The position numbers were made by a program, and so were the translations under genes. DNA of 62,811 bases. It comes from a virus. Shown here piece by piece: positions 1 to 62,811 of the stretch. Each line of letters begins with the position of its first letter. Positions within the stretch are counted from its first letter, which is position 1. Where the stretch lies: the IMG/VR virus record IMGVR_UViG_3300047175_000146, positions 1-62,811 of that record; one strand, 5' to 3'. Below the pieces are notes generated by a model, which had not been told where the DNA came from, ran no database searches, and was given only the letters and a program-made list of their open reading frames with translations.

Positions 1-127
1 TGACCAATTGGGCCGCTGCGATTAATACGTTGATCACAGCGGGGCAATCAACGGGAGACGTTATCCTAAGAACAGGCAATCCGATAGGCCAAGCGCAGGG
101 TACCAACGGCGTCGCGGCGCTGTACTA
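1..127. repeat. Terminal direct repeat copy 1 (exact copy of 62685..62811); circular-closure overlap
   Basis: nt 1-127 (tgaccaattgggccgctgcg...gcggcgctgtacta) recur exactly as the last 127 nt. The repeat lies inside an ORF that stays in frame across the junction. Confidence 0.9.
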
Positions 128-317
128 CGCTAAGTATTATCAGATAGCTCAGTCGAATAACGTGCCCCTAATTGATATATCCGCACGCTGGCAGTCTTAC
201 ACTATTGCGAATGCGACGATGCCTTACGGTGATGACAGCGTTGCTGGGTATTTGCATCCTAGTGCTACAGGGTATTACGACATTGCCGCTGCGATAGCTG
301 AGTGTTTCCCGCTTTGA
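1..317 (+). CDS. SGNH/GDSL-family esterase, 3' part of the junction-spanning gene that starts at 61697
   Basis: The frame of ORF 30..317 is continuous with open frame 61697..62811 once the 127-nt overlap is removed (988+317 nt = 435 codons). C-terminal 'YLHPSATGYYDIAAAI' resembles SGNH block V. Confidence 0.7.
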   Translation, partial: TNWAAAINTLITAGQSTGDVILRTGNPIGQAQGTNGVAALYYAKYYQIAQSNNVPLIDISARWQSYTIANATMPYGDDSVAGYLHPSATGYYDIAAAIAECFPL

Positions 318-473
318 TGCTCACCCTTTGCAAACGGCCCTGAGCATATGCCCGGCATAAACGAGGCCTCCTCCCAGGCGCAGTTGTATGGCTGCCGACC
401 TTTGATTTGGGTGAAGCTCGACCCCTGCCTGCTTTCGCCCGGTGCGCCGCGCCCCTACCCTAAGGCAACTTAA

Positions 474-2561
474 ATGAAACGTATCTTAAAACTGTTGTGG
501 TGCACCTCAAGCACCGTTCTAACCATGGCCTTGAGCTTGACCGCTTTCGGTCAGAGTGTCCCCAATGGCGGCGCGGTATCGAATGGCCAGATCTGGAGCG
601 CCACGCAGTGGAACAGCGCCTGGCAAAGCAAGGCCGACACCAATAGCGCGGCTTTGACGGGATCGCCGACGGTCAACGGCGTGGCGATCGGTACGGTGAG
701 CTCCGTGTCTGCCACCGCGGTCGCGCCGCTGTGCGTTTCGGGCGTGCCGTTCACCACCACCGGCACATTGTCGATTACCTGGTGCTCCGGCGCCGTCGCG
801 CCCGTGTACGGCGGTACGGGCGTTGCCGGGACCATCACCGGCATCCCGTATGCCAACGGCACTTCTGCATTTACCGCAGCATCCGCAGCCAATGTGGCAA
901 CGCTCTTTGGTTGCACCACCGGCCAAGCACTGGGTTACGGCGGTGGGTGTATCTCGCCGGTTGAGTACAACGTTCAGAATACTGCGTATGCGGGCGGCGC
1001 CGATCCTACAGGTAGCGCGGATTCCACCGCCGCGATTCAAGCAGCTATTTCCGCTGCTTGCACTGCCGGTGGCATACTGAAGTTCCCGCACGGCACCTAC
1101 AATATCAGCAGCACCGTAAATGGCTGTAACAGCGCCGCGTGGTGGATGTCAATTGAGGGTGATGCCGAGTATAAGACCTACATTAACTGGACCGGCGCCA
1201 CGCCAACGCTTTCAGGTGTCACCATCAGCGGCACGGCAGGGCAGTTCGCTTGTTCGTCCTGCACCGGCATGGTCGTCGGGCAAACGCTGACACTTTCCGG
1301 CACCTACGGCGGTACAGGGTCGATCACCGGCTATACCAACCCAACGCAGTATCGCGTGAGCGCGGTCGGCACGAACACGTTCACCTTGCAGACGCTCTCG
1401 CACGGCGCGTTGACGACCACCGCAGGCACGCCAACGGGGCTCACTTATACGTCTGGGCAGTCCGTGTTCTACATGTTGGGCTGGGGCTCCTCGACCATCC
1501 GCAATGTCACGATCAACACGGGCGCTGCGACCAATATTGTCGGCTGGGATATCGACACTGATACGGTCATCCCCAGCACCGAGAATCTCACCTTCACGAA
1601 TGACCTCGTGCAAGGCAGCGGCGTTGGTTTTGTCGGCTGGCGATTGGGATTGAGTGAAGATGGTACCAACGACTACAGCTTCATCAATTGGGAAAACTCT
1701 TCTGTTCACGGCAATGTGGGAGCACCCGCTGCGAATTCGGTGGGTTGGCTCATAGAGGGACCGAATGCTCTGAACCTCAATTGGTTTGGCGGTAATGCGT
1801 ATGGTCTCGCTAACGGATTCTCTGATGTAGGCCAGTCGGGGCACATCTACAACGGTAACGGCAGTTACGCATTCTATGGCTGGGGTACCAGCGGCAATAC
1901 GAATGACTTCCTATTCAATGGCGGCGGTCAGTATCAGGTTTACGGTGGGAGATTTGAGCAGGGAACGACGTTCATGATCGTCAGTTCCTATCTTGCTTCG
2001 TCTCAAATAATAGTCTCTGGTGCGCAAGTTGCGGCCTACCCAGGAACAAGTTTTGGCGGCAATACAGGTGTCGTAGTCGAACTGACAGGTTCTGTAAGTC
2101 TCCAGATGGAGTCAACGAAATTCGAACAGGCAGCAAGTTCATACACCAGTTCTCTGATAACGATAGCGACGAACGGCGGTCCTGTTTTCGACAACATCAC
2201 CTTCCTGGATGATACGGTCGATGGTTCTTTCCCGTTTTACAACATTGTTGGCGGGAATACAGGCGGCGCGATCACGATCCGATCAATCGGTAACGTCCAA
2301 AAATCGCACTCAGGTGAGTCAGCCATTGCTCTGTTCCCTGACGTTACGGGCGCGCAGACCTTTAACGGCACTATCAGTGGTGCCGTCTACACGGTTGCCA
2401 CGCTACCGACGTGCACCTCGGGCATCGTCGGTGCATTGGCCTCGGTCAACAACGGCGTGACGTCGCCAACTTATTTTGGTGCCGTGAGCACTACGGGCAC
2501 CGCCACAGATCCCGTGTACTGCAACTATAACGGCTCAACTTATGGTTGGGTCTATCATTGA
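474..2561 (+). CDS. Tailspike/depolymerase-like protein with pectate-lyase-type beta-helix signature and a signal-peptide-like N-terminus
   Basis: 695-aa ORF. 'YNVQNTAYAGGADPTGSADSTAAIQAAISAACTAGGILKFPHGTYNISSTV' matches the N-terminal signature of Pectate_lyase_3-type tailspikes. The body is Gly/Thr/Asn-rich, the hydrophobic leader is MKRILKLLWCTSSTVLTMALSLTAFGQ, and GC drops in the 3' half. Confidence 0.7.
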   Translation: MKRILKLLWCTSSTVLTMALSLTAFGQSVPNGGAVSNGQIWSATQWNSAWQSKADTNSAALTGSPTVNGVAIGTVSSVSATAVAPLCVSGVPFTTTGTLSITWCSGAVAPVYGGTGVAGTITGIPYANGTSAFTAASAANVATLFGCTTGQALGYGGGCISPVEYNVQNTAYAGGADPTGSADSTAAIQAAISAACTAGGILKFPHGTYNISSTVNGCNSAAWWMSIEGDAEYKTYINWTGATPTLSGVTISGTAGQFACSSCTGMVVGQTLTLSGTYGGTGSITGYTNPTQYRVSAVGTNTFTLQTLSHGALTTTAGTPTGLTYTSGQSVFYMLGWGSSTIRNVTINTGAATNIVGWDIDTDTVIPSTENLTFTNDLVQGSGVGFVGWRLGLSEDGTNDYSFINWENSSVHGNVGAPAANSVGWLIEGPNALNLNWFGGNAYGLANGFSDVGQSGHIYNGNGSYAFYGWGTSGNTNDFLFNGGGQYQVYGGRFEQGTTFMIVSSYLASSQIIVSGAQVAAYPGTSFGGNTGVVVELTGSVSLQMESTKFEQAASSYTSSLITIATNGGPVFDNITFLDDTVDGSFPFYNIVGGNTGGAITIRSIGNVQKSHSGESAIALFPDVTGAQTFNGTISGAVYTVATLPTCTSGIVGALASVNNGVTSPTYFGAVSTTGTATDPVYCNYNGSTYGWVYH

Positions 2562-2608
2562 AGAGGTTACGCACCTGAACGACGCCGGCTACGCTCTTGT
2601 GTATTCCA

Positions 2609-3454
2609 ATGTCTCGTCGTTTTTGGCGGGAAAATCATGGTAGAGCACGTCGTGTTCGCGGCACCGTGAGCAGCGCTCCGCCGTTTGCGTTCGGCTCCGG
2701 TGCTTTCGGCGTAAACCCGTTCGGACAAGCCCAACTGATCACGAGCAACGTCGCCTTTCTGTCGCCCTCCATCGCCGAAGTGTTGAGCGAGTGTTTCGAG
2801 CGGGCCGGTATCGCGGCCGCGTCGCCGGGCAACGATCACATTGATTCAGCCATCCGCTCCATGAAGCTCATGCTCAATTCCGAGTGGCTCACGTTAGGGA
2901 TGCGCACGTGGCAGTTCCAACTGCTGAACCTGACCACCAACGTCACGGTCGGAGCGACCGTGGTGCTGCCCCCGGGCGTGCTGACCGTCTCCGATGCGGT
3001 GTTGCGTCGCGACGGGCGCGATACGCCGATCAACCCCATGAGCCGCGATGAGTATCTGGAGATCCCGGACAAGACCCAGACCGGGCGCCCCGATCGGTAT
3101 CTGATCGACAAGCAGTACAATCAGACCGTCCTGACCATGTGGCGGTCGCCCGAGAACAACACCGACCAGATCTTCTACTGGGCGATGTGCAACACGGCGA
3201 TCCCGACCGAGGATCTGTCCCAAGGGCTGCAGATGCGCCCGGAGATCCTCGAGGCTTTCCATGCGGGCCTCGCGGCCAAACTGGCACTCAAGTTCAACGC
3301 GCAGCGCTACGAGACGCTGCAGGCGTATTACCGCGGCGCAGATCCCAACCCGCGCAACATCGGCGGCGTGCTCGCCCTGGCGCTCGACGCGAATCGCGAT
3401 TGGGGCGATGTAAGATTCACTTTCCACCGCCGGCGCCGTTCTGGCCGCTGGTAA
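2609..3454 (+). CDS. Virion structural protein, possibly tail tubular protein A / adaptor-like
   Basis: ORF 2597..3454 with first ATG at 2609. It sits in the tail block. The layout 'IDSAIRSMKLMLNSEWLTLGMRTWQF ... SRDEYLEIPDKTQTGRPDRYLID ... EILEAFHAGLAAKLALKF' is reminiscent of podovirus gp11-type proteins. This is judged by eye only. Confidence 0.4.
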   Translation: MSRRFWRENHGRARRVRGTVSSAPPFAFGSGAFGVNPFGQAQLITSNVAFLSPSIAEVLSECFERAGIAAASPGNDHIDSAIRSMKLMLNSEWLTLGMRTWQFQLLNLTTNVTVGATVVLPPGVLTVSDAVLRRDGRDTPINPMSRDEYLEIPDKTQTGRPDRYLIDKQYNQTVLTMWRSPENNTDQIFYWAMCNTAIPTEDLSQGLQMRPEILEAFHAGLAAKLALKFNAQRYETLQAYYRGADPNPRNIGGVLALALDANRDWGDVRFTFHRRRRSGRW

Positions 3455-3471
3455 ACCAGCAGGAGCAAACC

Positions 3472-4017
3472 ATGGGCATCATCAATCCTAAACCGCGTTT
3501 TGGTCTTGAGACCGACAGCGGCAAGATTTACGACTATGTCGATCAGCGCGAGGTGGAAGTGACCACCAGTTATCAAGCGGCCGACGGGGTTTGGAACTTG
3601 GTCAAGGTGCGCGACCTCATTGCCACCGGCCAGCCGGTCGAGGCGGCGCGCGTGAACCTGACGCCGCGCCCGGTCAAACTAGTGCCGAAAGCCACGGCCG
3701 CACCCGCCCCCAACAAGCCGGCGCCGCTGACTCTCGTGGTCCCCAACCATCCCGCGACCGCGCCGGCCGAACTGGAGGAAGGCGCCAAGAGCAGCGCGGG
3801 TGCCCTGCCACCGACCGGATCCCCCATCGCGCTCAACGCCAAGGAGCTCGAGGCGCTGAATCTGTCAGGCATCCAGCAGGCAGCGCTGGGGTTGACGCTG
3901 CAGGAGCGCACCGTCACCGGCATCACGGTGGAGCGCAAGGCACAGCTCGGCATCACCGCGGCACGCGCCCGGGTGCTGGGCTTGAACGATGCTCAGGTCA
4001 AGGCCTTGGGATCATGA
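3472..4017 (+). CDS. Hypothetical virion-block protein with Pro/Ala-rich linker
   Basis: ATG at 3472 preceded by aggagcaaacc; in frame with ORF 3139..4017; good GC3 bias. Confidence 0.55.
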   Translation: MGIINPKPRFGLETDSGKIYDYVDQREVEVTTSYQAADGVWNLVKVRDLIATGQPVEAARVNLTPRPVKLVPKATAAPAPNKPAPLTLVVPNHPATAPAELEEGAKSSAGALPPTGSPIALNAKELEALNLSGIQQAALGLTLQERTVTGITVERKAQLGITAARARVLGLNDAQVKALGS

Positions 4018-4205
4018 CGCGCCTGACCACGCAGCGGCGCAAGGAGCTGCCCCAGGACGAGTTCGCACTGCCGGGCGGTCGATATCCCATTCCCGATGAG
4101 AGCCACGGCCGCGCGGCGCTCTCCATGGCGCATTACGCGAGCCCGGCCGAGCAGGCTCAAATCAAGCGCAAGGTGCACGAGAAATTTCCCGACATCGGAA
4201 AGTGA
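4014..4205 (+). CDS. Small hypothetical protein
   Basis: ATGA start/stop overlap with the upstream gene; 63 aa containing 'LPGGRYPIPDESHGRAALS'. Confidence 0.5.
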   Translation: MTRLTTQRRKELPQDEFALPGGRYPIPDESHGRAALSMAHYASPAEQAQIKRKVHEKFPDIGK

Positions 4206-4214
4206 GGATGAGCC

Positions 4215-4778
4215 GTGCCGATGTACGCAGCGGGCAGGATGGCGAAGGGGCAGTGTCAGCGCTGCGGCCTTTTCTATCTGCTCAAAGAGCTGGTCATGGA
4301 CGGCTACTACCCGAACATTCGGGTCTGCGCCGGCTGCTACGATCCACCCCAGCCGCAGGAACGTCTGGCGGTCGTTTCTGACGCCGTGGCTTTGTACAAG
4401 CCCACGCCGGACGCCATCTACTTGAGCCCACCGGTTCTGACCGCCTCGCAGCAGGGCAACAACATCGTCCTCACCTGGAGCGGTTTCAACCAGATACCGG
4501 CGCCGGCGCAGACGCTCACCGATGATTTCAGCGCGGCCACCCAGGGCAAGAGGCCGATCGGCTCGAGCGGCGGCGCTAACGTCACGGCCGGCTATCTCAT
4601 CAATCGGTCGACCGACGGGGTGAACTTCACGCAGCTCGCCAATCTCGCGAACACGGCGGATGAGTTCGGCGCGCTGGTGGTCGAAACCAACACCTACACC
4701 GACGTCGATCCGGGCATAGGCACCTGGTACTACATGGTGGTCGGCTACGATGCGACCTTCAACGATCCGTATGGCTAG
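4215..4778 (+). CDS. Virion-block protein with N-terminal Cys4 zinc-ribbon-like motif
   Basis: 187-aa ORF with 'CQRCG...CAGC' at the N-terminus and a beta-rich C-terminal half. Overlaps the next gene by 8 nt. Confidence 0.55.
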   Translation: MPMYAAGRMAKGQCQRCGLFYLLKELVMDGYYPNIRVCAGCYDPPQPQERLAVVSDAVALYKPTPDAIYLSPPVLTASQQGNNIVLTWSGFNQIPAPAQTLTDDFSAATQGKRPIGSSGGANVTAGYLINRSTDGVNFTQLANLANTADEFGALVVETNTYTDVDPGIGTWYYMVVGYDATFNDPYG

Positions 4779-6552
4779 CCGCAATTCGAACATCGTGTCG
4801 GTCACCTTCGCGCCGCAAAGCCCGGCCGCGACGCCGACGTTCACGCCCGCAGCAGGCACTTACAACAGCGTGCAAAGCGTGGTGATCGCCTGTGCCACCG
4901 CCGGCGCGACGATTTACTACACCACGGATGGCTCGACTCCGACGACGAGCAGTGCGGTGTATTCGGCGCCGGTGAGTGTCGGGGTCAGCGAAACGCTCAA
5001 AGCGATGGCGACCGCGGCCGGGTATTTGCCATCGGCCGTGGCATCCGCCAACTATGTGATCAATCTTCCGCAGGCCGCGACACCGGCCTTTTCGCCGGGA
5101 ACTGGCACCTACAACAGCGTGCAAAGCGTCACCATCGCGAGCGGCACGGCGGGGGCGAGCATCTATTACACGACCGACGGCTCGACACCAACCACGGGCA
5201 GCACGCTATACAGCGCCCCGGTGTCGGTGGCGAGCAGTGAGACCTTGAAAGCCATTGCCACGGCAAGCGGCTATACGCAATCGAGCGTGGGATCTGCGGC
5301 GTACGTCATCAACCTCCCGCAGGCAGCGACTCCCACCTTTTCACCGGCGGCAGGCACCTACACCGGAACGCAAAACGTCACCATTTTGAGCGCCACCGGC
5401 GGCGCTGTGATCCACTACACCAGCGATGGGTCGACACCGACCACGTCAAGCCCGGTCTATTCCGCGCCGGTGGCGGTTGCCTCGAGCGAGACTCTCAATG
5501 CCATCGCGGTGGCATCCGGTTACACGCAATCCAACGTCGGCAGTGCTTCCTATGTGATCAACCTGCCACAGGCAGCCACCCCAACGTTCTTGCCCGTGGC
5601 CGGCAATTACGCGTCGGCCCAAAGCGTACAGATTCAAAGCGCCACCGCGGGCGCCACGATCTACTACACCACGGACGGCTCAACGCCAACCACCTCAAGC
5701 ACGGTGTATTTCTCTGCCGTCAACGTTGCCGCCAACGAGACCCTGAAGGCCATCGCCACTGCTGCCGGTTACACGCAATCGAACGTCGGCTCCGCCGTTT
5801 ACACCATCGGTCAATGCGATCCGCATTTCGGCAACGTCGAATTGCTGCTGCACTTCGACGGGGCGAATGGCTCGATGACCTTCACAGACTCGTCGCTGAA
5901 TAATTTTTTCGTGACCGGTAATAGCGGCAGCCCGGCAACGTCGCTGGAAACGTCGAACGTGTTGTACGGTACGGCGTCCGCCAATTTTGGAAATGGATCG
6001 TCGTTTCCCACGGAGTCCGCGTTGGGTCCGGCGACAACGGGTACTAATGCTCCTATACCACTCTCCACAGCGACACAGTTGAATCCCGGCACCGGCGACT
6101 TCACGATGGAGTGCTGGATCAACACTAATAATTTCAGCAACAGCCTATTTGGTGTAATCGGTAGCGGCGGAGCTAATGTTCCAGCCGGATTCGGGACTCA
6201 GTTGATTGGGGGGCCGTTGGTTCAGTACTACTGGTACGATGATAGCGGCACTCAACATTATCGAGAGATCGGTGTGCCGGCAGGATCGTGGGCACATGTT
6301 GCGTTTGTTCGTTATTCGGGAAACATTACCTGTTACGTCAACGGCGTTGCCAGTTACTCAGATGCGTATGCGGGCAATTTTAACCTCGCACCTTATTTGA
6401 GCAGTTCTTATGTGGTCGTAGGATGGGCTGAGCAAGGGTTGTACCAATATTCCGGCCTCATGGATGAGTTCCGATACACCGTCGGCGTGGCGCGCTATAC
6501 AGCGAATTTCCCACCTCCGACCACTGCTTTCCCAAACATCGCGTGCAATTGA
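4771..6552 (+). CDS. Fibre/adhesin-like protein: four tandem Fn3_assoc/CHB_HEX_C-type repeats plus a C-terminal LamG (Laminin_G_3-like) domain
   Basis: Repeats read 'P.F.P..GTY....V.I.....GA.IYYTTDGSTPT..S..YS.PV.V...ETLKAIA.A.GY..S.V.SA.Y.I'. The C-terminus has 'GDFTMECWINT', 'WAHVAFVRYSGNITCYVNGV' and 'LMDEFRYTVGVARY', typical of concanavalin/LamG jelly rolls. Confidence 0.7.
   Translation: MASRNSNIVSVTFAPQSPAATPTFTPAAGTYNSVQSVVIACATAGATIYYTTDGSTPTTSSAVYSAPVSVGVSETLKAMATAAGYLPSAVASANYVINLPQAATPAFSPGTGTYNSVQSVTIASGTAGASIYYTTDGSTPTTGSTLYSAPVSVASSETLKAIATASGYTQSSVGSAAYVINLPQAATPTFSPAAGTYTGTQNVTILSATGGAVIHYTSDGSTPTTSSPVYSAPVAVASSETLNAIAVASGYTQSNVGSASYVINLPQAATPTFLPVAGNYASAQSVQIQSATAGATIYYTTDGSTPTTSSTVYFSAVNVAANETLKAIATAAGYTQSNVGSAVYTIGQCDPHFGNVELLLHFDGANGSMTFTDSSLNNFFVTGNSGSPATSLETSNVLYGTASANFGNGSSFPTESALGPATTGTNAPIPLSTATQLNPGTGDFTMECWINTNNFSNSLFGVIGSGGANVPAGFGTQLIGGPLVQYYWYDDSGTQHYREIGVPAGSWAHVAFVRYSGNITCYVNGVASYSDAYAGNFNLAPYLSSSYVVVGWAEQGLYQYSGLMDEFRYTVGVARYTANFPPPTTAFPNIACN
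4816..5812 (+). repeat. Four tandem 249-bp (83-aa) coding repeats
   Basis: Repeat units start at about 4816, 5065, 5314 and 5563 (each begins ..L-P-Q-A-A-T-P..). The period is exactly 249 nt between units 2-3 and 3-4. Confidence 0.85.
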
Positions 6553-6561
6553 GGGGTACCC

Positions 6562-7449
6562 ATGCTCGGATACAGCTACGCCCAACTCTACGCCGCCCTG
6601 CAGTCCTGGCCGCTCAAACAATCAGCGACCTATCTTGCCAATTTGAACCGCATGATCTTCATGGGCGAATTGCGTCTGATCCGCGACATCCAGTTGGACA
6701 TCTTCGACGTCAACGACAGCGTCGCCTTGAGCAGTGGCCAGACGGTGCTCGCCAAACCTTTGGGGTCGCAGGCGATCAGTTTTACCGCCGGCATCGCGCC
6801 CGGCGCCACATCGGCGACGCTCGCGAGCGCTTGGAACGGCAGCACCGGGGTGTACGTGTTGACCTTTTCCGACAACGAAGTGCAAGCCGTGACTTTGACC
6901 TCGGGTCAGACCACGGCTAACTGGCCCCTGCCCATGGCCGATGCGGTCAGCGCGAGCGCCACGGTCGCGCCGCAATTCGTGGTCGAGCAGTCCCTGCAGG
7001 TGGTGTACTCGGGCGTCAACCGGATCGTGCGCAAGCGTTCCTGGGAGTTCGTGCAGCTCTACCAACAGGCCGCCGCGGGCCAGCCTGCGTACTACTGCGA
7101 TGTCGCCACCAGCAACTGGCAGATCGCGCCGGCCTGCGATGCCAATGCCACCGCGATGCTGCGCAAGTACACGCGCCGGCCCATCTCGATCGTCGCGGCC
7201 GGCAGCAGTTGGCTCGGCGATACGGTGGGAGAGGTTCTGTTCGCGGCCTGCCTGATGGAATCGGAAATGTTCTTAAAGGCCGACGATCGCTACAACGACA
7301 TGAAAATAAAATATCAGGTCGAACTGCTGCCCGCCGCGCGCGCCGAGCTCGTAGCCGCCTGGCGCAAGGGCGCCTATGCGCCGTTGCAGGCGATTGCCAC
7401 GCTGCCGCAGCCGGCGACCGCCCCGCCCCCGGCGCAGGCGCAAGGTTAA
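6562..7449 (+). CDS. Virion structural protein (adaptor/tail-proximal type), carries the shared 'GATSxTL..W.G.SG...FSD.E' module
   Basis: 295-aa ORF in the tail block with start ATG 6562 after 'gaggggtaccc'. The module lies at 6802..6966. Confidence 0.5.
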   Translation: MLGYSYAQLYAALQSWPLKQSATYLANLNRMIFMGELRLIRDIQLDIFDVNDSVALSSGQTVLAKPLGSQAISFTAGIAPGATSATLASAWNGSTGVYVLTFSDNEVQAVTLTSGQTTANWPLPMADAVSASATVAPQFVVEQSLQVVYSGVNRIVRKRSWEFVQLYQQAAAGQPAYYCDVATSNWQIAPACDANATAMLRKYTRRPISIVAAGSSWLGDTVGEVLFAACLMESEMFLKADDRYNDMKIKYQVELLPAARAELVAAWRKGAYAPLQAIATLPQPATAPPPAQAQG

Positions 7450-7458
7450 GGAGGGCCC

Positions 7459-9114
7459 ATGGCAGACTCATACTCGACCTTTTTGCAGGTACGGTTGCCG
7501 GCGACCGGCTACTACGACAATACCTGGGGTGCCACGCTCAATTCGGATGCGCTTCAGCTGCTCGACACGGCGGTGGCCGGTTGGACCAGTTTCTCGGTCG
7601 GCAGCGCGGTCACTTATTCGTTGCCGGCCCTGACGCCCGGCAGCTCATCCACGAGCCGTTATTTCGGTTTGCTGATCACCGGCACGCCGGCAGCCACGTG
7701 CGTGATCACGGTACCCTCGTCCGTGACCGGCAAGATGTATCTGATCAACAATCAGACCGGCCAGTCCTTGGAGTTCACCTATTCCGGATCGACCAACACG
7801 GTCACTGTCGCTACCAACACCATCCAACTGATCTGGTGCGATGGCAGCAATTGCTGGGCGATCACGGCGCCCTCGACCGACAGTTCGAGCCTGGGCGGTG
7901 CGCCGGCCGGGGATTGGATGCGCGCCGGGCGCACCGCGGCCGAGATCGCCGCCTCCACCATCGTCGAGAACATCGTTTCGATTCCGACCGCGTGGTCTTA
8001 CATGACCGTCACCGAAGCGCCGACGACGACGCTCGACTGGCATAACGGCAATGCGCAAAGCCTGACCCTGACCGGCAATCGCACCATGGCCGCGCCGGTG
8101 AACGTGGTCGACGGCGCCGAGATCGATCTGCTCGTCATACAGGACGGCACCGGTGGCCGCACGCTCACCTGGAATGCCGTGTTCTGGTTCGAGAACGGCA
8201 CGCCGCCGGTGCTCGGTACCGCGGCCGGGTCGGTCGATCGATTCTTGATGCGCTACAACGCCGCGCTGACGCGCTGGATTTGCGGCCATTTCGCCAACAC
8301 CAACGCCGGCGCCGGCACCACGCTGCCCATCACGATCGCCTCGAACACCGTCGATTGGTCGCTCAAAGCCGTCATCGGCAGTCTTTCCACGCCGGCAACC
8401 TTGAACATCCAGGTCAATGCCGGTGTGATCATGGAGGCCTCGACCACGGGCACGGCCGCGATGGATCTGTCGGGCCTGATTTCCGGCTGCACCATCAACC
8501 TCACCAACTTGGGCTACATCCAAGGCAAGGGCGGCGATGGCGGCGATGGCGCGGTGGCGAGCTACCCCGGATCCGGTACCACGTTGCTGTCAGCCGCGCC
8601 GGGACTTTCGGGCGGTAAGGCGATCTTAGGGCCCGGGTCCGGCTGCACCTTCAACGTGACCAACGCCAACGGCAACATTTGGGGCGGCGGTGGCGGCGGT
8701 GGTGGCGGCGGTGCTTTCTGCGGCAACCCGAGCTTGGGCTGCGCCAACGGTGGCGGCGGCGGGGGTGGTGCGGGCGGCGGCCGGCCCGGGCGCGGCGGGC
8801 GCGGCTCCTACATCTCAGCCACGCCGCCGCAGATCGCCCAGGACGGGACTTGGGGCACGGCGGGCATCAATGGTGCCGCGGGCACGGCGGGCACCGGTAC
8901 GAGCCAGGGAGCCGGTTCCATTGGGGTTGCCGGCGCCGGCGGCACGTGGGGCACGGCCGGGACGGCCGGCTCGAATCCGGCCACCACCACCATGGGCCAA
9001 TATGGGGCGTTCGGGGCGGCCGGCGCGGCCGGCAAGGCGATCGAGTTGGCCGGCGGCTCGGTGACGTTTGTTTCAGGCGGAAGCAATCCGAACGTGCAGG
9101 GAGTCGTTTCTTGA
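7459..9114 (+). CDS. Tail-fibre-like protein with glycine-rich C-terminal domain
   Basis: The N-terminus 'MADSYSTFLQVRLPATGYYDNTWGATLNSDALQLLDTAVAG' is typical of phage fibre N-termini. The C-terminal third is poly-Gly/Gly-X rich (GGGGGGGGGAF..., GTAGTAG...). Confidence 0.6.
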   Translation: MADSYSTFLQVRLPATGYYDNTWGATLNSDALQLLDTAVAGWTSFSVGSAVTYSLPALTPGSSSTSRYFGLLITGTPAATCVITVPSSVTGKMYLINNQTGQSLEFTYSGSTNTVTVATNTIQLIWCDGSNCWAITAPSTDSSSLGGAPAGDWMRAGRTAAEIAASTIVENIVSIPTAWSYMTVTEAPTTTLDWHNGNAQSLTLTGNRTMAAPVNVVDGAEIDLLVIQDGTGGRTLTWNAVFWFENGTPPVLGTAAGSVDRFLMRYNAALTRWICGHFANTNAGAGTTLPITIASNTVDWSLKAVIGSLSTPATLNIQVNAGVIMEASTTGTAAMDLSGLISGCTINLTNLGYIQGKGGDGGDGAVASYPGSGTTLLSAAPGLSGGKAILGPGSGCTFNVTNANGNIWGGGGGGGGGGAFCGNPSLGCANGGGGGGGAGGGRPGRGGRGSYISATPPQIAQDGTWGTAGINGAAGTAGTGTSQGAGSIGVAGAGGTWGTAGTAGSNPATTTMGQYGAFGAAGAAGKAIELAGGSVTFVSGGSNPNVQGVVS

Positions 9115-9308
9115 ACGATAAAGTCGTAGACCTCGACACCTTTCGCCCCAAGAGGAAAGAGCTCGTGCTCGAGTGCAAGTGCGGCAGCCAACTGTTCTAC
9201 CTGCATTTTCGCGAAAAAGGACTGACCGGCGCCATTGAGTGCCGCCTGTGCGGCGAGATTCCCCTCGATAAGTGTTGGGGCTATGCGCAGCGCGACGATA
9301 TCGACTGA
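9111..9308 (+). CDS. Small Cys4 zinc-ribbon protein (TTG start, uncertain)
   Basis: In frame with ORF 8679..9308. TTG at 9111 overlaps the upstream stop. Contains 'CKCG...CRLCG'. Confidence 0.35.
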   Translation: MNDKVVDLDTFRPKRKELVLECKCGSQLFYLHFREKGLTGAIECRLCGEIPLDKCWGYAQRDDID

Positions 9309-11446
9309 TGGCTGGCCAGCGCCGCGCCCAATACGTGTCGATCCCGATGGGGCCGGGCATCTTGTCAAACACCACCGGGCGCGGCGCCAAGACCCGCATC
9401 AATTACATGAATTGGGACCGCTGGAAAGACGGTTCCTGGGTGCGCTGGCATAAACTGCTGGCCGAAAAACAAGGCGGCTGGGCCTATCAAGCCCTCACCA
9501 CCAGCGGCGGCTCCTCGCAGGCGCTCTACCTCGGAATCGCCCGTGCCGTGCACGATTGGGCGTCCCTCGATGGCCAGTTCTGGGTCGCTATCGGCACGCA
9601 CCTGAAACTCTATATCGTCAACAACGCCACCTTGTACGACATCACGCCCTCGAGGGGAAGCTCGAACGTCGTGAACGCGATCGCCACAGCCAATGGACAA
9701 AACACGGTGACCATCACGGATGTCGGCCACAAGGCCAACACCGGGGACTTCATCGACATCTTCGGCGCGGGCGCCGTCGGCGGTATCACCCTCGCCGGCA
9801 CCTATCAGATCACGGTGCTCGATCCGAACACCTACACCGTGATCGGTCCGAACGCGGCCAGCAGCAGCGCCACCGGCGGCGGCAATTTCTCGATCAATTA
9901 CGAGATGTACACCGGACTGCCGCAGAACGGTCAATTGCTGGGCTACGGCACGGGCGTCTACGGCGCCGGAACCTACGGCACGCCGCGCGCGGTCGGCAGC
10001 GGCGTTCCGCAGCGCCTGCGCTCCTGGTCGCTCGATAATTACGGCGAGGATTTGATCGCCAGCGAATCGGACGGCGAGATCTATTGGTGGCAAAAATCCA
10101 TGGGTCCGAATACGCCGGCGGCCATTCTGCAGTCGGCGCCGACCGGTGTGCAGCGCTGTTTGGTCGACGTCGCGCAACGCGCGCTCATCGCTTTGGGATG
10201 CACCGATCTGACCAGCGCCTACGATCCGATGATCGTGCGCTGGTGCACACTCGATGACATCACCGATTGGTACCCGACCGACACCAACACCGCCGGCTTT
10301 TATCAGTTGACGCGCGGCTCGCGCATCATCACCGGACTGCAGACCAAGGGGCAGAATCTCATTTGGACCGACACCACGCTCTACCGCATGGTGTTCGTCG
10401 GCGGTTCCGACGTCTATGACTTCTATCCGTCCGGCCAATGCCAGATCGTGGGCCCCAATGCCGCGGTCGACGTCGATGGCATCGGTTATTTTATGGGCTA
10501 CGACAATTTCTATAATTACTCGGGCACTCTGAATCTTCAGGCCTGCGAGGTGTGGTCGACGGTGTTCGATCCGAACGTGCCCACGTCCTTGCTGCGCTCA
10601 CAATCGGAAAAAGTGTTCTGCTACTCCTTCGAACAGAAGAGCGAGATCACCTGGGTGTATCCGTCGAGCGGCGGCGTGGTGCCCATCGTGCTGACGTCCA
10701 CGCTGGCACAGGGTGCCACGTCCTGCACGTTGCAAAGCCCCTGGACCGGCAGCAGCGGCCAATTCGCCATCACCTTCTCGGACCAGGAAGAACTGACGGC
10801 GACGCTTACCCACGGTTCGACCGCCGTGACCTTGAACTTCCCGTTGGCCGGGCCGGTCAGCGCCAGCGCGACGATTGGCGGCGAATGCGATCGGTATGTG
10901 ACATTCAACTGGGAAGATGGCGTCTGGTATTACGGTGCGTGGAACCGCACCGCCGCGGATGGACGCTCGCCGGCGATGGGCGGTTATCCGTACGGCGTCA
11001 ACAACGGCTATCTCTACCAGCACGAGATCGGTCTGGATGCGGTCGAGCAGTCGGGCACTCAGGCGATTCCCTGGTACATTGAATCCCTGGACATCACCGT
11101 CGGTGGCGCCAAGTCCGAATACACCATGGGCGGCTCCGATGCGCGTTTCGCGGTCGGCGGCTCCGATGCGCATTTGCGCGTCGTGTCGATGATCCCGGAC
11201 TTTGCCTACTTCACCGGCGCGATGAACATCACGCTGATGACCAAGGATCGGCCGCAGGATCCTGCGTATGTGGTCAACGGCCCGGTTACCTTCTCGCCCG
11301 GCACCGATCAAATCGACATCGACGCGCACGGCAGCCAGATCGTGCTCAAATTCGACAACCTCACCAATGCGGGCGCGGCCAGCACCGGCAGCTCTTTCCG
11401 CATGGGCATTTTCCAGGCCTTGGCCACGCCGTACGCCAAAAGATAG
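9308..11446 (+). CDS. Large tail structural protein (nozzle / tubular-B-like size class), carries the shared module
   Basis: TGATG overlap start at 9308; 712 aa, beta-rich, with 'SWSLDNYGEDLIASESDGEIYWW'. The shared module lies at about 10712..10876. Confidence 0.5.
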   Translation: MAGQRRAQYVSIPMGPGILSNTTGRGAKTRINYMNWDRWKDGSWVRWHKLLAEKQGGWAYQALTTSGGSSQALYLGIARAVHDWASLDGQFWVAIGTHLKLYIVNNATLYDITPSRGSSNVVNAIATANGQNTVTITDVGHKANTGDFIDIFGAGAVGGITLAGTYQITVLDPNTYTVIGPNAASSSATGGGNFSINYEMYTGLPQNGQLLGYGTGVYGAGTYGTPRAVGSGVPQRLRSWSLDNYGEDLIASESDGEIYWWQKSMGPNTPAAILQSAPTGVQRCLVDVAQRALIALGCTDLTSAYDPMIVRWCTLDDITDWYPTDTNTAGFYQLTRGSRIITGLQTKGQNLIWTDTTLYRMVFVGGSDVYDFYPSGQCQIVGPNAAVDVDGIGYFMGYDNFYNYSGTLNLQACEVWSTVFDPNVPTSLLRSQSEKVFCYSFEQKSEITWVYPSSGGVVPIVLTSTLAQGATSCTLQSPWTGSSGQFAITFSDQEELTATLTHGSTAVTLNFPLAGPVSASATIGGECDRYVTFNWEDGVWYYGAWNRTAADGRSPAMGGYPYGVNNGYLYQHEIGLDAVEQSGTQAIPWYIESLDITVGGAKSEYTMGGSDARFAVGGSDAHLRVVSMIPDFAYFTGAMNITLMTKDRPQDPAYVVNGPVTFSPGTDQIDIDAHGSQIVLKFDNLTNAGAASTGSSFRMGIFQALATPYAKR

Positions 11447-11449
11447 TCG

Positions 11450-13531
11450 ATGACGAGCGTCACGCGCATCGGCAACGTCGACATCCAGTTCACGGCGAAT
11501 TGGGATGAAATCAAGGCCAATCAACTGGTGCAGACGCTGCAACAGGTGGTCGCGCGCGTCAATGCCAGCACAACGGCGATCGCGGCGTTGCAAAACGGCA
11601 GTGCCGATACCTCAGTCGCGCCGCACACCCTCGCGACGACGTCCGGCAACGGGCCCGTGCACACCGTCTCAGGATTGACGGCCGGTCAGGTGCTGATCGC
11701 GACGAGCGCCACCAGCGTCGAATTCAGGCCATTGACCTTCTCGGATCTCACGCCCACCGATGGCGGTTCCATCGAAGCGGCCGCCAACGGCGATGTCATG
11801 ACCTTCGTCGATGGTTATTGGTCGGCCGCGCCACCCTCGAGCAGCGTCGGTATCGGTTTATCGAGTCCGGGCGCGTTCGCGCTGCTTGAGTGGAATAACG
11901 CCCTGAAGGCTTATGCCTGGGCACTGCCAGATAGCACGTTGAACGTGAGCGGTGGTGCGGTGGGCGTCGTCACCGGCAATCTGGTGCACGCGCAGCTCGC
12001 CAACCTTCTGTACGTGGAGGGCTCGACCACGGTGCTCGCCAATGATCACCCGCAGTACGGATTGCTCAGCGCCGCCAACACCTGGACGTCGTTGCAAACC
12101 CTGACCGGCGGCGCGGTGATCGATGGTTTGCTCGCCCAAGGGAATCTGTCGGTCGTGCCGCTGCCAAGCGACACCGTGCAGCAGTCCGGCATCGCGTTGA
12201 GCGGCATCGAGCCGTACACGCAACTGGTGAGCCTGGATACCCCGACACTCAATGAAGCGGCGTGGGCGATCCAAGTCGAGCCCGGCATGCTGCGCTTCAC
12301 GACGGTGGATGACGCAGGCTCCTGGGGCGAGGACTGGCTCACCGTCACGCGCGTGGGCGAACTGGCCGATGCGGTGAACGTTTCCGCCAATTCCTTCACA
12401 TTCAACGGCGACACCGTCTTGACGCCAACGTCGCTTGCCGCGGGCACCAACGTGTATCTCACCACCGATGCGATCGGGCGCACGCTGATCAATGCCAAGG
12501 TGGGGAGCGGCGGCGGCGCCGGCACGGTCACCTCGGTCGGCCTGTCAACGCCCGGTACGGCGATCGCGCTCGGCGGCACAAACCCGGTCACCGGCAGCGG
12601 CACAATCTCGGTAGATCTAAGCAGCGCGGCCTATACCGCCCTGTCGGACGCCCTGACCGCGTTGCAACCGATCACGGGCCTGGCCGGTAGTTACAGCAAC
12701 CCGACGGTGACGCTCACCGCGGCCGGCCAGATCAGTGCCATCGTTTCCGGCGGTGGCGTGAGCGGCGCCAACCCTACCGCCAGCGTCGGACTCGCCGCCG
12801 TGAACGGTTCGGCAGTCACGTTCATGCGCAGCGACGCCGCGCCGGTGTTGTCGCAATCGATCGCTCCGACCTGGACCGGCAATCACGTTTTCAGCGGTGC
12901 TGGGACACCCATCACGGTCAACGCGGCAAGTTCCCAGGTCGGCGTGCAAATCAACGCCGGAGCGGGGCAATTCGGATTGGCGGTGCAAGGCAACGGCACG
13001 CTTGGCTCGAGCTACGGCATGTTGCTGCAGGCGGGCACCAACAATTCGGACACCGCGTTTCAAATCAACAGCGCGTCGGCCAGTTTTACGTCCTTGAAGG
13101 TTTTTGGCGATGGCTCGATGGTGCTCGGAGGCAGCGGCACGCCGGGCGGCGCCAAGGGTTACGGCACGTTGAATGCCAACGCCCTGTACATCAGCGGCAA
13201 CGCAGCGGGGTATCTCGAGATACCGCAAAATGCGCAATCGACAAATTACACGCTGGTGCTGTCGGATTCGGGCAAGGACATTCTGCAAACGAGCTCGGGC
13301 AATACGACGACGATACCGCCGAACTCGGCTGTGCCGTTTCCCATCAACACTTGCGTTCTGTTCAGCGTGACGAGCGGCCTCAACCAATTGATCGCGCCGG
13401 GAACCGGGGTCACCCTCACCCAGATTCCCACGGGCGCGACCGGCACGCGCACCTTGACCGGCCCGGGCGATGCGTTGGCACGCCAGGTGTCCATCGACAA
13501 CTGGTTCATCACCGGCCCTGGCCTTACCTGA
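11450..13531 (+). CDS. Tail-fibre-like protein
   Basis: 693-aa Gly/Thr/Ser/Ala-rich ORF with an N-terminal helical segment and a long repetitive beta-type body, located in the tail block. Confidence 0.55.
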   Translation: MTSVTRIGNVDIQFTANWDEIKANQLVQTLQQVVARVNASTTAIAALQNGSADTSVAPHTLATTSGNGPVHTVSGLTAGQVLIATSATSVEFRPLTFSDLTPTDGGSIEAAANGDVMTFVDGYWSAAPPSSSVGIGLSSPGAFALLEWNNALKAYAWALPDSTLNVSGGAVGVVTGNLVHAQLANLLYVEGSTTVLANDHPQYGLLSAANTWTSLQTLTGGAVIDGLLAQGNLSVVPLPSDTVQQSGIALSGIEPYTQLVSLDTPTLNEAAWAIQVEPGMLRFTTVDDAGSWGEDWLTVTRVGELADAVNVSANSFTFNGDTVLTPTSLAAGTNVYLTTDAIGRTLINAKVGSGGGAGTVTSVGLSTPGTAIALGGTNPVTGSGTISVDLSSAAYTALSDALTALQPITGLAGSYSNPTVTLTAAGQISAIVSGGGVSGANPTASVGLAAVNGSAVTFMRSDAAPVLSQSIAPTWTGNHVFSGAGTPITVNAASSQVGVQINAGAGQFGLAVQGNGTLGSSYGMLLQAGTNNSDTAFQINSASASFTSLKVFGDGSMVLGGSGTPGGAKGYGTLNANALYISGNAAGYLEIPQNAQSTNYTLVLSDSGKDILQTSSGNTTTIPPNSAVPFPINTCVLFSVTSGLNQLIAPGTGVTLTQIPTGATGTRTLTGPGDALARQVSIDNWFITGPGLT

Positions 13532-14133
13532 TGGCCAACGCCATCATGGCCGTGCTCGCGTCCTACGTCGGGTTTACGCCCTTGACGCGCACCTACAGCG
13601 CACACGGCACCTACACCGAAACCATCCCCAACGGCGCGAGCAACGTCGTGGGCGAGGTCTTCGGCGCGAACGGGGCCGGCGGCAATGTGTACATCGGTGC
13701 GCAGCCGGCCGGGGGTGGCGGCGGCGGTGGTGGTGGTTACGCGCGCAGTTCGTTCAACGTCGCCGGCGCCGGTGGCAAGACGTTTGCCGTCATCGTCGGT
13801 ACCGGCGGCAGCAGTTACAATTCCGGCGGCTCGTTCTCGCAGATCTCTTCGGGCACCTTCACGATCACGCTCCTCAACGGCCTGGGCGGCAATCCCGGCG
13901 GCGATGGCCAGGCGGGCGCCGGCGGCACGGCCGGCTTGGGCAACAACGCGAGCGGTGGCAACCAAGCCAATATCACCGGCAACAACGGCACTGCCGGCAG
14001 CAGCACCAGCACCGCGGGCGGTAGCGGCGCGGCGCCGTACGTTGGGATTAATGGCTCGAGCGCGGCGGGCGGCCATGGGGAATTCACGTTCACGGCGGGC
14101 GGCGACGGCGTGGTCGTATTTCGGTATACATGA
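13531..14133 (+). CDS. Glycine-rich tail-associated protein (paralogous in style to the C-terminus of 7459..9114)
   Basis: TGATG overlap start; 200 aa containing 'GAQPAGGGGGGGGGYARS...VGTGGSSYNSGG...GGDGQAGAGGTAG'. Confidence 0.55.
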   Translation: MANAIMAVLASYVGFTPLTRTYSAHGTYTETIPNGASNVVGEVFGANGAGGNVYIGAQPAGGGGGGGGGYARSSFNVAGAGGKTFAVIVGTGGSSYNSGGSFSQISSGTFTITLLNGLGGNPGGDGQAGAGGTAGLGNNASGGNQANITGNNGTAGSSTSTAGGSGAAPYVGINGSSAAGGHGEFTFTAGGDGVVVFRYT

Positions 14134-14160
14134 GGCTTTTACACTAGGTGGTATAACAGT

Positions 14161-14481
14161 ATGATTTATGACCTCACCCGGCCGCTGACCGATTTCTTTG
14201 GCGAACCGATCTGCGACAAGGAAACCCCAGACGGGTACACGCTCGGCATTGCACTGCTGCGCGCGGCGCTATTTGTGAATCCCTTGGAGCCCCTGCCGCC
14301 GGCGGAAGTCAAAATGCGCCGCTTTGAATTGGGGCGCAAAATCTACAACTCGCTTGGAATAGCAATCTCGCTCAGCGTCGAGGAGGTAGCGGATCTGCGC
14401 AAGCAGGTCGGCGCGATGTACATGCCGCTCCTGATGGGCATGGTCTGGTCAATACTGGACAGCGCCGATGAAACGACCTAG
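14161..14481 (+). CDS. Hypothetical protein
   Basis: 106-aa ORF in a lower-GC island at the end of the fibre block. Confidence 0.5.
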   Translation: MIYDLTRPLTDFFGEPICDKETPDGYTLGIALLRAALFVNPLEPLPPAEVKMRRFELGRKIYNSLGIAISLSVEEVADLRKQVGAMYMPLLMGMVWSILDSADETT

Positions 14482-14653
14482 CATCCTTTCATGCGCCACT
14501 AAAGTCATTTAGCTTCCCGGTGACAGATTTCCCCGATCAGGGGAGCCCCTTCAAAGTTCAGGCGTTAGTCGTGAGTGGCCTGCATGATCGAAACCAACCG
14601 CGACAGCCGGCGGTTCGTATGTGTCAAGACACCTCCCCCGAACGCGGCCGGCG

Positions 14654-14670
14654 CTGTCAGCCGCTGACAT
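14654..14670 (+). promoter_or_regulatory. Recurrent 17-nt intergenic element, copy 1 (CTGTCAGCCGCTGACAT), followed by T7 and TACAGT at +23..+28
   Basis: Inverted half-sites TGTCAG/CTGACA, 3-nt spacer, run of 7 T; 61 nt upstream of the 14731 start. Confidence 0.5.
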
Positions 14671-14730
14671 TTTTTTCGAGTTGCCGTTCCTCTACAGTCC
14701 TTCTCGTCCGCGAGCCGTCGTTTCCTCGCG

Positions 14731-15270
14731 ATGTGCAAAAAGGGTCCGGCAATGATCGACTTCATGGTGCTGTCCGCGCCTCGGTCTGCTTCCACGTGGG
14801 CGGCCAATTGGTTGACCACGCACCGGACGCTGTGTTTGCATGACCCGCTGCTTGAGCATACCGTCGAGGAGCTCGACGGCATTCCCCACGCACAGGCGAC
14901 ATTCGGCATTTCCTGCACCGCGTTGCCTTTGTGTCACGCCTGGGTCGATGCACACGCCGCGCGCAAACTCGTTCTACATCGCGATATCGCGGACATCGAT
15001 GCCTCGCTCAAAAGGATCGGCCTGACCGCGCTGTCGCGCCATTGGACGGGCGCGCTCGAACGGCTGCGGGGCATGCACGTGCACTACCTCGATCTGTTCC
15101 AGGCGTCGAGCGCCAAGCGCATCTGGGAATACTTGACCGAAACCGATTTCGATCCGGGTCGCCATCGGCATTTGACGCGCATGCGCGTGACGCCCTATCA
15201 CCCCAAGGTTCCCATCGATGCCGAATGCGCGCGCGATTTCAGGCGACGCATCGAGAGGGCCTTCGCATGA
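14731..15270 (+). CDS. Sulfotransferase-like protein
   Basis: The N-terminal 'FMVLSAPRSASTWAANWL' resembles the 5'-PSB P-loop (PRSGST) of sulfotransferases. 179 aa; an alternative start is at 14752. Confidence 0.5.
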   Translation: MCKKGPAMIDFMVLSAPRSASTWAANWLTTHRTLCLHDPLLEHTVEELDGIPHAQATFGISCTALPLCHAWVDAHAARKLVLHRDIADIDASLKRIGLTALSRHWTGALERLRGMHVHYLDLFQASSAKRIWEYLTETDFDPGRHRHLTRMRVTPYHPKVPIDAECARDFRRRIERAFA

Positions 15271-15923
15271 GCCGCACACGTATCGCGCAGCACGACGTCA
15301 AGGCGGATCCGCCCATTCGCATTTTGAAGAAAGGCGTGATTGTTCAGCCGCTGATTCAGCAGATCGAGGCCAATCCGCAGCTCTGGGACCAGAATGTGTT
15401 CCGCAACTACGAGCCGGGCTATACGTCCGAGAATCCGCATGAGCGTGTCTCCGACATCATCGTACGTTTCAATCATTGGAAGAACTGGACCGGCGATCGG
15501 CGTGCGTTCAACGAGCGGCACGAGTCGGTGTGGTGGGCACCTTATGAAAAACTCACGTATCTGAAACCGCTCGTCTTCGATCTTGCCCGCTGGTTCTACG
15601 CCGAAAGCATCGGCATGGTGTTGATCACGCGCATACCCCCCTTCCATGAGGTCAAACCGCACGTCGATGCCGGCTGGCACGCGCGCCACTATTTGAAGTT
15701 CGCCATTTCCTTGAAAAGCGCGCCTCGGCAGAAATTCTGTTTCGAGGGCACCGAGATCGAAACGCAAGTGGGTGACCTGTTCGCGTTCGACAACTCCAAA
15801 CCGCACTGGGTCACCAATCCCACCGATCAGGAGCGCTGGACATTGATCATCTGCCTGCGCTTGGAGCAGCCGATCTGCCGAAATTGCGAATGGCGCGGCC
15901 CTGATGTGCCGAACTTGAACTAG
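15267..15923 (+). CDS. Aspartyl/asparaginyl beta-hydroxylase (LpxO)-family Fe(II)/2OG dioxygenase-like protein
   Basis: ATGA overlap start. 'VKPHVDAGWHARHYLKFAISL ... GDLFAFDNSKPHWVTNPTDQERWTLII' matches the H-x-D ... FD..xxH..N....R..L cupin pattern of that family. Confidence 0.7.
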   Translation: MSRTRIAQHDVKADPPIRILKKGVIVQPLIQQIEANPQLWDQNVFRNYEPGYTSENPHERVSDIIVRFNHWKNWTGDRRAFNERHESVWWAPYEKLTYLKPLVFDLARWFYAESIGMVLITRIPPFHEVKPHVDAGWHARHYLKFAISLKSAPRQKFCFEGTEIETQVGDLFAFDNSKPHWVTNPTDQERWTLIICLRLEQPICRNCEWRGPDVPNLN

Positions 15924-15933
15924 GGGAAGGATC

Positions 15934-16953
15934 TTGCCGGCAGGATGGGTATCAGCAGGAGTGGCAGCGGTGGGCGTGGCATCGAACATCGCCAGCAACC
16001 AATCGGCGCAATCGGCCGCAAACAAGAACAACGCCAACTCGCAAAATCTCGCCGGCGCGCAGAATCAGATGTTGAGCCAAGCCGAGAGCGTCGCCAACCA
16101 GCCGTTCGTGGCGTACACCGGGCAGCTCACGGCACCGATGTCGGCGAACGAGCAGCAGGGCAACGATTTGGCCGCCAGCGTCGCCAACAACCAGGTGGCG
16201 CAGGGCGATGTGCAGGCGGGCACCAACTTGGTCGGCCAGGTCGCCAACAACGGGTTCAGTCAGCAGACGATTGAAAACTACATGAACCCGTACACGCAGG
16301 ATGTGACCAACAATGCGATCACGGCGGCCAACCGCAGCTACGCCCAAAATCTCTCGGCACTCAATGAAAAATCGGCCCAATCCGACGCGTTCGGCGGTTC
16401 CGGCAGCGCTCTGCAGCGGGGCGAGCTCGCCGGGCAAAATCAATTGAATGTCGCCAACATCACGGCCACCAATGATTCCAACGCCTATGACGCGGCAGTC
16501 AAGGCCTGGCAAGCCGACAATCAAACCAAACTGTCAGCCGCACAGGCCTACAACGCCGCCGGCCAGGACATCACCAACATGAACTCGACGCAGATCTCCG
16601 ATTTGATGAAAACCGGCGGCGTCGCTCAGGCCATCAGCCAGACCAATCTTGCCAATCAGTACGGCCAGTTCATGCGCCAGCAGGGCTGGAGCGCCAATCA
16701 GTTAGGTTCGTTGATTCAAGCGGTCGGTACGGCCAAGGGCAATACCAATGTCGCGGCCGCGCCGCAGTCGAACGTCGCCAACCAACTGCTCGGCTTGGGA
16801 TCGACGGTGGCGGGCTTGTTTGGCGGCTCGAGCGGTACCTCGGATCCGTCGTTGAGCGATGCCGACATGTCGAGCCTATCCAGCAATGCACTGTCGAGCA
16901 CGGCACCGGCCTTGGACTCGAGCACCGTGTCCGGACTCACGTCCACGGTCTGA
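15934..16953 (+). CDS. Internal-virion/ejection-type protein (Gln/Asn/Ala-rich)
   Basis: 339 aa with a hydrophobic N-terminus 'WVSAGVAAVGVASNIA' and Q/N/A-rich low complexity. First of three consecutive genes ending in the giant protein. The TTG start is uncertain. Confidence 0.5.
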   Translation: MPAGWVSAGVAAVGVASNIASNQSAQSAANKNNANSQNLAGAQNQMLSQAESVANQPFVAYTGQLTAPMSANEQQGNDLAASVANNQVAQGDVQAGTNLVGQVANNGFSQQTIENYMNPYTQDVTNNAITAANRSYAQNLSALNEKSAQSDAFGGSGSALQRGELAGQNQLNVANITATNDSNAYDAAVKAWQADNQTKLSAAQAYNAAGQDITNMNSTQISDLMKTGGVAQAISQTNLANQYGQFMRQQGWSANQLGSLIQAVGTAKGNTNVAAAPQSNVANQLLGLGSTVAGLFGGSSGTSDPSLSDADMSSLSSNALSSTAPALDSSTVSGLTSTV

Positions 16954-16963
16954 GGAACCACCC

Positions 16964-18367
16964 ATGGCCGCCGGCGCAACCCTAGACACTGAAGACGACC
17001 AGGACGCGATCGACAACGTCCAGCCACCGGCGATGACGTTGCCGACCGCACCGCCCGCCGCGCAGGCCTCCGCCGGCGGCACGGCGCCGGGCTCGGCCGC
17101 CCCTGCATCACCCACTCCTGCGTTGGCGCCGGCCACGGCCGCGACCAACGGCATCGAGGGTCAGCCGCAAAAGAAGCAGATCCCGACCGGACCCAAAGTC
17201 GAGTTCGATCCGAAGAAACTCGCCAAGGTGCAGACCCCCGAGGACCTGGTCGATGCCATGCGCCCGAAATCGCGCACCGACTACCTCGACTGGTGGGAAA
17301 AAACCCACGGCGACATCGACGAGAAGTATGACAACCTGCAAAAACAGCTCGGTCAACGTCCCGAAGATGAGGGCCTGACCCGTTCCGAGAAGTTCGCGGC
17401 GCTGCTGCAGTTTGGCCTGCACTTGATGAAGAACTCAAGCACGCCGACGCCCAATCAGGGCAGCGTGCTGACCGGCACCTTGAGCGATGAATACGATGCG
17501 ATGCAAAAGGCGCATCAGGACAACGTCGCGGCCCAGCAGAAGGATTACGACACGCAGGCCAATGCCATCGAGCAGGGGCGCCAGGCGGCGCTCAAGGGCA
17601 TCGGCACGCCGGCGCAGGCCATGGCCGGACAGCAGGCATCCGACAAGGCGTATGCGCAAGAGACAAAAGACAACGCCGCCGCGCTCAAAAGCGCCAAAGA
17701 CGTGCTGACCGACAAGCAATCGGCGTTGGGTCCGGTCACGTACTCGACTGATCCGAAAGGCAACCTCGTGTCCTTGGTGCGCGATCCCAAGACGGGTGCA
17801 ACTACCGCAGAACCGGTGCTAACGATCGACGGCAAACCCTACCAGGGCAAGGTGCTGGGGCGCGAAACGGGCTCCGGCGTCGAGAAGGGCGATCCGGCCG
17901 CCGTCAAGACGCAGAAGTATCTGATGTCGTTGGGGTATACGGAAAGCGATGCCACCAACATCGCCATGAAACCGAAAACCAACAACCCGAACGCCGACTG
18001 GATCAGCGTCTACAAATCGGCGATCCAGGCCAACGGCGGCGATGACGCGTCCGCCAAGCACGTCGCTGACATTGCGATCTTGAACAACTATGGCGCCGGT
18101 GCGCTTGCCCAGGTCAACAAACCCCTCGTGCCCTCGAGCGGCAAGTACGCCCCGCCGCAGCCGCCCGACAGCGTCGTGCAGGGCATGAAGCCGGGCATGG
18201 TGTATGACTTTGGCGACAAGGGTAAATGGATGAAAGGCTTGGACGGCAAGCCGGTGCTGGTGTCGCGCCCGGGCGGGCGCACGGTCTTGAACAACCGCAA
18301 CGCCATACAAAACCCGGATGCCGCGCTGCCCACCGGCGGCCTGCCCGCACCCAACGCGAGTCCATAG
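16964..18367 (+). CDS. Internal-virion/ejection-type protein
   Basis: ATG 16964 after 'gaggaaccaccc'. 467 aa with an acidic/Pro-Ala N-terminus and a charged helical middle, directly upstream of the giant protein. Confidence 0.5.
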   Translation: MAAGATLDTEDDQDAIDNVQPPAMTLPTAPPAAQASAGGTAPGSAAPASPTPALAPATAATNGIEGQPQKKQIPTGPKVEFDPKKLAKVQTPEDLVDAMRPKSRTDYLDWWEKTHGDIDEKYDNLQKQLGQRPEDEGLTRSEKFAALLQFGLHLMKNSSTPTPNQGSVLTGTLSDEYDAMQKAHQDNVAAQQKDYDTQANAIEQGRQAALKGIGTPAQAMAGQQASDKAYAQETKDNAAALKSAKDVLTDKQSALGPVTYSTDPKGNLVSLVRDPKTGATTAEPVLTIDGKPYQGKVLGRETGSGVEKGDPAAVKTQKYLMSLGYTESDATNIAMKPKTNNPNADWISVYKSAIQANGGDDASAKHVADIAILNNYGAGALAQVNKPLVPSSGKYAPPQPPDSVVQGMKPGMVYDFGDKGKWMKGLDGKPVLVSRPGGRTVLNNRNAIQNPDAALPTGGLPAPNASP

Positions 18368-18370
18368 GCG

Positions 18371-21300
18371 ATGGCCGCCGGCTGGATAGCGCAGGGTCCG
18401 CCTCAACCCGCGGGTCCCGCCAACGATGCGCCCGTGGGCAATGCGCCGCCCGGCAATACAATCGCCGGCGATTGGCAATTGGTGGGTCAGCCCGAGCCCT
18501 TGGATCCCACCGCGATCAAACCGGTCGCCAAGAACGCCATCGAGGACACGCGCTCGATCTACCAGCAGGCGCGGGATTTTGTCTTTGGCCACGATCCAGA
18601 CGCCGATGACACCGATCAGGTGCGAAAGCCGGGCGTGCTGCCCTCTATCGTGGCCGGCGCGCAAGACTTGGATCGCGGCACCAAGGACTTTGCCACCGCC
18701 GGCCCTGATTGGTCGACATTGGCCAAAGCCTACCCGCATATTCTGGCCGCCCAGGCCGAGCGGGTCGGTGCCGGTGTCCAAGAGGCGACGGGTGCGAGCC
18801 AGACCCAAAGCGCCGAGCTGCAAATCGCCGCGCTCAACGTACTGCCGCAGGCCGCGGCGCGCCTGAAATCCCAAGTGCCGGGCCAATCCGGCATCGTGCC
18901 GGTGGAACAACTCGCGCAAGATCCTCTGGTCGAGAAGACCGCCCGGGGTTTGGGGCTCGACCCGGTCGTGTTTGCGTCGCAATGGTCGCAGTACGCCGGC
19001 ATGAGTCCGGAGAAGCAGGCCGATGCCATGGCCGACGCTCAAGCCACATTGGCCGACGGTGCCAAGAACAAAGAGTTGGGCGCCAACTCGCGCTATCAGG
19101 CATGGGCGGACGAGAGGGCGTGGGAACCCTCCGACCTGCTCAATGGCAAGCTCGACCCCTGGACGTTGAAAAGCGTCGCCTTCAACACCGCGACCGCCTT
19201 GCCGGCAGTGGTGGCGACCGCCGGGGCGACTCTGGCCGGTAGCGCGGCGGGCGGCCCTGCCGGCGGTCTGATTGCCGGCGCCACGGTCGGCAGCGCGATT
19301 TTTGGTCCTCAAGGCTACGCCAACGCCAAGGACGCCATAGACGCACAGTCGAGCCGGCTGCTCGAAAAGGCGGATGAGCTTGATGCGGCGGCGCCGATCG
19401 GAAGCCGCCGCGCTTTGAATCCGGCCGCCGCTCTGTTACGCCAACAGGCGGCCGACCTGCAAGCCAGTTCCGACAAGATCGCGATGACCGCCGGCATGCT
19501 GACCGCCGTGGCGTCGGCCGCCGGTGGTGCGCCGCTATCCGCAGTGCTCGCGCGCGCGCCCGGTGGCCAAGCCATCCTCAACCGCATTGTCGGATCAGCC
19601 ATCGCTCAAACCGCCGGCGGCCGCGTGGCCGGCACGGCCATCGCCAACGGCGCCGGCGCCGTGGTGCAGGCCAGCCTGCAAAAGGCGATCGACGTCGGCA
19701 TCGTCCATGAGGATCAGTCGTTGGCCGATGCGCTCAAGGACATCGCCGCCGCAGGCGTCATCGGCGTCACCACCGCGCTTCCCATTGCCGGTGCGCACGA
19801 AATGCTCATTGGCGGCCCACGGGCACAAGCAAAGCGGGACTTCGACACCGAGCAGTTTGCCGCGCAGGCACAACGCATGGCGGCGGGCGGTGCGCTCGGC
19901 GGTGAGCCATCGGCTGCATCGCAGGAAGACTATCCGGGCTACCGCTGGGATCCAAACATCCCCAACGGTACCGATCGCAATGGCAATGCGGTTTACGGCC
20001 GCTTTGTGCCGACCGGGACGAATGGCGCGAACGCTGAGACGACAGCGGCTTTAACTGGACCGCAACAGCCAACCGGTGAGACGAATGCCGATGGCGGTGA
20101 ACCGCTGGGGGGTGCTGGTGGCGGCGGCGCGGCCGGTGCCAGGCAGGCCTATACCGACAAGATGACGGCGCTCAACACGGCCGCCGCCAAGGCTGAAAAG
20201 CGTTCCGACATCACGCTGCAGCCGGAGGAAGAAGGCTGGTCCATCCACGTCAACGGCGAACCGGTGGCCACGTTCGACACGGCCGCCAATGCGCGCGCGG
20301 CGTTGGCGAGTGCCAGAAAACTGGTCGGTACCGCGCCCAAAGTGAACCCGTCGTCGAGCGCATCTGCCGCAACGGCAGAGGCCGATACCGACCAAGGCCA
20401 GTCTGGCGCGCCTCAAGCGCAGACAGAATTCCCACAAAATCCCCCCTCCGAAGACGCCGCCGGCACTAACGCGCCCGCCAAACCCACCGCGGCCGCCCCT
20501 GCGTCGGGCGATGCGAATTTGGACGACCTCGAGCACACGCAGCAGATCGATGTACAGCCCGAGACCGATCGGCGCCAGGACACCGATTTGCGCGCGCGCT
20601 TCGATGCCATGACGCCGGAGCAGAAGTTCGCGGCCGCGTATGCGCACGAGCTGACCGGCATTCCAAACCGGCGCGCGTACGTCGATTCGCCCAAGAAGCC
20701 GGCGCAGGTGTCGATAGACGTCGACTCGCTCAAATGGGTCAACGACAACATGGGGCATCCGTCCGGCGATGCCTACTTAAAGGCGGTCGCCACCGCGCTG
20801 CATCAGGCGTCCGGCGGCAACGCCTATCACATCTCCGGCGATGAGTTCGTGGTGCAAGCCGACAGTCCTGAGCACGCGCAAGCCATCATGGCGGCCGCCA
20901 AGGCTCGCCTCGCCGATGCGACGCTGACTTTCGAGCACCCGGACGGGCGCACCATCACCTTGAAAGGGATAGGAGTCTCGCATGGCACAGGCCAATCTCT
21001 TGAAGAAGCCGATTCCCGGCTCGCTCAAAACAAAGCAGACCGGGAGCAATCCGGCCTCCGCGCAGGTCGCGGCAGCGAACCGCCAGGAACAAGTCGCGGG
21101 TCTGCTCAAGCAGGGTTACCAGCTGAAGAGCGTGGGCCTGCCACCGGCGGCGGACTATCAGGTGGCCGGCAGACCGAAGTCCTAGGCCAGCGCGTCCAAG
21201 CGCCAGCGGTCCCCACCCAGGCACAAGCCGCCGCCGGCAATTACTTCAAACCGACGGTCGAATGGCACGGCCTGCCGATCAAGATCGAAAACGAGCCGGG

Positions 21301-24300
21301 TTCGCAGCGCTCCTTCACCTATCCCAACGGCAATCCGGGGCAACGCACCATGCTCGCCCACTACGGCTATTTTCCCGGCCGTGAAGGCGCTGATGGCGAT
21401 GGCGTCGATGTGTATATCGGGCCTGCCAAGAGCGCGGACAGCGGCAAGGCCTATGTCATCGATCAGTTGCGGCCAGAAGGTGGCGCGTTCGATGAGCACA
21501 AGGTCGTGGTAGGCGTCGGCAGTGCCAAGCAGGCCAAAGAACTCTACCTCAAGCACTACCAGGAAGGTTGGCAGGGGTTCGGCGCGATCACGGCCATGGA
21601 TCACGAGGCCTTGGCCGACTGGCTCGCGCACGGCGATCTAACCCAGCCGGTCGCCTGGAAACCAGTCATCGAGCGTGGCCAGGGGCCCGATGCCCGCTAC
21701 GACTCCATTCTCGAATATCTCGCCCGCCACAAGCGGGGTCTCGACAGCACGGAGGCCGAAGCTCAGGGGATCGATCCGGCCGACATGAAGCTCGCCGCGG
21801 CGCACGTCGGGATACGGCGCGCTTTCCGCAAGGGCGGCATGGGCTTCGATCAGGCTGCTGAACATCTCCATGAGGAAGGGTATCCGGTCACGGATGAGCA
21901 CGGCAACTACTCGCCCAATGTGCTGCTCGAGCGCCTGGCGGACGAGCTCGCCGGCATCAAGCATTTCTCGAGCCATAACCAGACGCACACCGAGGAACTG
22001 GCGCGCGCCGAGCACGAGCGCATCGTCAACGTGCAGGCGGAACTCTCGCAGCGGCAGATCGACCGCTTGAGCGCCGAGCAGATCGAGGCACGCATGGCCG
22101 CGCTCGAAGCGGAGCAGGAGCGGCTTGCGATCCAAGCCGAACGGACCGCAGGCGACGCCGAGGACATGAATTCCATCCCGTTCTCCAAGCGTCAGCGGGA
22201 CCTTTTCGGCGAGCAAAATCACGTCAAGAACGAGATCAAGAAGCTTCAGATCGCCAAAGACAAGAAACGCAACAGCGGCCAGGAATCTCTCGAGACCGGG
22301 CGCCCGGATGACCTGTTCAGCCAGGCACGCCAGCAGATGGACCTGACCGACATCAAGGAGCCACCGACCGAGTACGCGCTCGCCGACAAGGCGAGCAAAA
22401 GGCCGATCAGCAACCAGTTGGATATTTTTGCCCCACGCGCGGTGACGCCGGCGGCCGCGGCGGTCAAGAAATCGGCCGCCATCTTGAGCCAGAAAACCAA
22501 ACTGGTGACGGTCGGCACGTTCCGCTCAGGACACGACAAAATAACCACTTGGCAGCAAGCCGCGCACGTGCTCGCGCCGCTGCGCAAAGGATCGCAGGAA
22601 ACCATGGCGGTTCTGGTCCTCGACAAGAACGGCAAACCGCTGTCGGTGATCCGCGGCGGCATGGGCACGATCAATGGCGCGAGCGTCGAGTACTGGTCAT
22701 TGAGCGGCGCGGTGGCTTCGATCCCAGGCGCTGATTCGGTGTATTTGGTTCACAACCATCCGTCCGGTTCGCTGGTTCAAGGAGAGGCCGACAACACGGC
22801 GACCGCCAAACTGACCGATCTGCTCGATGCCATGGGGCTCAAAACGCACGGCATGATCGTGCTGACGCCGAATGGCGCTAAAGCGTCCTTCGTTCCCTCC
22901 GATCCCAACCTGTTGGGTCACCAAGGTATACCGGGCGAGGTGGCGCCGGGCGGTAAGACGCGCGCGTTGGTGCCGGTTGCCGAACGGCGCTACGCCGCCG
23001 GCAACCGGCAAACAGGGCTGCCAGAAGGGGTGATTGGAACGCAATTGGCCAATCCCCGTGGCACGCGCAAAGTCGTCGAAACCGTCGCGCAGCACACACC
23101 TTCCGGTGTGCTGCTGCTCAACAATCATTATCGCGTCGTGGGTTTGTTGCCGATGGCCGACGCCGCCAAAGCCGCGTTGCGCTTGGGTTCCGATAACACA
23201 GGAGCCTGGGATCTGCTGCGCGCGCTGCACGAAGCCAACGCCAACAACATCATTCCGTATGGTGTTTCCGAAGACGCAGTCAAAAACGTGGTGCGTTTTG
23301 CGCGCGCCGCGGCCCTGAATGCGCCGGATGCCTTCGTCAAAAACGCGACCGGCGCGTGGAACAGCATGCAGGAGTCCGGCTTCGCTCCCGCCGGCGACAC
23401 CTTCAAGCGCACCAAATCGCAGAGCGGCGTCGGCATGCCGGTGGCGGACGTCAAAGCCATCGTCGACAAATTGCTCGGGCATTTTCGCAACAACCCCACC
23501 GATGTGGTGGTGGTGCAAAGCGCCGCGGACCTCGACAAGATCCCTGAGCTCGCCGGGCGCACCGATCCGGACGCGATCGGCCTCTTGGATCCGCGCACCG
23601 GCAAGATCTACCTGGTCGCGGATGAGATGCACAGTCCCGAGCACGTGGCGCTTACCCTGGCGCACGAGTACGTCGTGCACTACGGCCTGCGGGCGCAGTT
23701 TGACGACCGTCAAAACGCCGAGTATCAGGCAATACTTTCCGGAGTATTCAAAGCCATGCCCGCCGAGGTGCGTGCCCGGTTCGAGCAGGCCTTCCCGGGC
23801 CAGGATTTTGCATCCTCGACCTTGAACCAACGGCTGGTGGCGGCGGAGGAAGCGCTGGCTTACGCCGAGGAGCGGTATGCCAACGGCGCGGACATCTCAA
23901 AGCCCGTCCAAGGATTGCTCGAGCGACTGTACACGCTGCTGCGCGATTGGCTGCGCAACAAGTTGGGGTTGGCGCCTAAATTCGACAGCCTGTTCGTCCG
24001 CCGCACGCTCGATGACCTGCGCACGTTTTTGAAGAACTCCCGCAATCGTCCTGAATCGCAGCGCAGTGATGAAGCGCCGGCGGCCGCCAAGCCCCAAGAC
24101 ACGTTCTATTCCGCGCTCGCGCGCGCGGTGGATGCGGCAAAGCGGGACAAAGGCACCGGGCCTGAGTGGGAAGCCACGTTGCGCAACATGACGGGCGTCA
24201 AGGCCGAAGAGATGCAATGGCTGGGATTGAAGGATTGGCTTGCGGGCCGCGGCCGCGTGACCAAGCAGGAAGTTGCCGAGTATGTACACGCTCATCGGGT

Positions 24301-27300
24301 GCAACTGGGTGAAGTGAGGTATGGCGGTAACGACCAGCGCGACGTGTACCTCAACGAGATCCGCTCGCACGGGTTTGATGTCACTGAAGAGTCCGGCGGG
24401 CATCCGAGATTGATTTTTCCGGAAGATTGGGAAGAGGAAGACCCACCGCCGGCCGTCACGCGCGCGTATCACGAACTCGAAGATTTGATGGCGGGCGGCG
24501 ATCCACCGCAGTACCAGGAATGGGCGACGCCGGGCGGGCAGAACTACCGCGAGATGCTCTTTACTTTGCAGAGCAAGCCTTACGGCGTGGATTTGCGCAA
24601 ATCGATCTTCGATAAGTACGAGCCGCGCATCAGACAGATGTACGACAAAGCGATGGACATCTCGCGCACCGACACGCAGGGCGACCTTGATCGTGCCGCC
24701 GCGGCGCGCGAGGTGGATCGTTTGAGAGATGAACGCAATATCGAGGCGGACCGAATCTTCACCGTGCCGGAGCCGTACATTTCGCCGCATTGGGAAGTCG
24801 ACAATGTGGTGGCGCATGCGCGCGCCGATGACCGCTTCGGTCCGCACGGCGAGCGCGTCTATCACATCCACGAGATCCAATCCGATTGGCATCAAGCGGG
24901 TCGAAAGCATGGTTACGTCAGCGGTTTCGATTTAGCCAGACTCAAGGCGGCCTCCGCAGGCGATCCAAGCAACAGGTTGAATCCTAACGCCCCGCCCGAC
25001 GCGCCGTTCAAAACCAGTTGGCCCGAGCTCGCCTTCAAGCACATGCTGCGCGAGGCGGTCGAGCGCGGCTATGACGCCATCTCTTGGGACACCGGTTCGA
25101 CCAACGCCGGGCGCTACAACATGCAGCGGGTGGCAGACAAGATCAGCGTCGCCATCACGCCCAACAAGGAACCGCCGGAATATCACGTGCGCGCCACCAA
25201 GGGTGGCACCGTCGTGCACCAATCCTCTGATTTGAACGAGGAGCAACTGGCGGAACTGTTGGGCAAAGACATGGCGCAAAAGGCGATCAGCCGCTTGGGC
25301 GTCGCCAACGCCGTGTCGACCGATTTTTTGGGCGATGACTTGAAAATCGGCGGCGCGGGCATGCGCGCGTTCTACGACGGCATCCTGCCCAAAAAGGTCA
25401 ACGCGCTGGTCAAGAAGTGGGGTGCGTCGGTCGAAGCGGCCACGCTACCGAGCAAACCGGGGGGTCGCGCGACGATCGAACAGATCGACGGCGGCCATTG
25501 GCGCGTCACCGACCGCGACGGCCGGCATTTCGAATTCGATGATTTCCGCGACGCGCGCGAGTTTCTGGCCGCGGAATCCAAACACAATGCCGCCGGGCCC
25601 GAGGGCGGCCTGCCCGTGCACCTGGTGCGCATCACGCCGGCCATGCGCGATTCGGTGCTCGAAGGTTTGCCGATGTTCAAGAAAAAGGGCAAGGGCAAAG
25701 GTGGTGCGCCGCCGGCCCCTCGAGCTCCTGGACCGATCCGCAAAGGCTATGAAGTCGCTCGCACCGTCGCGAGCTCGATCCCCAACAACGAATTCGTAAT
25801 GGCGTTTCGCCGCATCTTGGCGCCGGCCGGCGTCTCCGAGTTCTCCAGGTCCGCGGCGCTCCTCACGCGCGAGAACTTGGGCGAACTCGCCCAGGCCAAA
25901 ACCCAAGCGCTACACGACCTCGAAAGCTACGCCAAAGCCTTCGACCAGTTGCCCATTCCCGACCGCTATGACTTCATTGACGCCATGGAAACCGGCCAAT
26001 CGCAGCCGCATGCGCCCCTGCAGCGAGCCGCCGACACCATCCGCGGCATGCTCGATGACACGCGCGAGGAGGTGCAGGCTCTCGGCGTCGGGGCGCTCGA
26101 AAACTGGATCGAGAACTACTTCCCGCACATCTGGCAGGATCAAAAGGCGGCATCGAAAGTGTTCCGGCAGATCTTCGGCCGCCGGCCGCTCAAAGGGCCG
26201 GCATCGTTCTTGAAGCAGCGCACCATTCCGACCACGCGCGAGGGTTTGGAGAAGGGACTGCAGCCGATCTCGAGCAACCCTTTGATTCTCGCTTACGCCA
26301 AGATCGTCGAGATGAAGCGTTTCATTGCCGGCGTCAAGCTCATGCAGAAATTCAAGGATGAAGGCCTGGCCGTATTCTTGCCGGCGCACAAGATGATGCC
26401 GGAAGGCTGGGCCGAGATCGAAGATGCGGTTGGCCGGGTGCTGCAATGGAGTGAGGCGGAAGGCGGCTTCGTGATCCGCGGCAAGTACATCATGCCGCAG
26501 GATGCCGCGCGCGTGATCAACAACCACTTGAGCGCATCGGCGCTGGCGAACTTTTTGCCGGCGCAGCTGTTCCGGGTCGCCAGCAACGCCGTCAACGCGC
26601 TGCAGCTTGGCTTCTCAGGGTTTCACTTGGGGTTCACGACCTTGGACGCCATCGTTTCCAAGAACGCGCTCGGCATCGAACGATTGTTGCACGGTGAACC
26701 GGTCAGGGCGGCCGCAACGTTCCTCGAGGCCAACGGCGTGATCACGGGTCCCATCATGAACCTGGCGCGCGGTTACAAACTGCTGAAAGCGTATACCAAC
26801 ATCTCGGGGGCGACGCCGGAAATGCGTCAACTGGTCGAGGCGCTGCAGGCCGGCGGCGGGCGCGTGTCCATGGACATGTCGTTCGCCGCGGCACGTGGGA
26901 TTTCGCCGTTCAAGGGCACCGGTTTTGCAACGCTCGCGGGAGAGGTCAAAGGGGCGCTGACACTGCCGTCGGGACGCATGGCCGAGCTCGGCAAGGTCGT
27001 CGGCGGTTTCCCGCGCGAATATGCGACGCGCCTGTGGCGGGATTTGCAGGCCATGGTCCACGAGATGCAGTGGCCGATCCTGACCGTGCCGCTCGAGATC
27101 GCCGGGCGCATCACGCGCGCATCGACGTCGGTGATCATGGAGCACATCGTGCCGATGCAAAAGCTCGGCGTGTTTTCGGACCTCGCCAGCGACTGGCTGC
27201 GCCGCAACCCGCAAGCCGATCCGGTGGCCATGCACGAGGCCATGCAGCGCATCTGGGATTCGGTCGACAACCGCCTGGGCGAAATGGTCTACGACAACGT

Positions 27301-28396
27301 GTTCTGGAACCGCACCTTCAAGGACGTGGCGCACATGATGGTGCGCGCGGTGGGGTGGAACTTGGGCACCGTCCGCGAGCTCGGGGGCGCGGCCATCGAC
27401 GTCGTCAAACTGCTCGACTACATGGCGCGCGGCGCGCCACCCGAGCCTGCGGGTACAGGCCTCACCAAAACGGCGCAGGCGCGCATGGACTACGAAGCGT
27501 CCAAATCCACCCTGACGCGCATCGCCGAGAAGGCCGGCCATCGCATCACATACACCCTGGCCCTGATCGCCACCACGATGCTGCTCGGCGCCATTGCGAC
27601 CAAGCTCATGAGCGGCCAGGGTCCTCAAGAGATCAAGGATTATTTCTTCCCGTGGACGGGGCGCAAAACCAAGTACGGCACCAAGGAACGCATGTCGATG
27701 CCGACCTACACCAAGGATTTGTATGAGTACGGCACCATGCCTGTGCAAACGCTGATCAACAAGGCCAACCCCATTTTTGGGATCATGCATTCCATTTATG
27801 CCAACGAGGACTTCTACGGCAACCCCATCCGCCATTCGGATGCGGATTTCTGGACCCAGATGAAGGAGGGCGCCTCGTACGCGGCCCGCGAGACGCTGCC
27901 ATTTTCCTACCAGGGCGGCAAGCAGTACTTGAGCGCGCGCAACCAGGAGTTGGGCGATGCGAGCGGCGATCTGAAACGTCAAGTGCTGACCATCGCGCCG
28001 TACGCCGGCTTCGGTCCCGCACCGGCGCGCATCACCTCACCCGACCAGATGGAGCGCTATCAGCAGGAGGAGGAAGAGCGCGGTTGGGTGCGCGGCCTGC
28101 AACGCCAGTACAAGGCGGCGCTCGAGCGCCACGATGAGCCTGAAATAAAGCGCCTGCGGGCCGAGCTCGCCGCGGCCAAGCACAAGGCCAAGCAGACGCA
28201 GGGTGCGATCAAACAGGACCGTTCCAAAGCGCGCGAACAGGCTGACAAAATCGGTGCACTCATCCAAGGCAAATCGCGCGATCAAGCCGTCGCGGCACTC
28301 AAGGACGCCGGCCTGCCGGCTTTTGCGCAATTGTGGAATGCGATGTCCGATAATTTGCGGCCGCGGGTGGCTGAAAGACTAGGAGCCTATGCGTGA
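18371..28396 (+). CDS. Giant (3,341 aa) polyvalent virion/ejection protein
   Basis: Uninterrupted 10,026-nt ORF. Motifs are readable for GGDEF, a pyrophosphatase-like barrel, RadC/JAB (HNHPSG), zincin HExxH, an 'EIQSDWHQ' polyvalent-associated block, and a C-terminal membrane/coiled-coil core. It sits between internal-virion-type genes and the lysis cassette. Confidence 0.85.
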   Translation: MAAGWIAQGPPQPAGPANDAPVGNAPPGNTIAGDWQLVGQPEPLDPTAIKPVAKNAIEDTRSIYQQARDFVFGHDPDADDTDQVRKPGVLPSIVAGAQDLDRGTKDFATAGPDWSTLAKAYPHILAAQAERVGAGVQEATGASQTQSAELQIAALNVLPQAAARLKSQVPGQSGIVPVEQLAQDPLVEKTARGLGLDPVVFASQWSQYAGMSPEKQADAMADAQATLADGAKNKELGANSRYQAWADERAWEPSDLLNGKLDPWTLKSVAFNTATALPAVVATAGATLAGSAAGGPAGGLIAGATVGSAIFGPQGYANAKDAIDAQSSRLLEKADELDAAAPIGSRRALNPAAALLRQQAADLQASSDKIAMTAGMLTAVASAAGGAPLSAVLARAPGGQAILNRIVGSAIAQTAGGRVAGTAIANGAGAVVQASLQKAIDVGIVHEDQSLADALKDIAAAGVIGVTTALPIAGAHEMLIGGPRAQAKRDFDTEQFAAQAQRMAAGGALGGEPSAASQEDYPGYRWDPNIPNGTDRNGNAVYGRFVPTGTNGANAETTAALTGPQQPTGETNADGGEPLGGAGGGGAAGARQAYTDKMTALNTAAAKAEKRSDITLQPEEEGWSIHVNGEPVATFDTAANARAALASARKLVGTAPKVNPSSSASAATAEADTDQGQSGAPQAQTEFPQNPPSEDAAGTNAPAKPTAAAPASGDANLDDLEHTQQIDVQPETDRRQDTDLRARFDAMTPEQKFAAAYAHELTGIPNRRAYVDSPKKPAQVSIDVDSLKWVNDNMGHPSGDAYLKAVATALHQASGGNAYHISGDEFVVQADSPEHAQAIMAAAKARLADATLTFEHPDGRTITLKGIGVSHGTGQSLEEADSRLAQNKADREQSGLRAGRGSEPPGTSRGSAQAGLPAEERGPATGGGLSGGRQTEVLGQRVQAPAVPTQAQAAAGNYFKPTVEWHGLPIKIENEPGSQRSFTYPNGNPGQRTMLAHYGYFPGREGADGDGVDVYIGPAKSADSGKAYVIDQLRPEGGAFDEHKVVVGVGSAKQAKELYLKHYQEGWQGFGAITAMDHEALADWLAHGDLTQPVAWKPVIERGQGPDARYDSILEYLARHKRGLDSTEAEAQGIDPADMKLAAAHVGIRRAFRKGGMGFDQAAEHLHEEGYPVTDEHGNYSPNVLLERLADELAGIKHFSSHNQTHTEELARAEHERIVNVQAELSQRQIDRLSAEQIEARMAALEAEQERLAIQAERTAGDAEDMNSIPFSKRQRDLFGEQNHVKNEIKKLQIAKDKKRNSGQESLETGRPDDLFSQARQQMDLTDIKEPPTEYALADKASKRPISNQLDIFAPRAVTPAAAAVKKSAAILSQKTKLVTVGTFRSGHDKITTWQQAAHVLAPLRKGSQETMAVLVLDKNGKPLSVIRGGMGTINGASVEYWSLSGAVASIPGADSVYLVHNHPSGSLVQGEADNTATAKLTDLLDAMGLKTHGMIVLTPNGAKASFVPSDPNLLGHQGIPGEVAPGGKTRALVPVAERRYAAGNRQTGLPEGVIGTQLANPRGTRKVVETVAQHTPSGVLLLNNHYRVVGLLPMADAAKAALRLGSDNTGAWDLLRALHEANANNIIPYGVSEDAVKNVVRFARAAALNAPDAFVKNATGAWNSMQESGFAPAGDTFKRTKSQSGVGMPVADVKAIVDKLLGHFRNNPTDVVVVQSAADLDKIPELAGRTDPDAIGLLDPRTGKIYLVADEMHSPEHVALTLAHEYVVHYGLRAQFDDRQNAEYQAILSGVFKAMPAEVRARFEQAFPGQDFASSTLNQRLVAAEEALAYAEERYANGADISKPVQGLLERLYTLLRDWLRNKLGLAPKFDSLFVRRTLDDLRTFLKNSRNRPESQRSDEAPAAAKPQDTFYSALARAVDAAKRDKGTGPEWEATLRNMTGVKAEEMQWLGLKDWLAGRGRVTKQEVAEYVHAHRVQLGEVRYGGNDQRDVYLNEIRSHGFDVTEESGGHPRLIFPEDWEEEDPPPAVTRAYHELEDLMAGGDPPQYQEWATPGGQNYREMLFTLQSKPYGVDLRKSIFDKYEPRIRQMYDKAMDISRTDTQGDLDRAAAAREVDRLRDERNIEADRIFTVPEPYISPHWEVDNVVAHARADDRFGPHGERVYHIHEIQSDWHQAGRKHGYVSGFDLARLKAASAGDPSNRLNPNAPPDAPFKTSWPELAFKHMLREAVERGYDAISWDTGSTNAGRYNMQRVADKISVAITPNKEPPEYHVRATKGGTVVHQSSDLNEEQLAELLGKDMAQKAISRLGVANAVSTDFLGDDLKIGGAGMRAFYDGILPKKVNALVKKWGASVEAATLPSKPGGRATIEQIDGGHWRVTDRDGRHFEFDDFRDAREFLAAESKHNAAGPEGGLPVHLVRITPAMRDSVLEGLPMFKKKGKGKGGAPPAPRAPGPIRKGYEVARTVASSIPNNEFVMAFRRILAPAGVSEFSRSAALLTRENLGELAQAKTQALHDLESYAKAFDQLPIPDRYDFIDAMETGQSQPHAPLQRAADTIRGMLDDTREEVQALGVGALENWIENYFPHIWQDQKAASKVFRQIFGRRPLKGPASFLKQRTIPTTREGLEKGLQPISSNPLILAYAKIVEMKRFIAGVKLMQKFKDEGLAVFLPAHKMMPEGWAEIEDAVGRVLQWSEAEGGFVIRGKYIMPQDAARVINNHLSASALANFLPAQLFRVASNAVNALQLGFSGFHLGFTTLDAIVSKNALGIERLLHGEPVRAAATFLEANGVITGPIMNLARGYKLLKAYTNISGATPEMRQLVEALQAGGGRVSMDMSFAAARGISPFKGTGFATLAGEVKGALTLPSGRMAELGKVVGGFPREYATRLWRDLQAMVHEMQWPILTVPLEIAGRITRASTSVIMEHIVPMQKLGVFSDLASDWLRRNPQADPVAMHEAMQRIWDSVDNRLGEMVYDNVFWNRTFKDVAHMMVRAVGWNLGTVRELGGAAIDVVKLLDYMARGAPPEPAGTGLTKTAQARMDYEASKSTLTRIAEKAGHRITYTLALIATTMLLGAIATKLMSGQGPQEIKDYFFPWTGRKTKYGTKERMSMPTYTKDLYEYGTMPVQTLINKANPIFGIMHSIYANEDFYGNPIRHSDADFWTQMKEGASYAARETLPFSYQGGKQYLSARNQELGDASGDLKRQVLTIAPYAGFGPAPARITSPDQMERYQQEEEERGWVRGLQRQYKAALERHDEPEIKRLRAELAAAKHKAKQTQGAIKQDRSKAREQADKIGALIQGKSRDQAVAALKDAGLPAFAQLWNAMSDNLRPRVAERLGAYA
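20630..21060 (+). other. GGDEF (diguanylate-cyclase-type) domain, active-site variant SGDEF, no RxxD I-site
   Basis: The sequence reads 'HELTGIPNRRAY...QVSIDVDSLKWVNDNMGHPSGDAYLKAVATAL...AYHISGDEFVVQ...GIGVSHGTG.SLEEADSRLAQNK'. SGDEF is at 20834..20848. The residues 5-9 upstream are ASGG, not RxxD. Confidence 0.75.
21235..21650 (+). other. Inorganic-pyrophosphatase-like domain (tentative)
   Basis: 'GADGDGVDVYIG' resembles the PPase D-x-D-x-x-D signature, followed by 'FDEHKVVVGV' and 'AKELYLKHY'. Confidence 0.35.
22530..22890 (+). other. RadC-like JAB/MPN domain
   Basis: 'ETMAVLVLDKNGKPLSVIRGGMGTINGASV...VYLVHNHPSGSLVQGEADNTATAKL'. HNHPSG is at 22751..22768. A second, degenerate JAB-like stretch ('VLLLNNHYRVVGLLPM') follows. 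Confidence 0.8.
23560..23760 (+). other. Zincin-like metallopeptidase motif region (HExxH)
   Basis: 'IYLVADEMHSPEHVALTLAHEYVVHYGL'. HEYVVH is at 23663..23680. Confidence 0.5.
24101..25680 (+). other. Large-polyvalent-protein-associated block
   Basis: 'TFYSALARAV...GPEWEATLRNMTGVKAEEMQWLGLKDWL', 'RVYHIHEIQSDWHQAGRKHGY' (24863..24895), 'GGAGMRAFYDGILPKKVNALVKKWG' and 'LPMFKKKGKG' recall blocks seen in giant phage/conjugative-element proteins. This is from memory only. Confidence 0.45.
25740..28396 (+). other. C-terminal ejection-core region with TM helix and coiled coil
   Basis: 'GRRPLKGPASFLKQRTIPT' (26176..26222); hydrophobic helix 'ITYTLALIATTMLLGAIATKLM' (about 27545..27610); charged coiled coil 'ERYQQEEEERGWVRGLQRQYKAALERHDEPEIKRLRAELAAAKHKAKQ'. 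Confidence 0.5.
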
Positions 28397-28734
28397 GCCA
28401 GTTACCGGAATTCGAGGGCCAGGGAGTAATCGATTTGGCATTGGGGGCGCTGGTGGGCATCATTAGCTGGCTTGGCAGCCGCCTCTGGGGCAAAGTCGAC
28501 ACGATGCAGGAAGTGCAGGCCAATCACGCCAAGAGTTTCGTAGAACGCCACGAAATGCAGAAGCATTTGGATGATTTGCGCGTGGAGGTGCAGCGCGACA
28601 TCGATACCGCGGCCGCCACCGCCATGCGCATGCACGCGGAGAACCTGTCACGGTTCGACAAAATCGACAGTTCGATGAACCGGCTGCACGACCGGATCGA
28701 CGGCGCCACGCGGCGCGGCAACGAGCAGCGCTGA
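28393..28734 (+). CDS. Membrane-anchored coiled-coil protein (i-spanin- or holin-like)
   Basis: GTGA overlap with the giant ORF. The N-terminal TM 'VIDLALGALVGIISWLGSRLW' is followed by a charged helical region. It is adjacent to the endolysin. Confidence 0.5.
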   Translation: MSQLPEFEGQGVIDLALGALVGIISWLGSRLWGKVDTMQEVQANHAKSFVERHEMQKHLDDLRVEVQRDIDTAAATAMRMHAENLSRFDKIDSSMNRLHDRIDGATRRGNEQR

Positions 28735-29228
28735 TGTCCGCTGCACCGGATGACCTGACGCAGCACCTCGAGGCGCAGTTGACCGTGGAGGAGGGCCAAA
28801 CCAATTTTATCTATGACGATGCCGCGGGGCCGGTGCCATTCAAGGCCGGCATGACGCTCAAGGGCAACTTGAGCGCCGGCACCGGTATCAACCTGATGAG
28901 CGGCTTCGACGCCCCCGAGTTGGCCTTCATCGAAAACAACCGCATCGCCAAAGCACGCACGGCATTGAGTCAATTCGCTTGGTATACCGCCCAGGACGAG
29001 GTGCGCCAAGCGGCGCTCGCGGACCTCGCGTTCAATCTGGGCGTCGGCGGCCTCCTACACTGGCCGCATTTCTTGTCTTACATGGCCGACAAGGCTTATC
29101 CTGCCGCGGTCGATGAAATCGTGACCAACGCGGTGTGGGTGGCCCAGGTGCATCCCGCCCGGGCGAACCGCATCGCACAGATGATCGCAACCGGCACTTG
29201 GCCAACGGATATCAAGGTGGCAACGTGA
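28734..29228 (+). CDS. Endolysin, T4-lysozyme (GH24)-like muramidase
   Basis: 'LTVEEGQTNFIYDDAAGP...LSAGTGINL' fits the E-x8-D-x(n)-T catalytic layout, and 'ALADLAFNLGVGGLLHWPHF' fits the helical lobe. Confidence 0.75.
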   Translation: MSAAPDDLTQHLEAQLTVEEGQTNFIYDDAAGPVPFKAGMTLKGNLSAGTGINLMSGFDAPELAFIENNRIAKARTALSQFAWYTAQDEVRQAALADLAFNLGVGGLLHWPHFLSYMADKAYPAAVDEIVTNAVWVAQVHPARANRIAQMIATGTWPTDIKVAT

Positions 29229-29605
29229 GCACGACCAGCCAAAAGGCCGACATGCTTCTCGCCTGGGCGCAGATCCTGCTGGCGTTCCTGTTCACCGCCG
29301 GCATCTTCTCGCTGGTGTTCTTCCTGCTGCTTTCCAAAAATCCGCCCACTGGTTCGGCGCTGACCATCGTCGGCGGCGTCATCAGCGCGCTGATCACTGT
29401 GCTGACACTGCAGCAAAATTACTTCTTTGCGCGGCAGCGACCCCCCACGTTGCCCGATCCGGCTCCTTCCGCCCCCACACTTACCGGAGTATTCACCAAT
29501 GGACCTTCTGGCAGCCCTTCTGGCAACGACACAACCACTACCACGCTATCTATCCAACCTGCTCCTCCTGGTGCTCCTAACGCTGCTGGTGGCCGTAGCG
29601 CTTAG
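29225..29605 (+). CDS. Holin-like membrane protein with two TM helices
   Basis: The GTG start overlaps the endolysin stop. TM helices are 'LLAWAQILLAFLFTAGIFSLVFFLLL' and 'ALTIVGGVISALITVLTLQ', followed by a Pro/Thr-rich tail. Confidence 0.5.
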   Translation: MSTTSQKADMLLAWAQILLAFLFTAGIFSLVFFLLLSKNPPTGSALTIVGGVISALITVLTLQQNYFFARQRPPTLPDPAPSAPTLTGVFTNGPSGSPSGNDTTTTTLSIQPAPPGAPNAAGGRSA

Positions 29606-29966
29606 CGGTTGTCAAACCACGGCGGGCGGTTCCAGTCCGGCGCTGCAGACCTTCGATGCCGTTTATGCCGGCGCTGTCCAAGCCGAAACGCTGATCATTC
29701 AGGAAACGAGCATGGCGCTCGCCGGCCGCGTGATCTCGCCGGCGCAGGCCAGCAACGTGCTGGCGGTCACCGATTCGGTCAAGGCGGTGCTGGATGCGGC
29801 CAAGGCGGCCGCCATGGCGGGCAATTCGGGTTTGGCCACTGCGAATGTGGCCAGCGCCACCGCGGCGATCGCCGCGCTCTCCATCTGTTTGACCGCCAAA
29901 CCGTTGACGGTGGTCAGCTTTGCCGGCTGTACCGCGAAATTGACACCCGTGGCCGTGCAATCATGA
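29499..29966 (+). CDS. Lipoprotein (possible o-spanin), gene starts inside the preceding gene in another frame
   Basis: Signal plus lipobox 'LLLLVLLTLLVAVALSGCQT'. Overlaps 29225..29605 by 107 nt. Confidence 0.55.
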   Translation: MDLLAALLATTQPLPRYLSNLLLLVLLTLLVAVALSGCQTTAGGSSPALQTFDAVYAGAVQAETLIIQETSMALAGRVISPAQASNVLAVTDSVKAVLDAAKAAAMAGNSGLATANVASATAAIAALSICLTAKPLTVVSFAGCTAKLTPVAVQS

Positions 29967-30160
29967 GCCCGTCCGCCATTCTGGCCCTGATCGAGGGCAT
30001 AGCCACCGCGGTGCCTTCGCTGATCGCTTTGTTCAAGACCGCGTCGGCGGGTGGCACTGTGACGCAGGCAGAGATCGATGCTGCCTTGAGCGGCTATGCC
30101 GCCGCTAGGGCAGCCTTGGTGGCGCAGATCGCCGCCGATACGCCCCCTCAAGCGTCATGA
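29963..30160 (+). CDS. Small hydrophobic/helical protein
   Basis: ATGA overlap start; 65 aa, 'MSPSAILALIEGIATAVPSLIALF...'. Confidence 0.45.
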   Translation: MSPSAILALIEGIATAVPSLIALFKTASAGGTVTQAEIDAALSGYAAARAALVAQIAADTPPQAS

Positions 30161-30453
30161 TCAAGCCCACCGTCGGGCGGGTGGTCCATTATTTCGACCG
30201 CAAAGGTTTGCGGGTCGAACAGCCGCAGGCGGCCCTGATCACCTACGTGCACAACGACCGGCTGGTCAATTTGACGGCCATGCGTCCCTCCGGCGAGATC
30301 ATGGCGCTGCAAAGCGTGGTTTTGTGGCACGGCGAGCGCGGCATTGACGAGGAACCGGCAAGTGCTTTTTGCTGCTGGATGCCGTATCAAAAAGCGGTCG
30401 CCAGCGGGGCGTTGCCGCCGACGCTGCACGCGGAACCGAAAACAGACGGTTAG
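30157..30453 (+). CDS. Hypothetical protein
   Basis: 98-aa ORF with an ATGA overlap start. Confidence 0.5.
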   Translation: MIKPTVGRVVHYFDRKGLRVEQPQAALITYVHNDRLVNLTAMRPSGEIMALQSVVLWHGERGIDEEPASAFCCWMPYQKAVASGALPPTLHAEPKTDG

Positions 30454-30755
30454 ACGGGTGCCTGCCAGAGCCAGCGGCGGGCCGCCTTGGGGATCCAGAT
30501 GAAGCCGCGCGCCGCGGCCCCATCGGTCGGCCAACCGAATTGCTCGGACAACTCTTCGATCGCCCGGCTCGCATTGTCGCAACACAGGATGTAACGGCGT
30601 TGCCAGGCAGCCGCGCGCCGCTCGTCTAAACGACGGCGGGCGGCGTCGATGTGGGCCAGCGCCAGATTGCCCTCGCGAACGGCCAGTTTCAGCCGCATGG
30701 CCGGGCCGGTATGGCGCAAGGCATGGAACCGTTTGACATCGCCGTCTGCTGACAC
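30450..30755 (-). CDS. Hypothetical protein, lone leftward gene in a rightward block
   Basis: 101 aa with a GTG start and good GC3 bias. Its stop overlaps the stop of 30157..30453 by 4 nt (convergent). Confidence 0.5.
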   Translation of the reverse strand: MSADGDVKRFHALRHTGPAMRLKLAVREGNLALAHIDAARRRLDERRAAAWQRRYILCCDNASRAIEELSEQFGWPTDGAAARGFIWIPKAARRWLWQAPV

Positions 30756-30763
30756 GGCATAAT
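30733..30763 (+). promoter_or_regulatory. Possible sigma70-type promoter (TTGACA-N19-CATAAT)
   Basis: TTGACA at 30733..30738 and CATAAT at 30758..30763. The spacer is long (19 nt). It points into gene 30783/30840. Confidence 0.3.
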
Positions 30764-30839
30764 CCTACACGCTACACTGCCGTTGGACTACAGGCTTAAA
30801 TGGCAAGACCGAGACCCGTCAACAGGAATCGCACCGGTC

Positions 30840-31106
30840 ATGGACATGAAAGAGACGCTGGAGTGGCAACGCCACAATAGCGAGCGCATCAACAGATTGG
30901 CCAAACTCGGCGACGCCCTCGCCAAGCGCCTGATCGAGGCCTACCGGTTCTTGTACGATCACCGCTTGGATCCGCGCGCACAAGAGGACTGGCTCAAAGT
31001 CTGCGACGACTATGCACGGCGCGAGCTCACCCAAACCACCCGGCGCATCCTGCAGGACCGTTACGGGCACAAGATACCCAAAACCTTGCGTCGGCTGGAT
31101 TCCTGA
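30840..31106 (+). CDS. Hypothetical protein
   Basis: ORF 30783..31106 (TTG) with first ATG at 30840; helical, charged. Confidence 0.45.
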   Translation: MDMKETLEWQRHNSERINRLAKLGDALAKRLIEAYRFLYDHRLDPRAQEDWLKVCDDYARRELTQTTRRILQDRYGHKIPKTLRRLDS

Positions 31107-31107
31107 C

Positions 31108-31881
31108 ATGGTCTATCGGTACACCGAGGCGGAGCTCAACCTGCTGCAAAAACGCAGCGGGGCGCGCCTTGACCAATTTCAGTTGAATTCCGGCCGTGGG
31201 CTGCCGGCCGAAACGCTCACCGTCATGCAACAGGCACGTGGACTAAAACTCGACGAGAACGGCGAACCGGTGCCAGAGCCGCTGCCACGCCTCAAGAAAC
31301 GCGGCAAAAAGCCAACGAACAAAGTGGACTCGTTTCCAACCTTGGAGGCCGAAGTCGCCCAGGAACTTGAAGGCGGCAAGGCGCCGTTGTCCAAGACCCG
31401 CCGCGCCATCGCGCCCATGAATGCCGAATTGCCGGGCGATAAACGAATGCGCAAGGCCCGAGAGCGCGGCGAGCTCCTGAAAAAGTTGCCGATCCCGAAG
31501 GAGGAGGCCGAGTGCGTGAGCCTGTGGGCCTGGGCGCAGCTCGAGCGTTTCAATCGCCGCCCCATCAGCGAGGTGCTGATCCTGATCCCGAACGGGGCTT
31601 TTCTGGGCGGCAAGGATGCCAAGGCGCGCGCGGTGGTGGCACGCAAGCTCAAAGAACAGGGATTCCAGCCGGGCGTCTATGACTACATCATACCGGTGCC
31701 CTCCAAGGACTGGACCGGTATGTGGCTCGAAATGAAGCGCACGCGCGGCGGGGTGGAATCGAGCGACCAGAAAGCCTTTGCGCGGCGCATGAAGGCCTAC
31801 GGCTGGTACTGCGTGGTCGCCAAGGGCTGGGTCGAAGCTTCCAGGGCAATTGAGCAATATCTGGCGCTCTGTCCGCACTGA
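31108..31881 (+). CDS. VRR-NUC (PD-(D/E)xK) nuclease domain protein
   Basis: C-terminal 'GVYDYIIPVPSKDWTGMWLEMKRTRGGVESSDQKAFARRMKAYGWYCVVAKGWVEASRAIEQYL' shows the D...E-x-K and trailing pattern of VRR-NUC. The N-terminus is basic. Confidence 0.7.
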   Translation: MVYRYTEAELNLLQKRSGARLDQFQLNSGRGLPAETLTVMQQARGLKLDENGEPVPEPLPRLKKRGKKPTNKVDSFPTLEAEVAQELEGGKAPLSKTRRAIAPMNAELPGDKRMRKARERGELLKKLPIPKEEAECVSLWAWAQLERFNRRPISEVLILIPNGAFLGGKDAKARAVVARKLKEQGFQPGVYDYIIPVPSKDWTGMWLEMKRTRGGVESSDQKAFARRMKAYGWYCVVAKGWVEASRAIEQYLALCPH

Positions 31882-31904
31882 CGCTACTGACACTACTGAC
31901 ACTA
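31878..31904 (+). repeat. Three tandem 9-mers CTGACGCTA-CTGACACTA-CTGACACTA abutting a start codon
   Basis: Read directly at 31878..31904. The ATG of the next ORF begins at 31904. Confidence 0.8.
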
Positions 31905-32200
31905 TGCGACAAGTCCAAGATCTCCTTTTTATCGAAACCCTCGATTTCAGCCTGCCCTTGACCAAAGGCGAGATGTGCGTCAGAACCGCGCGCGCCATGT
32001 CCGAGGCCGCCCTGCTCGCGTGCCAACTGGTGGGCATCGAACTCGTCGATTACGAATCCGTGCTGTTCGTGCCGCACCGCTATACGCAGGCGCACGCCCA
32101 AGCCGGTGTAAAAGCATTTCAGGATGAGACCCGCGTGCAATTGCGTTCCAAGGCCTGGCGCGAGCGGGTTGAACGCCAAACGGGGACGATGAGCGGCTGA
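31904..32200 (+). CDS. Hypothetical protein
   Basis: In frame with ORF 31850..32200; first ATG at 31904. Confidence 0.45.
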   Translation: MRQVQDLLFIETLDFSLPLTKGEMCVRTARAMSEAALLACQLVGIELVDYESVLFVPHRYTQAHAQAGVKAFQDETRVQLRSKAWRERVERQTGTMSG

Positions 32201-32976
32201 TGGCGACCGCGGCCAAAGGCAAGAAGAAGCGGGCGACCCTCCTTGGGGTGCCGCGCACCGACCGCGATCGCAAATTCTGCGAACGCTGGCTCGTGCATTT
32301 CGATCACAAGCGCGCCTACAAAGAAGCCGGCTTCTCGATGAACCGCGCAGGGCCGGCGGAAGCCGCCAAGAAGCTTGAGCAGTTCACCGAGTATTTGCGC
32401 CCCTTCAAGGAAGCCAAGGCACGCGAGGTCGCCAAGGTGCTGGTGGTCGAGCAGGAGGATGTGCTCAAAGCCATGTCGCGCAAGGCCGTGTTCGATCCGG
32501 GCGATTTCGTCGAGACGTCCGACACTGCGAAGACACAGACCGTCAGCGATCCTGAAACCGGTGAGCTGATCGAGCAACCGGTGGTATGGGAAGGCAAGCC
32601 GATTTTTGCATCGCGCTTGAAACCGTTCGAGAGCCTGACTTCAGAGCAGCGCCAGACGGTGGAGATCGTCGCTGATTCGGGCGGTGAGGTGCGCTACCGG
32701 CTGCCCTCCATCCGCGAACAACATACCCATTTGATTTCCCTGGGTCGCCAATACGGGATGTTCATCGAGAAACTGATCACAGAACGGCATTTGCATCGGC
32801 ACAATCATGCGCACATGCAATTGGACGGGGTGCCCACCGCCAAGCTCGAGGATCTGACGCTCGAGTTGCTGCCGTACGTGGGCGCGGAGTTTGCAACGCA
32901 ATTGGGGTTCACCCAGCAGGACATCGAAGAGGCGCGCCGCGCCACCGATTTGGTAGCCGCCAATGGCAAGTCCTGA
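32200..32976 (+). CDS. terS: Terminase small subunit
   Basis: 'RDRKFCERWLVHFDHKRAYKEAGFS' matches the Terminase_2-type HTH start. Located immediately upstream of terL (one small gene between). Confidence 0.7.
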   Translation: MATAAKGKKKRATLLGVPRTDRDRKFCERWLVHFDHKRAYKEAGFSMNRAGPAEAAKKLEQFTEYLRPFKEAKAREVAKVLVVEQEDVLKAMSRKAVFDPGDFVETSDTAKTQTVSDPETGELIEQPVVWEGKPIFASRLKPFESLTSEQRQTVEIVADSGGEVRYRLPSIREQHTHLISLGRQYGMFIEKLITERHLHRHNHAHMQLDGVPTAKLEDLTLELLPYVGAEFATQLGFTQQDIEEARRATDLVAANGKS

Positions 32977-33232
32977 ACGGCGTTTTCACGCCAAGATCAA
33001 AATCCCGAAGGCGACCGAGCTCGAGGCCAAGGTGAAACTGCGCATCATGGACGTCATCGATGAGGACCTGCGGCGGCGCTTTCGTACCGTGCAAGAGGTG
33101 GCCGATTACCTGCAGGTCGAGGACGGACGCATCTGGAACCTGCGCGCCAAACGGCACCAGAAATTCAGCTTAAGTTGGCTCTTGCGCCTGGCCCAAGCCG
33201 CGCGCGTCAAAATGCGCATCGATATCGTCTGA
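32963..33232 (+). CDS. Small HTH DNA-binding protein (XRE/HTH_37-like)
   Basis: 'QEVADYLQVEDGRIWNLRAKRHQKFSLSWLLRLAQAARVKMRIDI' fits the family pattern ending in ...L..L...L G..v.i.i. Confidence 0.5.
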   Translation: MASPERRFHAKIKIPKATELEAKVKLRIMDVIDEDLRRRFRTVQEVADYLQVEDGRIWNLRAKRHQKFSLSWLLRLAQAARVKMRIDIV

Positions 33233-33236
33233 TTTC

Positions 33237-34907
33237 GTGTACGACCTGCTCAACGGCGATACTCTGGCGCCGAAGCCCGAACTGTCGCGGTCTCATATCC
33301 AGCAATCATTGACGGAAGTGGTGGCCGAGCAGCGCCGGCGCTCGTTCGTCAAATTCGCGCAGCGCGCATGGACACAACTGCTGCCGACCCCGCCGATCTG
33401 GAATTGGCACATGGATGCCATCTGCGAGCATCTGGCGTACCTGTCGCTGGGCTACATCCGATTCCTGATGATCAACATCGTCCCGCGCCACTCCAAAACG
33501 TTGCTCGCCAACGTCCTGTGGCCCGCCTGGCACTGGCTGCACAACCCGGGCGAGCAGTTCCTATGCGCAAGCGTCGATCAGCAGCTCGCCAACGATGCCT
33601 CGATCTTGAATCGCCGTCTGCTCGAGTCGCCGTGGTACCAGGGCCAGTGGCCCAACCAGATCATCCTGTTCGACGACGAAAACACGATCGGCATGTTCCG
33701 CAACCGCAAAGGCGGCTACCGCATGACCGCTTCGTTGCAGAGCCGCATCACGGGCGTCGGCGGCACCGTCCAGATCCTCGACGATCCGCACGATGCCAAA
33801 AAAGTGGAGTCCGACGCGGTGCGCCATTCGGCGCTCGCGTGGCACGACAACGCCTGGCGCTCGCGCGTCAATGATTACAACATCATCCGCAAGGTCTACA
33901 TCGGCCAGCGCACCCACGACTTGGACATCTTCGGCCACGTGCTCGAGCAAGAGGGCAAACGTTGGTGCCACCTGATACTGCCCTTGGAGTTCGATCCGAA
34001 GCGCATTTGCATTACCTATCGCAACGACGGCACGGGTGCGAAAACCGAGTTGCCGCCGATCTTCAAAGATCCGCGCACCCAGCCGAACGAAATTCTTGAT
34101 CCCAAACGCATGAACAAGGCGGCGGTCGAGAGTGAAAAGGCCGCCATGTCGGAGCGTGCGTGGCAAGCGCAGATGAACCAATCGCCGGTCGGCGAGGGCG
34201 GCCTCATCTTCAAGCGCCACTGGTGGCGGCCGTGGAAGGAGCCTGAATGGCGGGCCAACCGGGACAAGGAGCGGCCGATGCCGGCGTTCTCCGAAATCAT
34301 CCAAGTTTGGGACACGGCGCTCGAGGAGGCGCAAGAGAACGATTTTTCAGCCTGCACCACCTGGGGATTGTTCGATCACACCGAGGTGTATTGGGACGAG
34401 AATTCCGGGCGGCCGCTGCAAGGCCAGCGCCGCACCGCCGGCATGCTCATCGACGCCTTCCAAGAGCGCCTGACCTACCCGGACCTGCGCGAGCACGCCA
34501 TCCGCCTGCACCAGGAGTTTGCCCCGACGTGGATCTTGGTCGAGAAAAAGGTTTCAGGGCATAGTCTGGTTCAGGAACTGCGCAAGAAGCGCCTGCCCGT
34601 CAAGGCGGTCAATCTGGCGGGCAGCAGCGGCCGCGCCGGTCAACAGGGGGATCTCATTGCCCGGGCAAACGCGGCGTCTTTGATGCTGGAGAAGGGTTGC
34701 ATCTGGTATCCGCTGCGCCCTTTTGCGTACCAGGTCATCGATGAGGCTTCGAAGTTCCCGAACGGCGATCACGACGATTACGTGTCCACGCTGGTGATCG
34801 CCTTCATGTACATGCGCCGCTATCACGACCTCACGCTGCCGGACGACGAAAAGGACGAGATCAGCCCCTGGGCGTGGAAATCCCGCCCGCGCAAGCGCTA
34901 TGCCTGA
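33237..34907 (+). CDS. terL: Terminase large subunit
   Basis: 'WNWHMDAICEHL...LMINIVPRHSKT' (Walker-A-like), 'VQILDDPHDAKKVESD' (Walker B/coupling), 'YIGQRTHDLDIFGHV', and a C-terminal RNaseH-like 'IIQVWDTALEE...DFSACTTWG...DHDDYVSTLVIA'. Confidence 0.85.
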   Translation: MYDLLNGDTLAPKPELSRSHIQQSLTEVVAEQRRRSFVKFAQRAWTQLLPTPPIWNWHMDAICEHLAYLSLGYIRFLMINIVPRHSKTLLANVLWPAWHWLHNPGEQFLCASVDQQLANDASILNRRLLESPWYQGQWPNQIILFDDENTIGMFRNRKGGYRMTASLQSRITGVGGTVQILDDPHDAKKVESDAVRHSALAWHDNAWRSRVNDYNIIRKVYIGQRTHDLDIFGHVLEQEGKRWCHLILPLEFDPKRICITYRNDGTGAKTELPPIFKDPRTQPNEILDPKRMNKAAVESEKAAMSERAWQAQMNQSPVGEGGLIFKRHWWRPWKEPEWRANRDKERPMPAFSEIIQVWDTALEEAQENDFSACTTWGLFDHTEVYWDENSGRPLQGQRRTAGMLIDAFQERLTYPDLREHAIRLHQEFAPTWILVEKKVSGHSLVQELRKKRLPVKAVNLAGSSGRAGQQGDLIARANAASLMLEKGCIWYPLRPFAYQVIDEASKFPNGDHDDYVSTLVIAFMYMRRYHDLTLPDDEKDEISPWAWKSRPRKRYA

Positions 34908-35123
34908 TCCCGGCAGATGGGTGTTCTGGCGGCAATGGGCCACAAGCCTGCCGCGCACGGGAGGGAGCGTCGCAGTGGCCTCATGCCAAACCAAAAATAC
35001 GCCTCCTCCTGCAGATGTTCGGACACATGATCGACGGCGCCGTCGCGCAGCACGCCGACGAGGTTGCCATTGTGTTTCACTTCGAACCGCGCTTGAGCGT
35101 CCATGGGCGCGAAGTGTAACAGT

Positions 35124-35140
35124 CTGTCAGCCGCTGTCAG
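35124..35140 (+). promoter_or_regulatory. Recurrent 17-nt intergenic element, copy 2 (CTGTCAGCCGCTGTCAG)
   Basis: Lies in the non-coding gap after terL, 75 nt upstream of ATG 35215. Confidence 0.45.
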
Positions 35141-35214
35141 CCACGACGCCTGTAAGACGCCACCGCATCGCTGTATCGGACGATGCGTCGTTTGCGGTAA
35201 GGTTGCGCTCGCCC

Positions 35215-35751
35215 ATGACCGACCATGACCAGCGTGAGATCGAGGAGAATGCAGACTTGAGGCGACTCCTCGAGGAGATCAGGCGCTTCAGGTGCGCCCT
35301 TGAGTGCCTTGTCGACGAGTTGCGCCACGTTGGATCGGTCACACCCCCTTCCGCCTGCTCGATTGCAGGCACCTTCATTCAAGGAGTTTCCGCCATGTCG
35401 ACTGCCGTTATTGTTGCCACCATCCCCTCCACTCGAACCGATGGCAGCGTTTTGCTTGCCACTGCGATCGCCTCGATCACTTTCCAAAAACTCCCTGCCG
35501 GTGCGCCTGCCGGCACACTGCCGACGGTGCTCAAGACCAACTCGGAACCTGCCGGTTCGGGATTGGCACCGTCCGACCTGACCTATTCGGACACCAGCGC
35601 CAACGTCGGTGACTCTTACACGGCGTACGTGACCGATACCGCGGGCAATGTGGGTGCGACCTCGGCGCCGTACGTGGCCGCCGTCAGTGTATCGCCGCCG
35701 CCGCTGGCCGCGCCCTCGGCACCCACCATCGCCGGCACATTCACGCCGTAA
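35215..35751 (+). CDS. Hypothetical protein: helical N-terminus plus Ig/FN3-like C-terminal domain (alternative internal start 35395)
   Basis: Open frame with good GC3 from ATG 35215. A strong RBS (aaggag) lies 8 nt before the in-frame ATG 35395. The C-terminal 'TRTDGSVL...GDSYTAYVTDTAGNVGATS' looks FN3-like. Confidence 0.45.
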   Translation: MTDHDQREIEENADLRRLLEEIRRFRCALECLVDELRHVGSVTPPSACSIAGTFIQGVSAMSTAVIVATIPSTRTDGSVLLATAIASITFQKLPAGAPAGTLPTVLKTNSEPAGSGLAPSDLTYSDTSANVGDSYTAYVTDTAGNVGATSAPYVAAVSVSPPPLAAPSAPTIAGTFTP

Positions 35752-35770
35752 CGCTACGGCGTCAAAGAAC

Positions 35771-35806
35771 AGCCGGTCTCGCTTGCGGGGACCGGCTTTA
35801 TTTTGC
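35771..35806. terminator. Bidirectional rho-independent terminator between convergent operons
   Basis: agccggtctc-gcttgcg-gggaccggct forms a 10-bp stem (one G.U pair) with a 7-nt loop, followed by ttattttg. It lies between + gene end 35751 and - gene end 35880. Confidence 0.6.
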
Positions 35807-35879
35807 GAGCCGCCGCCATAGCCCACGGCGCCACGATCTGGAAATGCACGGTGTTGGCAGTTAGACGGGACTGTCATCG

Positions 35880-36818
35880 TCATTCGCATAAGCCGTAAAC
35901 CGAACTGCAACCGCTTGCAGGTTCGAGCCTTATAAAGTCTTGCTGGCGACCACCGTGCGCGGTTTCTGCCCATCGGATTCTCGCGTCGATATTGAGCCGG
36001 TTGAAAATCTGCTCGTGCGTCTCGTCTTCCTCACTGCTGTCGCAGAAAAAGGTAGTCCAGCCCCGCTTAGCCGCCATGCAGATCAGTTGTTCCCATTCGC
36101 GGATTCGGTCAACGTGCGCAGGGCAGCGTTTCGAGATTTCAAGCAGTTCGTTCTTATTGGCGTTAATGCAGGGCATACACCCGACGCGACCCATGCCCAT
36201 CGCGTACAGCGGATTCAGTTTCACACCGCGCCCGGTCACAAAGTCCACCGTCTGCTGGGCGGTCCAAGACGCTATCGGATGCTCGATCATCCAGCCCTCG
36301 GCAGCGCGTTCTGAATCCTTAGCGTCCTTTCGGTTCTGGCTCTCATCGCGCCGGATGCCACGCCAGCTCGATAAGTCCCACCCCTCGGCCAGCCGATCCA
36401 TCATGTAGGCGTCGAGCGGGCGTCGCTTTAGCTCCTGGGTGCAGAACTGCGCTTTGCGACTCGGAAAGCGGCCTTTCCAAAGGCATAGGTCTAAAAACGG
36501 ATTGCCGGTCGGATGCAGAACGCTCAGGGCACGCGCCACGATCTCAGGCGGCACACCTTTGGCTGGCCACTTCGTTTCGACGTACAGCCGCTTACCGGCA
36601 ATCTGGCGCGTGAAGTCTGCCTTCACGGTGATGATTTCACCGAACACCGTGGGCATGTAGTTGTTGACGTACTCAAGCGTCAGTTCATGCTCGTTGCCAG
36701 TATCGGCAAAAATGAACCGGCAGTTCTCCCGGCCCACGCGATCCATAGCAAGGAGCGCAGTCGCGGTGCTGTCTTTGCCGCCCGAAACAGAGACGATGGC
36801 GAGGGGTTTGCCTTTCAC
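35880..36818 (-). CDS. PP-loop ATPase of the PAPS-reductase/DndC-like family
   Basis: 'LAIVSVSGGKDSTATALLAM' (SGGKDS at 36768..36785) is the PP-loop. Also 'GIRRDESQNR', plus Cys motifs 'GCMPC' and C-terminal 'GCSSVYGLCE'. Confidence 0.75.
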   Translation of the reverse strand: MKGKPLAIVSVSGGKDSTATALLAMDRVGRENCRFIFADTGNEHELTLEYVNNYMPTVFGEIITVKADFTRQIAGKRLYVETKWPAKGVPPEIVARALSVLHPTGNPFLDLCLWKGRFPSRKAQFCTQELKRRPLDAYMMDRLAEGWDLSSWRGIRRDESQNRKDAKDSERAAEGWMIEHPIASWTAQQTVDFVTGRGVKLNPLYAMGMGRVGCMPCINANKNELLEISKRCPAHVDRIREWEQLICMAAKRGWTTFFCDSSEEDETHEQIFNRLNIDARIRWAETAHGGRQQDFIRLEPASGCSSVYGLCE

Positions 36819-36848
36819 TTCGCGTTCGCTTCGGTCATCGATTGAGAG

Positions 36849-37445
36849 TCAGACACCCAATTCATGTTGCGGATGCTCCCCTTTGATGACGGCCAAACAA
36901 TCTTCCAACATGTGATCGAACCGGCTCATGCCGCTGCCGTCGATCGAGTCAGCCAAGCCGATCCAATTGCGCAGCCGCAAGGCGGTATTGACGCGGCCGA
37001 CGTGGACCCATTTGCCCATCATCTTGGCGGCCTTCGCCACGGCCAGGGCTTGCGGGCTTGATTTGAACGGCGTGCTGCCGCCGATAAACACGCAGCGGAA
37101 GCGCTCCCAAGGTATCGGCCAATTCTCTATACCGTCCTGAATGACCAGCGCAAGCGGAACGTCTGGCATCTTGGGCGCGAAGTAATCGAACAGTTCTAGC
37201 GTCCTAGCGGCGTCGCCTACGATATCGGGACAGCAGGCCCACAGCGGGCAGTCGCCTTCGGTTTCAGTCAGCAGCCGTTCCCATGTGGCGCGCTCAAAGG
37301 TCTTGAAGCAGCCGTTGTCCAGGCCATAAGGAACCGGCGCCCGCGAATAGGCGGTGAGCGGCGTTCGCAGTTGCCAGAACTCAAAGCCGTATCGCTCGGT
37401 ATATTCAGCGATCTTGGCCGGCGAGCAGTCGAGCATGATTTTCAC
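36849..37445 (-). CDS. TGT-superfamily / DpdA-like DNA transglycosylase candidate (tentative)
   Basis: Ordered motifs parallel TGT TIM-barrel landmarks: 'GLDNGCFK' (cf. DSGGFQ), 'LALVIQDG' (cf. IVQGG), 'VFIGGST' (cf. aiGGl), 'VHVGRV' (cf. lmGvG), 'ADSIDGSGMSR' (cf. DmFDcv.PTR). The protein is 198 aa. Confidence 0.45.
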   Translation of the reverse strand: MKIMLDCSPAKIAEYTERYGFEFWQLRTPLTAYSRAPVPYGLDNGCFKTFERATWERLLTETEGDCPLWACCPDIVGDAARTLELFDYFAPKMPDVPLALVIQDGIENWPIPWERFRCVFIGGSTPFKSSPQALAVAKAAKMMGKWVHVGRVNTALRLRNWIGLADSIDGSGMSRFDHMLEDCLAVIKGEHPQHELGV

Positions 37446-37474
37446 CCGTCAACCATGCACATTCATGTCACCCC

Positions 37475-37666
37475 TCAGGCGAACAGATCCTGCTGCGGCT
37501 GTTCCTGCTTTTGCCGGTATTTGTGACCTGGCAACTGGTGGAACTTACGCCAAAAGCAGCGCGCTGCAGCTTCGCAATCTGCAGGCTGAACACAATGCGG
37601 CGACCACTCCTTGCCGGTATAGACGCCATCCTCACGGACTTCGGTGCACGGTTTCAGGGAAGGCAT
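37475..37666 (-). CDS. Small Cys-containing hypothetical protein
   Basis: 63-aa ORF overlapping the end of the repeat-protein gene, in operon context. Confidence 0.35.
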   Translation of the reverse strand: MPSLKPCTEVREDGVYTGKEWSPHCVQPADCEAAARCFWRKFHQLPGHKYRQKQEQPQQDLFA

Positions 37667-38391
37667 TCGCCGATGATCTCGCGCTGCAAGGCGCCGAACT
37701 TCTCTTCATCGCCGATCGTCTCGCCGATGAGCGCCACCACCCACAGACGATCGCCCTTCCATGCCGGCGGGATCAGCGTTGCGTGCAGCGCGCCGCTCGA
37801 GCAGAGATTCAATGGTCCTTTGACGGTGTGCACCACGCCGGGCTTCGCAGGCTCAAGGCGCTGGCCATGAATTGCGGTGCCGTCTTTCTTCGAGTGCCAG
37901 AAGCAGATCCTGGCACCCAGCGCATTCAGTTCTTCAAGCCGCGCTCGCTGCGCATCGCTCCACCTCGCTGCAAAAAAAGAGATTGTCTTCGACCAATAAT
38001 AGCCGGAGCCGGAACTGTCGCCGGAGCTGTCGCCGGAGCCGTCGCCGAAGCCGGCGCCGTAGCCGAAGCCGGAGACGTAGCCGTAGCCGGAGCCGTCGCC
38101 GCAGCCGGAGCCGTCGCCGGAGACGTAGCCGTAGCCGGAGCCGTCGCCGGAGACGTAGCCGGAGGCGGAGCCGGCGCCGGAGCCGGCGCCGCAGCCGGAG
38201 CCGTCGCCGTAGCCGGAGCCGTCACCGGCACCGTCGCCGTAGCCGTCGCCGCAGCCGTAGCCGTCGCCGAAGCCGTCGCCGGAGCCGGAGCCGTCGCCGC
38301 AGCCGTAGCCGTCGCCGAAGCCGTCGCCGTAGCCGTCGCCGTAGCCGTAGCCGTCGCTCGGCGCCCATGCAGGCGCCTCGCCGTGAAGCAT
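37654..38391 (-). CDS. Acidic Gly-Asp-Tyr/Ser repeat protein with a globular C-terminal domain
   Basis: TAATG overlap start at 38391 (ORF extends to 38418). About 120 aa of (G-D-G-[YSF]-G) repeats are followed by 'YYWSKTISFFAARWSD...LCSSGALHATLIPPAWKGDRLWVVALIGE'. Confidence 0.6.
   Translation of the reverse strand: MLHGEAPAWAPSDGYGYGDGYGDGFGDGYGCGDGSGSGDGFGDGYGCGDGYGDGAGDGSGYGDGSGCGAGSGAGSASGYVSGDGSGYGYVSGDGSGCGDGSGYGYVSGFGYGAGFGDGSGDSSGDSSGSGYYWSKTISFFAARWSDAQRARLEELNALGARICFWHSKKDGTAIHGQRLEPAKPGVVHTVKGPLNLCSSGALHATLIPPAWKGDRLWVVALIGETIGDEEKFGALQREIIGECLP
38001..38358 (-). repeat. Imperfect tandem 6/18-nt coding repeat tract (gccgtagccggagccgtc-like units)
   Basis: Read directly. It produces repeat ORFs in several frames on both strands. 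Confidence 0.85.
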
Positions 38392-38684
38392 TACGACTTC
38401 CACGGCGCCTTCTCCCACGCCTCGACCGCTTCAGGCGTGCACACCGCGACACTGGTGATGTCGCGCAGTTCGAGGTCCGCCGCGGGCCCGATCCTCGATC
38501 CCGACAACGGTCCGAACTTCGCAAGGCCCAGAAAGCCTTTTTGCTGCGGCGGCCAATAGATGCAATTGCGTGCCGCGCGCAGTTTGATGATCGCGCCCTC
38601 GGTCTCCATCGCGTAGCCAAAAAACACTCCGCGATGGCTGGTCGTCACCAGCACTGCGCGTTCCTGTTGCTCTTTATTTATCAC
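38391..38684 (-). CDS. Hypothetical protein
   Basis: 97-aa ORF 'MINKEQQERAVLVTTSHRGVFFGYAMETEGAIIKLRAARNCIYWPP...' with RBS 'aggagaccgaag' before the GTG/ATG region. Confidence 0.55.
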   Translation of the reverse strand: MINKEQQERAVLVTTSHRGVFFGYAMETEGAIIKLRAARNCIYWPPQQKGFLGLAKFGPLSGSRIGPAADLELRDITSVAVCTPEAVEAWEKAPWKS

Positions 38685-38774
38685 TTCGGTCTCCTATGTT
38701 GATCAGCGTTCGGGCACGTCGCGAAATGCGATTCGACCAATAATAGCCGTAGCCGGAGCCGCACTAAACGATCA

Positions 38775-40166
38775 CTAGCCTCCCGCGGCCTGGCGCGCGA
38801 GGTAGTGGGCTTTCACGAACGCACCATACGGTGTCGGCGTACCCGAGGAGTCCGTGATCAAGATGAACGAACTGACTCCAGTCCATGCGTCCCAGGTCCA
38901 AGCAAAGTAGCTTACGCCGGGGAAGCTCGCCCCCGCTGCGCCCATCGACTGCGCAGCCCTTCCACCCGGATCCGCCCAGCCATACAAGCTCGCCGAATCG
39001 GTAGTCTGGGTGTTCTGATCGCCATACTCCGTGACCAGGATCGGGATGCCCTTGTTGAGCACCACGTTGGCGCCGGATTCGAACTTCGATCCGTTGTAAT
39101 AATGAAGGCCACCGGCGATCTGCGGCGGGTTGAGCGTGTCTTTTGCTGGGAACCAACCTGGCGGGTTATCGACGTACCCTGTCTCCGCCGATTTGTTGTT
39201 ACCAAATGTGCTGGCGTAGTTGAGGCCGTCTTGGATGATCACGTTGGTGGCGCCAGTCGCTCGAATAGCGTTCACCATTGCCTGGCAGTTGGTGTCGTAG
39301 TTGGACGACAGTTGCCCATTGACGTAGTTGTTCCAGTCGGCGGTTGTGGGCGGGTAGTTGCCCTGCGGTTCATTGAATAGCTCGAACATCACGGCCGGGT
39401 TTCCCTTGAACGTATTGGCAACTTCGGTCCAGAAGTCGAGCGAGTGCGCGCTGTCGGCCATCGCGTTCTGACCTTGAGGACAGATATCGTTACCGACGAC
39501 GACCCAGTGCAGATCCAAGATCACATACATGCCGTTGGCAACGGCGTTGGCTACCGCTGCTTTTACCGTTGCCTGGTAGACCGCCGGCGTCACCCCATTG
39601 GCAAGAGTCTGGCTGCAAAGTCCGAGCCAGTTTGCTTCGCCCAACGGCAAGCGCACGGCGTTGACTCCCCACGATTTGATCGCTGCCCAGTTGGGAGTCT
39701 GCCCGCGCCATGGGTCATTGGGGAACGGCGTGCCTTCGAGGCTCGATATGTTCACCCCTCGCAATTGGATCGGCTTTCCGCTCCCATTGACGATGTTATT
39801 ACCGACGACCTTCACACCGAAAACTGGCGGAGGCGCCGGAGTTGGTGCGGGTGCCGGGGTCGGAGTAGGCGCCGGCGCAGTGGCGAATGGCGATGTGACC
39901 TCGGTCCACTGAGAGATCACCAGTTCATAGCAGGTACCCTGAGCATTGATCTGGTAAAAGTTTCCGCCCGAGATCCCGATCGCGGCGACGCCCGCCGTGG
40001 AGAGATCCGGTGCACCGTTCATTGTCACCTGGCCCGCTGAGTTGATTCCGCGCACCACGCCATCAGCAGTCGTAATGGTCTGGTTGCTTCCAGCCTTTAC
40101 GACTGTGCCGTCTTTGGTGGGCACTACCGGGGTCCACACCCCATTGACATATAAGTTTGTAGCCAC
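38775..40166 (-). CDS. Glycoside hydrolase family 5 (cellulase-type) enzyme with N-terminal domain and Pro/Thr/Ala linker
   Basis: 'WGVNAVRLP', 'GMYVILDLHW' and 'VMFELFNEP' (NEP at 39366..39374) are GH5 landmarks. The linker is 'APAPTPTPAPAPTPAPPP'. A strong RBS AGGAGG lies 7 nt before the GTG start. No signal peptide. Confidence 0.85.
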   Translation of the reverse strand: MATNLYVNGVWTPVVPTKDGTVVKAGSNQTITTADGVVRGINSAGQVTMNGAPDLSTAGVAAIGISGGNFYQINAQGTCYELVISQWTEVTSPFATAPAPTPTPAPAPTPAPPPVFGVKVVGNNIVNGSGKPIQLRGVNISSLEGTPFPNDPWRGQTPNWAAIKSWGVNAVRLPLGEANWLGLCSQTLANGVTPAVYQATVKAAVANAVANGMYVILDLHWVVVGNDICPQGQNAMADSAHSLDFWTEVANTFKGNPAVMFELFNEPQGNYPPTTADWNNYVNGQLSSNYDTNCQAMVNAIRATGATNVIIQDGLNYASTFGNNKSAETGYVDNPPGWFPAKDTLNPPQIAGGLHYYNGSKFESGANVVLNKGIPILVTEYGDQNTQTTDSASLYGWADPGGRAAQSMGAAGASFPGVSYFAWTWDAWTGVSSFILITDSSGTPTPYGAFVKAHYLARQAAGG

Positions 40167-40230
40167 AAATAAACCTCCTGAAGTTAATCGCCTAGGTCAA
40201 GTCTCGCGACTGCGCCTTCTCCCACGCTCG

Positions 40231-40401
40231 TCATGGCACCCGAAGCTCACGGCGGTAGCGTTCGTACTCGGCGGACGCCCAAGCCTGCTGCGAATCGACC
40301 TTATCGATCTGCGCCTGCACACGTTCCTGGTCGCGCACTTGCGACCTCCATGCGCTCAACATGATCAGGGCCGCCGACAACAACAATATCTTGTTCTTCA
40401 T
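40231..40401 (-). CDS. Small secreted/membrane protein
   Basis: 'MKNKILLLSAALIMLSAW...' has a signal-like N-terminus and lies within ORF 40231..40635, with RBS gagg upstream. Confidence 0.45.
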   Translation of the reverse strand: MKNKILLLSAALIMLSAWRSQVRDQERVQAQIDKVDSQQAWASAEYERYRRELRVP

Positions 40402-40415
40402 TTCGTGCATTTCCT

Positions 40416-40985
40416 CTACATGAATCGAATGAGCCTCGAGGTGTCCACCGTGATGGCCGTGAAACTCGGCGGCATTCGAAGTCTGCCGTGCAGCGCCAAT
40501 TCCAGGAGTTTCACCGTACGCGCGACGTCGGACAGGCAATAATCGGTCAATTGCCCGTACCGCCGTTGCTGCCACAGGATGGGTGCCAGCGCGCCCGCGC
40601 CATCTGCCTTGGCCGCGATGCCATTGGCCAGACACGCATCGGATAGTTTCATTCGCGCCACGCCGGCTGCAGTACTGACAGTCCTCATCAGGTCGTAGCC
40701 GTTGGCGATAGGAATATCGTGGGCGGCGAGCAGCGGCTCATCGAAAGCGTCGCTATTCCAGCCCACCATCAGATTGAGCGGATCGGCCGCCAGGGCTTTC
40801 AGTTCAGCCAGGTTGTCTTCCATGAAAATGCGAAACCCTGTCCCAAAAACGAACGCACACACCACCGAAATCCCCATGCCCACCTTGTCGCCCCACGATG
40901 CCGCATAATCGATACCGGGTTGTGCGGTCTCACCGTGCTTCATGACGGATTTGCGGGTTTCGCAGTCGTAAACGATCAGGCTCAT
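40416..40985 (-). CDS. DEDD-family 3'-5' exonuclease
   Basis: Exo I 'LIVYDCET', Exo II 'VGWNSDAFDEPLL', Exo III 'YCLSDVARTVKL'. Confidence 0.75.
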   Translation of the reverse strand: MSLIVYDCETRKSVMKHGETAQPGIDYAASWGDKVGMGISVVCAFVFGTGFRIFMEDNLAELKALAADPLNLMVGWNSDAFDEPLLAAHDIPIANGYDLMRTVSTAAGVARMKLSDACLANGIAAKADGAGALAPILWQQRRYGQLTDYCLSDVARTVKLLELALHGRLRMPPSFTAITVDTSRLIRFM

Positions 40986-40997
40986 CGGCGCTCACCC

Positions 40998-41327
40998 TCA
41001 CTCATCATCGCACCCGGGCTCGCGTTCCGGCATCTCAAGCGGCAATGGGCTCGCATGCCGTTCGCACACCTCTTTGGCCTGCTGCGCGCTCGCGAGCGCC
41101 ACGCCGATCACCGAATGCGGCTGGATCTTGGCGGTGTAGCGCGCCTTCTCGCCCTCGCCGTGACGTTCGATTGAAAACCGGCCGCACATCGACACCAGGC
41201 GCTTATCGCTGTCCTTGCGCCAGCGAAGCGCGGCCGTGACCTTGGGGAAATTGCGGCGGATGCGCTTGCGCGCCTCGGCTAGGCGATGCTCCAACAGGTC
41301 CTCATTGCCCGGTGCCGAACGTGTCAT
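40998..41327 (-). CDS. Hypothetical protein
   Basis: 109-aa ORF in the leftward operon. Confidence 0.5.
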   Translation of the reverse strand: MTRSAPGNEDLLEHRLAEARKRIRRNFPKVTAALRWRKDSDKRLVSMCGRFSIERHGEGEKARYTAKIQPHSVIGVALASAQQAKEVCERHASPLPLEMPEREPGCDDE

Positions 41328-41536
41328 GGTTTTCCCTCAAGCGCACTTTGGCGCCGGTAGATGTTTTCGATCGTGGTTTTCGATACTCCGTACTGTTTCG
41401 CCAAATGCGGGGTCGTCAGCCGCCGGCGCAGCATGAAGGCCCTGTAGATGCGTCTCTCCTGCGCCCTGGTTAAACGGCGGGGACGCCCACCAACCTTCCC
41501 GGTGCCATCGCCATACGGAGGGACGTCCTCGCTCAT
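41324..41536 (-). CDS. Small HTH DNA-binding protein
   Basis: 'RLTRAQERRIYRAFMLRRRLTTPHLAKQYGVSKTTIENIY' has a helix-turn-helix layout. Confidence 0.55.
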   Translation of the reverse strand: MSEDVPPYGDGTGKVGGRPRRLTRAQERRIYRAFMLRRRLTTPHLAKQYGVSKTTIENIYRRQSALEGKP

Positions 41537-42045
41537 GCGCTGGTGCTCGCGACAATGGGGCCGACCGTGCAGTGCCGGCAGGTGGCTGCCAGCAGCAGCG
41601 CCATGTTGGGCGTGATTTCGTGCGCCGGTGCGGGCAGGGGGAAGGGTAGCAATTGGACGTGCTGCAGGGCGTTCACCAGCAACGCCGAGCAGTCATAGGT
41701 GCCCACCCGATGCAACATGCGCTGCAAGATCGTGCCCTCGATGTCCGGCAGCGCGTAATAATCGCCGATCTTGGCCCGCAAGTTCGCTTCCCACGCCGCG
41801 TACGTGGCATCCATCACCGGAATCGTGATGCGGCGTTTGTAACGCCACGCCTCGATCTGCGGCTCGCGGATGTGGATGCCTGGCGGCACAGAACCCAGCC
41901 GATCGTTGCGCGCGTCTAAATAGCGGCCGTCCTCGAGCACGCTGGCGCAATGTGACCAGCGGTTATGCGGCGAGCCGCCCCAGAGGCCGATCAACCAGGA
42001 GGAGCAGTCGGTGCCCATCAAGAAATCCAGCCTGATGGTTTTCAT
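41533..42045 (-). CDS. Possible permuted NlpC/P60 (YaeF/YiiX-like) cysteine amidase
   Basis: A His-containing strand 'RWSHCASVLEDGRYLDA' precedes 'GTYDCSALLVNALQ' (DCS Cys motif), the order expected for permuted papain-like amidases. Confidence 0.4.
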   Translation of the reverse strand: MKTIRLDFLMGTDCSSWLIGLWGGSPHNRWSHCASVLEDGRYLDARNDRLGSVPPGIHIREPQIEAWRYKRRITIPVMDATYAAWEANLRAKIGDYYALPDIEGTILQRMLHRVGTYDCSALLVNALQHVQLLPFPLPAPAHEITPNMALLLAATCRHCTVGPIVASTSA

Positions 42046-42257
42046 GGTTCGTGCTGCGAGGAAAGCGCCGCGGCCTCGAGCTCCCGTTTACGGCGCAAGT
42101 AGTAGCTCAATTGACGCCGCAGGCACTCCCGTTGCTTCTCGCTCATCGCATCACGCAGCAGATCGGCCGCAAGGTTCACCATTCCCTGGATGCGTTCCAT
42201 TTCTTGAGCGGCGAGCAGGCCAGGAGCCGTGCGGGCCGAGCAAGTGTTCATGCGCAT
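42042..42257 (-). CDS. Hypothetical helical protein
   Basis: 71-aa ORF with an ATGA-type overlap with the downstream gene. Confidence 0.45.
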   Translation of the reverse strand: MRMNTCSARTAPGLLAAQEMERIQGMVNLAADLLRDAMSEKQRECLRRQLSYYLRRKRELEAAALSSQHEP

Positions 42258-42305
42258 GTCGATCTCCTTTGCTTCAGCCGAATCTGAACGTACCCGTTGT
42301 CGACT

Positions 42306-42461
42306 TTAATCATCGCAATCAGGCATTGGATTCTTGATCTCATCGCTTTGTGCTTCATCCTCCAACCCAGTGCTCGACATCAGAATGAGTACAACGAAGA
42401 TCCCGAGCCCTGCGAGAACTCCCCAGATACTCAGGAGCAGCGTTCTAATCGGCGTCTTCAC
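42306..42461 (-). CDS. Possible 51-aa single-TM protein (below the ORF-track cutoff)
   Basis: Own translation of the minus strand gives V/M-KTPIRTLLLSIWGVLAGLGIFVVLILMSSTGLEDEAQSDEIKNPMPDCDD-stop. GTG start. Confidence 0.3.
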   Translation of the reverse strand: MKTPIRTLLLSIWGVLAGLGIFVVLILMSSTGLEDEAQSDEIKNPMPDCDD

Positions 42462-42984
42462 GCTCAAGAACCCTCAAGCTGGATGGTGAAAGGGCGCACG
42501 GCTGCCCAACCCAAATGAATGAGAGCTCGTGCGCGTGTAAGCCGGCATGGAGCCAAGTCACGCTGCTCGCTTCGTTCAGGGCCCAAGCCCTGCTCCGTAT
42601 CGCGCTCCCGAGCTGTAACGCCGCGCGCCGGCTGATGGAGGCCCTCAGTAGCCGGTTTTGGCATGCGTGCTGACGTGGATTCCCCGCTCGCGCATGCCGA
42701 GGTGCTGGCAGGGGCGCGTTTCCAAACTTTGACGGGGAGAGCTCCTGGGGCGTGCATCGAGCAACGAAGTTTGCTAAACTGCAGCCTGACTTCGAGGGGC
42801 GTCTCGCGGTCAATGCTTGAAAAGGCGGGCAGCCTTCCAGGCACCAACGCCTCCGGCCGCAAGGCCGGGGGCGTTGTCATTTTTACACCCAGCCGTGCGA
42901 TATGGCTAGCGCAATCCGCTGAAGCACAAGATATGGTGGGCGGCGCCAGCGCCGGCCCCCATTGCTGGGAAGCAGCCACGCCCA

Positions 42985-43185
42985 TCACTTGAATAACTCC
43001 GGATTGAGATCTTCAATCGGCACGCCGCTCGCGTCGCTGAACTCTCGCAAATGCTTGATCGGCACGCCTCGAGTGCGCCAATGCTGCAGCGCAGCGGGCG
43101 TGATCTTGAAACGAGCGGCCGTCTTGACGAATCCGCCCAAGGCCGCTATTCCGCGGTTGATGGCCGCGAGTCTTTTTTTCTCCAT
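42985..43185 (-). CDS. Cro/YdaS-like HTH regulator
   Basis: 'MEKKRLAAINRGIAALGGFVKTAARFKITPAALQHWRTRGVPIKHLREFSDASGVPIEDLNPELF' fits the YdaS/Cro pattern. It is the first gene of the leftward operon at the divergent promoter. Confidence 0.65.
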   Translation of the reverse strand: MEKKRLAAINRGIAALGGFVKTAARFKITPAALQHWRTRGVPIKHLREFSDASGVPIEDLNPELFK

Positions 43186-43276
43186 GTCCGCAACGATACA
43201 TACATTTAAGTATTGACACAAGTAAGTTTATATCTGTAGATTCCGAACGCATCACAGACGCTCAAAAGGAATCGAC
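43186..43276. promoter_or_regulatory. AT-rich divergent promoter region (rightward TTGACA-N18-TAGATT)
   Basis: TTGACA at 43213..43218 and TAGATT at 43237..43242. This is the most AT-rich intergenic stretch and separates the leftward (Cro-like) and rightward early operons. Confidence 0.5.
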
Positions 43277-43552
43277 ATGGAAATCGACGAGAACCTGAAC
43301 AACGAACGGCTGCAGCGCGCCATCAGATGCCTGCAACTGATCCAGCGCACCAATCCGCCGAAATCGCCGATCACCAAGGCCGCGGCCAAGGCGCTCGTTC
43401 CGCTCATGGACGAGGCGGCCAATCGTCCCTTGCCGACCTCGCGCGGCAAGCGTTATGTGGCGGCCAATCCGCCGCCGTTCATGGGCGTCGATGACAATCG
43501 CCGGGATCTGCTGCCCGTTATGCCGGGCACCCTTGAGGAGACCGGCACGTGA
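43277..43552 (+). CDS. Hypothetical early protein
   Basis: 91-aa ORF, first rightward gene after the promoter region. Confidence 0.5.
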   Translation: MEIDENLNNERLQRAIRCLQLIQRTNPPKSPITKAAAKALVPLMDEAANRPLPTSRGKRYVAANPPPFMGVDDNRRDLLPVMPGTLEETGT

Positions 43553-43830
43553 CCATCATCGATGCGATGCACGCGGCAAATGAGGCCATAACGGCGGATT
43601 TTGCGCCTGATCTTCTTGAGCGGACGCGCCAACAAATCAACCGACACGACGCCAAAACCTGGGAACAAGCCCGCGAATTCGCCGCTGTTATGGTGCGAAA
43701 CGGCTGGGACGTCGAAACTGCCGCCCACCGGGCCGCCGAGAAATTCTCGGCGTCAGCGCGGCCATTGCAGGTGCTGCTGCTCGATGAGATGGAGACTTTC
43801 AAGGGTGACCTGGGGCGAGCCAACTCATGA
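43549..43830 (+). CDS. Hypothetical early protein
   Basis: 93-aa ORF with a 4-nt overlap with the upstream gene. Confidence 0.5.
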   Translation: MTIIDAMHAANEAITADFAPDLLERTRQQINRHDAKTWEQAREFAAVMVRNGWDVETAAHRAAEKFSASARPLQVLLLDEMETFKGDLGRANS

Positions 43831-44147
43831 GCGAATTTCGCTGGGCGCCGCATCTGTACCTGGACAGCACGCCGGCGCTCATCGAGCGCGAGATCAAACG
43901 CCGCAACGAGATCGCACTGCGCCGCTGGCAGGTCAAGCGCGAGCTTATCGTCAGCGGCAACTTGACGCCGCTCGACCCGCGCCCGACCTACATGATCAAT
44001 TATTACGACTGCTACTACCGCCGCCTGCGCGAGGCGGCCTGTGGCTTTTTGAGCCGTTTGGCCATCAAGCGTCAGATGCGCGCCCGACTGCAGCGACTCA
44101 TCGATGAGGATTTTCTACCAGCCCAATTAGGTCAACAGGGGAACTGA
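43827..44147 (+). CDS. Hypothetical early protein
   Basis: 106-aa ORF with a 4-nt overlap with the upstream gene. Confidence 0.5.
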   Translation: MSEFRWAPHLYLDSTPALIEREIKRRNEIALRRWQVKRELIVSGNLTPLDPRPTYMINYYDCYYRRLREAACGFLSRLAIKRQMRARLQRLIDEDFLPAQLGQQGN

Positions 44148-44150
44148 CAA

Positions 44151-44837
44151 ATGCGTACCTCCGACATGATCAAATCGAAATTCTGGCGCGGCAAGGACTT
44201 GGAAGGCCGCCCGCCGGTCACGCTCACCATCGCCGATGTCACCGAGGAGTTGGTCGGCCGTGGCAAACACCAGGAGCCGAAGTGTTTTCTGTGGTTCAAC
44301 GAGGGGCTCAAAGGCCTGCAGCTCAACAAAAAACGCATTGAGGTGCTCGAATACGCGTACGGCCCGGATTCGGACCTGTGGCGCGATAAGCGCGTGCGCC
44401 TGTCCTTCGATCCGACCGTGATGTTCGGCGACAAGGTGGTGGGCGGGGTGCGCTTGGAAACACCGCCCGGCGCGGTATACCGGCCGGCCGCGGGCGCGCC
44501 GGGCGCACCCGTCAACGTCCCTGCCGGCGCGCCACCGCCGCCGGTGTGGAACGGCCGCGAGTGGGTCACGCAGCAGCCGCCAGCAGCACCGGCGCCGCCA
44601 CCGCCGCCAGCGCCAGTCTGGAATGGCGCCACCGGCCGTTGGGAGATCGTCAATCCCGGCACCGGGGAGATCGTGCCGCCGCGCGCGCCCGCAACGCCGC
44701 CAGCGCCGTACGCGCCCCCGCCGACCATCAGCCAGCGCATCGCGCAAGGCAGCGCTGCCGATCAGGCCTGGGATAAGGACTACAAACCAGTGGCGGTCGC
44801 CGGCGATCCCGATTTCGACGACCCGATCCCATTTTGA
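44151..44837 (+). CDS. SSB-like protein: N-terminal domain, Pro-rich linker, canonical SSB C-terminal tip
   Basis: The architecture is a roughly 110-aa N-domain plus a roughly 105-aa Pro/Ala linker, ending in 'DPDFDDPIPF' (44811..44834; compare bacterial SSB tail DFDDDIPF). Confidence 0.55.
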   Translation: MRTSDMIKSKFWRGKDLEGRPPVTLTIADVTEELVGRGKHQEPKCFLWFNEGLKGLQLNKKRIEVLEYAYGPDSDLWRDKRVRLSFDPTVMFGDKVVGGVRLETPPGAVYRPAAGAPGAPVNVPAGAPPPPVWNGREWVTQQPPAAPAPPPPPAPVWNGATGRWEIVNPGTGEIVPPRAPATPPAPYAPPPTISQRIAQGSAADQAWDKDYKPVAVAGDPDFDDPIPF

Positions 44838-44874
44838 CGTGCAAGCCACCCAATCACCGCGCTCGGCGCGGCGC

Positions 44875-45093
44875 ATGAAATGTCAGTGCGCAGGTTGTCA
44901 GCGCTGGGTGATCGAGCGCTATTTCTGCTGTCACCGGTGCCGCGACATCATGGGCCAGGAGTTGTACCGTGCAGCATGCGATGTCTGGCTGGCACGGCCG
45001 TTCGATCGACAAAATTGGGCCCGCATGCTGCGCGACGTCAACGCCCACATAAAAATACTCATTGAGGCATCCCGTGCAGTTACCCGATCTTAA
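44875..45093 (+). CDS. Small Cys-rich (zinc-binding?) protein
   Basis: 'MKCQCAGCQRWVIERYFCCHRCRD...'. Confidence 0.5.
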   Translation: MKCQCAGCQRWVIERYFCCHRCRDIMGQELYRAACDVWLARPFDRQNWARMLRDVNAHIKILIEASRAVTRS

Positions 45094-45418
45094 GGTATTT
45101 CATCAAGTATCTGACAGAGTTGTCTGCTCAAAAGCCAGACAAACTAGTGGGCGATGCAGCCATCGGATACTGGAATGCCATTCACTCGGTTACTTGGGCC
45201 GCGCAGATGGCAGATTACGCCGTTACGGGTATCCAAAAGCATGAGCCGTGGCTAGTAACAACCGTCAATCCAGACGCGGAGGGGAAATAGATATCGGGCC
45301 TGCCTTTTAGGTCAATCAGGTTAATCGCGTCCGCATAATGAATCGAGTTGGCAGGCGCGTGTCGTGTGACCCAGGCATAACAAGGCCCGATAATTATTTG
45401 CCCACCAGGAGAATTACG

Positions 45419-45754
45419 ATGGCGACAGACGCACAGATCGAAAGTGAGATTCAGGCCAAGGGATTGACGGCGCCGCGCGTCACTCCGCAGCAGATAGAGG
45501 ACACGATAAGGGCCCAGTACACGTTCACGGCGTACAACGCTTTAGGAGACGGTGTGCCGCTTGTCGATGAACTGAAGTTGCTGACCATCGCCGTGCTTGT
45601 GCTGAGGAACGGTTTCACGGTAACCGGAGAGTCGGCATGCGCCAGCCCTGAAAACTTTGATGCCGAGCTGGGCGCGAAGATCGCGGTACAGAATGCCAAG
45701 GCTAAGATTTGGGCACTCGAAGGTTATCTGCTCAAGTCCAAACTCAGCACGTAA
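45419..45754 (+). CDS. N4 Gp49 / Sf6 gp66-family protein
   Basis: 'LTIAVLVLRNGFTVTGESACASPENFDAELGAKIAVQNAKAKIWALEGYLLKS' is the hallmark pattern. RBS aggaga. Confidence 0.7.
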   Translation: MATDAQIESEIQAKGLTAPRVTPQQIEDTIRAQYTFTAYNALGDGVPLVDELKLLTIAVLVLRNGFTVTGESACASPENFDAELGAKIAVQNAKAKIWALEGYLLKSKLST

Positions 45755-45772
45755 TACAGGGGGTGATGGGAA

Positions 45773-45991
45773 ATGACACCGATTCCAATCAGCGCAGCCA
45801 AGCGAATCGCACAGGACTACGATTACGACCAAGTGGTGATCGTCGCCCGGAAGGTCGGCGGCGGCGAGTATTGCACTACCTACGGTGTGGGCAAAGCTAA
45901 CTGCGACGTTGCTGCCCGCATCGGCAATTTCTTCAAGCACAAGCTAATGGGGTGGCCCGTAACTACGTCCGATGGAGAGGTGAAGCCATGA
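45773..45991 (+). CDS. Hypothetical protein
   Basis: 72-aa ORF. Confidence 0.45.
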   Translation: MTPIPISAAKRIAQDYDYDQVVIVARKVGGGEYCTTYGVGKANCDVAARIGNFFKHKLMGWPVTTSDGEVKP

Positions 45992-46311
45992 CAGTTGCCC
46001 GCGTATGCCCTAACCGCGCCACTGATTGTGAGGACGTGATGATCGAATTAGCCGACGCGCAGAAGCGCATCCGCGAGCTTGAGGCGGCGCTGCACAAGTA
46101 TGGACACCACGAGCCGGCTTGCGAGTTTTTGCAGGACACGCTGCCCTGTTCGTGCGGGTTTGAGGCTTTGAGATCTACTGCGGAAACGCCAGGTGAGCCC
46201 CTGCCGAAGTTTGAATGCGGTATGGGCTGCGGTCGCACGTTCTGTAGTCCTAAGGGCCGAGACCACCACGAAGAATTGTGCGAAGGCCGTACACCGAACC
46301 GAGATTCCTAG
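45988..46311 (+). CDS. Cys/His-rich hypothetical protein
   Basis: ATGA overlap start. Contains 'PACEFLQDTLPCSCG' and 'FECGMGCGRTFCSPKGRDHHEELC'. Confidence 0.5.
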   Translation: MTVARVCPNRATDCEDVMIELADAQKRIRELEAALHKYGHHEPACEFLQDTLPCSCGFEALRSTAETPGEPLPKFECGMGCGRTFCSPKGRDHHEELCEGRTPNRDS

Positions 46312-46312
46312 C

Positions 46313-46621
46313 ATGAGTGACAAATACATTTTGGACGGCCACAAAGCCCGGCGCTGCAATGACCTGATGAAGTGGGCCGAATGGTTCGAGACAGCCGATT
46401 GCCGCGTAGCCGAAACCGTTGTAGGCGACAAGCGCGTCTCTACCGTGTTCATTGGCCTAGACCATCAGTTTGGTGACGGTCCTCCGTTGATCTTTGAAAC
46501 CATGATTTTTGGCTTGGCGGATGACGGCGAATATCAGACGCGCTGCGAAACTTGGGAAGAGGCCGAAGAGATGCACCGCGTTGCCGTAGCTACTTTGACC
46601 GGGGAAGGTGAGGGGAAATGA
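46313..46621 (+). CDS. Hypothetical protein
   Basis: ATG 46313. 'VSTVFIGLDHQFGDGPPLIFETMIFG' is a motif I recall from many phage/prophage small proteins. Confidence 0.5.
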   Translation: MSDKYILDGHKARRCNDLMKWAEWFETADCRVAETVVGDKRVSTVFIGLDHQFGDGPPLIFETMIFGLADDGEYQTRCETWEEAEEMHRVAVATLTGEGEGK

Positions 46622-46950
46622 CAGAAACAAAACGCCACAGCATGGGTCGAGCCGCAGCGATCAATTTATACGAATCCAAATGGTGGGTCGGCAAATCACC
46701 AGAGGAAATCTGCGACGTGCAGTTGTTCATCGAGGAACTGTGCATGCCGTTTGGCGACTTTCATAAAGCGATCACGGATGCCCTTGGCCGCGACGTATAC
46801 ACGCACGAATTTGGCCTCAATTACGACGGGTTGGTCGCCGAGTATTTGGGAGATGCAAAGGCCCCGACGATTGAGGAAATAATTGGATTGCTGCCCGCCG
46901 ACAAGACGATCGTCCTAGTAACTTCGAGTGACGGAGCCGAGGGTGGCTGA
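46618..46950 (+). CDS. Hypothetical protein
   Basis: 110-aa ORF with an ATGA overlap. Confidence 0.5.
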   Translation: MTETKRHSMGRAAAINLYESKWWVGKSPEEICDVQLFIEELCMPFGDFHKAITDALGRDVYTHEFGLNYDGLVAEYLGDAKAPTIEEIIGLLPADKTIVLVTSSDGAEGG

Positions 46951-47230
46951 CGTGCTTTCACTCTTCGCATCAAGATTTTATGCAGGTGCGGCGGATAGTC
47001 CGCTCTGCCATCTACACCCGACGGCGATGATGCGTCGCTTGAAGTGCAAGAGCGCCGCCGCGCAGGCGCTCGCAGACCGTTTCCCGGGGGTTTCGTATCT
47101 CGCGTGGACCTGGAATTTTGGCTACGGTGGCTGGTCGCTCATCAGCGACGCAAACGGGGATTTGTCGGGCAGTGCCTATGCCGCCGCCGTCAAAGCGCAC
47201 TATCTGGCGCGCGCGAAGGCAAATCCGTGA
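46928..47230 (+). pseudogene. ORF whose C-terminal ~55 aa is a relic of a second GH5-type enzyme
   Basis: 'AAQALADRFPGVSYLAWTWNFGYGGWSLISDANGDLSGSAYAAAVKAHYLARAKANP' aligns with the C-terminus of 38775..40166 ('AAQSMGAAGASFPGVSYFAWTWDAWTGVSSFILITDSSGTPTPYGAFVKAHYLARQAAGG'). No catalytic region is present. Confidence 0.55.
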
Positions 47231-47267
47231 GGTGCGCGGGCGACCATTGTTTCACGTGGAACATCCC

Positions 47268-47645
47268 ATGACGCGCACCGTCGAGGAACTGGCGCGCGAG
47301 AACGCCCTGATGAAAAGCTATCTCGCCAAATACGAAGGACTGCGCCGCACGGTTCAGGACCTGGTTGCCGGCCATCCCACTCAAGGCTTCGAGTACAATC
47401 CGACCCAAATCACGCCGGTGCAGTTTCAGCGCCAGATCATGGGGCATGTGATTTCGACGCTGTCGCGGGCATTGCAGTTGTTGAGCGGCGCCCTGCCGAG
47501 TGTGCGCGACGCAACACTCAGCGTACCGGCGCTCGAGGGCAAATCGGCCATGGTGCTGTATTTTGCGACCGAGCAGGCGCGCGAGATGTACCGGCAACGC
47601 GTGCTGGAAGATTTCGAGCAGATCCACGAGGTGCGCTGCCTATGA
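47268..47645 (+). CDS. Hypothetical protein
   Basis: ATG 47268 within ORF 47118..47645. Confidence 0.5.
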   Translation: MTRTVEELARENALMKSYLAKYEGLRRTVQDLVAGHPTQGFEYNPTQITPVQFQRQIMGHVISTLSRALQLLSGALPSVRDATLSVPALEGKSAMVLYFATEQAREMYRQRVLEDFEQIHEVRCL

Positions 47646-48019
47646 CAGTCAATGGTAATTCGTCGGTGTGCCCATTTTGCGGCACAGACCGCGTATCGGC
47701 GGCCGCGCACACGTGTCCGGGATTCGAGAACGCCGGCTCTGAGAATGGGCTCTTGGGTAGCGTAATGCGCCATCAACCCATCGACGCGCAAGCGCGCGAG
47801 GCTCATATCCGCGACCAGGCGTACAAAGAGGGCCTGCGCGTCGGTCTCGACTGGGGCCGCAAGGTGAGCGAGCGCGTATTGAGGCAAAGCCTGGCGGCCA
47901 TCGCCGGTGACTTCAATCCGCGCGCCCTGCCGGAAAACCTGCAGCACAGTTGCGATGAGGGCGCAGACGGCATCAGCTTGGGAAACCCGTTTGATGGCAA
48001 AAGTCGGGTAATGCCATGA
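47642..48019 (+). CDS. Hypothetical protein
   Basis: 125-aa ORF with an ATGA overlap. Confidence 0.5.
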   Translation: MTVNGNSSVCPFCGTDRVSAAAHTCPGFENAGSENGLLGSVMRHQPIDAQAREAHIRDQAYKEGLRVGLDWGRKVSERVLRQSLAAIAGDFNPRALPENLQHSCDEGADGISLGNPFDGKSRVMP

Positions 48020-48396
48020 CTTTAGAGGATGATTTCGTGGAATTTTGGATGCTTGGCGGCCGGATCACCCGGTTGGCTCTGGTTGACCTCTTCCCGCGCT
48101 GGCTCAATGCCAACGTGTTCACGTTCCTGTGTCCGTGCTGCTGGCAGGTGCTGTTGACCGTCAAGCGCGCTCCGATGGCGCTGGACGAGCAATGGGCGTT
48201 GTTCGATTCGGCGTTCGGTGAGGACTGCTCCCACATTATCGTCCCCACCCGCCCGTCAGCGGCATGGACCATGAACGGCGATGATTTCGAACGCATGACG
48301 GTAACGCCGTCGGTGGATGCCTCGCAAGCCGGCCATTGGCACGGTTTCATCAACTACGGCCATATCGTGGGCGGACAGGTCAAGTCCTGTCGGTGA
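48016..48396 (+). CDS. Hypothetical protein (DUF6527-like by motif), 3' end altered by tandem duplication
   Basis: 'LCPCCWQVLL...TVTPSVDASQAGHWHGFINYGHIVG'. The ORF ends ...GGQVKSCR-stop, whereas the duplicated copy ends ...GGQVKS-stop. Confidence 0.55.
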   Translation: MTLEDDFVEFWMLGGRITRLALVDLFPRWLNANVFTFLCPCCWQVLLTVKRAPMALDEQWALFDSAFGEDCSHIIVPTRPSAAWTMNGDDFERMTVTPSVDASQAGHWHGFINYGHIVGGQVKSCR

Positions 48397-48565
48397 GGAC
48401 TGCTCCCACATTATCGTCCCCACCCGCCCGTCAGCGGCATGGACCATGAACGGCGATGATTTCGAACGCATGACGGTAACGCCGTCGGTGGATGCCTCGC
48501 AAGCCGGCCATTGGCACGGTTTCATCAACTACGGCCATATCGTGGGCGGACAGGTCAAGTCCTGA
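48216..48565 (+). repeat. Perfect tandem duplication, 2 x 175 bp
   Basis: 48216..48390 and 48391..48565 are identical except for the last base (t vs a). 175 is not a multiple of 3. Confidence 0.9.
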
Positions 48566-48578
48566 CAGCCGCTGACAG
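48562..48578 (+). promoter_or_regulatory. Recurrent 17-nt intergenic element, copy 3 (CTGACAGCCGCTGACAG), TAATCT at +23..+28
   Basis: Starts at the stop codon of duplicated copy 2, 62 nt upstream of the portal start 48640. Confidence 0.5.
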
Positions 48579-48639
48579 TCCTTAAAATCCCCCAACCCGT
48601 TAATCTGCCGGGCGTTCCACCTGTAGTTCCGGAGCGCGC

Positions 48640-51300
48640 TTGGCCGCCTACGATTCCACCGCGACCGTCGATTCGAGCGTCAAGAGCGGCAGCCAGACGC
48701 ACGACGGGCGCACCATCACGCGCAAACCCGACGGCACCATCGAGGTGTCCGGTCCGGGCGTCACCATCCAACCGCGCATCCCCAAAGCCGGCGATTTCGA
48801 CGAAAATTTGGCCGAGGTCATGCAGCGCCACGACCGCAAACTGCTGGCCATGCGCCTCAAGGAGTTTGCCCAGGTCGACAAGGACTCCCGGCGCGACTGG
48901 GAAGAGCGCGAGCGGCGCGCCATGGAGATGCTCGGCATCAAGGACATCCCGCGCGATGACGAGGATTTGGAGGGTGGCCACGATGTGACCCACCCGGCGT
49001 TGATGGAGGCCACTGCGCGCTTCCAGGCCAACGCCATCGTCGAGATGTTCCCGCCACAAGGGCCGCTCGAAACCAAGGTGCTTGGGCTCGACACGGCGCC
49101 GAAAATGGAGCGCGCAAAACGCATCCGCACCTTCGGCAATCATTACCTGGTCGATGTCGACAAGGGCTATTTCAACGACACCGACAAGATGCTGATGTAC
49201 CTGCCGATGGGCGGCAGCGTGTTTCGCCGCGCCAGCCAGGATTTCACCACCGGGCTGCCGATTTTGCGCCACGTCAAGGCGACCAATTTCCTGGCACCCT
49301 ACGCCGGCGTCGATTTGGAATCCATGCCGCGCTATGCGTGGAAATTCACCATGACCGGCGATGACATCGACAAGGCGATGCGCATCGGCATGTTCGTCGA
49401 CCTGTATCTGCCGGCGCCGGCACCGCCGATGCCCGGCCATGCGATGCACGCCGTGGCCGCCGACCAGTCCGACATGCGCGTGGCCAACATGCATGAGCGT
49501 GACCGGCTGTACGAAATGCTCGAGTACCATATCGATCTTGAGGTGGATTGCGATCCGAAGGGAGCCGGCTCGCTCGATTTGGCCGAAGGCGATCTCGGCG
49601 TGCGCCCGTACATCGTGGTCATCGACGCGAGCAACGATGAAGTGCTCATGGTGCGGCGCAACTGGCGCAAAAAGGACAAAAACCAGTTCAAAAAACGCAT
49701 CTGGTTCGCGCACCACCAGTTTCTGCCGGGGCTTGGGTTTTACGGCTGGGGCTACCCGCACGTCATCGGCAGCATCGGCCAGGCAGCCTCCGGGGCGGTC
49801 AATTCGCTGCTCGATTCCGCGCTCGCCGCCAACTTCCAGGGCGGCTTCGTCACCAAGGAAGCCAAGGTCGCCGGCGAATTCAGATTGGAACACGGCGTCT
49901 GGAAGCAGGTCGATTCCACCGCGGAAGACCTCGCCAAGTCCTTCTACACTCCGCCGTTCAAGGAGCCGAGTCCGGCGCTGTTCAACTTGCTGGGCGATTT
50001 GGTCGGCGCCGTGCAGCGCTTCTCCGGGACCACCGATGCGGCCGTGGGGGATGGCAACAACACCGGTCCGGTTGGTACCACAATTGCCTTGATCGAGCAG
50101 GCGCAAAAGCCGCAGAACGCCATCCACAAACGCCTGCACGTCTCGATGAGCCAGGAACTGCAGATGTTCGCGCAACTGGTCGAAGACTTCATGCCGGCGA
50201 AGTACGATTACCAGATCGGCGAGGACCAGCAGTACCTGCTCAAGACCGATTTCGCGCCGGGCGTCGATGTCATCTGTGTCACTGATCCGGCCATATCCAG
50301 CGACACGCAGCGCGTCATGCGCGCCCAAGCGGTGATCGATCTGCAGTCGAAGGATCCAAGCCTGTATCCGCCGCCAAAGCGCGCCGAGGCGCACCGGCGC
50401 ATGCTGGTGGCGCTTAAGGTTCCCAATGTCGATGCCATCGCGCCGCAGGTGCAGTCGCCGCGGTATCTGGATCCGGTGGCCGAAAACGCCAATATCTTTG
50501 CCGGCACGCCGGTCAAGGTGTTTCCCGAACAGGATGACCAGGCGCACATCCAAGTGCACACCGACGGCCTGCAGCGCGCCCAGGCGCTGTACCCGCCGCA
50601 GGTGTTCGAACAAATCATCCAGCCTTCGATGCAAGCCCACATTCGCGATCACATGGCCAAGGCCTACTACAAGCAGGTCATGCAGGCCGCGCGCCTGCCC
50701 ATGAACTTCGATCAAGACGGCAATCCGCAAACCGAGAACCCGCAAGCCGAGCAACAGATCACCGCGCGCGTGGTGTCGATTCTGGCGTCTTTGCCGCACC
50801 CGCAGCCCAAGCCCGGCACGCCGGGGGCACAAGAGCAGCAGGCGCAGGTCAAGATTCAGATCATGCAACAGACCGCCGCGGCCGAGATCGACCAGGCCGA
50901 ACAGAAGTTCCAAGCCGAGGAGCGGCGCAAACAGCAGGCCTTCGACAACGAGGAAGCACGCAAGGATCGCGCGCTCGCCAACCAAGAGGCACGCCTCTCG
51001 ATCGCCGGCGCCGCGGACATGGTGCGGGGTCACTTTGAGCACCAGACCGACCTGTTGCACAAGGGTGACAAGCACGTGGTGGATATCGTGCACAGCGAGC
51101 AGAAACATCACGCCACGATGGTCCAGGGTGCCGACAAGCACGCCCAAGCGCTCGACCAAGGTGAACAGTCGCACGAAAGCGGCTTGCAGCAGGCGGACCA
51201 GCAGCATCAGCAAACCCTCAAGCAGGCCGATCAGGTGGCCAAGGCAGCCGCGGACGAGGAGGCTGAAGCGGATTCCCACATGGGCGGTTCGGTCAAATGA
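48640..51300 (+). CDS. Portal protein (with long Gln/charged C-terminal coiled-coil extension)
   Basis: 886-aa ORF (TTG start) heading the head-morphogenesis block. The size, position and general layout ('ATARFQANAIVEMFPPQGP...') fit podovirus portals. This is judged by eye only. Confidence 0.7.
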   Translation: MAAYDSTATVDSSVKSGSQTHDGRTITRKPDGTIEVSGPGVTIQPRIPKAGDFDENLAEVMQRHDRKLLAMRLKEFAQVDKDSRRDWEERERRAMEMLGIKDIPRDDEDLEGGHDVTHPALMEATARFQANAIVEMFPPQGPLETKVLGLDTAPKMERAKRIRTFGNHYLVDVDKGYFNDTDKMLMYLPMGGSVFRRASQDFTTGLPILRHVKATNFLAPYAGVDLESMPRYAWKFTMTGDDIDKAMRIGMFVDLYLPAPAPPMPGHAMHAVAADQSDMRVANMHERDRLYEMLEYHIDLEVDCDPKGAGSLDLAEGDLGVRPYIVVIDASNDEVLMVRRNWRKKDKNQFKKRIWFAHHQFLPGLGFYGWGYPHVIGSIGQAASGAVNSLLDSALAANFQGGFVTKEAKVAGEFRLEHGVWKQVDSTAEDLAKSFYTPPFKEPSPALFNLLGDLVGAVQRFSGTTDAAVGDGNNTGPVGTTIALIEQAQKPQNAIHKRLHVSMSQELQMFAQLVEDFMPAKYDYQIGEDQQYLLKTDFAPGVDVICVTDPAISSDTQRVMRAQAVIDLQSKDPSLYPPPKRAEAHRRMLVALKVPNVDAIAPQVQSPRYLDPVAENANIFAGTPVKVFPEQDDQAHIQVHTDGLQRAQALYPPQVFEQIIQPSMQAHIRDHMAKAYYKQVMQAARLPMNFDQDGNPQTENPQAEQQITARVVSILASLPHPQPKPGTPGAQEQQAQVKIQIMQQTAAAEIDQAEQKFQAEERRKQQAFDNEEARKDRALANQEARLSIAGAADMVRGHFEHQTDLLHKGDKHVVDIVHSEQKHHATMVQGADKHAQALDQGEQSHESGLQQADQQHQQTLKQADQVAKAAADEEAEADSHMGGSVK

Positions 51301-51524
51301 GCGCCAAGGGGTCCGAGGTGCGCGCTGCCCGCGGTTTTTTGCGCCAGAAACTCAAAGCCGGCAGCGCCGATATCCCCCCGAGGCAGTTTGCCAACGCGGC
51401 CCAGGAGATGGGCATGTCGTTCGAAGGGGTCGCATCCGTGCTCGCCCGGCTGTATTCTGGCGGCCAGAATCAAACGTTCTATCGGGAACAGGCCCTGGAA
51501 GACAACTTGAGGACCGGCGTATGA
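51297..51524 (+). CDS. Hypothetical protein
   Basis: 75-aa ORF with an ATGA overlap with the portal gene. Confidence 0.45.
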   Translation: MSAKGSEVRAARGFLRQKLKAGSADIPPRQFANAAQEMGMSFEGVASVLARLYSGGQNQTFYREQALEDNLRTGV

Positions 51525-51811
51525 GCAGCGTGCTGAACAGCCCCAAAAAGCGCCCTGTGCCGCACATCAACATGACGCCGGCGCTGCAAGAGGCCATCAC
51601 CGCCTACACCGTCAACGTGCCGAGCTCCGTGCGCTGCAACCCCGGCGATGCGCGCGAGGTGCGCGAGGCCATGGGGCGGCAGGCAAGGTCGTTCGAGGAT
51701 CCCGCATTTTTCTACGCCGATGAGGGTATTGCCGAAGCGCAAGCCGTCGAACATCTGATTCTTTTGGCCCAGTTACACCTCGAACATCTTCGAGCAGGAA
51801 ACCTCGCATGA
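51521..51811 (+). CDS. Hypothetical protein
   Basis: ATG 51521 in the frame of ORF 51035..51811 (the upstream part overlaps the portal gene). Confidence 0.45.
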   Translation: MSSVLNSPKKRPVPHINMTPALQEAITAYTVNVPSSVRCNPGDAREVREAMGRQARSFEDPAFFYADEGIAEAQAVEHLILLAQLHLEHLRAGNLA

Positions 51812-52080
51812 CAGCACGCACCCGCCACGGCTCCAAAGCCCATCGTACGACCCACGGCGCCGATCGCGGCAGCACGCACGAGCGTCTGCACCGTATGCAC
51901 GCACAACCGAATCGGCCCGAAGGCGCGCCGATGTCGGCTGCCCAAGGGCCCTCCGCGCCACCTCCCATGGGCATGCCCATGGCGCCACAACCCCAGGACA
52001 ACGTCGGTATGGCGCCTCCCGGCGCGCCGATGGGAGGTATGTCATCCCCCATGGACACTGAAGAAGGAGACCAGACGTGA
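51808..52080 (+). CDS. Met/Pro-rich disordered protein
   Basis: 90-aa ORF with 'PPPMGMPMAPQPQDNVGMAPPGAPMGGMSSPM'. Confidence 0.4.
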   Translation: MTARTRHGSKAHRTTHGADRGSTHERLHRMHAQPNRPEGAPMSAAQGPSAPPPMGMPMAPQPQDNVGMAPPGAPMGGMSSPMDTEEGDQT

Positions 52081-52658
52081 TCGATCGCATGGACGAGGAG
52101 AATGAGGTCCGCAAAGGCAACCGCAGCCACGTCGAGAAGGGCGGCCACGAGGAGTCGACCGGCAAGGGGCCGCATACCATGGCCGAACCCAAAGGGCGGC
52201 TGCGCGGTACGCACGGCGCCGCCGGCTTGCGCGCCGACATGGAGGATGACGTCACGGAACACGTCTCCCGGGAAGCGCGCGAGCCGCACCGTGGCATGAC
52301 CGGTGGCGAGCCCGGCGCCGGCGATGCCGCCGCGCCGTCCGGCACGCGCCGCGCCGAGGGCAGGCACATCAAAGCATCCGAGGACGAGCAGTTGGGCGAA
52401 CGCACCGTCAAAGGCGGCCGCGAGATCAAGAAAGGATCGGTCGAAGCTGATCATGTCATCGGCGAGGGCGGCCGCGTTGGCACCAAGTCCGCCGAGGGGA
52501 TGTCAGACATGGCTTCCGCTCAGGCCAATCGCAAAGAGGCCATGGAGCCCGAACGCGAAATGAGCGAGAAGGCGGCCATGGGCCGCGAGCGCAGCGTGCC
52601 GACCAAGAATGTGATGGGGCATGGCGAGCGCGAGACGATAGCCAAGCATACGATCTGA
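52077..52658 (+). CDS. Highly charged disordered protein (scaffold/internal-head-protein-like)
   Basis: 193 aa, rich in E/K/R/G/H, in the head block. Confidence 0.45.
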   Translation: MIDRMDEENEVRKGNRSHVEKGGHEESTGKGPHTMAEPKGRLRGTHGAAGLRADMEDDVTEHVSREAREPHRGMTGGEPGAGDAAAPSGTRRAEGRHIKASEDEQLGERTVKGGREIKKGSVEADHVIGEGGRVGTKSAEGMSDMASAQANRKEAMEPEREMSEKAAMGRERSVPTKNVMGHGERETIAKHTI

Positions 52659-52670
52659 AGTGTCATCACT

Positions 52671-52985
52671 GTGAATATCACGCGCCGCGGCTTCGTTTCC
52701 ATGCTGGCGCTCGCCGGGGCGGCTAATACCGTGCTGGTGCCCAACAGGAAAATTTTCCTGCCGGCCAGATCGTCTGCCGAATCCATTTACCCACTGCCCT
52801 ACAGGCAACCCGATCCAGCGCTCTTTGACATGTTGAAATATTTTGAAGGCGAGTACGCGTGGTTTTTGAGGATTCCTCCGGACCAAACTGCGTCATTTAC
52901 TTATTTTGCGCGGCGATTGAGCGATCAAGATCTGCGCGTGCTTGCGCGCGACCGTGTTATCCACGGTGAGGGATTTCATGTCTAG
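52671..52985 (+). CDS. Small protein with twin-arginine (Tat) signal-like N-terminus
   Basis: 'MNITRRGFVSMLALAGAANTVLV' fits S/T-R-R-x-F-L-K followed by an h-region. Confidence 0.5.
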   Translation: MNITRRGFVSMLALAGAANTVLVPNRKIFLPARSSAESIYPLPYRQPDPALFDMLKYFEGEYAWFLRIPPDQTASFTYFARRLSDQDLRVLARDRVIHGEGFHV

Positions 52986-53184
52986 CCGTAGCCAAAAAGA
53001 CATCAAACGGCAGCGCCTCGAACGCACGCCGGCCCAAGACCTCGAGGAGCCGCAGTCGGGTGAGGCGCCAAACACGGACGAGGATACCGGCGGCTATCGC
53101 GACGCAGACATGCCGCCACGCGGCGAGGGGCCCGACATAGGTCACGACGCCGATGACGGGGACGATGAGGGCGATGCCGAGTAG
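52978..53184 (+). CDS. Small acidic protein
   Basis: ATG 52978 overlaps the upstream gene by 8 nt. C-terminal 'GHDADDGDDEGDAE'. Confidence 0.45.
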   Translation: MSSRSQKDIKRQRLERTPAQDLEEPQSGEAPNTDEDTGGYRDADMPPRGEGPDIGHDADDGDDEGDAE

Positions 53185-53188
53185 GTCG

Positions 53189-53344
53189 ATGCGCCAGCAC
53201 CGGCTCATGGAAGCGGTCGCGCACAATCCAACGTTCGCACGTCAAGTCGGTATTCCGCAAACTGTGGGCCGGGACTATGCTACGGCCGATCAGGCACGCA
53301 CTCTCAAGCCGTTGCCTGACAGGGTCAAACCAAAACGACGATAA
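53189..53344 (+). CDS. Small hypothetical protein
   Basis: ATG 53189 within ORF 53153..53344. Confidence 0.4.
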   Translation: MRQHRLMEAVAHNPTFARQVGIPQTVGRDYATADQARTLKPLPDRVKPKRR

Positions 53345-53359
53345 CTCGGAGAGTCCACC

Positions 53360-53560
53360 ATGTCGGTGTCGTTATTATTCATGATCGTGGCGCTGGTGCT
53401 GTTTTGCATCGCCGCCGCCAACGTTCCCGTGCCGCGCGTCAACCTGATTGCCTTGGGGCTGGCGTTCTGGATTGCCGCCACCTTGTTTGGCGGCGCGCGT
53501 ATTTTGGCGGGGTGGTCGCCCGCTCCCACGCATGAGCGCCAGTTCGCGCGCGATGATTGA
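53360..53560 (+). CDS. Small two-TM membrane protein
   Basis: 'VSLLFMIVALVLFCIAAA' and 'LIALGLAFWIAATLFGGA'. Confidence 0.5.
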   Translation: MSVSLLFMIVALVLFCIAAANVPVPRVNLIALGLAFWIAATLFGGARILAGWSPAPTHERQFARDD

Positions 53561-54092
53561 TCGGCGCCAGTTCATCCAATGGACTTTGGCCATGGCGGCC
53601 GGCGCCGTCTATATGGTCGATGGTTCTGCCGTGTTGGCCAATCCCTGCGGGGAGCCACGATCTGACGCCCAGGCAGATGAAATACGATGGCTGCCGTCGG
53701 ACGATGCCATCGACAGTTGGCTCGAATGGTACAAAGTCTGGGTCAAAAAAGAATTTCCCGATATCCGCACGCTATTTCCCATGACCGCGACAGGGATGAT
53801 GTTTGGAGAAGTCGTTCTCGAGCCCACCGTTGAAGCCGCCGACCAGATGATTGCAACCCTGGAGGCGTTCGAGCATGCGCTCTACACCTTGGAAGCCACC
53901 CGTTTCAACGTCGGTGCGCATCAGGGTCTGGGTTACGAGACGGGTCGGCAGGGCGGTGTGCGCTTGGCGCGCAACTACAAAGGTCCTTGCAACGAAGGGT
54001 ATGCCTGGTACAACGGTTGGCGGGTCGGCCACGCCGATTATCTGCGCGCCCAGACGCGATCGGCCGCTGGTGGCGCGCGGTTGCATCCGTAA
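53532..54092 (+). CDS. Protein with twin-arginine (Tat) signal-like N-terminus
   Basis: 'MSASSRAMIDRRQFIQWTLAMAAGAVYMVDGSAVLA'. An alternative start is at 53553. Confidence 0.5.
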   Translation: MSASSRAMIDRRQFIQWTLAMAAGAVYMVDGSAVLANPCGEPRSDAQADEIRWLPSDDAIDSWLEWYKVWVKKEFPDIRTLFPMTATGMMFGEVVLEPTVEAADQMIATLEAFEHALYTLEATRFNVGAHQGLGYETGRQGGVRLARNYKGPCNEGYAWYNGWRVGHADYLRAQTRSAAGGARLHP

Positions 54093-54301
54093 TGGCCGAA
54101 GCTTATGAAGCACTGACATCCTTGCGCAAAGTGCTGACCGCCAAGCGCGAACATCACAAAGAGCAACTGGCGCATGGGCATTCGGAAGCGGACCTGGTCG
54201 GGCGTTGCAAAGGCTTGGAATGGGCGATAGACCGGGTGAACGAGCAAATCAAATCATTGACGCAAGGAAACGAAGATGTCGAGCCTGAAAGCAAAAACTG
54301 A
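54092..54301 (+). CDS. Small helical protein
   Basis: TAATG overlap start; 69 aa. Confidence 0.45.
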   Translation: MAEAYEALTSLRKVLTAKREHHKEQLAHGHSEADLVGRCKGLEWAIDRVNEQIKSLTQGNEDVEPESKN

Positions 54302-54755
54302 CTTGAGCCGCCTTGATCTCGCGGCACAGCGCGAGTTGGAGCAGGACAACGAAGATTTCGAATTGCTGAAGCGCGCGGTGCCCTTCGAGCCTTCCCTGTG
54401 GCACATCTTTGTCGTTCCGGTGCAACCGCGAACCATGTCCGATGGCAAGGGCGGCACATCGGTGTACGTGCCGGAAATCGCATCCGAAGCGGATAGATGG
54501 CAGGGCACGGTCGCGCGCGTCCTCAAGTGCGGACCGCTCGCTTTCGAAGGCAAGACGGCGAGCGGCTTGGATTTGAAGAATTTTTTACCGGGCATCGACT
54601 GCGCCGAAAAGCTCATCGGCAAGTACGTTTTCTATCAGCTGCATACCGGTCAGTCGATGCAGATGCGCCGCACCGGTACCGAGTTCAAGGTGTTCAAATT
54701 GACGGATTTTCTAGGGGTTACGGGCGACCCGTACGCGTGGAAGTTCTACGTGTGA
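54276..54755 (+). CDS. GroES/Cpn10-fold-like protein (tentative)
   Basis: 'WHIFVVPVQPRTMSDGKGGTSVYVPEIASEADRWQGTVARVLKCGPLAF...IGKYVFYQLHTG' parallels the GroES pattern (strand, mobile loop, G.V.avG, GD.V.y). Confidence 0.4.
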   Translation: MSSLKAKTDLSRLDLAAQRELEQDNEDFELLKRAVPFEPSLWHIFVVPVQPRTMSDGKGGTSVYVPEIASEADRWQGTVARVLKCGPLAFEGKTASGLDLKNFLPGIDCAEKLIGKYVFYQLHTGQSMQMRRTGTEFKVFKLTDFLGVTGDPYAWKFYV

Positions 54756-54822
54756 GGCAGCAATTCCGCAACTGATCGGGCTGGCGCGCAACGCCGCTTG
54801 AGCCGTTTTTTGGCCGTTTTTG

Positions 54823-54839
54823 CTGTCAGCGGCTGACAT
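54823..54839 (+). promoter_or_regulatory. Recurrent 17-nt intergenic element, copy 4 (CTGTCAGCGGCTGACAT), TACATT at +23..+28
   Basis: Preceded by a direct repeat gccgttttt x2; 59 nt upstream of ATG 54898. Confidence 0.5.
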
Positions 54840-54897
54840 ATTTTCTCGTAAGCCTCGCGGCTACATTGCCCGCAAGTGACTACGGGAGCCTCCATTC

Positions 54898-55941
54898 ATG
54901 GCAGATAGAAGCCAGGCGCGTGCCGCAACGGCCGCCTCTGAGACGGCCGAAATCTCGGTCGATTTGAACGAGCCGGACCCCGACAAAGCGGTCGAGCGCC
55001 GGCAGAGCGTCGCCTCCCAGGTGCGCGACAACCAGGAAGGTGCGCAGGGCGAGAAGCCGTATTCACGCGCCGATCGCGAATTGTTCAAGCGCATGTCGCG
55101 CTTCCAACGCAACATCCAGAAATCCTTCGACCAGAAACTCGCCGACCAGCAGGCGCGCCACCAGCAGGAAATCGCCGACCTTCGCAAGTCCTACGAGACC
55201 ATCAAAGTCGAGCGCGGCGGCGATGAGGCGGCCGCCAGCGCGCACGAAACGAAAATGAAGGAGCTCACCGAGAAACTGGCGGCCGCCAACGAGCGCGGCG
55301 ATTCCGCCGAAGCGGCGCGCATCACGGCCGAGATGATCAAGGCCGATGGCGCCTATCACGCCAAAATCTCCGGTGCTTCGCAGCGCCGCGACACCAGCGG
55401 CGATGACAGGACCTCGAGCACCACAACGACCACGGCGCGCCAGTCCGCAGGCCCCACGGCCGCTGGCTCGCGCTTCATTCTGGCCAACGAGGAGTGGTGG
55501 CACGACCCTGAGTATCAGATCGAAAAGGACGCGGCCAGCAAGTTCTACATCCAATTGATCCAGGACGAGGGCTACGACGCCAACGACGATGAGACGTTCC
55601 GCGAGGTCGCCAAGCGTCTGAAATCCAAATTCCCAGCACTCGAGGTGCAGACGCGCCGCGGCCGCGCCGCCGATCCCGATGAGGATCTCGAGGATGACGA
55701 GGAAGGTGACAACCGCAGCCGCCGCCGCGATGCGGACGATGAGCGCCCGCGCCCGCCGCCGCGCCGTGCCGCGGCCGCCAACTTTCAAGACCGCGGTGGT
55801 GACGGCGGGCGTGCCCAGCGCGCGACGCTCGACGCCAAGGACATCAAAACCATGCGCGACGCGAACATGGATCCCGACAACAATGGGCACGTGCTGGCTT
55901 TCCTGCGCGAGAAGCAGAACTACGAGCGGGTGAGCCGATGA
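54898..55941 (+). CDS. Scaffolding-like protein
   Basis: 347 aa, highly charged and helical, upstream of the capsid gene. Confidence 0.55.
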   Translation: MADRSQARAATAASETAEISVDLNEPDPDKAVERRQSVASQVRDNQEGAQGEKPYSRADRELFKRMSRFQRNIQKSFDQKLADQQARHQQEIADLRKSYETIKVERGGDEAAASAHETKMKELTEKLAAANERGDSAEAARITAEMIKADGAYHAKISGASQRRDTSGDDRTSSTTTTTARQSAGPTAAGSRFILANEEWWHDPEYQIEKDAASKFYIQLIQDEGYDANDDETFREVAKRLKSKFPALEVQTRRGRAADPDEDLEDDEEGDNRSRRRDADDERPRPPPRRAAAANFQDRGGDGGRAQRATLDAKDIKTMRDANMDPDNNGHVLAFLREKQNYERVSR

Positions 55942-56600
55942 ACGCGAGCACGATTGAGGTGTCGGGCGCCATCGTCGCGGCCGATCTCAAACAGCAGCAG
56001 CACGAGCGCGAGGCCAAGAAACCCGCGCTCGCCAAACAAAAAGCCGGCAATCGGCATCGCGGTGGCGATGACATGCACAAGGTCGACCGCAGCCACGGCC
56101 CGTCACTCGCGCAGCAGGCGGCCAGTGTCACCGTGGTCGATCGCGGCGCGGCCAAGAGCTGGCGGCGCGCCTACTCGCTGCCGTCCTTTCCCGATCCACC
56201 GGGCTACACCCTGTGCTGGGTCGCGCGCCACCGCAACCGCTTTGGCGATGATCGCAATTTGCTCATGTCGATTCGCGAAGGCTATCAGTTCGTGCGTCCC
56301 AGCGAGCTCGCCGAAGAGGATCTGCCGACCGAGACTTTCACGGGCCGACTGGCGAAGTACGGCGAAGTCATCGGCGATGAGACCACGGTGCTGATGAAAC
56401 TGCCGAACGCTTTCAAAGCCCAGCGCGACAAGTTCTACAACTCCCGGCGTGACCAGGCCACCAAGCAGGTGACCCGGCGCCGGCCAGGTCTTGCAGAAGC
56501 GAATTCGAAAATGCCGTTGGTGGAGGACATCAACGAGACGGAAATGACGCAGCCGCGAATGCGTGCCCGACGCCCACCGACCAAGGATGCCGATGAGTAG
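55938..56600 (+). CDS. Head-block hypothetical protein
   Basis: 220-aa ORF with an ATGA overlap. Confidence 0.5.
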   Translation: MNASTIEVSGAIVAADLKQQQHEREAKKPALAKQKAGNRHRGGDDMHKVDRSHGPSLAQQAASVTVVDRGAAKSWRRAYSLPSFPDPPGYTLCWVARHRNRFGDDRNLLMSIREGYQFVRPSELAEEDLPTETFTGRLAKYGEVIGDETTVLMKLPNAFKAQRDKFYNSRRDQATKQVTRRRPGLAEANSKMPLVEDINETEMTQPRMRARRPPTKDADE

Positions 56601-56641
56601 TGGTGCGTTGATCCCCCGTCCGCCTTCAAGGAGCATTTTCC

Positions 56642-57244
56642 ATGGCAGTTCCCGCGAACGTCAATAATCCGTCCGGTTTCACGCCGATCAAGCATTCGGC
56701 CGGCGGTACCCCGAACCGGACCAACACCAGCGCTGATTATTCCATCGCCGGCGGCCTGGCCTCCAACATCTACCGCGGCAGTCTGGTCAAGCCCACCGGC
56801 ACCGGCGCCAACATCGATGTGGTGGCGGAGGGCGCAAATCCCTCCATCGGGGTATTCAAGGGGGTTAATTACATCGATGCCGGCGGCAGCGTGCAGTTTC
56901 GGCCGTATTGGGGTTCGGGCCAGACCGTGCAAGCAGGCTCAACGCCCGAAGCGCTGGTGTTCGACGATCCGGACCTGTTGTTCGACGGCCAGGTGTCCGG
57001 TACCGCGGGCCTCGTCAACACCAACATCGGCAATACCGCCAACGTGCTGATTGGCACCGGCTCGCCGCTCACGGGCCAGTCCGGCGACATGGTCGATCAA
57101 TCGACCTTCTCGAGCAGTTCGACCACGCAGCAGTTGCAGGTCACGGCGCTGCGCGCGTTGCCGAACAACAATTACGGCCAGTATGCACGCGCCGTGCTGT
57201 CGATTTTCCTGCATTACAAAAATGCAGTGACGACCCCGTACTAA
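56642..57244 (+). CDS. Possible head decoration protein
   Basis: 200-aa beta-rich ORF with RBS aaggag, immediately upstream of the major capsid gene. Confidence 0.4.
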   Translation: MAVPANVNNPSGFTPIKHSAGGTPNRTNTSADYSIAGGLASNIYRGSLVKPTGTGANIDVVAEGANPSIGVFKGVNYIDAGGSVQFRPYWGSGQTVQAGSTPEALVFDDPDLLFDGQVSGTAGLVNTNIGNTANVLIGTGSPLTGQSGDMVDQSTFSSSSTTQQLQVTALRALPNNNYGQYARAVLSIFLHYKNAVTTPY

Positions 57245-57256
57245 CAGGAGCTAGCA

Positions 57257-58162
57257 ATGGCCATTTTACGCAGTGACGAACGCAAGCAGCTCCAACTGGG
57301 CTTAAATGCCGTGGTGGGTCTTGCCTACAACGAGTATCCGGACCTGTGGCCCGACATCTTCGTCGAAAGCCCGTCTGAAAAGGCGTACGAAGAAGATGTG
57401 ATGATGGCCGGCACCGGGCCGGGTGAGAACAAGCCGGAAGGTTCGCCCATCGAGTACGACGATATGTATGAGACGTTCGTCGCGCGCTATCAGCACAACA
57501 CGATCGTCAAGGCGGTCGCGATCACCGAAGAGGCGGTCGAGGACAATTTGTACCTGACGATGGGCAGCCAGATCGCGCGTGCGATGGGGCGCTCGATGAA
57601 GTACTCGAAGGAGCTCAATCGCACCAACATCCTGAACTACGGCTTTGCCGCCACCAACCCCGGCGGCGATGGCGTGCCGCTGTTCTCGACCGCCCACCCC
57701 TTGGGCGGCGGGGGCACGTTATCGAACATGCTCGCGACCTCCGCGCAGCTCTCCGAGGCGGCGCTTGAGCAGATCTCGATCCAGATCGCCGAGTGGACCG
57801 ACGAGCGCGGCATTCCGGTGCGCGCGATGATCAAGAAATTGGTCATCCCGACCGAACTGCAGTTCGTGGCCGCCAGGCTATTGATGACGCCCTACCAGCC
57901 CGACACCGGCGACAACAACATCAATGCGTTGTTCAAACTGGGCACGATCCGCGATGGCTTCTCCGTCAACCGCTACATGTTCTCGCCCACGCAGTGGGTG
58001 CTGATCACCGACGTGCCGGATGGCCTGCGCGCCTTCAGCCGGCGCGCGTTGAAGAAGGGCCTTGAGGGCGATTTCGAGACCGGCAACCTGCGCTACAAGG
58101 TCTCGGAACGCTACAGCCAGGGCTGGACCAACCCGCGTGGAGCGGCAGCGTCCGGCAATTGA
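57257..58162 (+). CDS. Major capsid protein (HK97-fold type)
   Basis: 301 aa with RBS aggag. 'DDMYETFVARYQHNTIVKAVAITEEAVEDNLY...FSTAHPLGGG...LVIPTELQFVAARLL...INALFKLG' fits gpT/HK97-like capsid families. Confidence 0.8.
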   Translation: MAILRSDERKQLQLGLNAVVGLAYNEYPDLWPDIFVESPSEKAYEEDVMMAGTGPGENKPEGSPIEYDDMYETFVARYQHNTIVKAVAITEEAVEDNLYLTMGSQIARAMGRSMKYSKELNRTNILNYGFAATNPGGDGVPLFSTAHPLGGGGTLSNMLATSAQLSEAALEQISIQIAEWTDERGIPVRAMIKKLVIPTELQFVAARLLMTPYQPDTGDNNINALFKLGTIRDGFSVNRYMFSPTQWVLITDVPDGLRAFSRRALKKGLEGDFETGNLRYKVSERYSQGWTNPRGAAASGN

Positions 58163-58252
58163 TCCACGCCGCCGTTCGAGGGCACGAGTCCTCGAACGGC
58201 GGATGCCGATTCAAGGATGCCCATTGCGGGCTGCCCATCAGGAGCTTTCCTC

Positions 58253-59185
58253 ATGTCACGACAATTGCTCTCCCGCGCCAACCAGGTTTTCTTCGGTCGC
58301 GCCTCGATTGGCAACTACCAGTCCGGCAAGCCGGGCGGCGAAATCACGTTGCAATACCGCTTCAAGCCCGTTGGCAATCGCGCCGTGACGTTCTCGGCAG
58401 CGCCGGCCGCCGGCGCCACCAGCGCCACGCTGTCGGCCAACTGGGGCGGCGCATCGGGTATCTGGCCCATCACCTTCTCCGATGGCGAGGTGCTGAACGG
58501 CATCTTCACCAATGGCGCCACCACGTGCACGTTCCTGCCGGCGAGCTTTCCCCAGGTCGCCAGCGCCACGCTCGGGCCCTATGGCGGCAGCGGCGCACTG
58601 GTCAATGCGGTAACCACCGCAGCCACCGTCGGCGGCCAGCCGCCGGTGGTGGGCGTTGCCAACAGCATCCTGACGTCGAGCTCGATCAACACCGGCACGC
58701 CGGTGGTGCCGAACGGCGCGCTCGCCACCTCCGGCGTGGCCACGACCGATGTCGCGCGCAATATCGTGGCGGCCTGGACCGGGACGGCCGTCCTGACCGT
58801 CACCGGCACCGACATGTATGGATATGCGCAGACCGAATCCTCGGCCTCGGGCACCTCGTTCACCGGCAAGAAGGCCTTTGCCACCATCACCTCGATCGCG
58901 GTCTCGGCGAATGTCACGGCCTGCACGGTCGGCACCGGCAACGCGCTCGGATTGCCGTTCAAGTGCATCTCAGGGGATGTGTTTGCCTTTATGTTCAACG
59001 ACGCGGTCGATGCCTCGACGTTCGTCAAGGCGGATGTGACCTATCCGGCGACCTCGACCACGGGCGACGTGCGCGGTACGCTGACGCCGGCGGGGACGCT
59101 CAACGGCTCGAGCTTCTACTCGGTGCTGCTGAAACCGAAAGACGCATCGACCCAGGTAGATCTGTTCGGCGTGCCGCCGGCTTAA
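58253..59185 (+). CDS. Structural protein carrying the shared module; paralogous core with 59494..60228
   Basis: ATG 58253 after aggag (ORF from 58217). The shared module lies at about 58412..58573. Confidence 0.5.
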   Translation: MSRQLLSRANQVFFGRASIGNYQSGKPGGEITLQYRFKPVGNRAVTFSAAPAAGATSATLSANWGGASGIWPITFSDGEVLNGIFTNGATTCTFLPASFPQVASATLGPYGGSGALVNAVTTAATVGGQPPVVGVANSILTSSSINTGTPVVPNGALATSGVATTDVARNIVAAWTGTAVLTVTGTDMYGYAQTESSASGTSFTGKKAFATITSIAVSANVTACTVGTGNALGLPFKCISGDVFAFMFNDAVDASTFVKADVTYPATSTTGDVRGTLTPAGTLNGSSFYSVLLKPKDASTQVDLFGVPPA

Positions 59186-59189
59186 AATC

Positions 59190-59492
59190 ATGGCCGCCCG
59201 CAGTATTCGCGATACGATGCGCCCGCTGCTGCCGACGCAGGGTATGGCGCAGCCGGACGTCAAGCCGACGCCCATGCCGGCCGGCAATCCGGCTTATCTG
59301 CCGCGCCCCGTCAGCGGCGCCGGGTTGCAAAACAGCGCCGTCATTGGTTCAGGGCTCATGGCGCAGCCCTCGAATGCCGGCGCGCTGCCCGCGCCGCAAG
59401 CAGCACAGGTCGGCAACGCCCAGGCGCAACCGACGGCCGGCGGCGCGCAGCAACAGGTCAATCCGGTGATCCGACCGGTGGCAAGGATGTGA
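59190..59492 (+). CDS. Hypothetical protein (Pro/Ala/Gln-rich)
   Basis: 100-aa ORF. Confidence 0.45.
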   Translation: MAARSIRDTMRPLLPTQGMAQPDVKPTPMPAGNPAYLPRPVSGAGLQNSAVIGSGLMAQPSNAGALPAPQAAQVGNAQAQPTAGGAQQQVNPVIRPVARM

Positions 59493-59493
59493 C

Positions 59494-60228
59494 GTGCCAA
59501 AACTGCGCAATCAAACCACGCTGACGGGCCAGACGGGCTCCCTGACCGCGATCGCCACCTCGCAGGCGGGGACGGCCAGCGTGGCGCTCATCCTGAACGG
59601 CGCGCTTGCGAAGACGGGTCAGCCGGTTCCTTCCAATGCCGGCACGATCAGTCAGGTCAAAGCGAATGGCACCTCGTACCTGCAACCTGGCGCGGGCTTG
59701 CCGATCAGTGGCACGGCCGCGGTCTTGGGCGCGGCGCAGCCGGTCTTGATCGCATCGGCCGGCAACGATTCGGGCATCACGTTCAAGATCGTCGGATTAG
59801 GACCTTCCGGCGAGCTCATCAGCGAAAGTCTCAGCGGCGCGAACGTCGGCACGGCGACCTCGGCCAACCTCTACAGCGTGGTGTATTCGATCACCCCGTC
59901 GGCGGCCACCGCCGCCAACGTGACGGTGGGCACCGGTTCAGTGGTCTACTCGCCGTGGCTCATCATCGGCGCGCAGCGAAACGAGTTTCAGACCCAGGTG
60001 CGTACCTTCTTCGCGCCCGGTGGCACCGGCAACTACGATCTGCAGGGCACCACCGACATTCAGATCATGAACCAGGTCGGCGGTTATGCTGACGACATCA
60101 TCACGCTCGAGTCGGCGCAGACGGGCAACGTGTCGAGTTTTCCGAACGGCCCGATGATGGCCTATCGACTGAAAATGAACAGCGGGGGTCCTGTCACTTT
60201 ACGCATCCTCGAGAACAGGACGGCCTGA
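59494..60228 (+). CDS. Structural protein
   Basis: 244-aa ORF (GTG start). 'ITFKIVGLGPSGELISESLSGANVGTATSANLYSVVYSITPSAATAANVTVGTG' parallels 'LTVTGTDMYGYAQTESSASGTSFTGKKAFATITSIAVSANVTACTVGTG' in 58253..59185. Confidence 0.5.
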   Translation: MPKLRNQTTLTGQTGSLTAIATSQAGTASVALILNGALAKTGQPVPSNAGTISQVKANGTSYLQPGAGLPISGTAAVLGAAQPVLIASAGNDSGITFKIVGLGPSGELISESLSGANVGTATSANLYSVVYSITPSAATAANVTVGTGSVVYSPWLIIGAQRNEFQTQVRTFFAPGGTGNYDLQGTTDIQIMNQVGGYADDIITLESAQTGNVSSFPNGPMMAYRLKMNSGGPVTLRILENRTA

Positions 60229-60231
60229 ACC

Positions 60232-61695
60232 ATGCTGAATCGAATTAAGTTTGCACTGCTCGCGCTGTGTATGTCTGCGGCCGCGTTTGGACAGACAAAC
60301 ACGAACCTCAATAATTTCGGATCGGCGCCGACGTTCAACATTACGAGTCCGACCAACGGTCAGTGCGTGGTGTATCAGTCGGTGACGAGCACATGGGTCA
60401 ACAGCTCGTGCACCGCGGCGGGATCTGTTCCGTTGTCTTCGTTGCAACCTCAGGCTCCTGGCACGATTGTGTGTAATACGACGCAGATAGCCGCAACGCC
60501 GACTGCTTGTACGGGATTGACGAATACCAGCGCTGCTGCCGATGCGCCCGCGTTATTCCAGTTTTACCAGTCAGTGACGGGAACGGGAGGTACTGCTGGA
60601 TTTGTAATGAATACGCTGGGAGTTACTACAGTTATACCTACTGAAGCGAGTGCTCTCAATGATTATGTGTGGGGATTGACTTCGAAATTAGACACCTGGG
60701 CAACGGGTAGTGGGCAGCATCTAGCGTTAGCAGCAGTCACTACTCGTCACGTAGGTACAGGAGGATCACCTGTTTGGGGGACGCTTTTCTCTGTTGCAGA
60801 TTCGACGTTTAATTCATCCGCAACTGAAGGCGCAGGGATGACGGGTGATGAAACAGATATCTATGCCTCTAGTACGGATACAGCCGGAATTGCATCAGGG
60901 AATATTCCGTCTGGTCAAGGTGTTCGAATCGGGCATCAAGTAGAGCTTTACACCTATACATGGCCGAGCACATGCACTACCACCAATTCTTCATCGTCAG
61001 TGAGTTCGTGTTCATCTACGCTTACTTCGAATAATGTTGTTGCGGGATTGGCGGTATCCGACAGTTTGGGATGTATCCCTGCTAACGATACTGTCGCCAC
61101 GGTAGCTGCAACGTCTTTTACGTTGACGACTGGCACTAATGCCTCCGGTTGCGGCGCATCTGATGTCATCACGTTCAAGAGCGCCACCCCTACTACAATA
61201 GGCTGGGGTTATCGGGTTGTTGGTAATGGCCCCGGCACTACAAATCCGACTGTGACTCAAGGGTTCACTATCGACAATGCGACGATAGGTAAGTACGGCT
61301 TTAGTTGTATGTACGCGAGTTTTGCTTCCGGGGCGGATTGTTTCGCATCTAACGGGTACAGCGTCGATTCCGTGGGCAATACTGCCGTCAATTCCTTGAC
61401 CATTGCGGCATCGACCGCTCTTTCAGCCAGTGGTTGTAGCTACTCGTCATTGACGGGAGATGTCGTCCCTCTTGGGCCGGTTACAGTCGGAGGAGGTTCT
61501 CTAAGTGCAGGCGCAACTGGCACCTGTACCGTGGCGTTGACATTGCCCGCCGTCATTCATGGATGGTCATGTTCGGCAAGTGATGTGACCTCGCAAATAG
61601 CCTTCATTCAAACCGCACGATCCACGACCGGATGTACGGTATCGGCTGCTGCCACTTCGGGCGACATAATCAGCCTAACACTGGTGGGAACCTAA
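60232..61695 (+). CDS. Fibre/receptor-binding-like protein with signal-peptide-like N-terminus
   Basis: 487 aa, Thr/Ser/Gly-rich, with leader 'MLNRIKFALLALCMSAAAFGQ'. Markedly lower GC than the genome. Confidence 0.55.
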   Translation: MLNRIKFALLALCMSAAAFGQTNTNLNNFGSAPTFNITSPTNGQCVVYQSVTSTWVNSSCTAAGSVPLSSLQPQAPGTIVCNTTQIAATPTACTGLTNTSAAADAPALFQFYQSVTGTGGTAGFVMNTLGVTTVIPTEASALNDYVWGLTSKLDTWATGSGQHLALAAVTTRHVGTGGSPVWGTLFSVADSTFNSSATEGAGMTGDETDIYASSTDTAGIASGNIPSGQGVRIGHQVELYTYTWPSTCTTTNSSSSVSSCSSTLTSNNVVAGLAVSDSLGCIPANDTVATVAATSFTLTTGTNASGCGASDVITFKSATPTTIGWGYRVVGNGPGTTNPTVTQGFTIDNATIGKYGFSCMYASFASGADCFASNGYSVDSVGNTAVNSLTIAASTALSASGCSYSSLTGDVVPLGPVTVGGGSLSAGATGTCTVALTLPAVIHGWSCSASDVTSQIAFIQTARSTTGCTVSAAATSGDIISLTLVGT

Positions 61696-61696
61696 A

Positions 61697-62811
61697 ATGT
61701 CTGCTGCACCTAATCTCGGCTACTACGCCACGCTTGCAACGCTTATTTCCGCGTATGCCGCTACATCTGTGCCCGCAGGGACGATTGCCTATACGGGGGA
61801 TCGAGGGCCAGTATGGTCCGATGCCAATGCGTGGCGTCTTGGGGTTGATGGGTCTAATACGGCTCACGGCGGCGGGACAGGTATATTCAATCTGACTGCG
61901 CAGAACACTCAAAAGTTACGGGCTGGGTTAGCGCGAGTCAGGTCTGGTCAAGGGAACATGAAAGTCGCCTACATAGGTGATTCAACGACTATGGGTTTGT
62001 TCGCTTTAGGTGCTTCAAGTCCTCCCGTTCGCCCTTACTGCATGGCTAATTGTGTAGCGAACATTCTGGACAAACGGTACCGGGGTTACAGTGCGACACC
62101 GATATCGCATTCAGCCAGTACATTCACATCTAACAACGTTGGATCAGCGGTATCTAATATAGCAGCGTATGACACCAGATTAGCCTTTACCGGAACTTGG
62201 ATACTATCTACAGATATTGTGTTCGGGGCAGGAACCTATGTTTCCGCTAGTAGTGGCGCAACGATAGCGTTCACTCCTGGTATCACGTTCGATACGATTG
62301 ACGTTTACTATATAACAAACCCTTCGTATTCGTCGTTCACAGTTAACGTAAACGGCGGCGCATCGCTAGGCACTACCACGACAACAGGTACTGCGGTATT
62401 TGCTAAGGCTACATTCACAACGACAGCGGTCAATGGCACTGTCAATGTCGTCGCAGGTTCTGGCGTATACAACGAGATTGTCGGGATAGCGGTCAGGCTG
62501 TCCACTGTTCCCGCTATCGAACATTACAACATGGGAGCATCTGGTGTAACAGCAGAAGGGCAGGCAGCACTCGTCAGCAGTCCATTCAACACTCCCGCGT
62601 CACTGCCGACTGTCGCACCCGATCTGACAATTATCTGTGTTGATATCAACGATATTTATCCAAGTGGAGGCGCAGGCACTCCACTGACCAATTGGGCCGC
62701 TGCGATTAATACGTTGATCACAGCGGGGCAATCAACGGGAGACGTTATCCTAAGAACAGGCAATCCGATAGGCCAAGCGCAGGGTACCAACGGCGTCGCG
62801 GCGCTGTACTA
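61697..62811 (+). CDS. SGNH/GDSL-family esterase, 5' part (continues through the junction to 317)
   Basis: The ORF is open to the window end. Block I 'KVAYIGDSTTMG' has GDS at 61976..61984. Low GC. Confidence 0.7.
   Translation, partial: MSAAPNLGYYATLATLISAYAATSVPAGTIAYTGDRGPVWSDANAWRLGVDGSNTAHGGGTGIFNLTAQNTQKLRAGLARVRSGQGNMKVAYIGDSTTMGLFALGASSPPVRPYCMANCVANILDKRYRGYSATPISHSASTFTSNNVGSAVSNIAAYDTRLAFTGTWILSTDIVFGAGTYVSASSGATIAFTPGITFDTIDVYYITNPSYSSFTVNVNGGASLGTTTTTGTAVFAKATFTTTAVNGTVNVVAGSGVYNEIVGIAVRLSTVPAIEHYNMGASGVTAEGQAALVSSPFNTPASLPTVAPDLTIICVDINDIYPSGGAGTPLTNWAAAINTLITAGQSTGDVILRTGNPIGQAQGTNGVAALY
62685..62811. repeat. Terminal direct repeat copy 2 (exact copy of 1..127)
   Basis: Same 127-nt string as the window start. 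Unique genome length is therefore 62,684 bp. Confidence 0.9.

Follow-up and report, generated by a model that had tools for sequence, protein, structure and literature searches.

A candidate minimal DpdA-like protein and a NinC-family PP-loop enzyme encoded by the last two genes of a leftward operon in an IMG/VR virus

The virus record IMGVR_UViG_3300047175_000146, analysed over its whole stretch of 62,811 nucleotides (the window), raises the question of whether two neighbouring genes, one coding for a TGT/DpdA-like protein and the other for a PP-loop ATPase, form a DNA hypermodification pair, as an initial annotation made from the sequence alone had proposed. The first gene (36849..37445, minus strand) encodes a 198-aa protein, a minimal TIM-barrel member of the DpdA superfamily, that we regard as a candidate DNA guanine/7-deazaguanine transglycosylase. 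The second (35880..36818, minus strand) encodes a 312-aa protein of the NinC family, a PP-loop member of the PAPS-reductase superfamily by PF01507. The coordinates, strand and lengths of both ORFs were exactly those originally reported. The ORFs are 30 nt apart and end a leftward gene run extending from approximately 42257 down to 35880. A G+C-rich hairpin at 35771..35797, with a 10-bp stem that includes seven G-C pairs and with AAAGAAC and TTATTTTG (A-run, T-run) as its flanks, resembles a bidirectional intrinsic terminator and would close both the leftward operon and a convergent plus-strand gene. Because this hairpin separates the two genes from the convergent gene, they constitute the final pair of the operon, in agreement with their first description as its last two genes.

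HMM searches of 892 six-frame ORF fragments from the whole window detected no FolE, QueD, QueE, QueC or CAjan-type DpdA, and Pfam scans of its non-structural genes identified no deazaguanine synthesis genes. The window also contains neither of the partners DpdB and DpdC. The lack of synthesis genes noted initially therefore holds for the window in its entirety. The interpretation given to it does not, however, since described DpdA systems had been said to be accompanied by FolE/QueD/QueE/QueC or DpdB/C, and the missing genes had accordingly been taken to indicate a different wiring. In fact, the largest phage group in the survey of Hutinet 2019, comprising 76 of 182 viruses, has DpdA alone (PMC6884629, PMC8306585). 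As DpdA without synthesis genes is thus an already documented class, their absence does not by itself imply new wiring. Among the DpdA-only phages, 7-11 and MED16 carry low-level dADG, the precursor of which is thought to be made by the host (PMC6884629, PMC8306585), and in Orion, another phage with singleton DpdA, modification is absent altogether (PMC6884629). A megablast search with 24 kb from the window gave no match among 50,697 phage records.

Structure prediction, one of the checks put forward in the initial annotation, yielded an AF2 model of the 198-aa protein with a pLDDT of 92.3 and a pTM of 0.89. The model is a complete eight-stranded barrel with the strands in TIM order (residues 2-5, 23-27, 40-42, 70-71, 98-102, 118-121, 146-149 and 167-169). 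According to the model and the family alignment, all invariant residues are situated at the C-terminal ends of strands, and the strands that bear them are those that bear D95, D130, H181-G182, G206-G207 and D256 in Salmonella DpdA. In a BFVD structure search, phage queuine tRNA-ribosyltransferase/DpdA proteins made up at least seven of the top 20 matches. The Cellulophaga phiST protein M4SLA5 (259 aa), which we take to be the phiST DpdA3 (CGPG_00065), ranked seventh, with a TM score of 0.62 normalised to the 198-aa query. Foldseek matches in the PDB were only generic TIM barrels (among them PdxJ, ThiG and transaldolase), with no TGT in the top 50. The chain ends approximately 30 residues past beta8 in a tail formed by a single helix, and the model has neither the C-terminal insertion of the bacterial DpdA (bDpdA) type, Ins8, nor the C-terminal subdomain of the TGT type, which in TGT binds zinc. 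The bDpdA insertions Ins1, Ins2 and Ins3 are also missing. The C-terminal insertion accounts for 30% of bacterial DpdA and was linked by the authors of that work to DNA binding (PMC10164549).

Conservation was assessed in an alignment of 39 sequences with identities down to 34%; the coordinates of the motifs given here are all on the minus strand. LDNGCF (residues 42-47; 37305..37322) is found just past beta3, with D43 as the counterpart of bDpdA D95 and F47 as that of F99, and PDIVGD (residues 73-78; 37212..37229) past beta4, where D74 corresponds to D130. VIQDG (residues 101-105; 37131..37145), at the end of beta5, occupies the position of H181-G182, and FIGG (residues 120-123; 37077..37088) provides the Gly-Gly loop past beta6 that corresponds to G206-G207. 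Finally, HVGRV on beta7 (residues 148-152) and ADSIDGS on beta8 (residues 165-171), together spanning 36933..37004, contribute D166 or D169 as the candidate nucleophile equivalent to D256. In the Salmonella enzyme, the residues described are D95, the general acid/base, F99, D130 (base-recognising), H181-G182 and D256, with the G206-G207 loop contacting the 7-substituent (PMC10164549).

D43, P73, D74, Q103, D104, G105, F120, G122, G123, H148, G150, R151, D169 and G170 were invariant in the alignment, and N44, G45, F47, D166 and S167 were at least 90% conserved. Given that the key residues are invariant down to 34% identity, the motifs are not chance look-alikes; the TGT landmarks that had been picked out at the outset (LDNGCF, VIQDG, FIGG, HVGRV, ADSIDGS) are present in the order described and are conserved across the family. 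By alignment and topology, the three active-site Asp positions of DpdA/TGT appear to be retained as D43, D74 and D166/D169. Both the base-recognition site past beta5 and the Gly-Gly loop past beta6 are kept, with Gln/Asp replacing bDpdA His181. DpdA2 likewise does not have the corresponding conserved His (PMC6884629). In alignments with singleton DpdA and DpdA1, LDNGCF is matched by LDNGAF and LDSGAF, respectively, PDIVGD by PDVIDG and LDGIGD, and FIGG by LGSSG and LGGMV, and the HVGRV/ADSIDGS region aligns with KLHGLRM and SADS of singleton DpdA. The 198-aa protein has no Cys/His cluster, C46 being at least 90% conserved only within an alignment of close relatives.

The 198-aa protein belongs to phrog_15826 (1e-33) and gave no match in Pfam (E <= 1, including PF01702 and PF20314), NCBIfam or PADLOC. 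When its family, referred to here as the mini family, was compared with CAjan-type DpdA1 by hhalign, the match was weak (probability 5.5%, E 0.007), and in global mode the alignment was meaningless. Singleton DpdA (245 aa) matched CAjan-type DpdA1 with a probability of 98% (E 1.5e-13) and the mini family with a probability of 63% (E 7.2e-5); the latter alignment spans 184 columns, keeps every motif in register and was made without secondary-structure scoring. Profile comparison thus failed to connect the 198-aa protein with TGT or DpdA directly and succeeded by way of singleton DpdA; this transitive link of the mini family to DpdA is of moderate strength. In a rank test of the mini HMM on approximately 10,400 ORF fragments, the best match outside the family was canonical DpdA. 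Searching the PDB with a HMMER profile of the mini family gave nothing relevant, but this was not counted as negative evidence, because a genuine CAjan-type DpdA1 profile also finds no TGT or DpdA there and the search is therefore uninformative.

The mini family, which is almost wholly viral, comprises more than 1,580 members; in cellular genomes it was found at only 13 loci among 185,579 species genomes, on scattered MAG contigs. Homologues are named "DpdA-like tRNA-guanine transglycosylase" in SEA-PHAGES. Seuratvirus phiG7, Vibrio phage R29Z and Arthrobacter phage Sonali possess a mini homologue together with a full-length DpdA, which suggests that its role is not simply redundant with that of DpdA. 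We rejected identity of the family with DpdA4/DUF6610, since PF20314 gave no match, and with DpdA3, since no Cellulophaga or Campylobacter phage was among the tblastn matches. The idea that the barrel is a domain of a giant polyvalent protein, raised by a "DarB-like antirestriction protein" of Erythrobacter phage ZS04, was also discarded, as the annotated gene encodes just 213 aa.

Gene neighbourhoods provide a further line of evidence. The mini gene adjoins QueD/QueE/QueC genes in 24 of 80 IMG/VR loci (Pfam-confirmed: QueD/PTPS in 19, QueE in five, QueC in two), and none of these 24 loci has a canonical DpdA. A relative at 71% identity directly follows a PTPS gene. One group of the PTPS genes found by the mini gene is ordinary QueD. 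The largest group, which scores only weakly against PF01242 and is unmatched among isolated phages, could be a DpdL-like paralogue. On these grounds (the fold, the placement of residues, the transitive profile link and the que-gene neighbourhood), the TGT/DpdA-like identity first proposed for the 198-aa protein is supported, and the protein is best read as representing an uncharacterised minimal DpdA subfamily.

The closest parallel among known systems is provided by the singleton DpdA phages, i.e., the gamma-proteobacterial temperate phages 7-11, SW9, SPN3UB, BTP1, SfI and HK106 and the Pantoea phage MED16 group. Singleton DpdA is likewise a small barrel (approximately 245 vs 198 aa) without the full preQ0 pathway encoded alongside, and shares with the mini protein the motifs LDNG-F, PD-V/I, GS/GG, H-G-R and ADS. 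The two also have the same companions, namely QueD, QueE, rarely QueC and never FolE, with a PAPS-like gene in 7-11% of loci; among 80 singleton DpdA loci we counted QueD in 11, QueE in eight, QueC in one, FolE in none and a PAPS-like gene in six. They differ in that no relation between them is detectable by BLAST or HMMER, and in that the mini protein is approximately 50 residues shorter, has Q-D-G rather than H-M-H-E past beta5 and does not possess the conserved MIHYHG N-terminus. DpdA3 (phiST CGPG_00065, Campylobacter phage CP220) and DpdA4 (DUF6610, Halovirus HVTV-1) are also short divergent viral TGT-like proteins, which were recognised only through HHpred and their position beside que genes (PMC10516641). 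DpdA3 is located near the QueD paralogue DpdL (PMC10516641), much as the mini gene adjoins PTPS-family genes, but it replaces all guanines in phages that have FolE/QueD/QueE, whereas the window has none of these genes. With bacterial DpdA (Salmonella Montevideo) and TGT, the mini protein has in common the TIM barrel, the Asp residues past beta3, beta4 and beta8 and the Gly-Gly loop past beta6. The double-displacement mechanism proposed for those enzymes (PMC10164549) is the one that we propose for the mini protein.

The 312-aa protein contains a PF01507 domain (3.3e-19, 70 bits against a cutoff of 22.5), in keeping with its initial description as a PAPS-reductase/DndC-like PP-loop protein, and belongs to phrog_424 (1.4e-60). 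The SGGKDS motif and terminal Cys clusters seen at first inspection are both present and invariant. In the PP-loop (residues 12-17; 36768..36785, minus strand), the ATP pyrophosphatase signature, S12, G14, K15, D16 and S17 are invariant among 31 homologues, as are six Cys residues (C112, C126, C214, C217, C304 and C311). The invariant C214-x-x-C217 pair within GCMPC (36168..36179, minus strand) is aligned to the CxxC pair that provides iron-sulfur ligands in APS reductase, specifically to GCAPC of the M. tuberculosis enzyme 7lhr. The C-terminal tail GCSSVYGLCE (35883..35909, minus strand), in which C304, S306, Y308, G309, L310 and C311 are invariant, is similar to ECGLH, the mobile tail that bears the catalytic Cys in CysH and APS reductase, and a C-terminal Cys is also kept in a second PAPS subfamily that adjoins mini-DpdA genes. 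An AF2 model (pLDDT 92.8) includes an extra helical C-terminal region of approximately 90 residues, and the top Foldseek matches were APS/PAPS reductases (2goy, 7lhr, CysH; E about 1e-7).

The best PADLOC match was SspD (2.2e-21, 74.8 bits, covering only profile positions 73-210 of 277), with BrxP and DndC ranking after it. The protein has the PP-loop fold, the CxxC pair and the C-terminal Cys tail in common with SspD/DndC/BrxP and CysH, but falls below the cutoffs for CysH and APS reductase (PRK02090, 45 vs 154 bits; TIGR02055, 41.9 vs 235; TIGR02057, 25.4 vs 254), for DndC (TIGR03183, 16.5 vs 290) and for QueC (PF06508, 17.9 vs 22, in the PP-loop region only; TIGR00364, 13.9 vs 150). Profile checks therefore upheld the PAPS-reductase assignment and did not extend it to DndC or QueC. 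No SspA/B/C- or DndA/D/E-like partners were detected among the window genes scanned. Lambda NinC matched the 312-aa protein by BLASTP (3e-15, 28% identity over 190 residues) and by hhalign (probability 98.6%, E 1.2e-15). The 312-aa protein is a NinC homologue, closest to SspD and APS reductase; the literature searched contained no functional characterisation of NinC. Its identity with the "PAPS reductase" proteins of phages 186, phiE125, S1 and Parlo is 42-47%, and its NinC-type relatives further include those of P2-like phages and phi644-2. Genes of the window type are very common in temperate phages, usually without any DpdA. In Parlo, S1, Alfacinha1 and lambda, NinC-type genes occupy the early/nin accessory region, often beside DNA methyltransferases; the window-type gene stands alone near DNA methyltransferases in the first three of these phages, and occurs also in 186 and phiE125. 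Unlike the gene in the window, those of lambda, 186, the P2-like phages, phiE125, phi644-2, S1 and Parlo have no DpdA-type neighbour.

Whether the two genes belong together was addressed through their neighbourhoods in other viruses. DpdA-type and NinC-type genes are paired in 7-11% of DpdA loci, in several subfamilies and in both gene orders, by a tally that has no unbiased control loci. The pair in the window consists of a mini DpdA gene and a PAPS gene of the window type. Next to the closest relative of the mini protein (84% identity), the following 2.6 kb and ten genes are free of PAPS-like genes. Among further loci with a window-type PAPS gene, 159 of 163 have no DpdA of any kind and four have a DpdA-type neighbour. 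Of the four closest relatives of the window-type PAPS gene whose context is resolved, two, L099 (77% identity) and L100 (76%), abut a 245-aa singleton-type DpdA, upstream in one case and downstream in the other, and the same arrangement with a singleton-type DpdA is found at L117 and L236. A second PAPS_reduct subfamily is found no more than 6 kb from the mini gene at nine of 80 loci, being directly adjacent in three (L052-54) and in the order mini-QueE-QueC-PAPS in another (L042). This count was obtained by all-against-all clustering with Pfam and HMMs; tblastn with the window PAPS protein, which recovered two of 89 mini loci, was too insensitive. In the cultured Erythrobacter phage vB_EliS_R6L, the mini gene (gp10) is two genes away from a PAPS reductase gene (gp7).

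Where both gene types occur, a coordinate tally usually places zero to two genes between them. Beside DpdA-type genes, PAPS-like genes are about as frequent as QueE and more frequent than QueC, and their prevalence by tblastn is only approximately 0.65-0.9% of phage genomes per subfamily. This recurrent close spacing argues against complete independence. Nevertheless, the partner is missing from most loci of each family (71 of 80 for mini, 74 of 80 for singleton DpdA and 159 of 163 for PAPS), and the organism breakdowns of 27 mini-bearing and 331 window-type PAPS-bearing isolated-phage records barely coincide. In temperate proteobacterial phages, both families inhabit nin/early accessory regions in which genes are tightly packed and NinB-like, Dam, Dcm and Lar neighbours were seen. 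Closeness is therefore expected without a functional link, and a shared nin-region hot spot could explain the recurrent pairing equally well.

The reading that we prefer, and whose chances as a whole we judge to be about even, is that both genes, which end an early leftward operon, are accessory cargo for DNA modification, that each family usually works without the other, and that the 198-aa protein is a minimal DpdA using a host base. On this reading the protein is reduced to the (beta/alpha)8 barrel itself, without any insertion or C-terminal subdomain, and keeps the catalytic set, i.e., Asp past beta3, Asp past beta4, Q-D-G past beta5, Gly-Gly past beta6 and Asp-Ser/Asp-Gly on beta8. After replication it would flip a guanine out of the phage DNA, displace it through a covalent Asp-deoxyribose intermediate and install a 7-deazaguanine base. 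Because the phage has no synthesis genes, this base would have to come from the host, as preQ0 or another intermediate of the queuosine pathway, in the way documented for singleton-DpdA phages; modification would for that reason probably be partial and sequence-selective, and may serve against restriction. The 312-aa enzyme would adenylate a substrate with ATP, and sulfur or another nucleophile would be passed on via the conserved cysteines.

A doubtful but more ambitious reading joins the two proteins in one module, with the DpdA-type enzyme inserting a host-derived 7-deazaguanine and the NinC/PAPS enzyme, with ATP and its cysteines or an iron-sulfur centre, also contributing to an undescribed modification. 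The latter enzyme might make or alter the base before insertion (by QueC-like or thio-derivatising chemistry), or modify the inserted base or the neighbouring backbone. Such a module would account for the recurrence of the pairing with non-orthologous partners (L099, L100, L117 and L236, and the second PAPS subfamily at 9/80 mini loci), for the PAPS-like genes at 6/80 singleton-DpdA loci, for the proximity of gp10 and gp7 in vB_EliS_R6L and for a frequency near that of QueE despite the low prevalence of each subfamily. It is at odds with the solitary occurrence of most family members, the closest mini relative included, and with the poor overlap in organisms, and the nin-like regions that both gene types share would bring them close in any case. 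Moreover, we know of no chemistry that links the PAPS-reductase fold to deazaguanines. It is less probable still that the two genes together carry out a backbone sulfur modification, in which an SspD/DndC-like enzyme would phosphorothioate the phage DNA with a host cysteine desulfurase and partners, and the barrel would be unrelated cargo. We consider this very unlikely: the SspD match ahead of BrxP and DndC, the APS-reductase-like fold and the conserved CxxC and C-terminal cysteines fit it, but the DndC equivalog score is far below its cutoff, the window genes scanned include no Dnd/Ssp partners, hundreds of phages have a NinC-family gene on its own and the barrel protein is left unexplained.

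The substrate of the barrel could also have been misjudged. It is unlikely, in our view, that the 198-aa protein is related to DpdA and yet not a DNA guanine transglycosylase, acting instead on a free base, nucleoside or nucleotide of the deazaguanine pathway, on tRNA or on protein, or serving as an accessory subunit or specificity factor. The coexistence of mini homologues with full DpdA in phiG7, R29Z and Sonali could be understood in this manner, as could the Q-D-G at the H-G position of DpdA and the lack of the DNA-associated insertion and C-terminal subdomain of bacterial DpdA (PMC10164549). TGT-fold enzymes have, furthermore, been repurposed for protein deazaguanylation, as stated for Cap10 of type IV CBASS (10.1101/2025.04.06.647259). 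On the other hand, the three catalytic Asp positions are kept, the family is restricted to phages and, in 24 of 80 loci, no TGT-like gene other than the mini gene accompanies the que genes. It was from this same situation that DpdA3 and DpdA4 were recognised as inserting enzymes (PMC10516641).

DpdA, whose subfamilies published to date are bDpdA and DpdA1 to DpdA4, is treated as the signature gene of 7-deazaguanine in viral DNA. The mini family is a large, almost purely viral group of barrels of approximately 200 residues that carry the catalytic set and are, in many viral contigs, the sole TGT-like gene by QueD/QueE/QueC. If the family is active, surveys of deazaguanine-modified phages undercount, and no smaller scaffold for DNA base exchange than this barrel would be known, which is of interest for labelling DNA at specific sites. 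We think it rather unlikely that DpdA and NinC make up a recurrent two-gene cassette that turns a host queuosine precursor into an undescribed DNA modification (e.g., a sulfur-containing or ATP-activated 7-deazaguanine), with the 198-residue protein as a minimal fifth DpdA subfamily devoid of the DNA-binding insertion; were it true, a function would be assigned to the lambda NinC family for the first time. Two independent small DpdA families have PAPS-reductase-like (lambda NinC-type) genes among their most frequent companions, which is a concrete, testable lead, and vB_EliS_R6L, with gp10 and gp7, is a cultured system that carries both gene types.

Both open reading frames of the proposed DNA hypermodification pair were confirmed on the minus strand, one encoding 198 aa (36849..37445) and the other 312 aa (35880..36818), with a 30-nt gap between them. 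The window is identical to the complete 62,811-bp contig under which the two proteins are catalogued. The start of the 198-aa frame is identical in the JGI gene call and is backed by the N-terminus MKIMLD, which is conserved among homologues (collectively, the mini family). A gene map based on third-codon-position G+C showed a leftward gene block spanning approximately 42257 to 35880. About 85 nt beyond the stop codon of the 312-aa gene, with a convergent plus-strand gene opposite, a G+C-rich hairpin with a 10-bp stem occupies 35771-35797 between the flanking sequences AAAGAAC and TTATTTTG. The mini and 312-aa genes are thus the final two of a leftward operon, as the initial annotation had it. 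Its second observation, that deazaguanine synthesis genes are missing, was upheld by HMMs built from phage QueD, QueC, QueE, FolE and CAjan-type DpdA (DpdA1), which gave no match below E = 0.03 in a six-frame translation of the window (892 ORF fragments); the sole near-match was that of QueC to the PP-loop in the 312-aa protein. Pfam similarly found no que gene among the non-structural genes, where it identified a small terminase, a GH5 cellulase, DUF6948, a PolB-like exonuclease, HTH domains and DUF6527. The further claim that the missing genes imply a different wiring fails, because phages with a singleton DpdA, i.e., one encoded without the full preQ0 pathway, are already the largest described class (PMC6884629).

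The 198-aa protein had no match in Pfam or NCBIfam, its sole library match being phrog_15826, of unknown function. At least 1,580 homologues, each about 200 aa long and lacking Pfam domains, were found in a large protein database. Structure prediction, proposed beforehand as a check, yielded a TIM barrel: the AlphaFold2 model, based on an alignment of 38 homologues, had a pLDDT of 92.3 and a pTM of 0.89, with eight beta strands (residues 2-5, 23-27, 40-42, 70-71, 98-102, 118-121, 146-149 and 167-169) and helices between them. As modelled, the protein is a complete, very compact (beta/alpha)8 barrel. In an alignment of 39 family members, extending down to 34% identity, the invariant residues included D43, P73, D74, Q103, D104, G105, G122, G123, H148, G150, R151, D169 and G170, while D166 and S167 were at least 90% conserved; the conserved residues were all located at the C-terminal ends of strands 3 to 8. 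A crystallographic study of Salmonella DpdA (PMC10164549) identified D95, directly before the beta3/alpha3-loop insertion, as the general acid/base and D256, at the start of the beta8/alpha8-loop insertion, as the nucleophile; base recognition was assigned to D130 and H181-G182, base stacking to F99, and readout of the 7-substituent to the Gly-rich loop following beta6, formed by G206-G207. The mini residues D43-x3-F47, D74, Q103-D104-G105, G122-G123 and D166/D169 occur in the same order, and on the same strands where a strand is given for the Salmonella enzyme (beta3, beta6 and beta8; PMC10164549). Unlike that enzyme, the mini protein lacks all four DpdA insertions and ends one helix past beta8. 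The top structural match of the mini barrel in BFVD, A0A0F7L9Z1 from an uncultured marine virus (499 aa; E 4.7e-10, query-normalised TM 0.71, 26% identity), has a mini-type barrel fused to about 300 further residues.

Direct comparisons gave weak signals. Aligned by hhalign with 17 CAjan-type DpdA1 sequences, the mini family gave an E-value of 0.007 and a probability of 5.5%, with the first three motifs correctly aligned. A profile search of the PDB with the mini alignment returned nothing; this test was uninformative, since a bona fide DpdA1 profile likewise missed every TGT/DpdA chain. Foldseek against the PDB listed PdxJ, ThiG, transaldolase and similar barrels for the mini model, with TGT absent from the list. 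Three results supported a relationship to DpdA. At least seven of the top 20 BFVD matches were phage queuine tRNA-ribosyltransferases or DpdA proteins (Sulfolobales Beppu virus, Bella96, Sonali, Megan and others), and M4SLA5 of Cellulophaga phiST, presumably its DpdA3, was in the top 10. When the mini HMM was run over approximately 10,400 ORF fragments, the top match outside the family was the canonical DpdA of phage Sonali. Finally, a 245-aa family starting with MIHYHGLP, found by chance beside relatives of the 312-aa gene and bearing the motifs LDNGAF, PDVIDG, HMHE, LGSSG, KLHGLRM and SADS, bridged the two, matching DpdA1 with a probability of 98% (E 1.5e-13) and the mini alignment with 63% (E 7.2e-5) over 184 columns, all motifs in register. 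The bridge is the singleton DpdA already known from Salmonella phages 7-11, SW9, SPN3UB and BTP1, and from SfI and HK106. Phage 7-11 and MED16, of the same group, contain dADG at no more than approximately 0.02% of G (PMC6884629, PMC8306585). The mini homologues of GreaseLightnin, Aoka and Sonali carry the SEA-PHAGES label 'DpdA-like tRNA-guanine transglycosylase'. Mycobacterium phage GreaseLightnin and Arthrobacter phage Aoka have the mini gene alone, with no PAPS-type gene; preQ0 is not made by M. smegmatis. Together with the conserved residues, the three results support the description of the 198-aa protein as TGT/DpdA-like, and the mini barrel very probably belongs to the DpdA superfamily. 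At about 200 aa, this minimal subfamily lies outside bacterial DpdA and DpdA1-4 and is new relative to the literature searched, in which neither a description nor an experimental test of it was found; some database annotations recognize it.

Among 80 IMG/VR loci with a mini homologue, 24 had a que gene in the flank, nearly always directly adjoining the mini gene, and CAjan-type DpdA was absent from all 24. By gene, QueD/PTPS was present in 19 of the 80, QueE in five, QueC in two and FolE in none; Pfam confirmed the calls (PF01242 down to 5e-32, PF06508 2.5e-71, radical SAM). Gene orders included mini-QueE-QueC-PAPS_reduct (locus L042) and mini-QueE-QueD (L077), and a mini relative of 71% identity lies directly after a PTPS gene. 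One PTPS group beside mini genes is ordinary QueD. The largest group (18 loci; L016, L020-L024 and similar, e.g., L024 1398-1823) is divergent: it reached just 3.6e-10 on PF01242, and tblastn against 50,697 isolated phage genomes gave no match. By analogy with DpdA3, which is accompanied by DpdL (PMC10516641), this group may represent not QueD itself but a paralogue of it akin to DpdL, a CDG decarboxylase. Around small DpdA-type genes in general (L010-L089, L277-L356), the typical companion was a single pathway gene, QueD alone or QueE alone, with FolE at 0/160 loci; PAPS-like and que genes almost never shared a locus, L042 being the sole exception among the 160. The pattern resembles one booster gene per phage.

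The mini family is almost missing from cellular genomes, occurring at 13 loci in 185,579 species, mostly on MAG contigs. Seuratvirus phiG7, Vibrio phage R29Z and Arthrobacter phage Sonali carry the mini gene together with a full DpdA and que genes, a coexistence that counts against simply reading the mini protein as the DpdA of its phage. In Escherichia phage phiG7 (L093 6926-7518) and in phage SHIN8, Queuovirinae that also encode full DpdA, FolE, QueD, QueE and QueC, the mini homologue lies between a polymerase accessory gene and the DNA polymerase gene, is annotated as two ORFs and was matched by tblastn in two pieces; the split may reflect either decay to a frameshifted remnant or programmed frameshifting. 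In Vibrio phage R29Z, the copy at this position is intact.

The 312-aa protein is almost certainly a PAPS-reductase/SspD-like PP-loop enzyme. It scored 70 bits on PF01507 (cutoff 22.5) and 1.4e-60 on phrog_424, fell under all CysH, APS-reductase, DndC and QueC cutoffs, and was ranked by PADLOC as SspD (74.8 bits) ahead of BrxP and DndC. Residues invariant in 31 homologues included S10, S12, G14-K15-D16-S17, D39, G41, E43, H44, C112, R117, P119, R121, F125-C126-T127, L130-K131, W152, G154, R156, E159-S160 and R163, and, in the C-terminal half, G213-C214, C217, C304, S306 and Y308-G309-L310-C311. The top PDB folds for its AF2 model (pLDDT 92.8) were the iron-sulfur APS reductases 2goy and 7lhr, followed by CysH and TtuA, and its GCMPC aligned with the GCAPC cluster ligands of 7lhr. 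The Pfam score, invariant PP-loop and APS-reductase folds bear out the PAPS-reductase/DndC-like PP-loop recognized initially. In APS reductase, a Cys-Cys pair and a CxxC are the cluster ligands and the catalytic Cys lies in a C-terminal ECGLH tail; C126, C214/C217 and C311 are likely their counterparts. The 312-aa protein is a homologue of lambda NinC (BLASTP 3e-15; hhalign 98.6%), of which no functional study was found in the literature searched, and is 42-47% identical to the 'PAPS reductase' of phages 186, P2-like, phiE125, phi644-2, S1, Parlo, Riah and Alfacinha. More than 6,793 homologues were found. Across 50,697 phage records, tblastn detected the window-type gene in 331 and a second PAPS_reduct subfamily (276-287 aa) in 448; what the latter has in common with the window protein is limited to the PP-loop, C126, a C-terminal Cys and the CxxC pair. 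In the isolated phages inspected (Parlo, S1, Alfacinha1), the window-type gene stands alone, near DNA methyltransferases.

A functional partnership between the mini DpdA and its PAPS-like neighbor is possible, if improbable. PAPS-like neighbors are missing from the nearest mini relative (84% identity) and from others at 64-72%, 163 further loci around window-type PAPS genes contained no mini gene and, in 159 cases, no DpdA-type gene at all, and the organism breakdowns of the two families among isolated phages barely coincide. Several loci favor coupling. Of the nearest PAPS relatives whose context was usable, L099 (77% PAPS identity) has a singleton-type DpdA immediately upstream, with overlapping stop and start codons, and L100 (76%) has one immediately downstream; L117 and L236 have one nearby as well. 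In 9/80 loci, a member of the second PAPS_reduct subfamily was no more than 6 kb from the mini gene, and 80 singleton DpdA loci had a closely similar companion profile to the mini loci (PAPS-like 6, QueD 11, QueE 8, QueC 1, FolE 0). By a coordinate tally, both genes were together in approximately 17 lineages, adjacent in five and at most two genes apart in about 14. This closeness could equally be explained, without functional coupling, by a shared nin-type accessory-region hot spot: NinB-like, Dam, Dcm and Lar neighbors were seen, NinC is itself a nin gene, and nin-type regions are tightly packed with few genes. Coupling and hot-spot sharing are not separable from these loci, which were counted without a matched control set. 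Relative to the literature searched, the regular companionship of NinC-type genes with two small DpdA families is new.

The cultured Erythrobacter phage vB_EliS_R6L, in which the mini gene (gp10) is two genes from a PAPS reductase gene (gp7), adds to the evidence for coupling and is a ready experimental system. Its gp10-gp7 stretch (L276 5902-8407) forms one operon encoding a mini homologue (33% identity), a 202-aa 'molecular chaperone', a 62-aa ORF and the 347-aa PAPS reductase; a DNA modification methylase is encoded farther along.

Elsewhere in the window, a single ORF of 3,341 aa with a coding-like G+C profile occupies 18371-28396 (+) in the structural region, and 60001-62811 has a G+C content of 0.53, compared with about 0.62 elsewhere, with no genes called by the third-position G+C filter. 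The gene immediately upstream of the mini gene (37654-38418, minus strand) encodes a 254-aa protein in which approximately 140 residues near the N-terminus form a Gly/Asp/Tyr/Ser repeat (GDGYGDG...), followed by a non-repetitive C-terminal domain; the repeat is encoded by a 12/18/30-bp tandem array (38000-38365, 78-81% matches), and the protein had no PHROG match and just a weak low-complexity TrAA12 match in Pfam. The leftward operon also encodes DUF6948 (38391-38684, minus strand; 7.8e-21) and, within this early operon rather than among tail genes, a 463-aa GH5 cellulase (38775-40166, minus strand; PF00150, 5.8e-32). A DUF6527/BubE gene lies at 48016-48396 (+) (1.3e-6). A BubE gene is also present in the related 69-kb contig L097, where GH71 and cellulase-like genes adjoin the PAPS-like gene.

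Follow-up and report, generated by a model that had tools for sequence, protein, structure and literature searches.

Comparison with related loci indicates that the repeat gene examined here is the downstream half of a widespread two-gene phage cassette, the upstream half being a DUF6948 gene with a predicted Sm-like fold. The gene lies in 62,811 nt of viral DNA (IMG/VR record IMGVR_UViG_3300047175_000146), the whole stretch being referred to below as the window. It encodes a tract of strict dipeptide alternation, glycine with mostly aspartate, serine or tyrosine, which is hypervariable between near-identical phages, cultured isolates included, with its composition held constant. An initial description made from the letters alone (the sequence-only reading) missed the apparently obligatory partner with the Sm-like fold, the strictness with which Gly and X alternate, the widespread family and the hypervariability of the tract; its account of the protein as an acidic repeat of Gly, Asp, Tyr and Ser joined to an ordinary-looking folded domain was borne out.

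Table 1. Features of the repeat gene and its partner gene, in window coordinates
Feature	Coordinates	Strand	Description	Basis
Repeat gene	37654..38391	minus	ATG at 38391, stop at 37654-37656; 245 aa	ORF list and translation; at least 24 homologues
N-terminal peptide MLHGEAPAWAP	38359..38391	minus		Alignment with relatives
(X-G)60 tract	37999..38358	minus	Residues 12-131; exactly 360 bp	Tandem Repeats Finder, composition, register, codons
Folded C-terminal domain	37657..37998	minus	Two helices and a beta sheet	AlphaFold2 model, pLDDT 92.8
DUF6948 partner gene	38391..38684	minus	97 aa; predicted Sm/LSm fold	PF22253
TAATG stop/start overlap of the DUF6948 and repeat genes	38389..38393	minus		Direct reading of the sequence

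The coordinates first assigned to the gene are exact for the ATG-initiated frame on the minus strand, stop codon included, as is the 360-bp size first given for the tract. The start is ambiguous between this ATG and a GTG at 38418, which would yield a protein of 254 aa, because the additional codons of the GTG form run into the conserved C-terminal end of the DUF6948 gene upstream. The 245-aa protein comprises an 11-aa N-terminal peptide, a 120-aa tract and a 114-aa folded domain, in place of the ~125 aa originally estimated for the last of these. In the clade alignment the N-terminal peptide follows the motif (I/M)LRGExPxW, found in IMG/VR relatives both with and without the C-terminal domain. 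The frame is judged to be coding since it is continuous with this motif and with the conserved C-terminal domain in at least 24 homologues, and since the same residues are specified by different synonymous codons among lineages.

Tandem Repeats Finder detected periods of 12, 18 and 30 nt in the tract (~80% matches, score up to 378), and its longest exact direct repeats, of 41, 34 and 29 nt, have spacings of 48, 48 and 30 nt, respectively. The 120 residues consist of 53 Gly, 20 Ser, 17 Asp, 14 Tyr, five Ala, four Phe, four Cys and three Val. Glycine fills 53 of the 60 positions of one phase and never occurs in the other, the X phase, which holds 17 Asp, 17 Ser, 14 Tyr and four each of Phe, Cys and Ala; the protein period is two residues, not the three to six proposed at first. 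The tract has a net charge of -17, with no lysine and no arginine. Aspartate has a mean frequency of one in 7 residues rather than one every three to six, with one in 5.5 across the first half against one in 10 across the second, and compared with 20,000 shuffles its spacing shows no added regularity, so that the "regular negative charge array" of the sequence-only reading was overstated. The same shuffle test ruled out even patterning of either Asp or aromatic residues: the order of X residues along the tract is statistically random, and the variance of the gaps between aromatics equals that of the shuffles. The tract is the only one of its kind in the 62.8-kb window, comparable tracts were absent from all six frames of 240 kb of control phage DNA, and it is not a chance occurrence. 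From its composition the polymer is taken to be disordered.

Membership of the RTX, collagen and silk-type repeat classes was rejected on periodicity and composition. The calcium-binding RTX/PE_PGRS repeats are nonapeptides (GGxGxDxUx) with a Gly-Gly pair, whereas the tract has a period of 2, never places Gly in the X phase and contains no GG; collagen-like repeats have Gly every third residue, the tract every second. Silk fibroin heavy chain (GAGAGS/GAGAGY) shares the Gly-X alternation, but its X residues are Ala/Ser rather than Tyr/Asp/Ser, the charged Asp of the tract should block silk-type beta-sheet packing, and the repeat protein is the intracellular product of an early phage gene that shares no ancestry with fibroin.

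The partner gene product matches Pfam PF22253 over model positions 2-85 of 85 at 78.3 bits (E = 4.9e-22; gathering score 27 bits), and the genes upstream of the tract gene in Ralstonia phage NK-7 and Pectobacterium phage Taid match it at 104 and 107 bits. Its AlphaFold2 model (pLDDT 86.5) retrieved Lsm1-7, archaeal SmAP and 3by7 as the best Foldseek matches in the PDB, with probability 1.0 and target TM up to 0.72; the product is predicted, from this fold-level evidence alone, to adopt an Sm/LSm fold. The early T4 proteins GoF, MotB.1 and Frd.2, which are suspected to act on RNA, likewise have a predicted LSm-like fold (PMC12152347), but they are without a Gly-X partner gene and have no demonstrated sequence relationship to DUF6948.

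The TAATG overlap implies translational coupling of the two genes, and overlapping or abutting genes are also present in L001, Taid, Ymer and others. A Gly-X gene lies directly downstream in 18 of 20 IMG/VR loci retrieved with the DUF6948 protein of the window, the two exceptions being a contig that ends 11 nt past the match and a weak match. Searches with three other DUF6948 proteins, each used as a single query, gave 81 informative metagenomic loci, 80 of them with a Gly-X gene; every one of the 17 GenBank phage records that have DUF6948 likewise carries a Gly-X tract gene. The gene order is swapped in MW202478, where adjacency is nonetheless retained. By comparison, a Myxococcales protein combining the C-terminal domain with pentapeptide repeats has no DUF6948 gene upstream. 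DUF6948, which comprises over 3,400 clusters at 90% identity, appears always to be paired with a Gly-X tract gene, and it goes with the tract and not with the C-terminal domain. The cassette is carried by phages of Ralstonia, Pectobacterium/Dickeya, Vibrio, Iodobacter and Chlorobiaceae, by human-gut phages and by apparent prophages in soil Acidobacteriota genomes, so that phages from soil and water, from plant pathogens and from the human gut all have it. The window's own DUF6948 protein found no match in a tblastn search of GenBank phages.

The C-terminal domain retains invariant residues, including Cys, His, Trp and Arg, in the motif GPLxLCxxxALHATxxPxxWxGxRxWVVA. Homologues of the window protein number 24, with 42-76% identity across this domain, and clustering at 50% identity leaves 371 representatives of the family. 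Foldseek against BFVD returned several DUF7666 proteins (probability 1.0, query TM 0.54-0.59) that superpose with an rmsd of 2.7-3.9 A over 91-98 residues, and on this modeled structure we consider the fold to be DUF7666-like. Like DUF7666/DUF5758 proteins of phages and giant viruses, the domain has a PLxxCxxG(A/I)(L)H-type motif and occurs in fusion with repeat arrays; unlike them, it escapes every Pfam model at E <= 10, since neither the domain of the window nor five other bare domains matched any family at that threshold, the DUF7666 HMM included. There was likewise nothing at E < 1 in a Foldseek search of the PDB and no tblastn match among GenBank phages. In an hhalign comparison with a single DUF5758 sequence the PLxxCxxG motif was aligned at 1% probability, and no homology is claimed from it. 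At least 28 of the best 150 representatives of the domain are fused to pentapeptide repeats, and one protein (P0160) contains the C-terminal domain, pentapeptide repeats and DUF5758 together; the window protein itself has no pentapeptide repeats (PF00805, tandem A(D/N)LXX). Three apparent fusions of DUF6948 to the C-terminal domain (P0006, P0037 and P0129) look like read-throughs of deletions or frameshifts and were left out as Rosetta-stone evidence. The tract gene has no C-terminal domain at all in NK-7, Taid and its relatives, PhiPLPE, CV-1-33, L010 and L021. The domain is optional, other phages ending the tract with a different domain or with nothing.

Neither the repeat protein nor its C-terminal domain could be assigned to a family in Pfam, NCBIfam, PHROGs or PADLOC, and the only matches, to TrAA12 and ser_rich_anae_1, were low-complexity and below the cut-offs of those models. 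A sequence-profile search of the PDB returned Gly/Ser-rich or other low-complexity stretches alone, several of them in engineered fusion constructs. In full-text searches of the literature no mention of DUF6948, DUF7666 or DUF5758 came up, four characteristic repeat strings were likewise absent, and there was nothing relevant on phage "fibroin heavy chain-like" proteins.

The suggestion that the repeats expand and contract readily gained strong comparative support from cultured Pectobacterium phages and from gut phages. In the former, partner genes are 94-100% identical, yet the tracts range from 53 to 89 aa; in the latter, 65 of 70 tracts are distinct and their lengths run from 15 to 141 aa. 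The polymer evolves rapidly as 6-nt units are gained, lost and reshuffled, with length and order free and composition tightly held, a pattern probably explained by slippage or unequal recombination. At the ~2300 X positions of gut phages we counted 971 Ser, 723 Tyr, 565 Asp and 37 Phe, with Ala, Asn and Glu together amounting to four, and His, Cys, Thr, Pro, Val and Gly, which are also one mutation away, absent. Three codon "dialects" occur among lineages (GGC/TAC/GAC/TCC, GGG/TAC/GAC/TCC and GGC/TAT/GAT/TCN), and the difference between them, together with the restriction of X positions, argues for selection at the protein level. Aspartate makes up 14% of tract residues in the window and 8-17% in relatives, and Tyr is at least as well conserved across the family. 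Stand-alone relatives have three Lys/Arg residues in the N-terminal peptide and none in the tract; their absence from the tract may be partly mutational, as no Lys or Arg codon can be reached in a single step from TAC, GAC or TCC.

The sequence-only reading had suggested a DNA or polyanion mimic or a condensate-forming region. Our leading proposal, made tentatively and with low confidence, is that the repeat protein is a multivalent acidic-aromatic polymer that serves as a nucleic-acid-like decoy and works with the Sm-like partner. Its function would be set by the composition of the tract, which would form a multivalent polyanion studded with aromatic rings and could physically mimic single-stranded nucleic acid, Asp standing for phosphate and Tyr for base; the i to i+2 distance in an extended chain would be ~6.5-7 A, near the phosphate spacing. 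Early in infection the tract would take the place of nucleic acid on the basic, Arg-rich binding surfaces of at least one host protein. The Sm-like protein would bind, organize or regulate it, an interaction that we infer from gene linkage alone, and the C-terminal domain, if present, might be a delivered cargo or a second activity.

Several parallels can be drawn with known systems. The repeat protein resembles T7 Ocr, ArdA, lambda Gam, MfpA/Qnr and phiKZ Dip in being net acidic, the product of an early phage gene and, in its tract, free of basic residues. Among pentapeptide repeat proteins, MfpA and Qnr mimic DNA, and the alternative fusion of the C-terminal domain family to pentapeptide repeats offers a further parallel. 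Hfq has an acidic C-terminal tail that mimics nucleic acid on the protein's own Sm ring; this tail and the Arg-Gly tails of SmB/D1/D3 similarly couple an Sm-fold module to an acidic or Gly-X low-complexity segment, although in the phages that segment is a separate, coupled gene, acidic and aromatic rather than Arg-Gly, and the likeness of DUF6948 to Sm proteins is at the level of predicted fold alone. The known mimics are folded and more acidic with geometrically ordered charges, whereas the tract is presumably disordered and random in order, with 14% Asp. PDB profile and Foldseek searches found no sequence or fold homology to them. The tract has neither the folded scaffold nor the regular, phosphate-like Asp/Glu spacing of a classical DNA mimic, and it could possibly act as a disordered polyanion mimic instead. 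As support for the decoy we counted the conserved gene pair, protein-level selection, the lack of basic residues, the early or recombination context and the pentapeptide-fused C-terminal domains; counted against it were the modest, randomly spaced Asp, the equal or better conservation of Tyr, the lack of a match to PADLOC or annotated PHROGs and the lack of a homologue of known function.

The main rival to the decoy, which we regard as rather doubtful, is a condensate or hydrogel scaffold in which Gly-Tyr/Phe "stickers" and Gly/Ser/Asp "spacers" are cross-linked by an Sm-like ring into a phage compartment or RNA granule. In eukaryotes the Sm/LSm fold makes rings and nucleates RNP granules, and such a fold is predicted for the partner. 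The conservation of composition but not order, the tolerance of large changes in length and the substitution of Phe for Tyr in some gut phages (GFGSGFG repeats in L077, L083 and L084) speak for this model, and the conservation of Tyr fits a sticker-spacer condensate equally well. The 120-residue tract of the window contains 10 [G/S]Y[G/S] and 14 [G/S][Y/F][G/S] motifs, and resembles the low-complexity (LC) domains of the FET family (FUS/EWS/TAF15) in its Gly/Ser/Tyr richness and in a function expected to follow from composition rather than order; the analogy extends to FG-nucleoporins, with their aromatic stickers and spacers. FUS LC is nearly uncharged and, unlike it, the tract has a strict dipeptide alternation, no Gln and a charge of -17 per 120 residues, which should work against self-association in the absence of counter-ions or basic partners. 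The tract thus has the motif density of a FUS-like prion-like LC domain without its near-zero charge or its even aromatics, and differs from the FET-family domains also in its phage origin, dedicated Sm-like partner gene and hypervariable length. Ring formation and RNA binding by DUF6948 are moreover extrapolated from the predicted fold alone.

A combination of the two ideas is conceivable, if unlikely: the Sm-like ring protein and the hypervariable Tyr/Asp/Ser-Gly polyanion might form a nucleic-acid-mimicking coacervate or decoy that captures Arg-rich host RNA/DNA-binding proteins, such as RNase E, Hfq, nucleases or defense sensors. Such a dedicated two-component system, carried by tailed phages of many hosts, would be the bacterial-virus counterpart of the eukaryotic RNP granules built from Sm/LSm proteins and low-complexity domains.

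It is quite improbable that the tract is a passive tether, a linker or entropic spacer of neutral variability between an N-terminal docking peptide and a C-terminal effector. Conserved flanks around a tract of free length (15-141 aa in gut phages) and swappable C-terminal domains would suit a tether, but in many phages the tract has no C-terminal domain after it, the constraint on composition goes far beyond the needs of a linker, and the partner gene follows the tract rather than the domain. We give very little weight to a DNA- or RNA-level role (origin iterons, a recombination hotspot or a G-quadruplex-forming RNA) with an incidental reading frame. Codon use is wholly uniform within each gene, the tract is G+C-rich even in a phage of 48% GC, GGG-type tracts show a G3N3 pattern and six of six frames are open over the tract; against these stand the lineage-specific synonymous codons for the same residues, a Gly-X frame that is always continuous with conserved coding flanks, and X positions that shut out nearly all residues one mutation away.

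The sequence-only reading had placed the gene in one operon with a downstream DNA-modification pair. There is indeed no terminator between them in the window, but the functional tie does not hold, the pair being absent beside the gene in all 27 related loci. Functional links to the downstream phrog_15826 and PAPS-reductase genes and to the upstream GH5 gene were all ruled out, as none is syntenic in relatives. It is highly unlikely that the tract is a modification substrate (for example for tyrosine sulfation, cross-linking or as a RiPP-like core), a reading for which one could cite the Asp and Gly residues that flank Tyr, a PAPS-reductase-family gene two genes downstream and a short conserved N-terminal peptide that could serve as leader: that gene and its neighbor are missing beside the cassette in every relative examined, its product resembles SspD/DndC-type DNA-sulfur enzymes rather than sulfotransferases, and no modifying enzyme is conserved nearby. 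The cassette lies in early, recombination or accessory regions, with neighbors that include Erf, SSB, exonucleases, Cro-like regulators and a DNA methylase.

An assembly artifact or a non-expressed pseudo-ORF is the least credible explanation, for although short-read contigs often break here (L009, L013, L017, L019, L023, L024 and L026 end inside the tract) and the exact tract length in the window is known from a metagenomic contig alone, the same architecture recurs in the genomes of isolated phages and in over 100 independent contigs, with equally long tracts in L002 (~130 aa), L011 (~116 aa) and L118 (~110 aa).

The conserved pairing of a protein of predicted Sm fold with a polymer of fixed composition and hypervariable sequence would provide an unusually clean natural system for composition-only disordered proteins in bacteria, and the cassette may reveal a new strategy of host takeover or anti-defense; several of its carriers are cultured phages and so directly testable. 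There are practical consequences too, as the tract breaks short-read assemblies and its gene is mis-annotated in public records, where it appears in wrong frames and where GenBank relatives bear names such as "lamprin", "fibroin-like" and "fibroin heavy chain-like".

The DUF6948 gene and the Gly-X tract gene form a conserved, translationally coupled pair. DUF6948 lies directly upstream of the repeat gene with the overlap TAATG, and the minus-strand ORF that the sequence-only reading had delimited for the repeat gene proved exact at both ends. A GTG at 38418 is an alternative start adding nine residues, and conservation cannot decide between the two because the codons of the extension fall where DUF6948 has its conserved C-terminus. 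The repeat also opens shadow frames on the plus strand, seen as two long ORFs, 37354..38559 and 37872..38702, that span the tract.

Features of the window around the cassette and the giant ORF
Feature	Position	Strand	Description
GH5 cellulase-domain protein	38775-40166	-	463 aa, Pfam 5.8e-32; upstream of cassette
DUF6948 gene	38391..38684	-	97 aa, Pfam E = 4.9e-22
Repeat gene ORF	ATG 38391, stop 37654-37656	-	245 aa
Gly-X tract	37999..38358	-	residues 12-131, 360 bp as assembled; from translation
198-aa neighbour of PAPS-reductase-like gene	36849-37445	-	matches only phrog_15826
PAPS-reductase-family protein	35880-36818	-	PADLOC SspD (2.2e-21), BrxP, DndC; phrog_424
Single 3341-aa ORF	18371-28396	+	after virion and ejection-protein genes

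The pairing is close to obligatory. DUF6948 was directly upstream in both homologue contexts inspected, and a Gly-X ORF came right after it in 18 of 20 IMG/VR loci found with the DUF6948 of the window (the exceptions being a contig ending 11 nt past the match and a weak match) and in 80 of 81 informative loci found with three divergent DUF6948 queries. Every one of the 17 DUF6948-bearing GenBank phage records has a Gly-X gene (Ralstonia NK-7, seven Pectobacterium phages, Dickeya Setonix, Vibrio IKEMa6-1, two records of Iodobacter PhiPLPE, Chlorobiaceae CV-1-33, and four uncultured phages); in MW202478 the gene order is inverted with the two genes still adjacent. DUF6948 follows the tract and not the C-domain, being present in Bryobacterales loci that encode Gly-X and C-domain together and missing upstream of a Myxococcales protein that joins the C-domain to pentapeptide repeats. 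Bryobacterales (Acidobacteriota) genomes (L118, L120) carry the cassette with the same C-domain as the window, which suggests an acidobacterial host for this phage lineage; a chromosomal copy at 2.27 Mb in OZ252030.1 is apparently truncated or decayed.

Tandem Repeats Finder reported periods of 12, 18, and 30 nt with ~80% matches, and the longest direct repeats with no mismatch measure 41, 34, and 29 nt, while the true protein-level period is two residues. Gly occupies 53 of 60 positions in one phase and none in the other, where X is D17, S17, Y14, F4, C4, and A4; the net charge is -17, with neither Lys nor Arg. Compared with 20,000 shuffles, Asp, Ser, and the aromatics follow no order beyond chance, so the tract is a random copolymer built from Gly-Asp, Gly-Ser, and Gly-Tyr and not the regular charge array first proposed. 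No second Gly-X tract occurs elsewhere in the window, and a six-frame reading of 240 kb of control phage DNA gave none.

Selection acts at the protein level and on composition only. Searching with the last 115 aa of the repeat protein returned 24 homologues (42–76% identity), nearly all comprising the N-motif (I/M)LRGExPxW, a Gly-X tract that varies widely in length, 'SYW', and the conserved domain. Gene callers often shorten the tract (P0004 was called at 128 aa; the tract of the true ORF at its locus, L002, is ~130 aa). Codon choice is essentially uniform inside each gene, reflecting rapid unit turnover, but differs between lineages: GGC/TAC/GAC/TCC in the window, NK-7, and Taid (the Taid locus being only 48% GC), and GGG/TAC/GAC/TCC or GGC/TAT/GAT/TCN in others. 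The conserved level is therefore the amino-acid pattern; a DNA- or RNA-level element is a less likely explanation of the tract. Among ~2300 X positions in gut-phage tracts we counted S 971, Y 723, D 565, and F 37, with Ala, Asn, and Glu totaling four and His, Cys, Thr, Pro, Val, and Gly (one mutation away) absent. In one lineage (L001-L004, L012, L013, L017-L019) all Gly codons are GGG, so that the coding strand and mRNA read (GGG NNN)n, the canonical G3N3 pattern prone to G-quadruplexes.

Tract length and order are extremely free, and the ready expansion and contraction anticipated from the sequence is well supported by comparison. In seven cultured Pectobacterium phages and in Setonix the DUF6948 tails are 94–100% identical and the Gly-X proteins have a common N-terminus (MSKLIKPEKYG; MSKLIKPERYG in Setonix), and their tracts of 53–89 aa all differ except for the identical pair Ymer and Abuela. 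A human-gut phage group has DUF6948 at 89–100% identity, a C-terminal domain at a mean of 94%, and tracts of 15–141 aa, 65 of 70 distinct. Three gut variants (L077, L083, L084) have Phe for Tyr (GFGSGFG), resembling FG repeats. Viral contigs L009, L013, L017, L019, L023, L024, and L026 end inside the tract, making the repeat a recurrent assembly breakpoint, and many DUF6948 database entries are on 0.5–1 kb contigs. Public records annotate the tract unreliably (L028, L032, L129, L005, L007): CV-1-33 gene_25 (L028, MT192033) is called in a (Met-Ala)n shadow frame, MW202478 CDS 1222-1794 (L032) fuses such a shadow to DUF6948, the PhiPLPE Gly-X gene at 972-1208 (L129) has no annotation, and other records use 'fibroin heavy chain-like' or 'lamprin'.

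The C-terminus of Gly-X proteins is modular. The AlphaFold2 model of the window C-domain (pLDDT 92.8) has two helices and a beta sheet, with no structural neighbor in the PDB and no Pfam match; among predicted viral structures its matches are phage and giant-virus DUF7666 proteins (probability 1.0, TM 0.5–0.6). Its invariant Cys, His, Trp, and Arg residues may mark an active or binding site. Of 1.84 billion representatives searched by profile, 371 were relatives; among the best 150, 64 have a Gly-X tract at the N-terminus and at least 28 have C-terminal pentapeptide repeats in its place. P0160 additionally carries a DUF5758 domain, and in P0135 the tract is (Ala-X)n, X being Tyr, Asn, Asp, Phe, or Thr. 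The C-domain is optional, many phages having the tract without it; gut phages instead carry an unrelated ~150-aa domain without a Pfam family, a second uncharacterized module of the cassette (L035-L114; L035 ORF ~2776-3471; IKTFNG...FAHGETLHEA...HWHHVLTGSC...). In a close relative (L008, 3333-3730) the 88% identical C-domain is out of frame with the tract, shifting directly after 'YWSKT', either by sequencing or assembly error or by natural frameshift.

A function resting on composition, valence, and charge alone points to a multivalent polymer. The AlphaFold2 model of DUF6948 (pLDDT 86.5) resembles Sm/LSm proteins, namely Lsm1-7, archaeal SmAP, and 3by7 (Foldseek probability 1.0, target TM <=0.72). 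Our preferred reading, put forward with low confidence, is that the tract may be a nucleic-acid-like polyanion with an Sm-like partner, engaging host proteins: Asp would take the phosphate role and Tyr the base role, the polymer would engage Arg-rich nucleic-acid-binding surfaces, and the Sm-like protein might bind or regulate it by analogy with Hfq. Hfq handles its own acidic tail. The main rival, a sticker-spacer condensate or gel nucleated by an Sm-like ring, is somewhat less probable, and the two readings overlap. A passive linker, a modification substrate, or an assembly artefact is less likely still. The tract is similar to FET-type low-complexity domains, silk (Gly-X)n, and the Sm-plus-dipeptide-repeat theme but falls short of the full definition of each; it combines known kinds, being at once a tandem repeat within a coding sequence, a low-complexity polymer, and perhaps a mimic. 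No paper naming DUF6948, DUF7666, or DUF5758, or containing any of four characteristic repeat strings, turned up in full-text searches, the only related literature being a 2025 report on T4 LSm-like early proteins (PMC12152347). The two-gene cassette appears undescribed so far.

The window is a phage contig encoding a large terminase subunit, virion proteins, and an ejection protein. Downstream of the repeat gene, with no predicted terminator between, the phrog_15826 and PAPS-reductase-like genes resemble a phage modification pair of the DNA-sulfur or PP-loop type. The suggested tie of the repeat protein to these genes did not hold up: none of the 27 related loci compared has them, or the GH5 gene, beside the cassette, so the association with DNA modification is one of location and not of function. 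Elsewhere the cassette neighbors early, recombination, or accessory genes (Erf, SSB, exonucleases, Cro-like regulators, DNA methylase). The 3341-aa product is probably a giant virion-associated protein. The GH5 protein, which has a ~95-aa region and a Pro/Ala/Thr linker (APAPTPTPAPAPTPAPPP) on its N-terminal side, may be a polysaccharide depolymerase.
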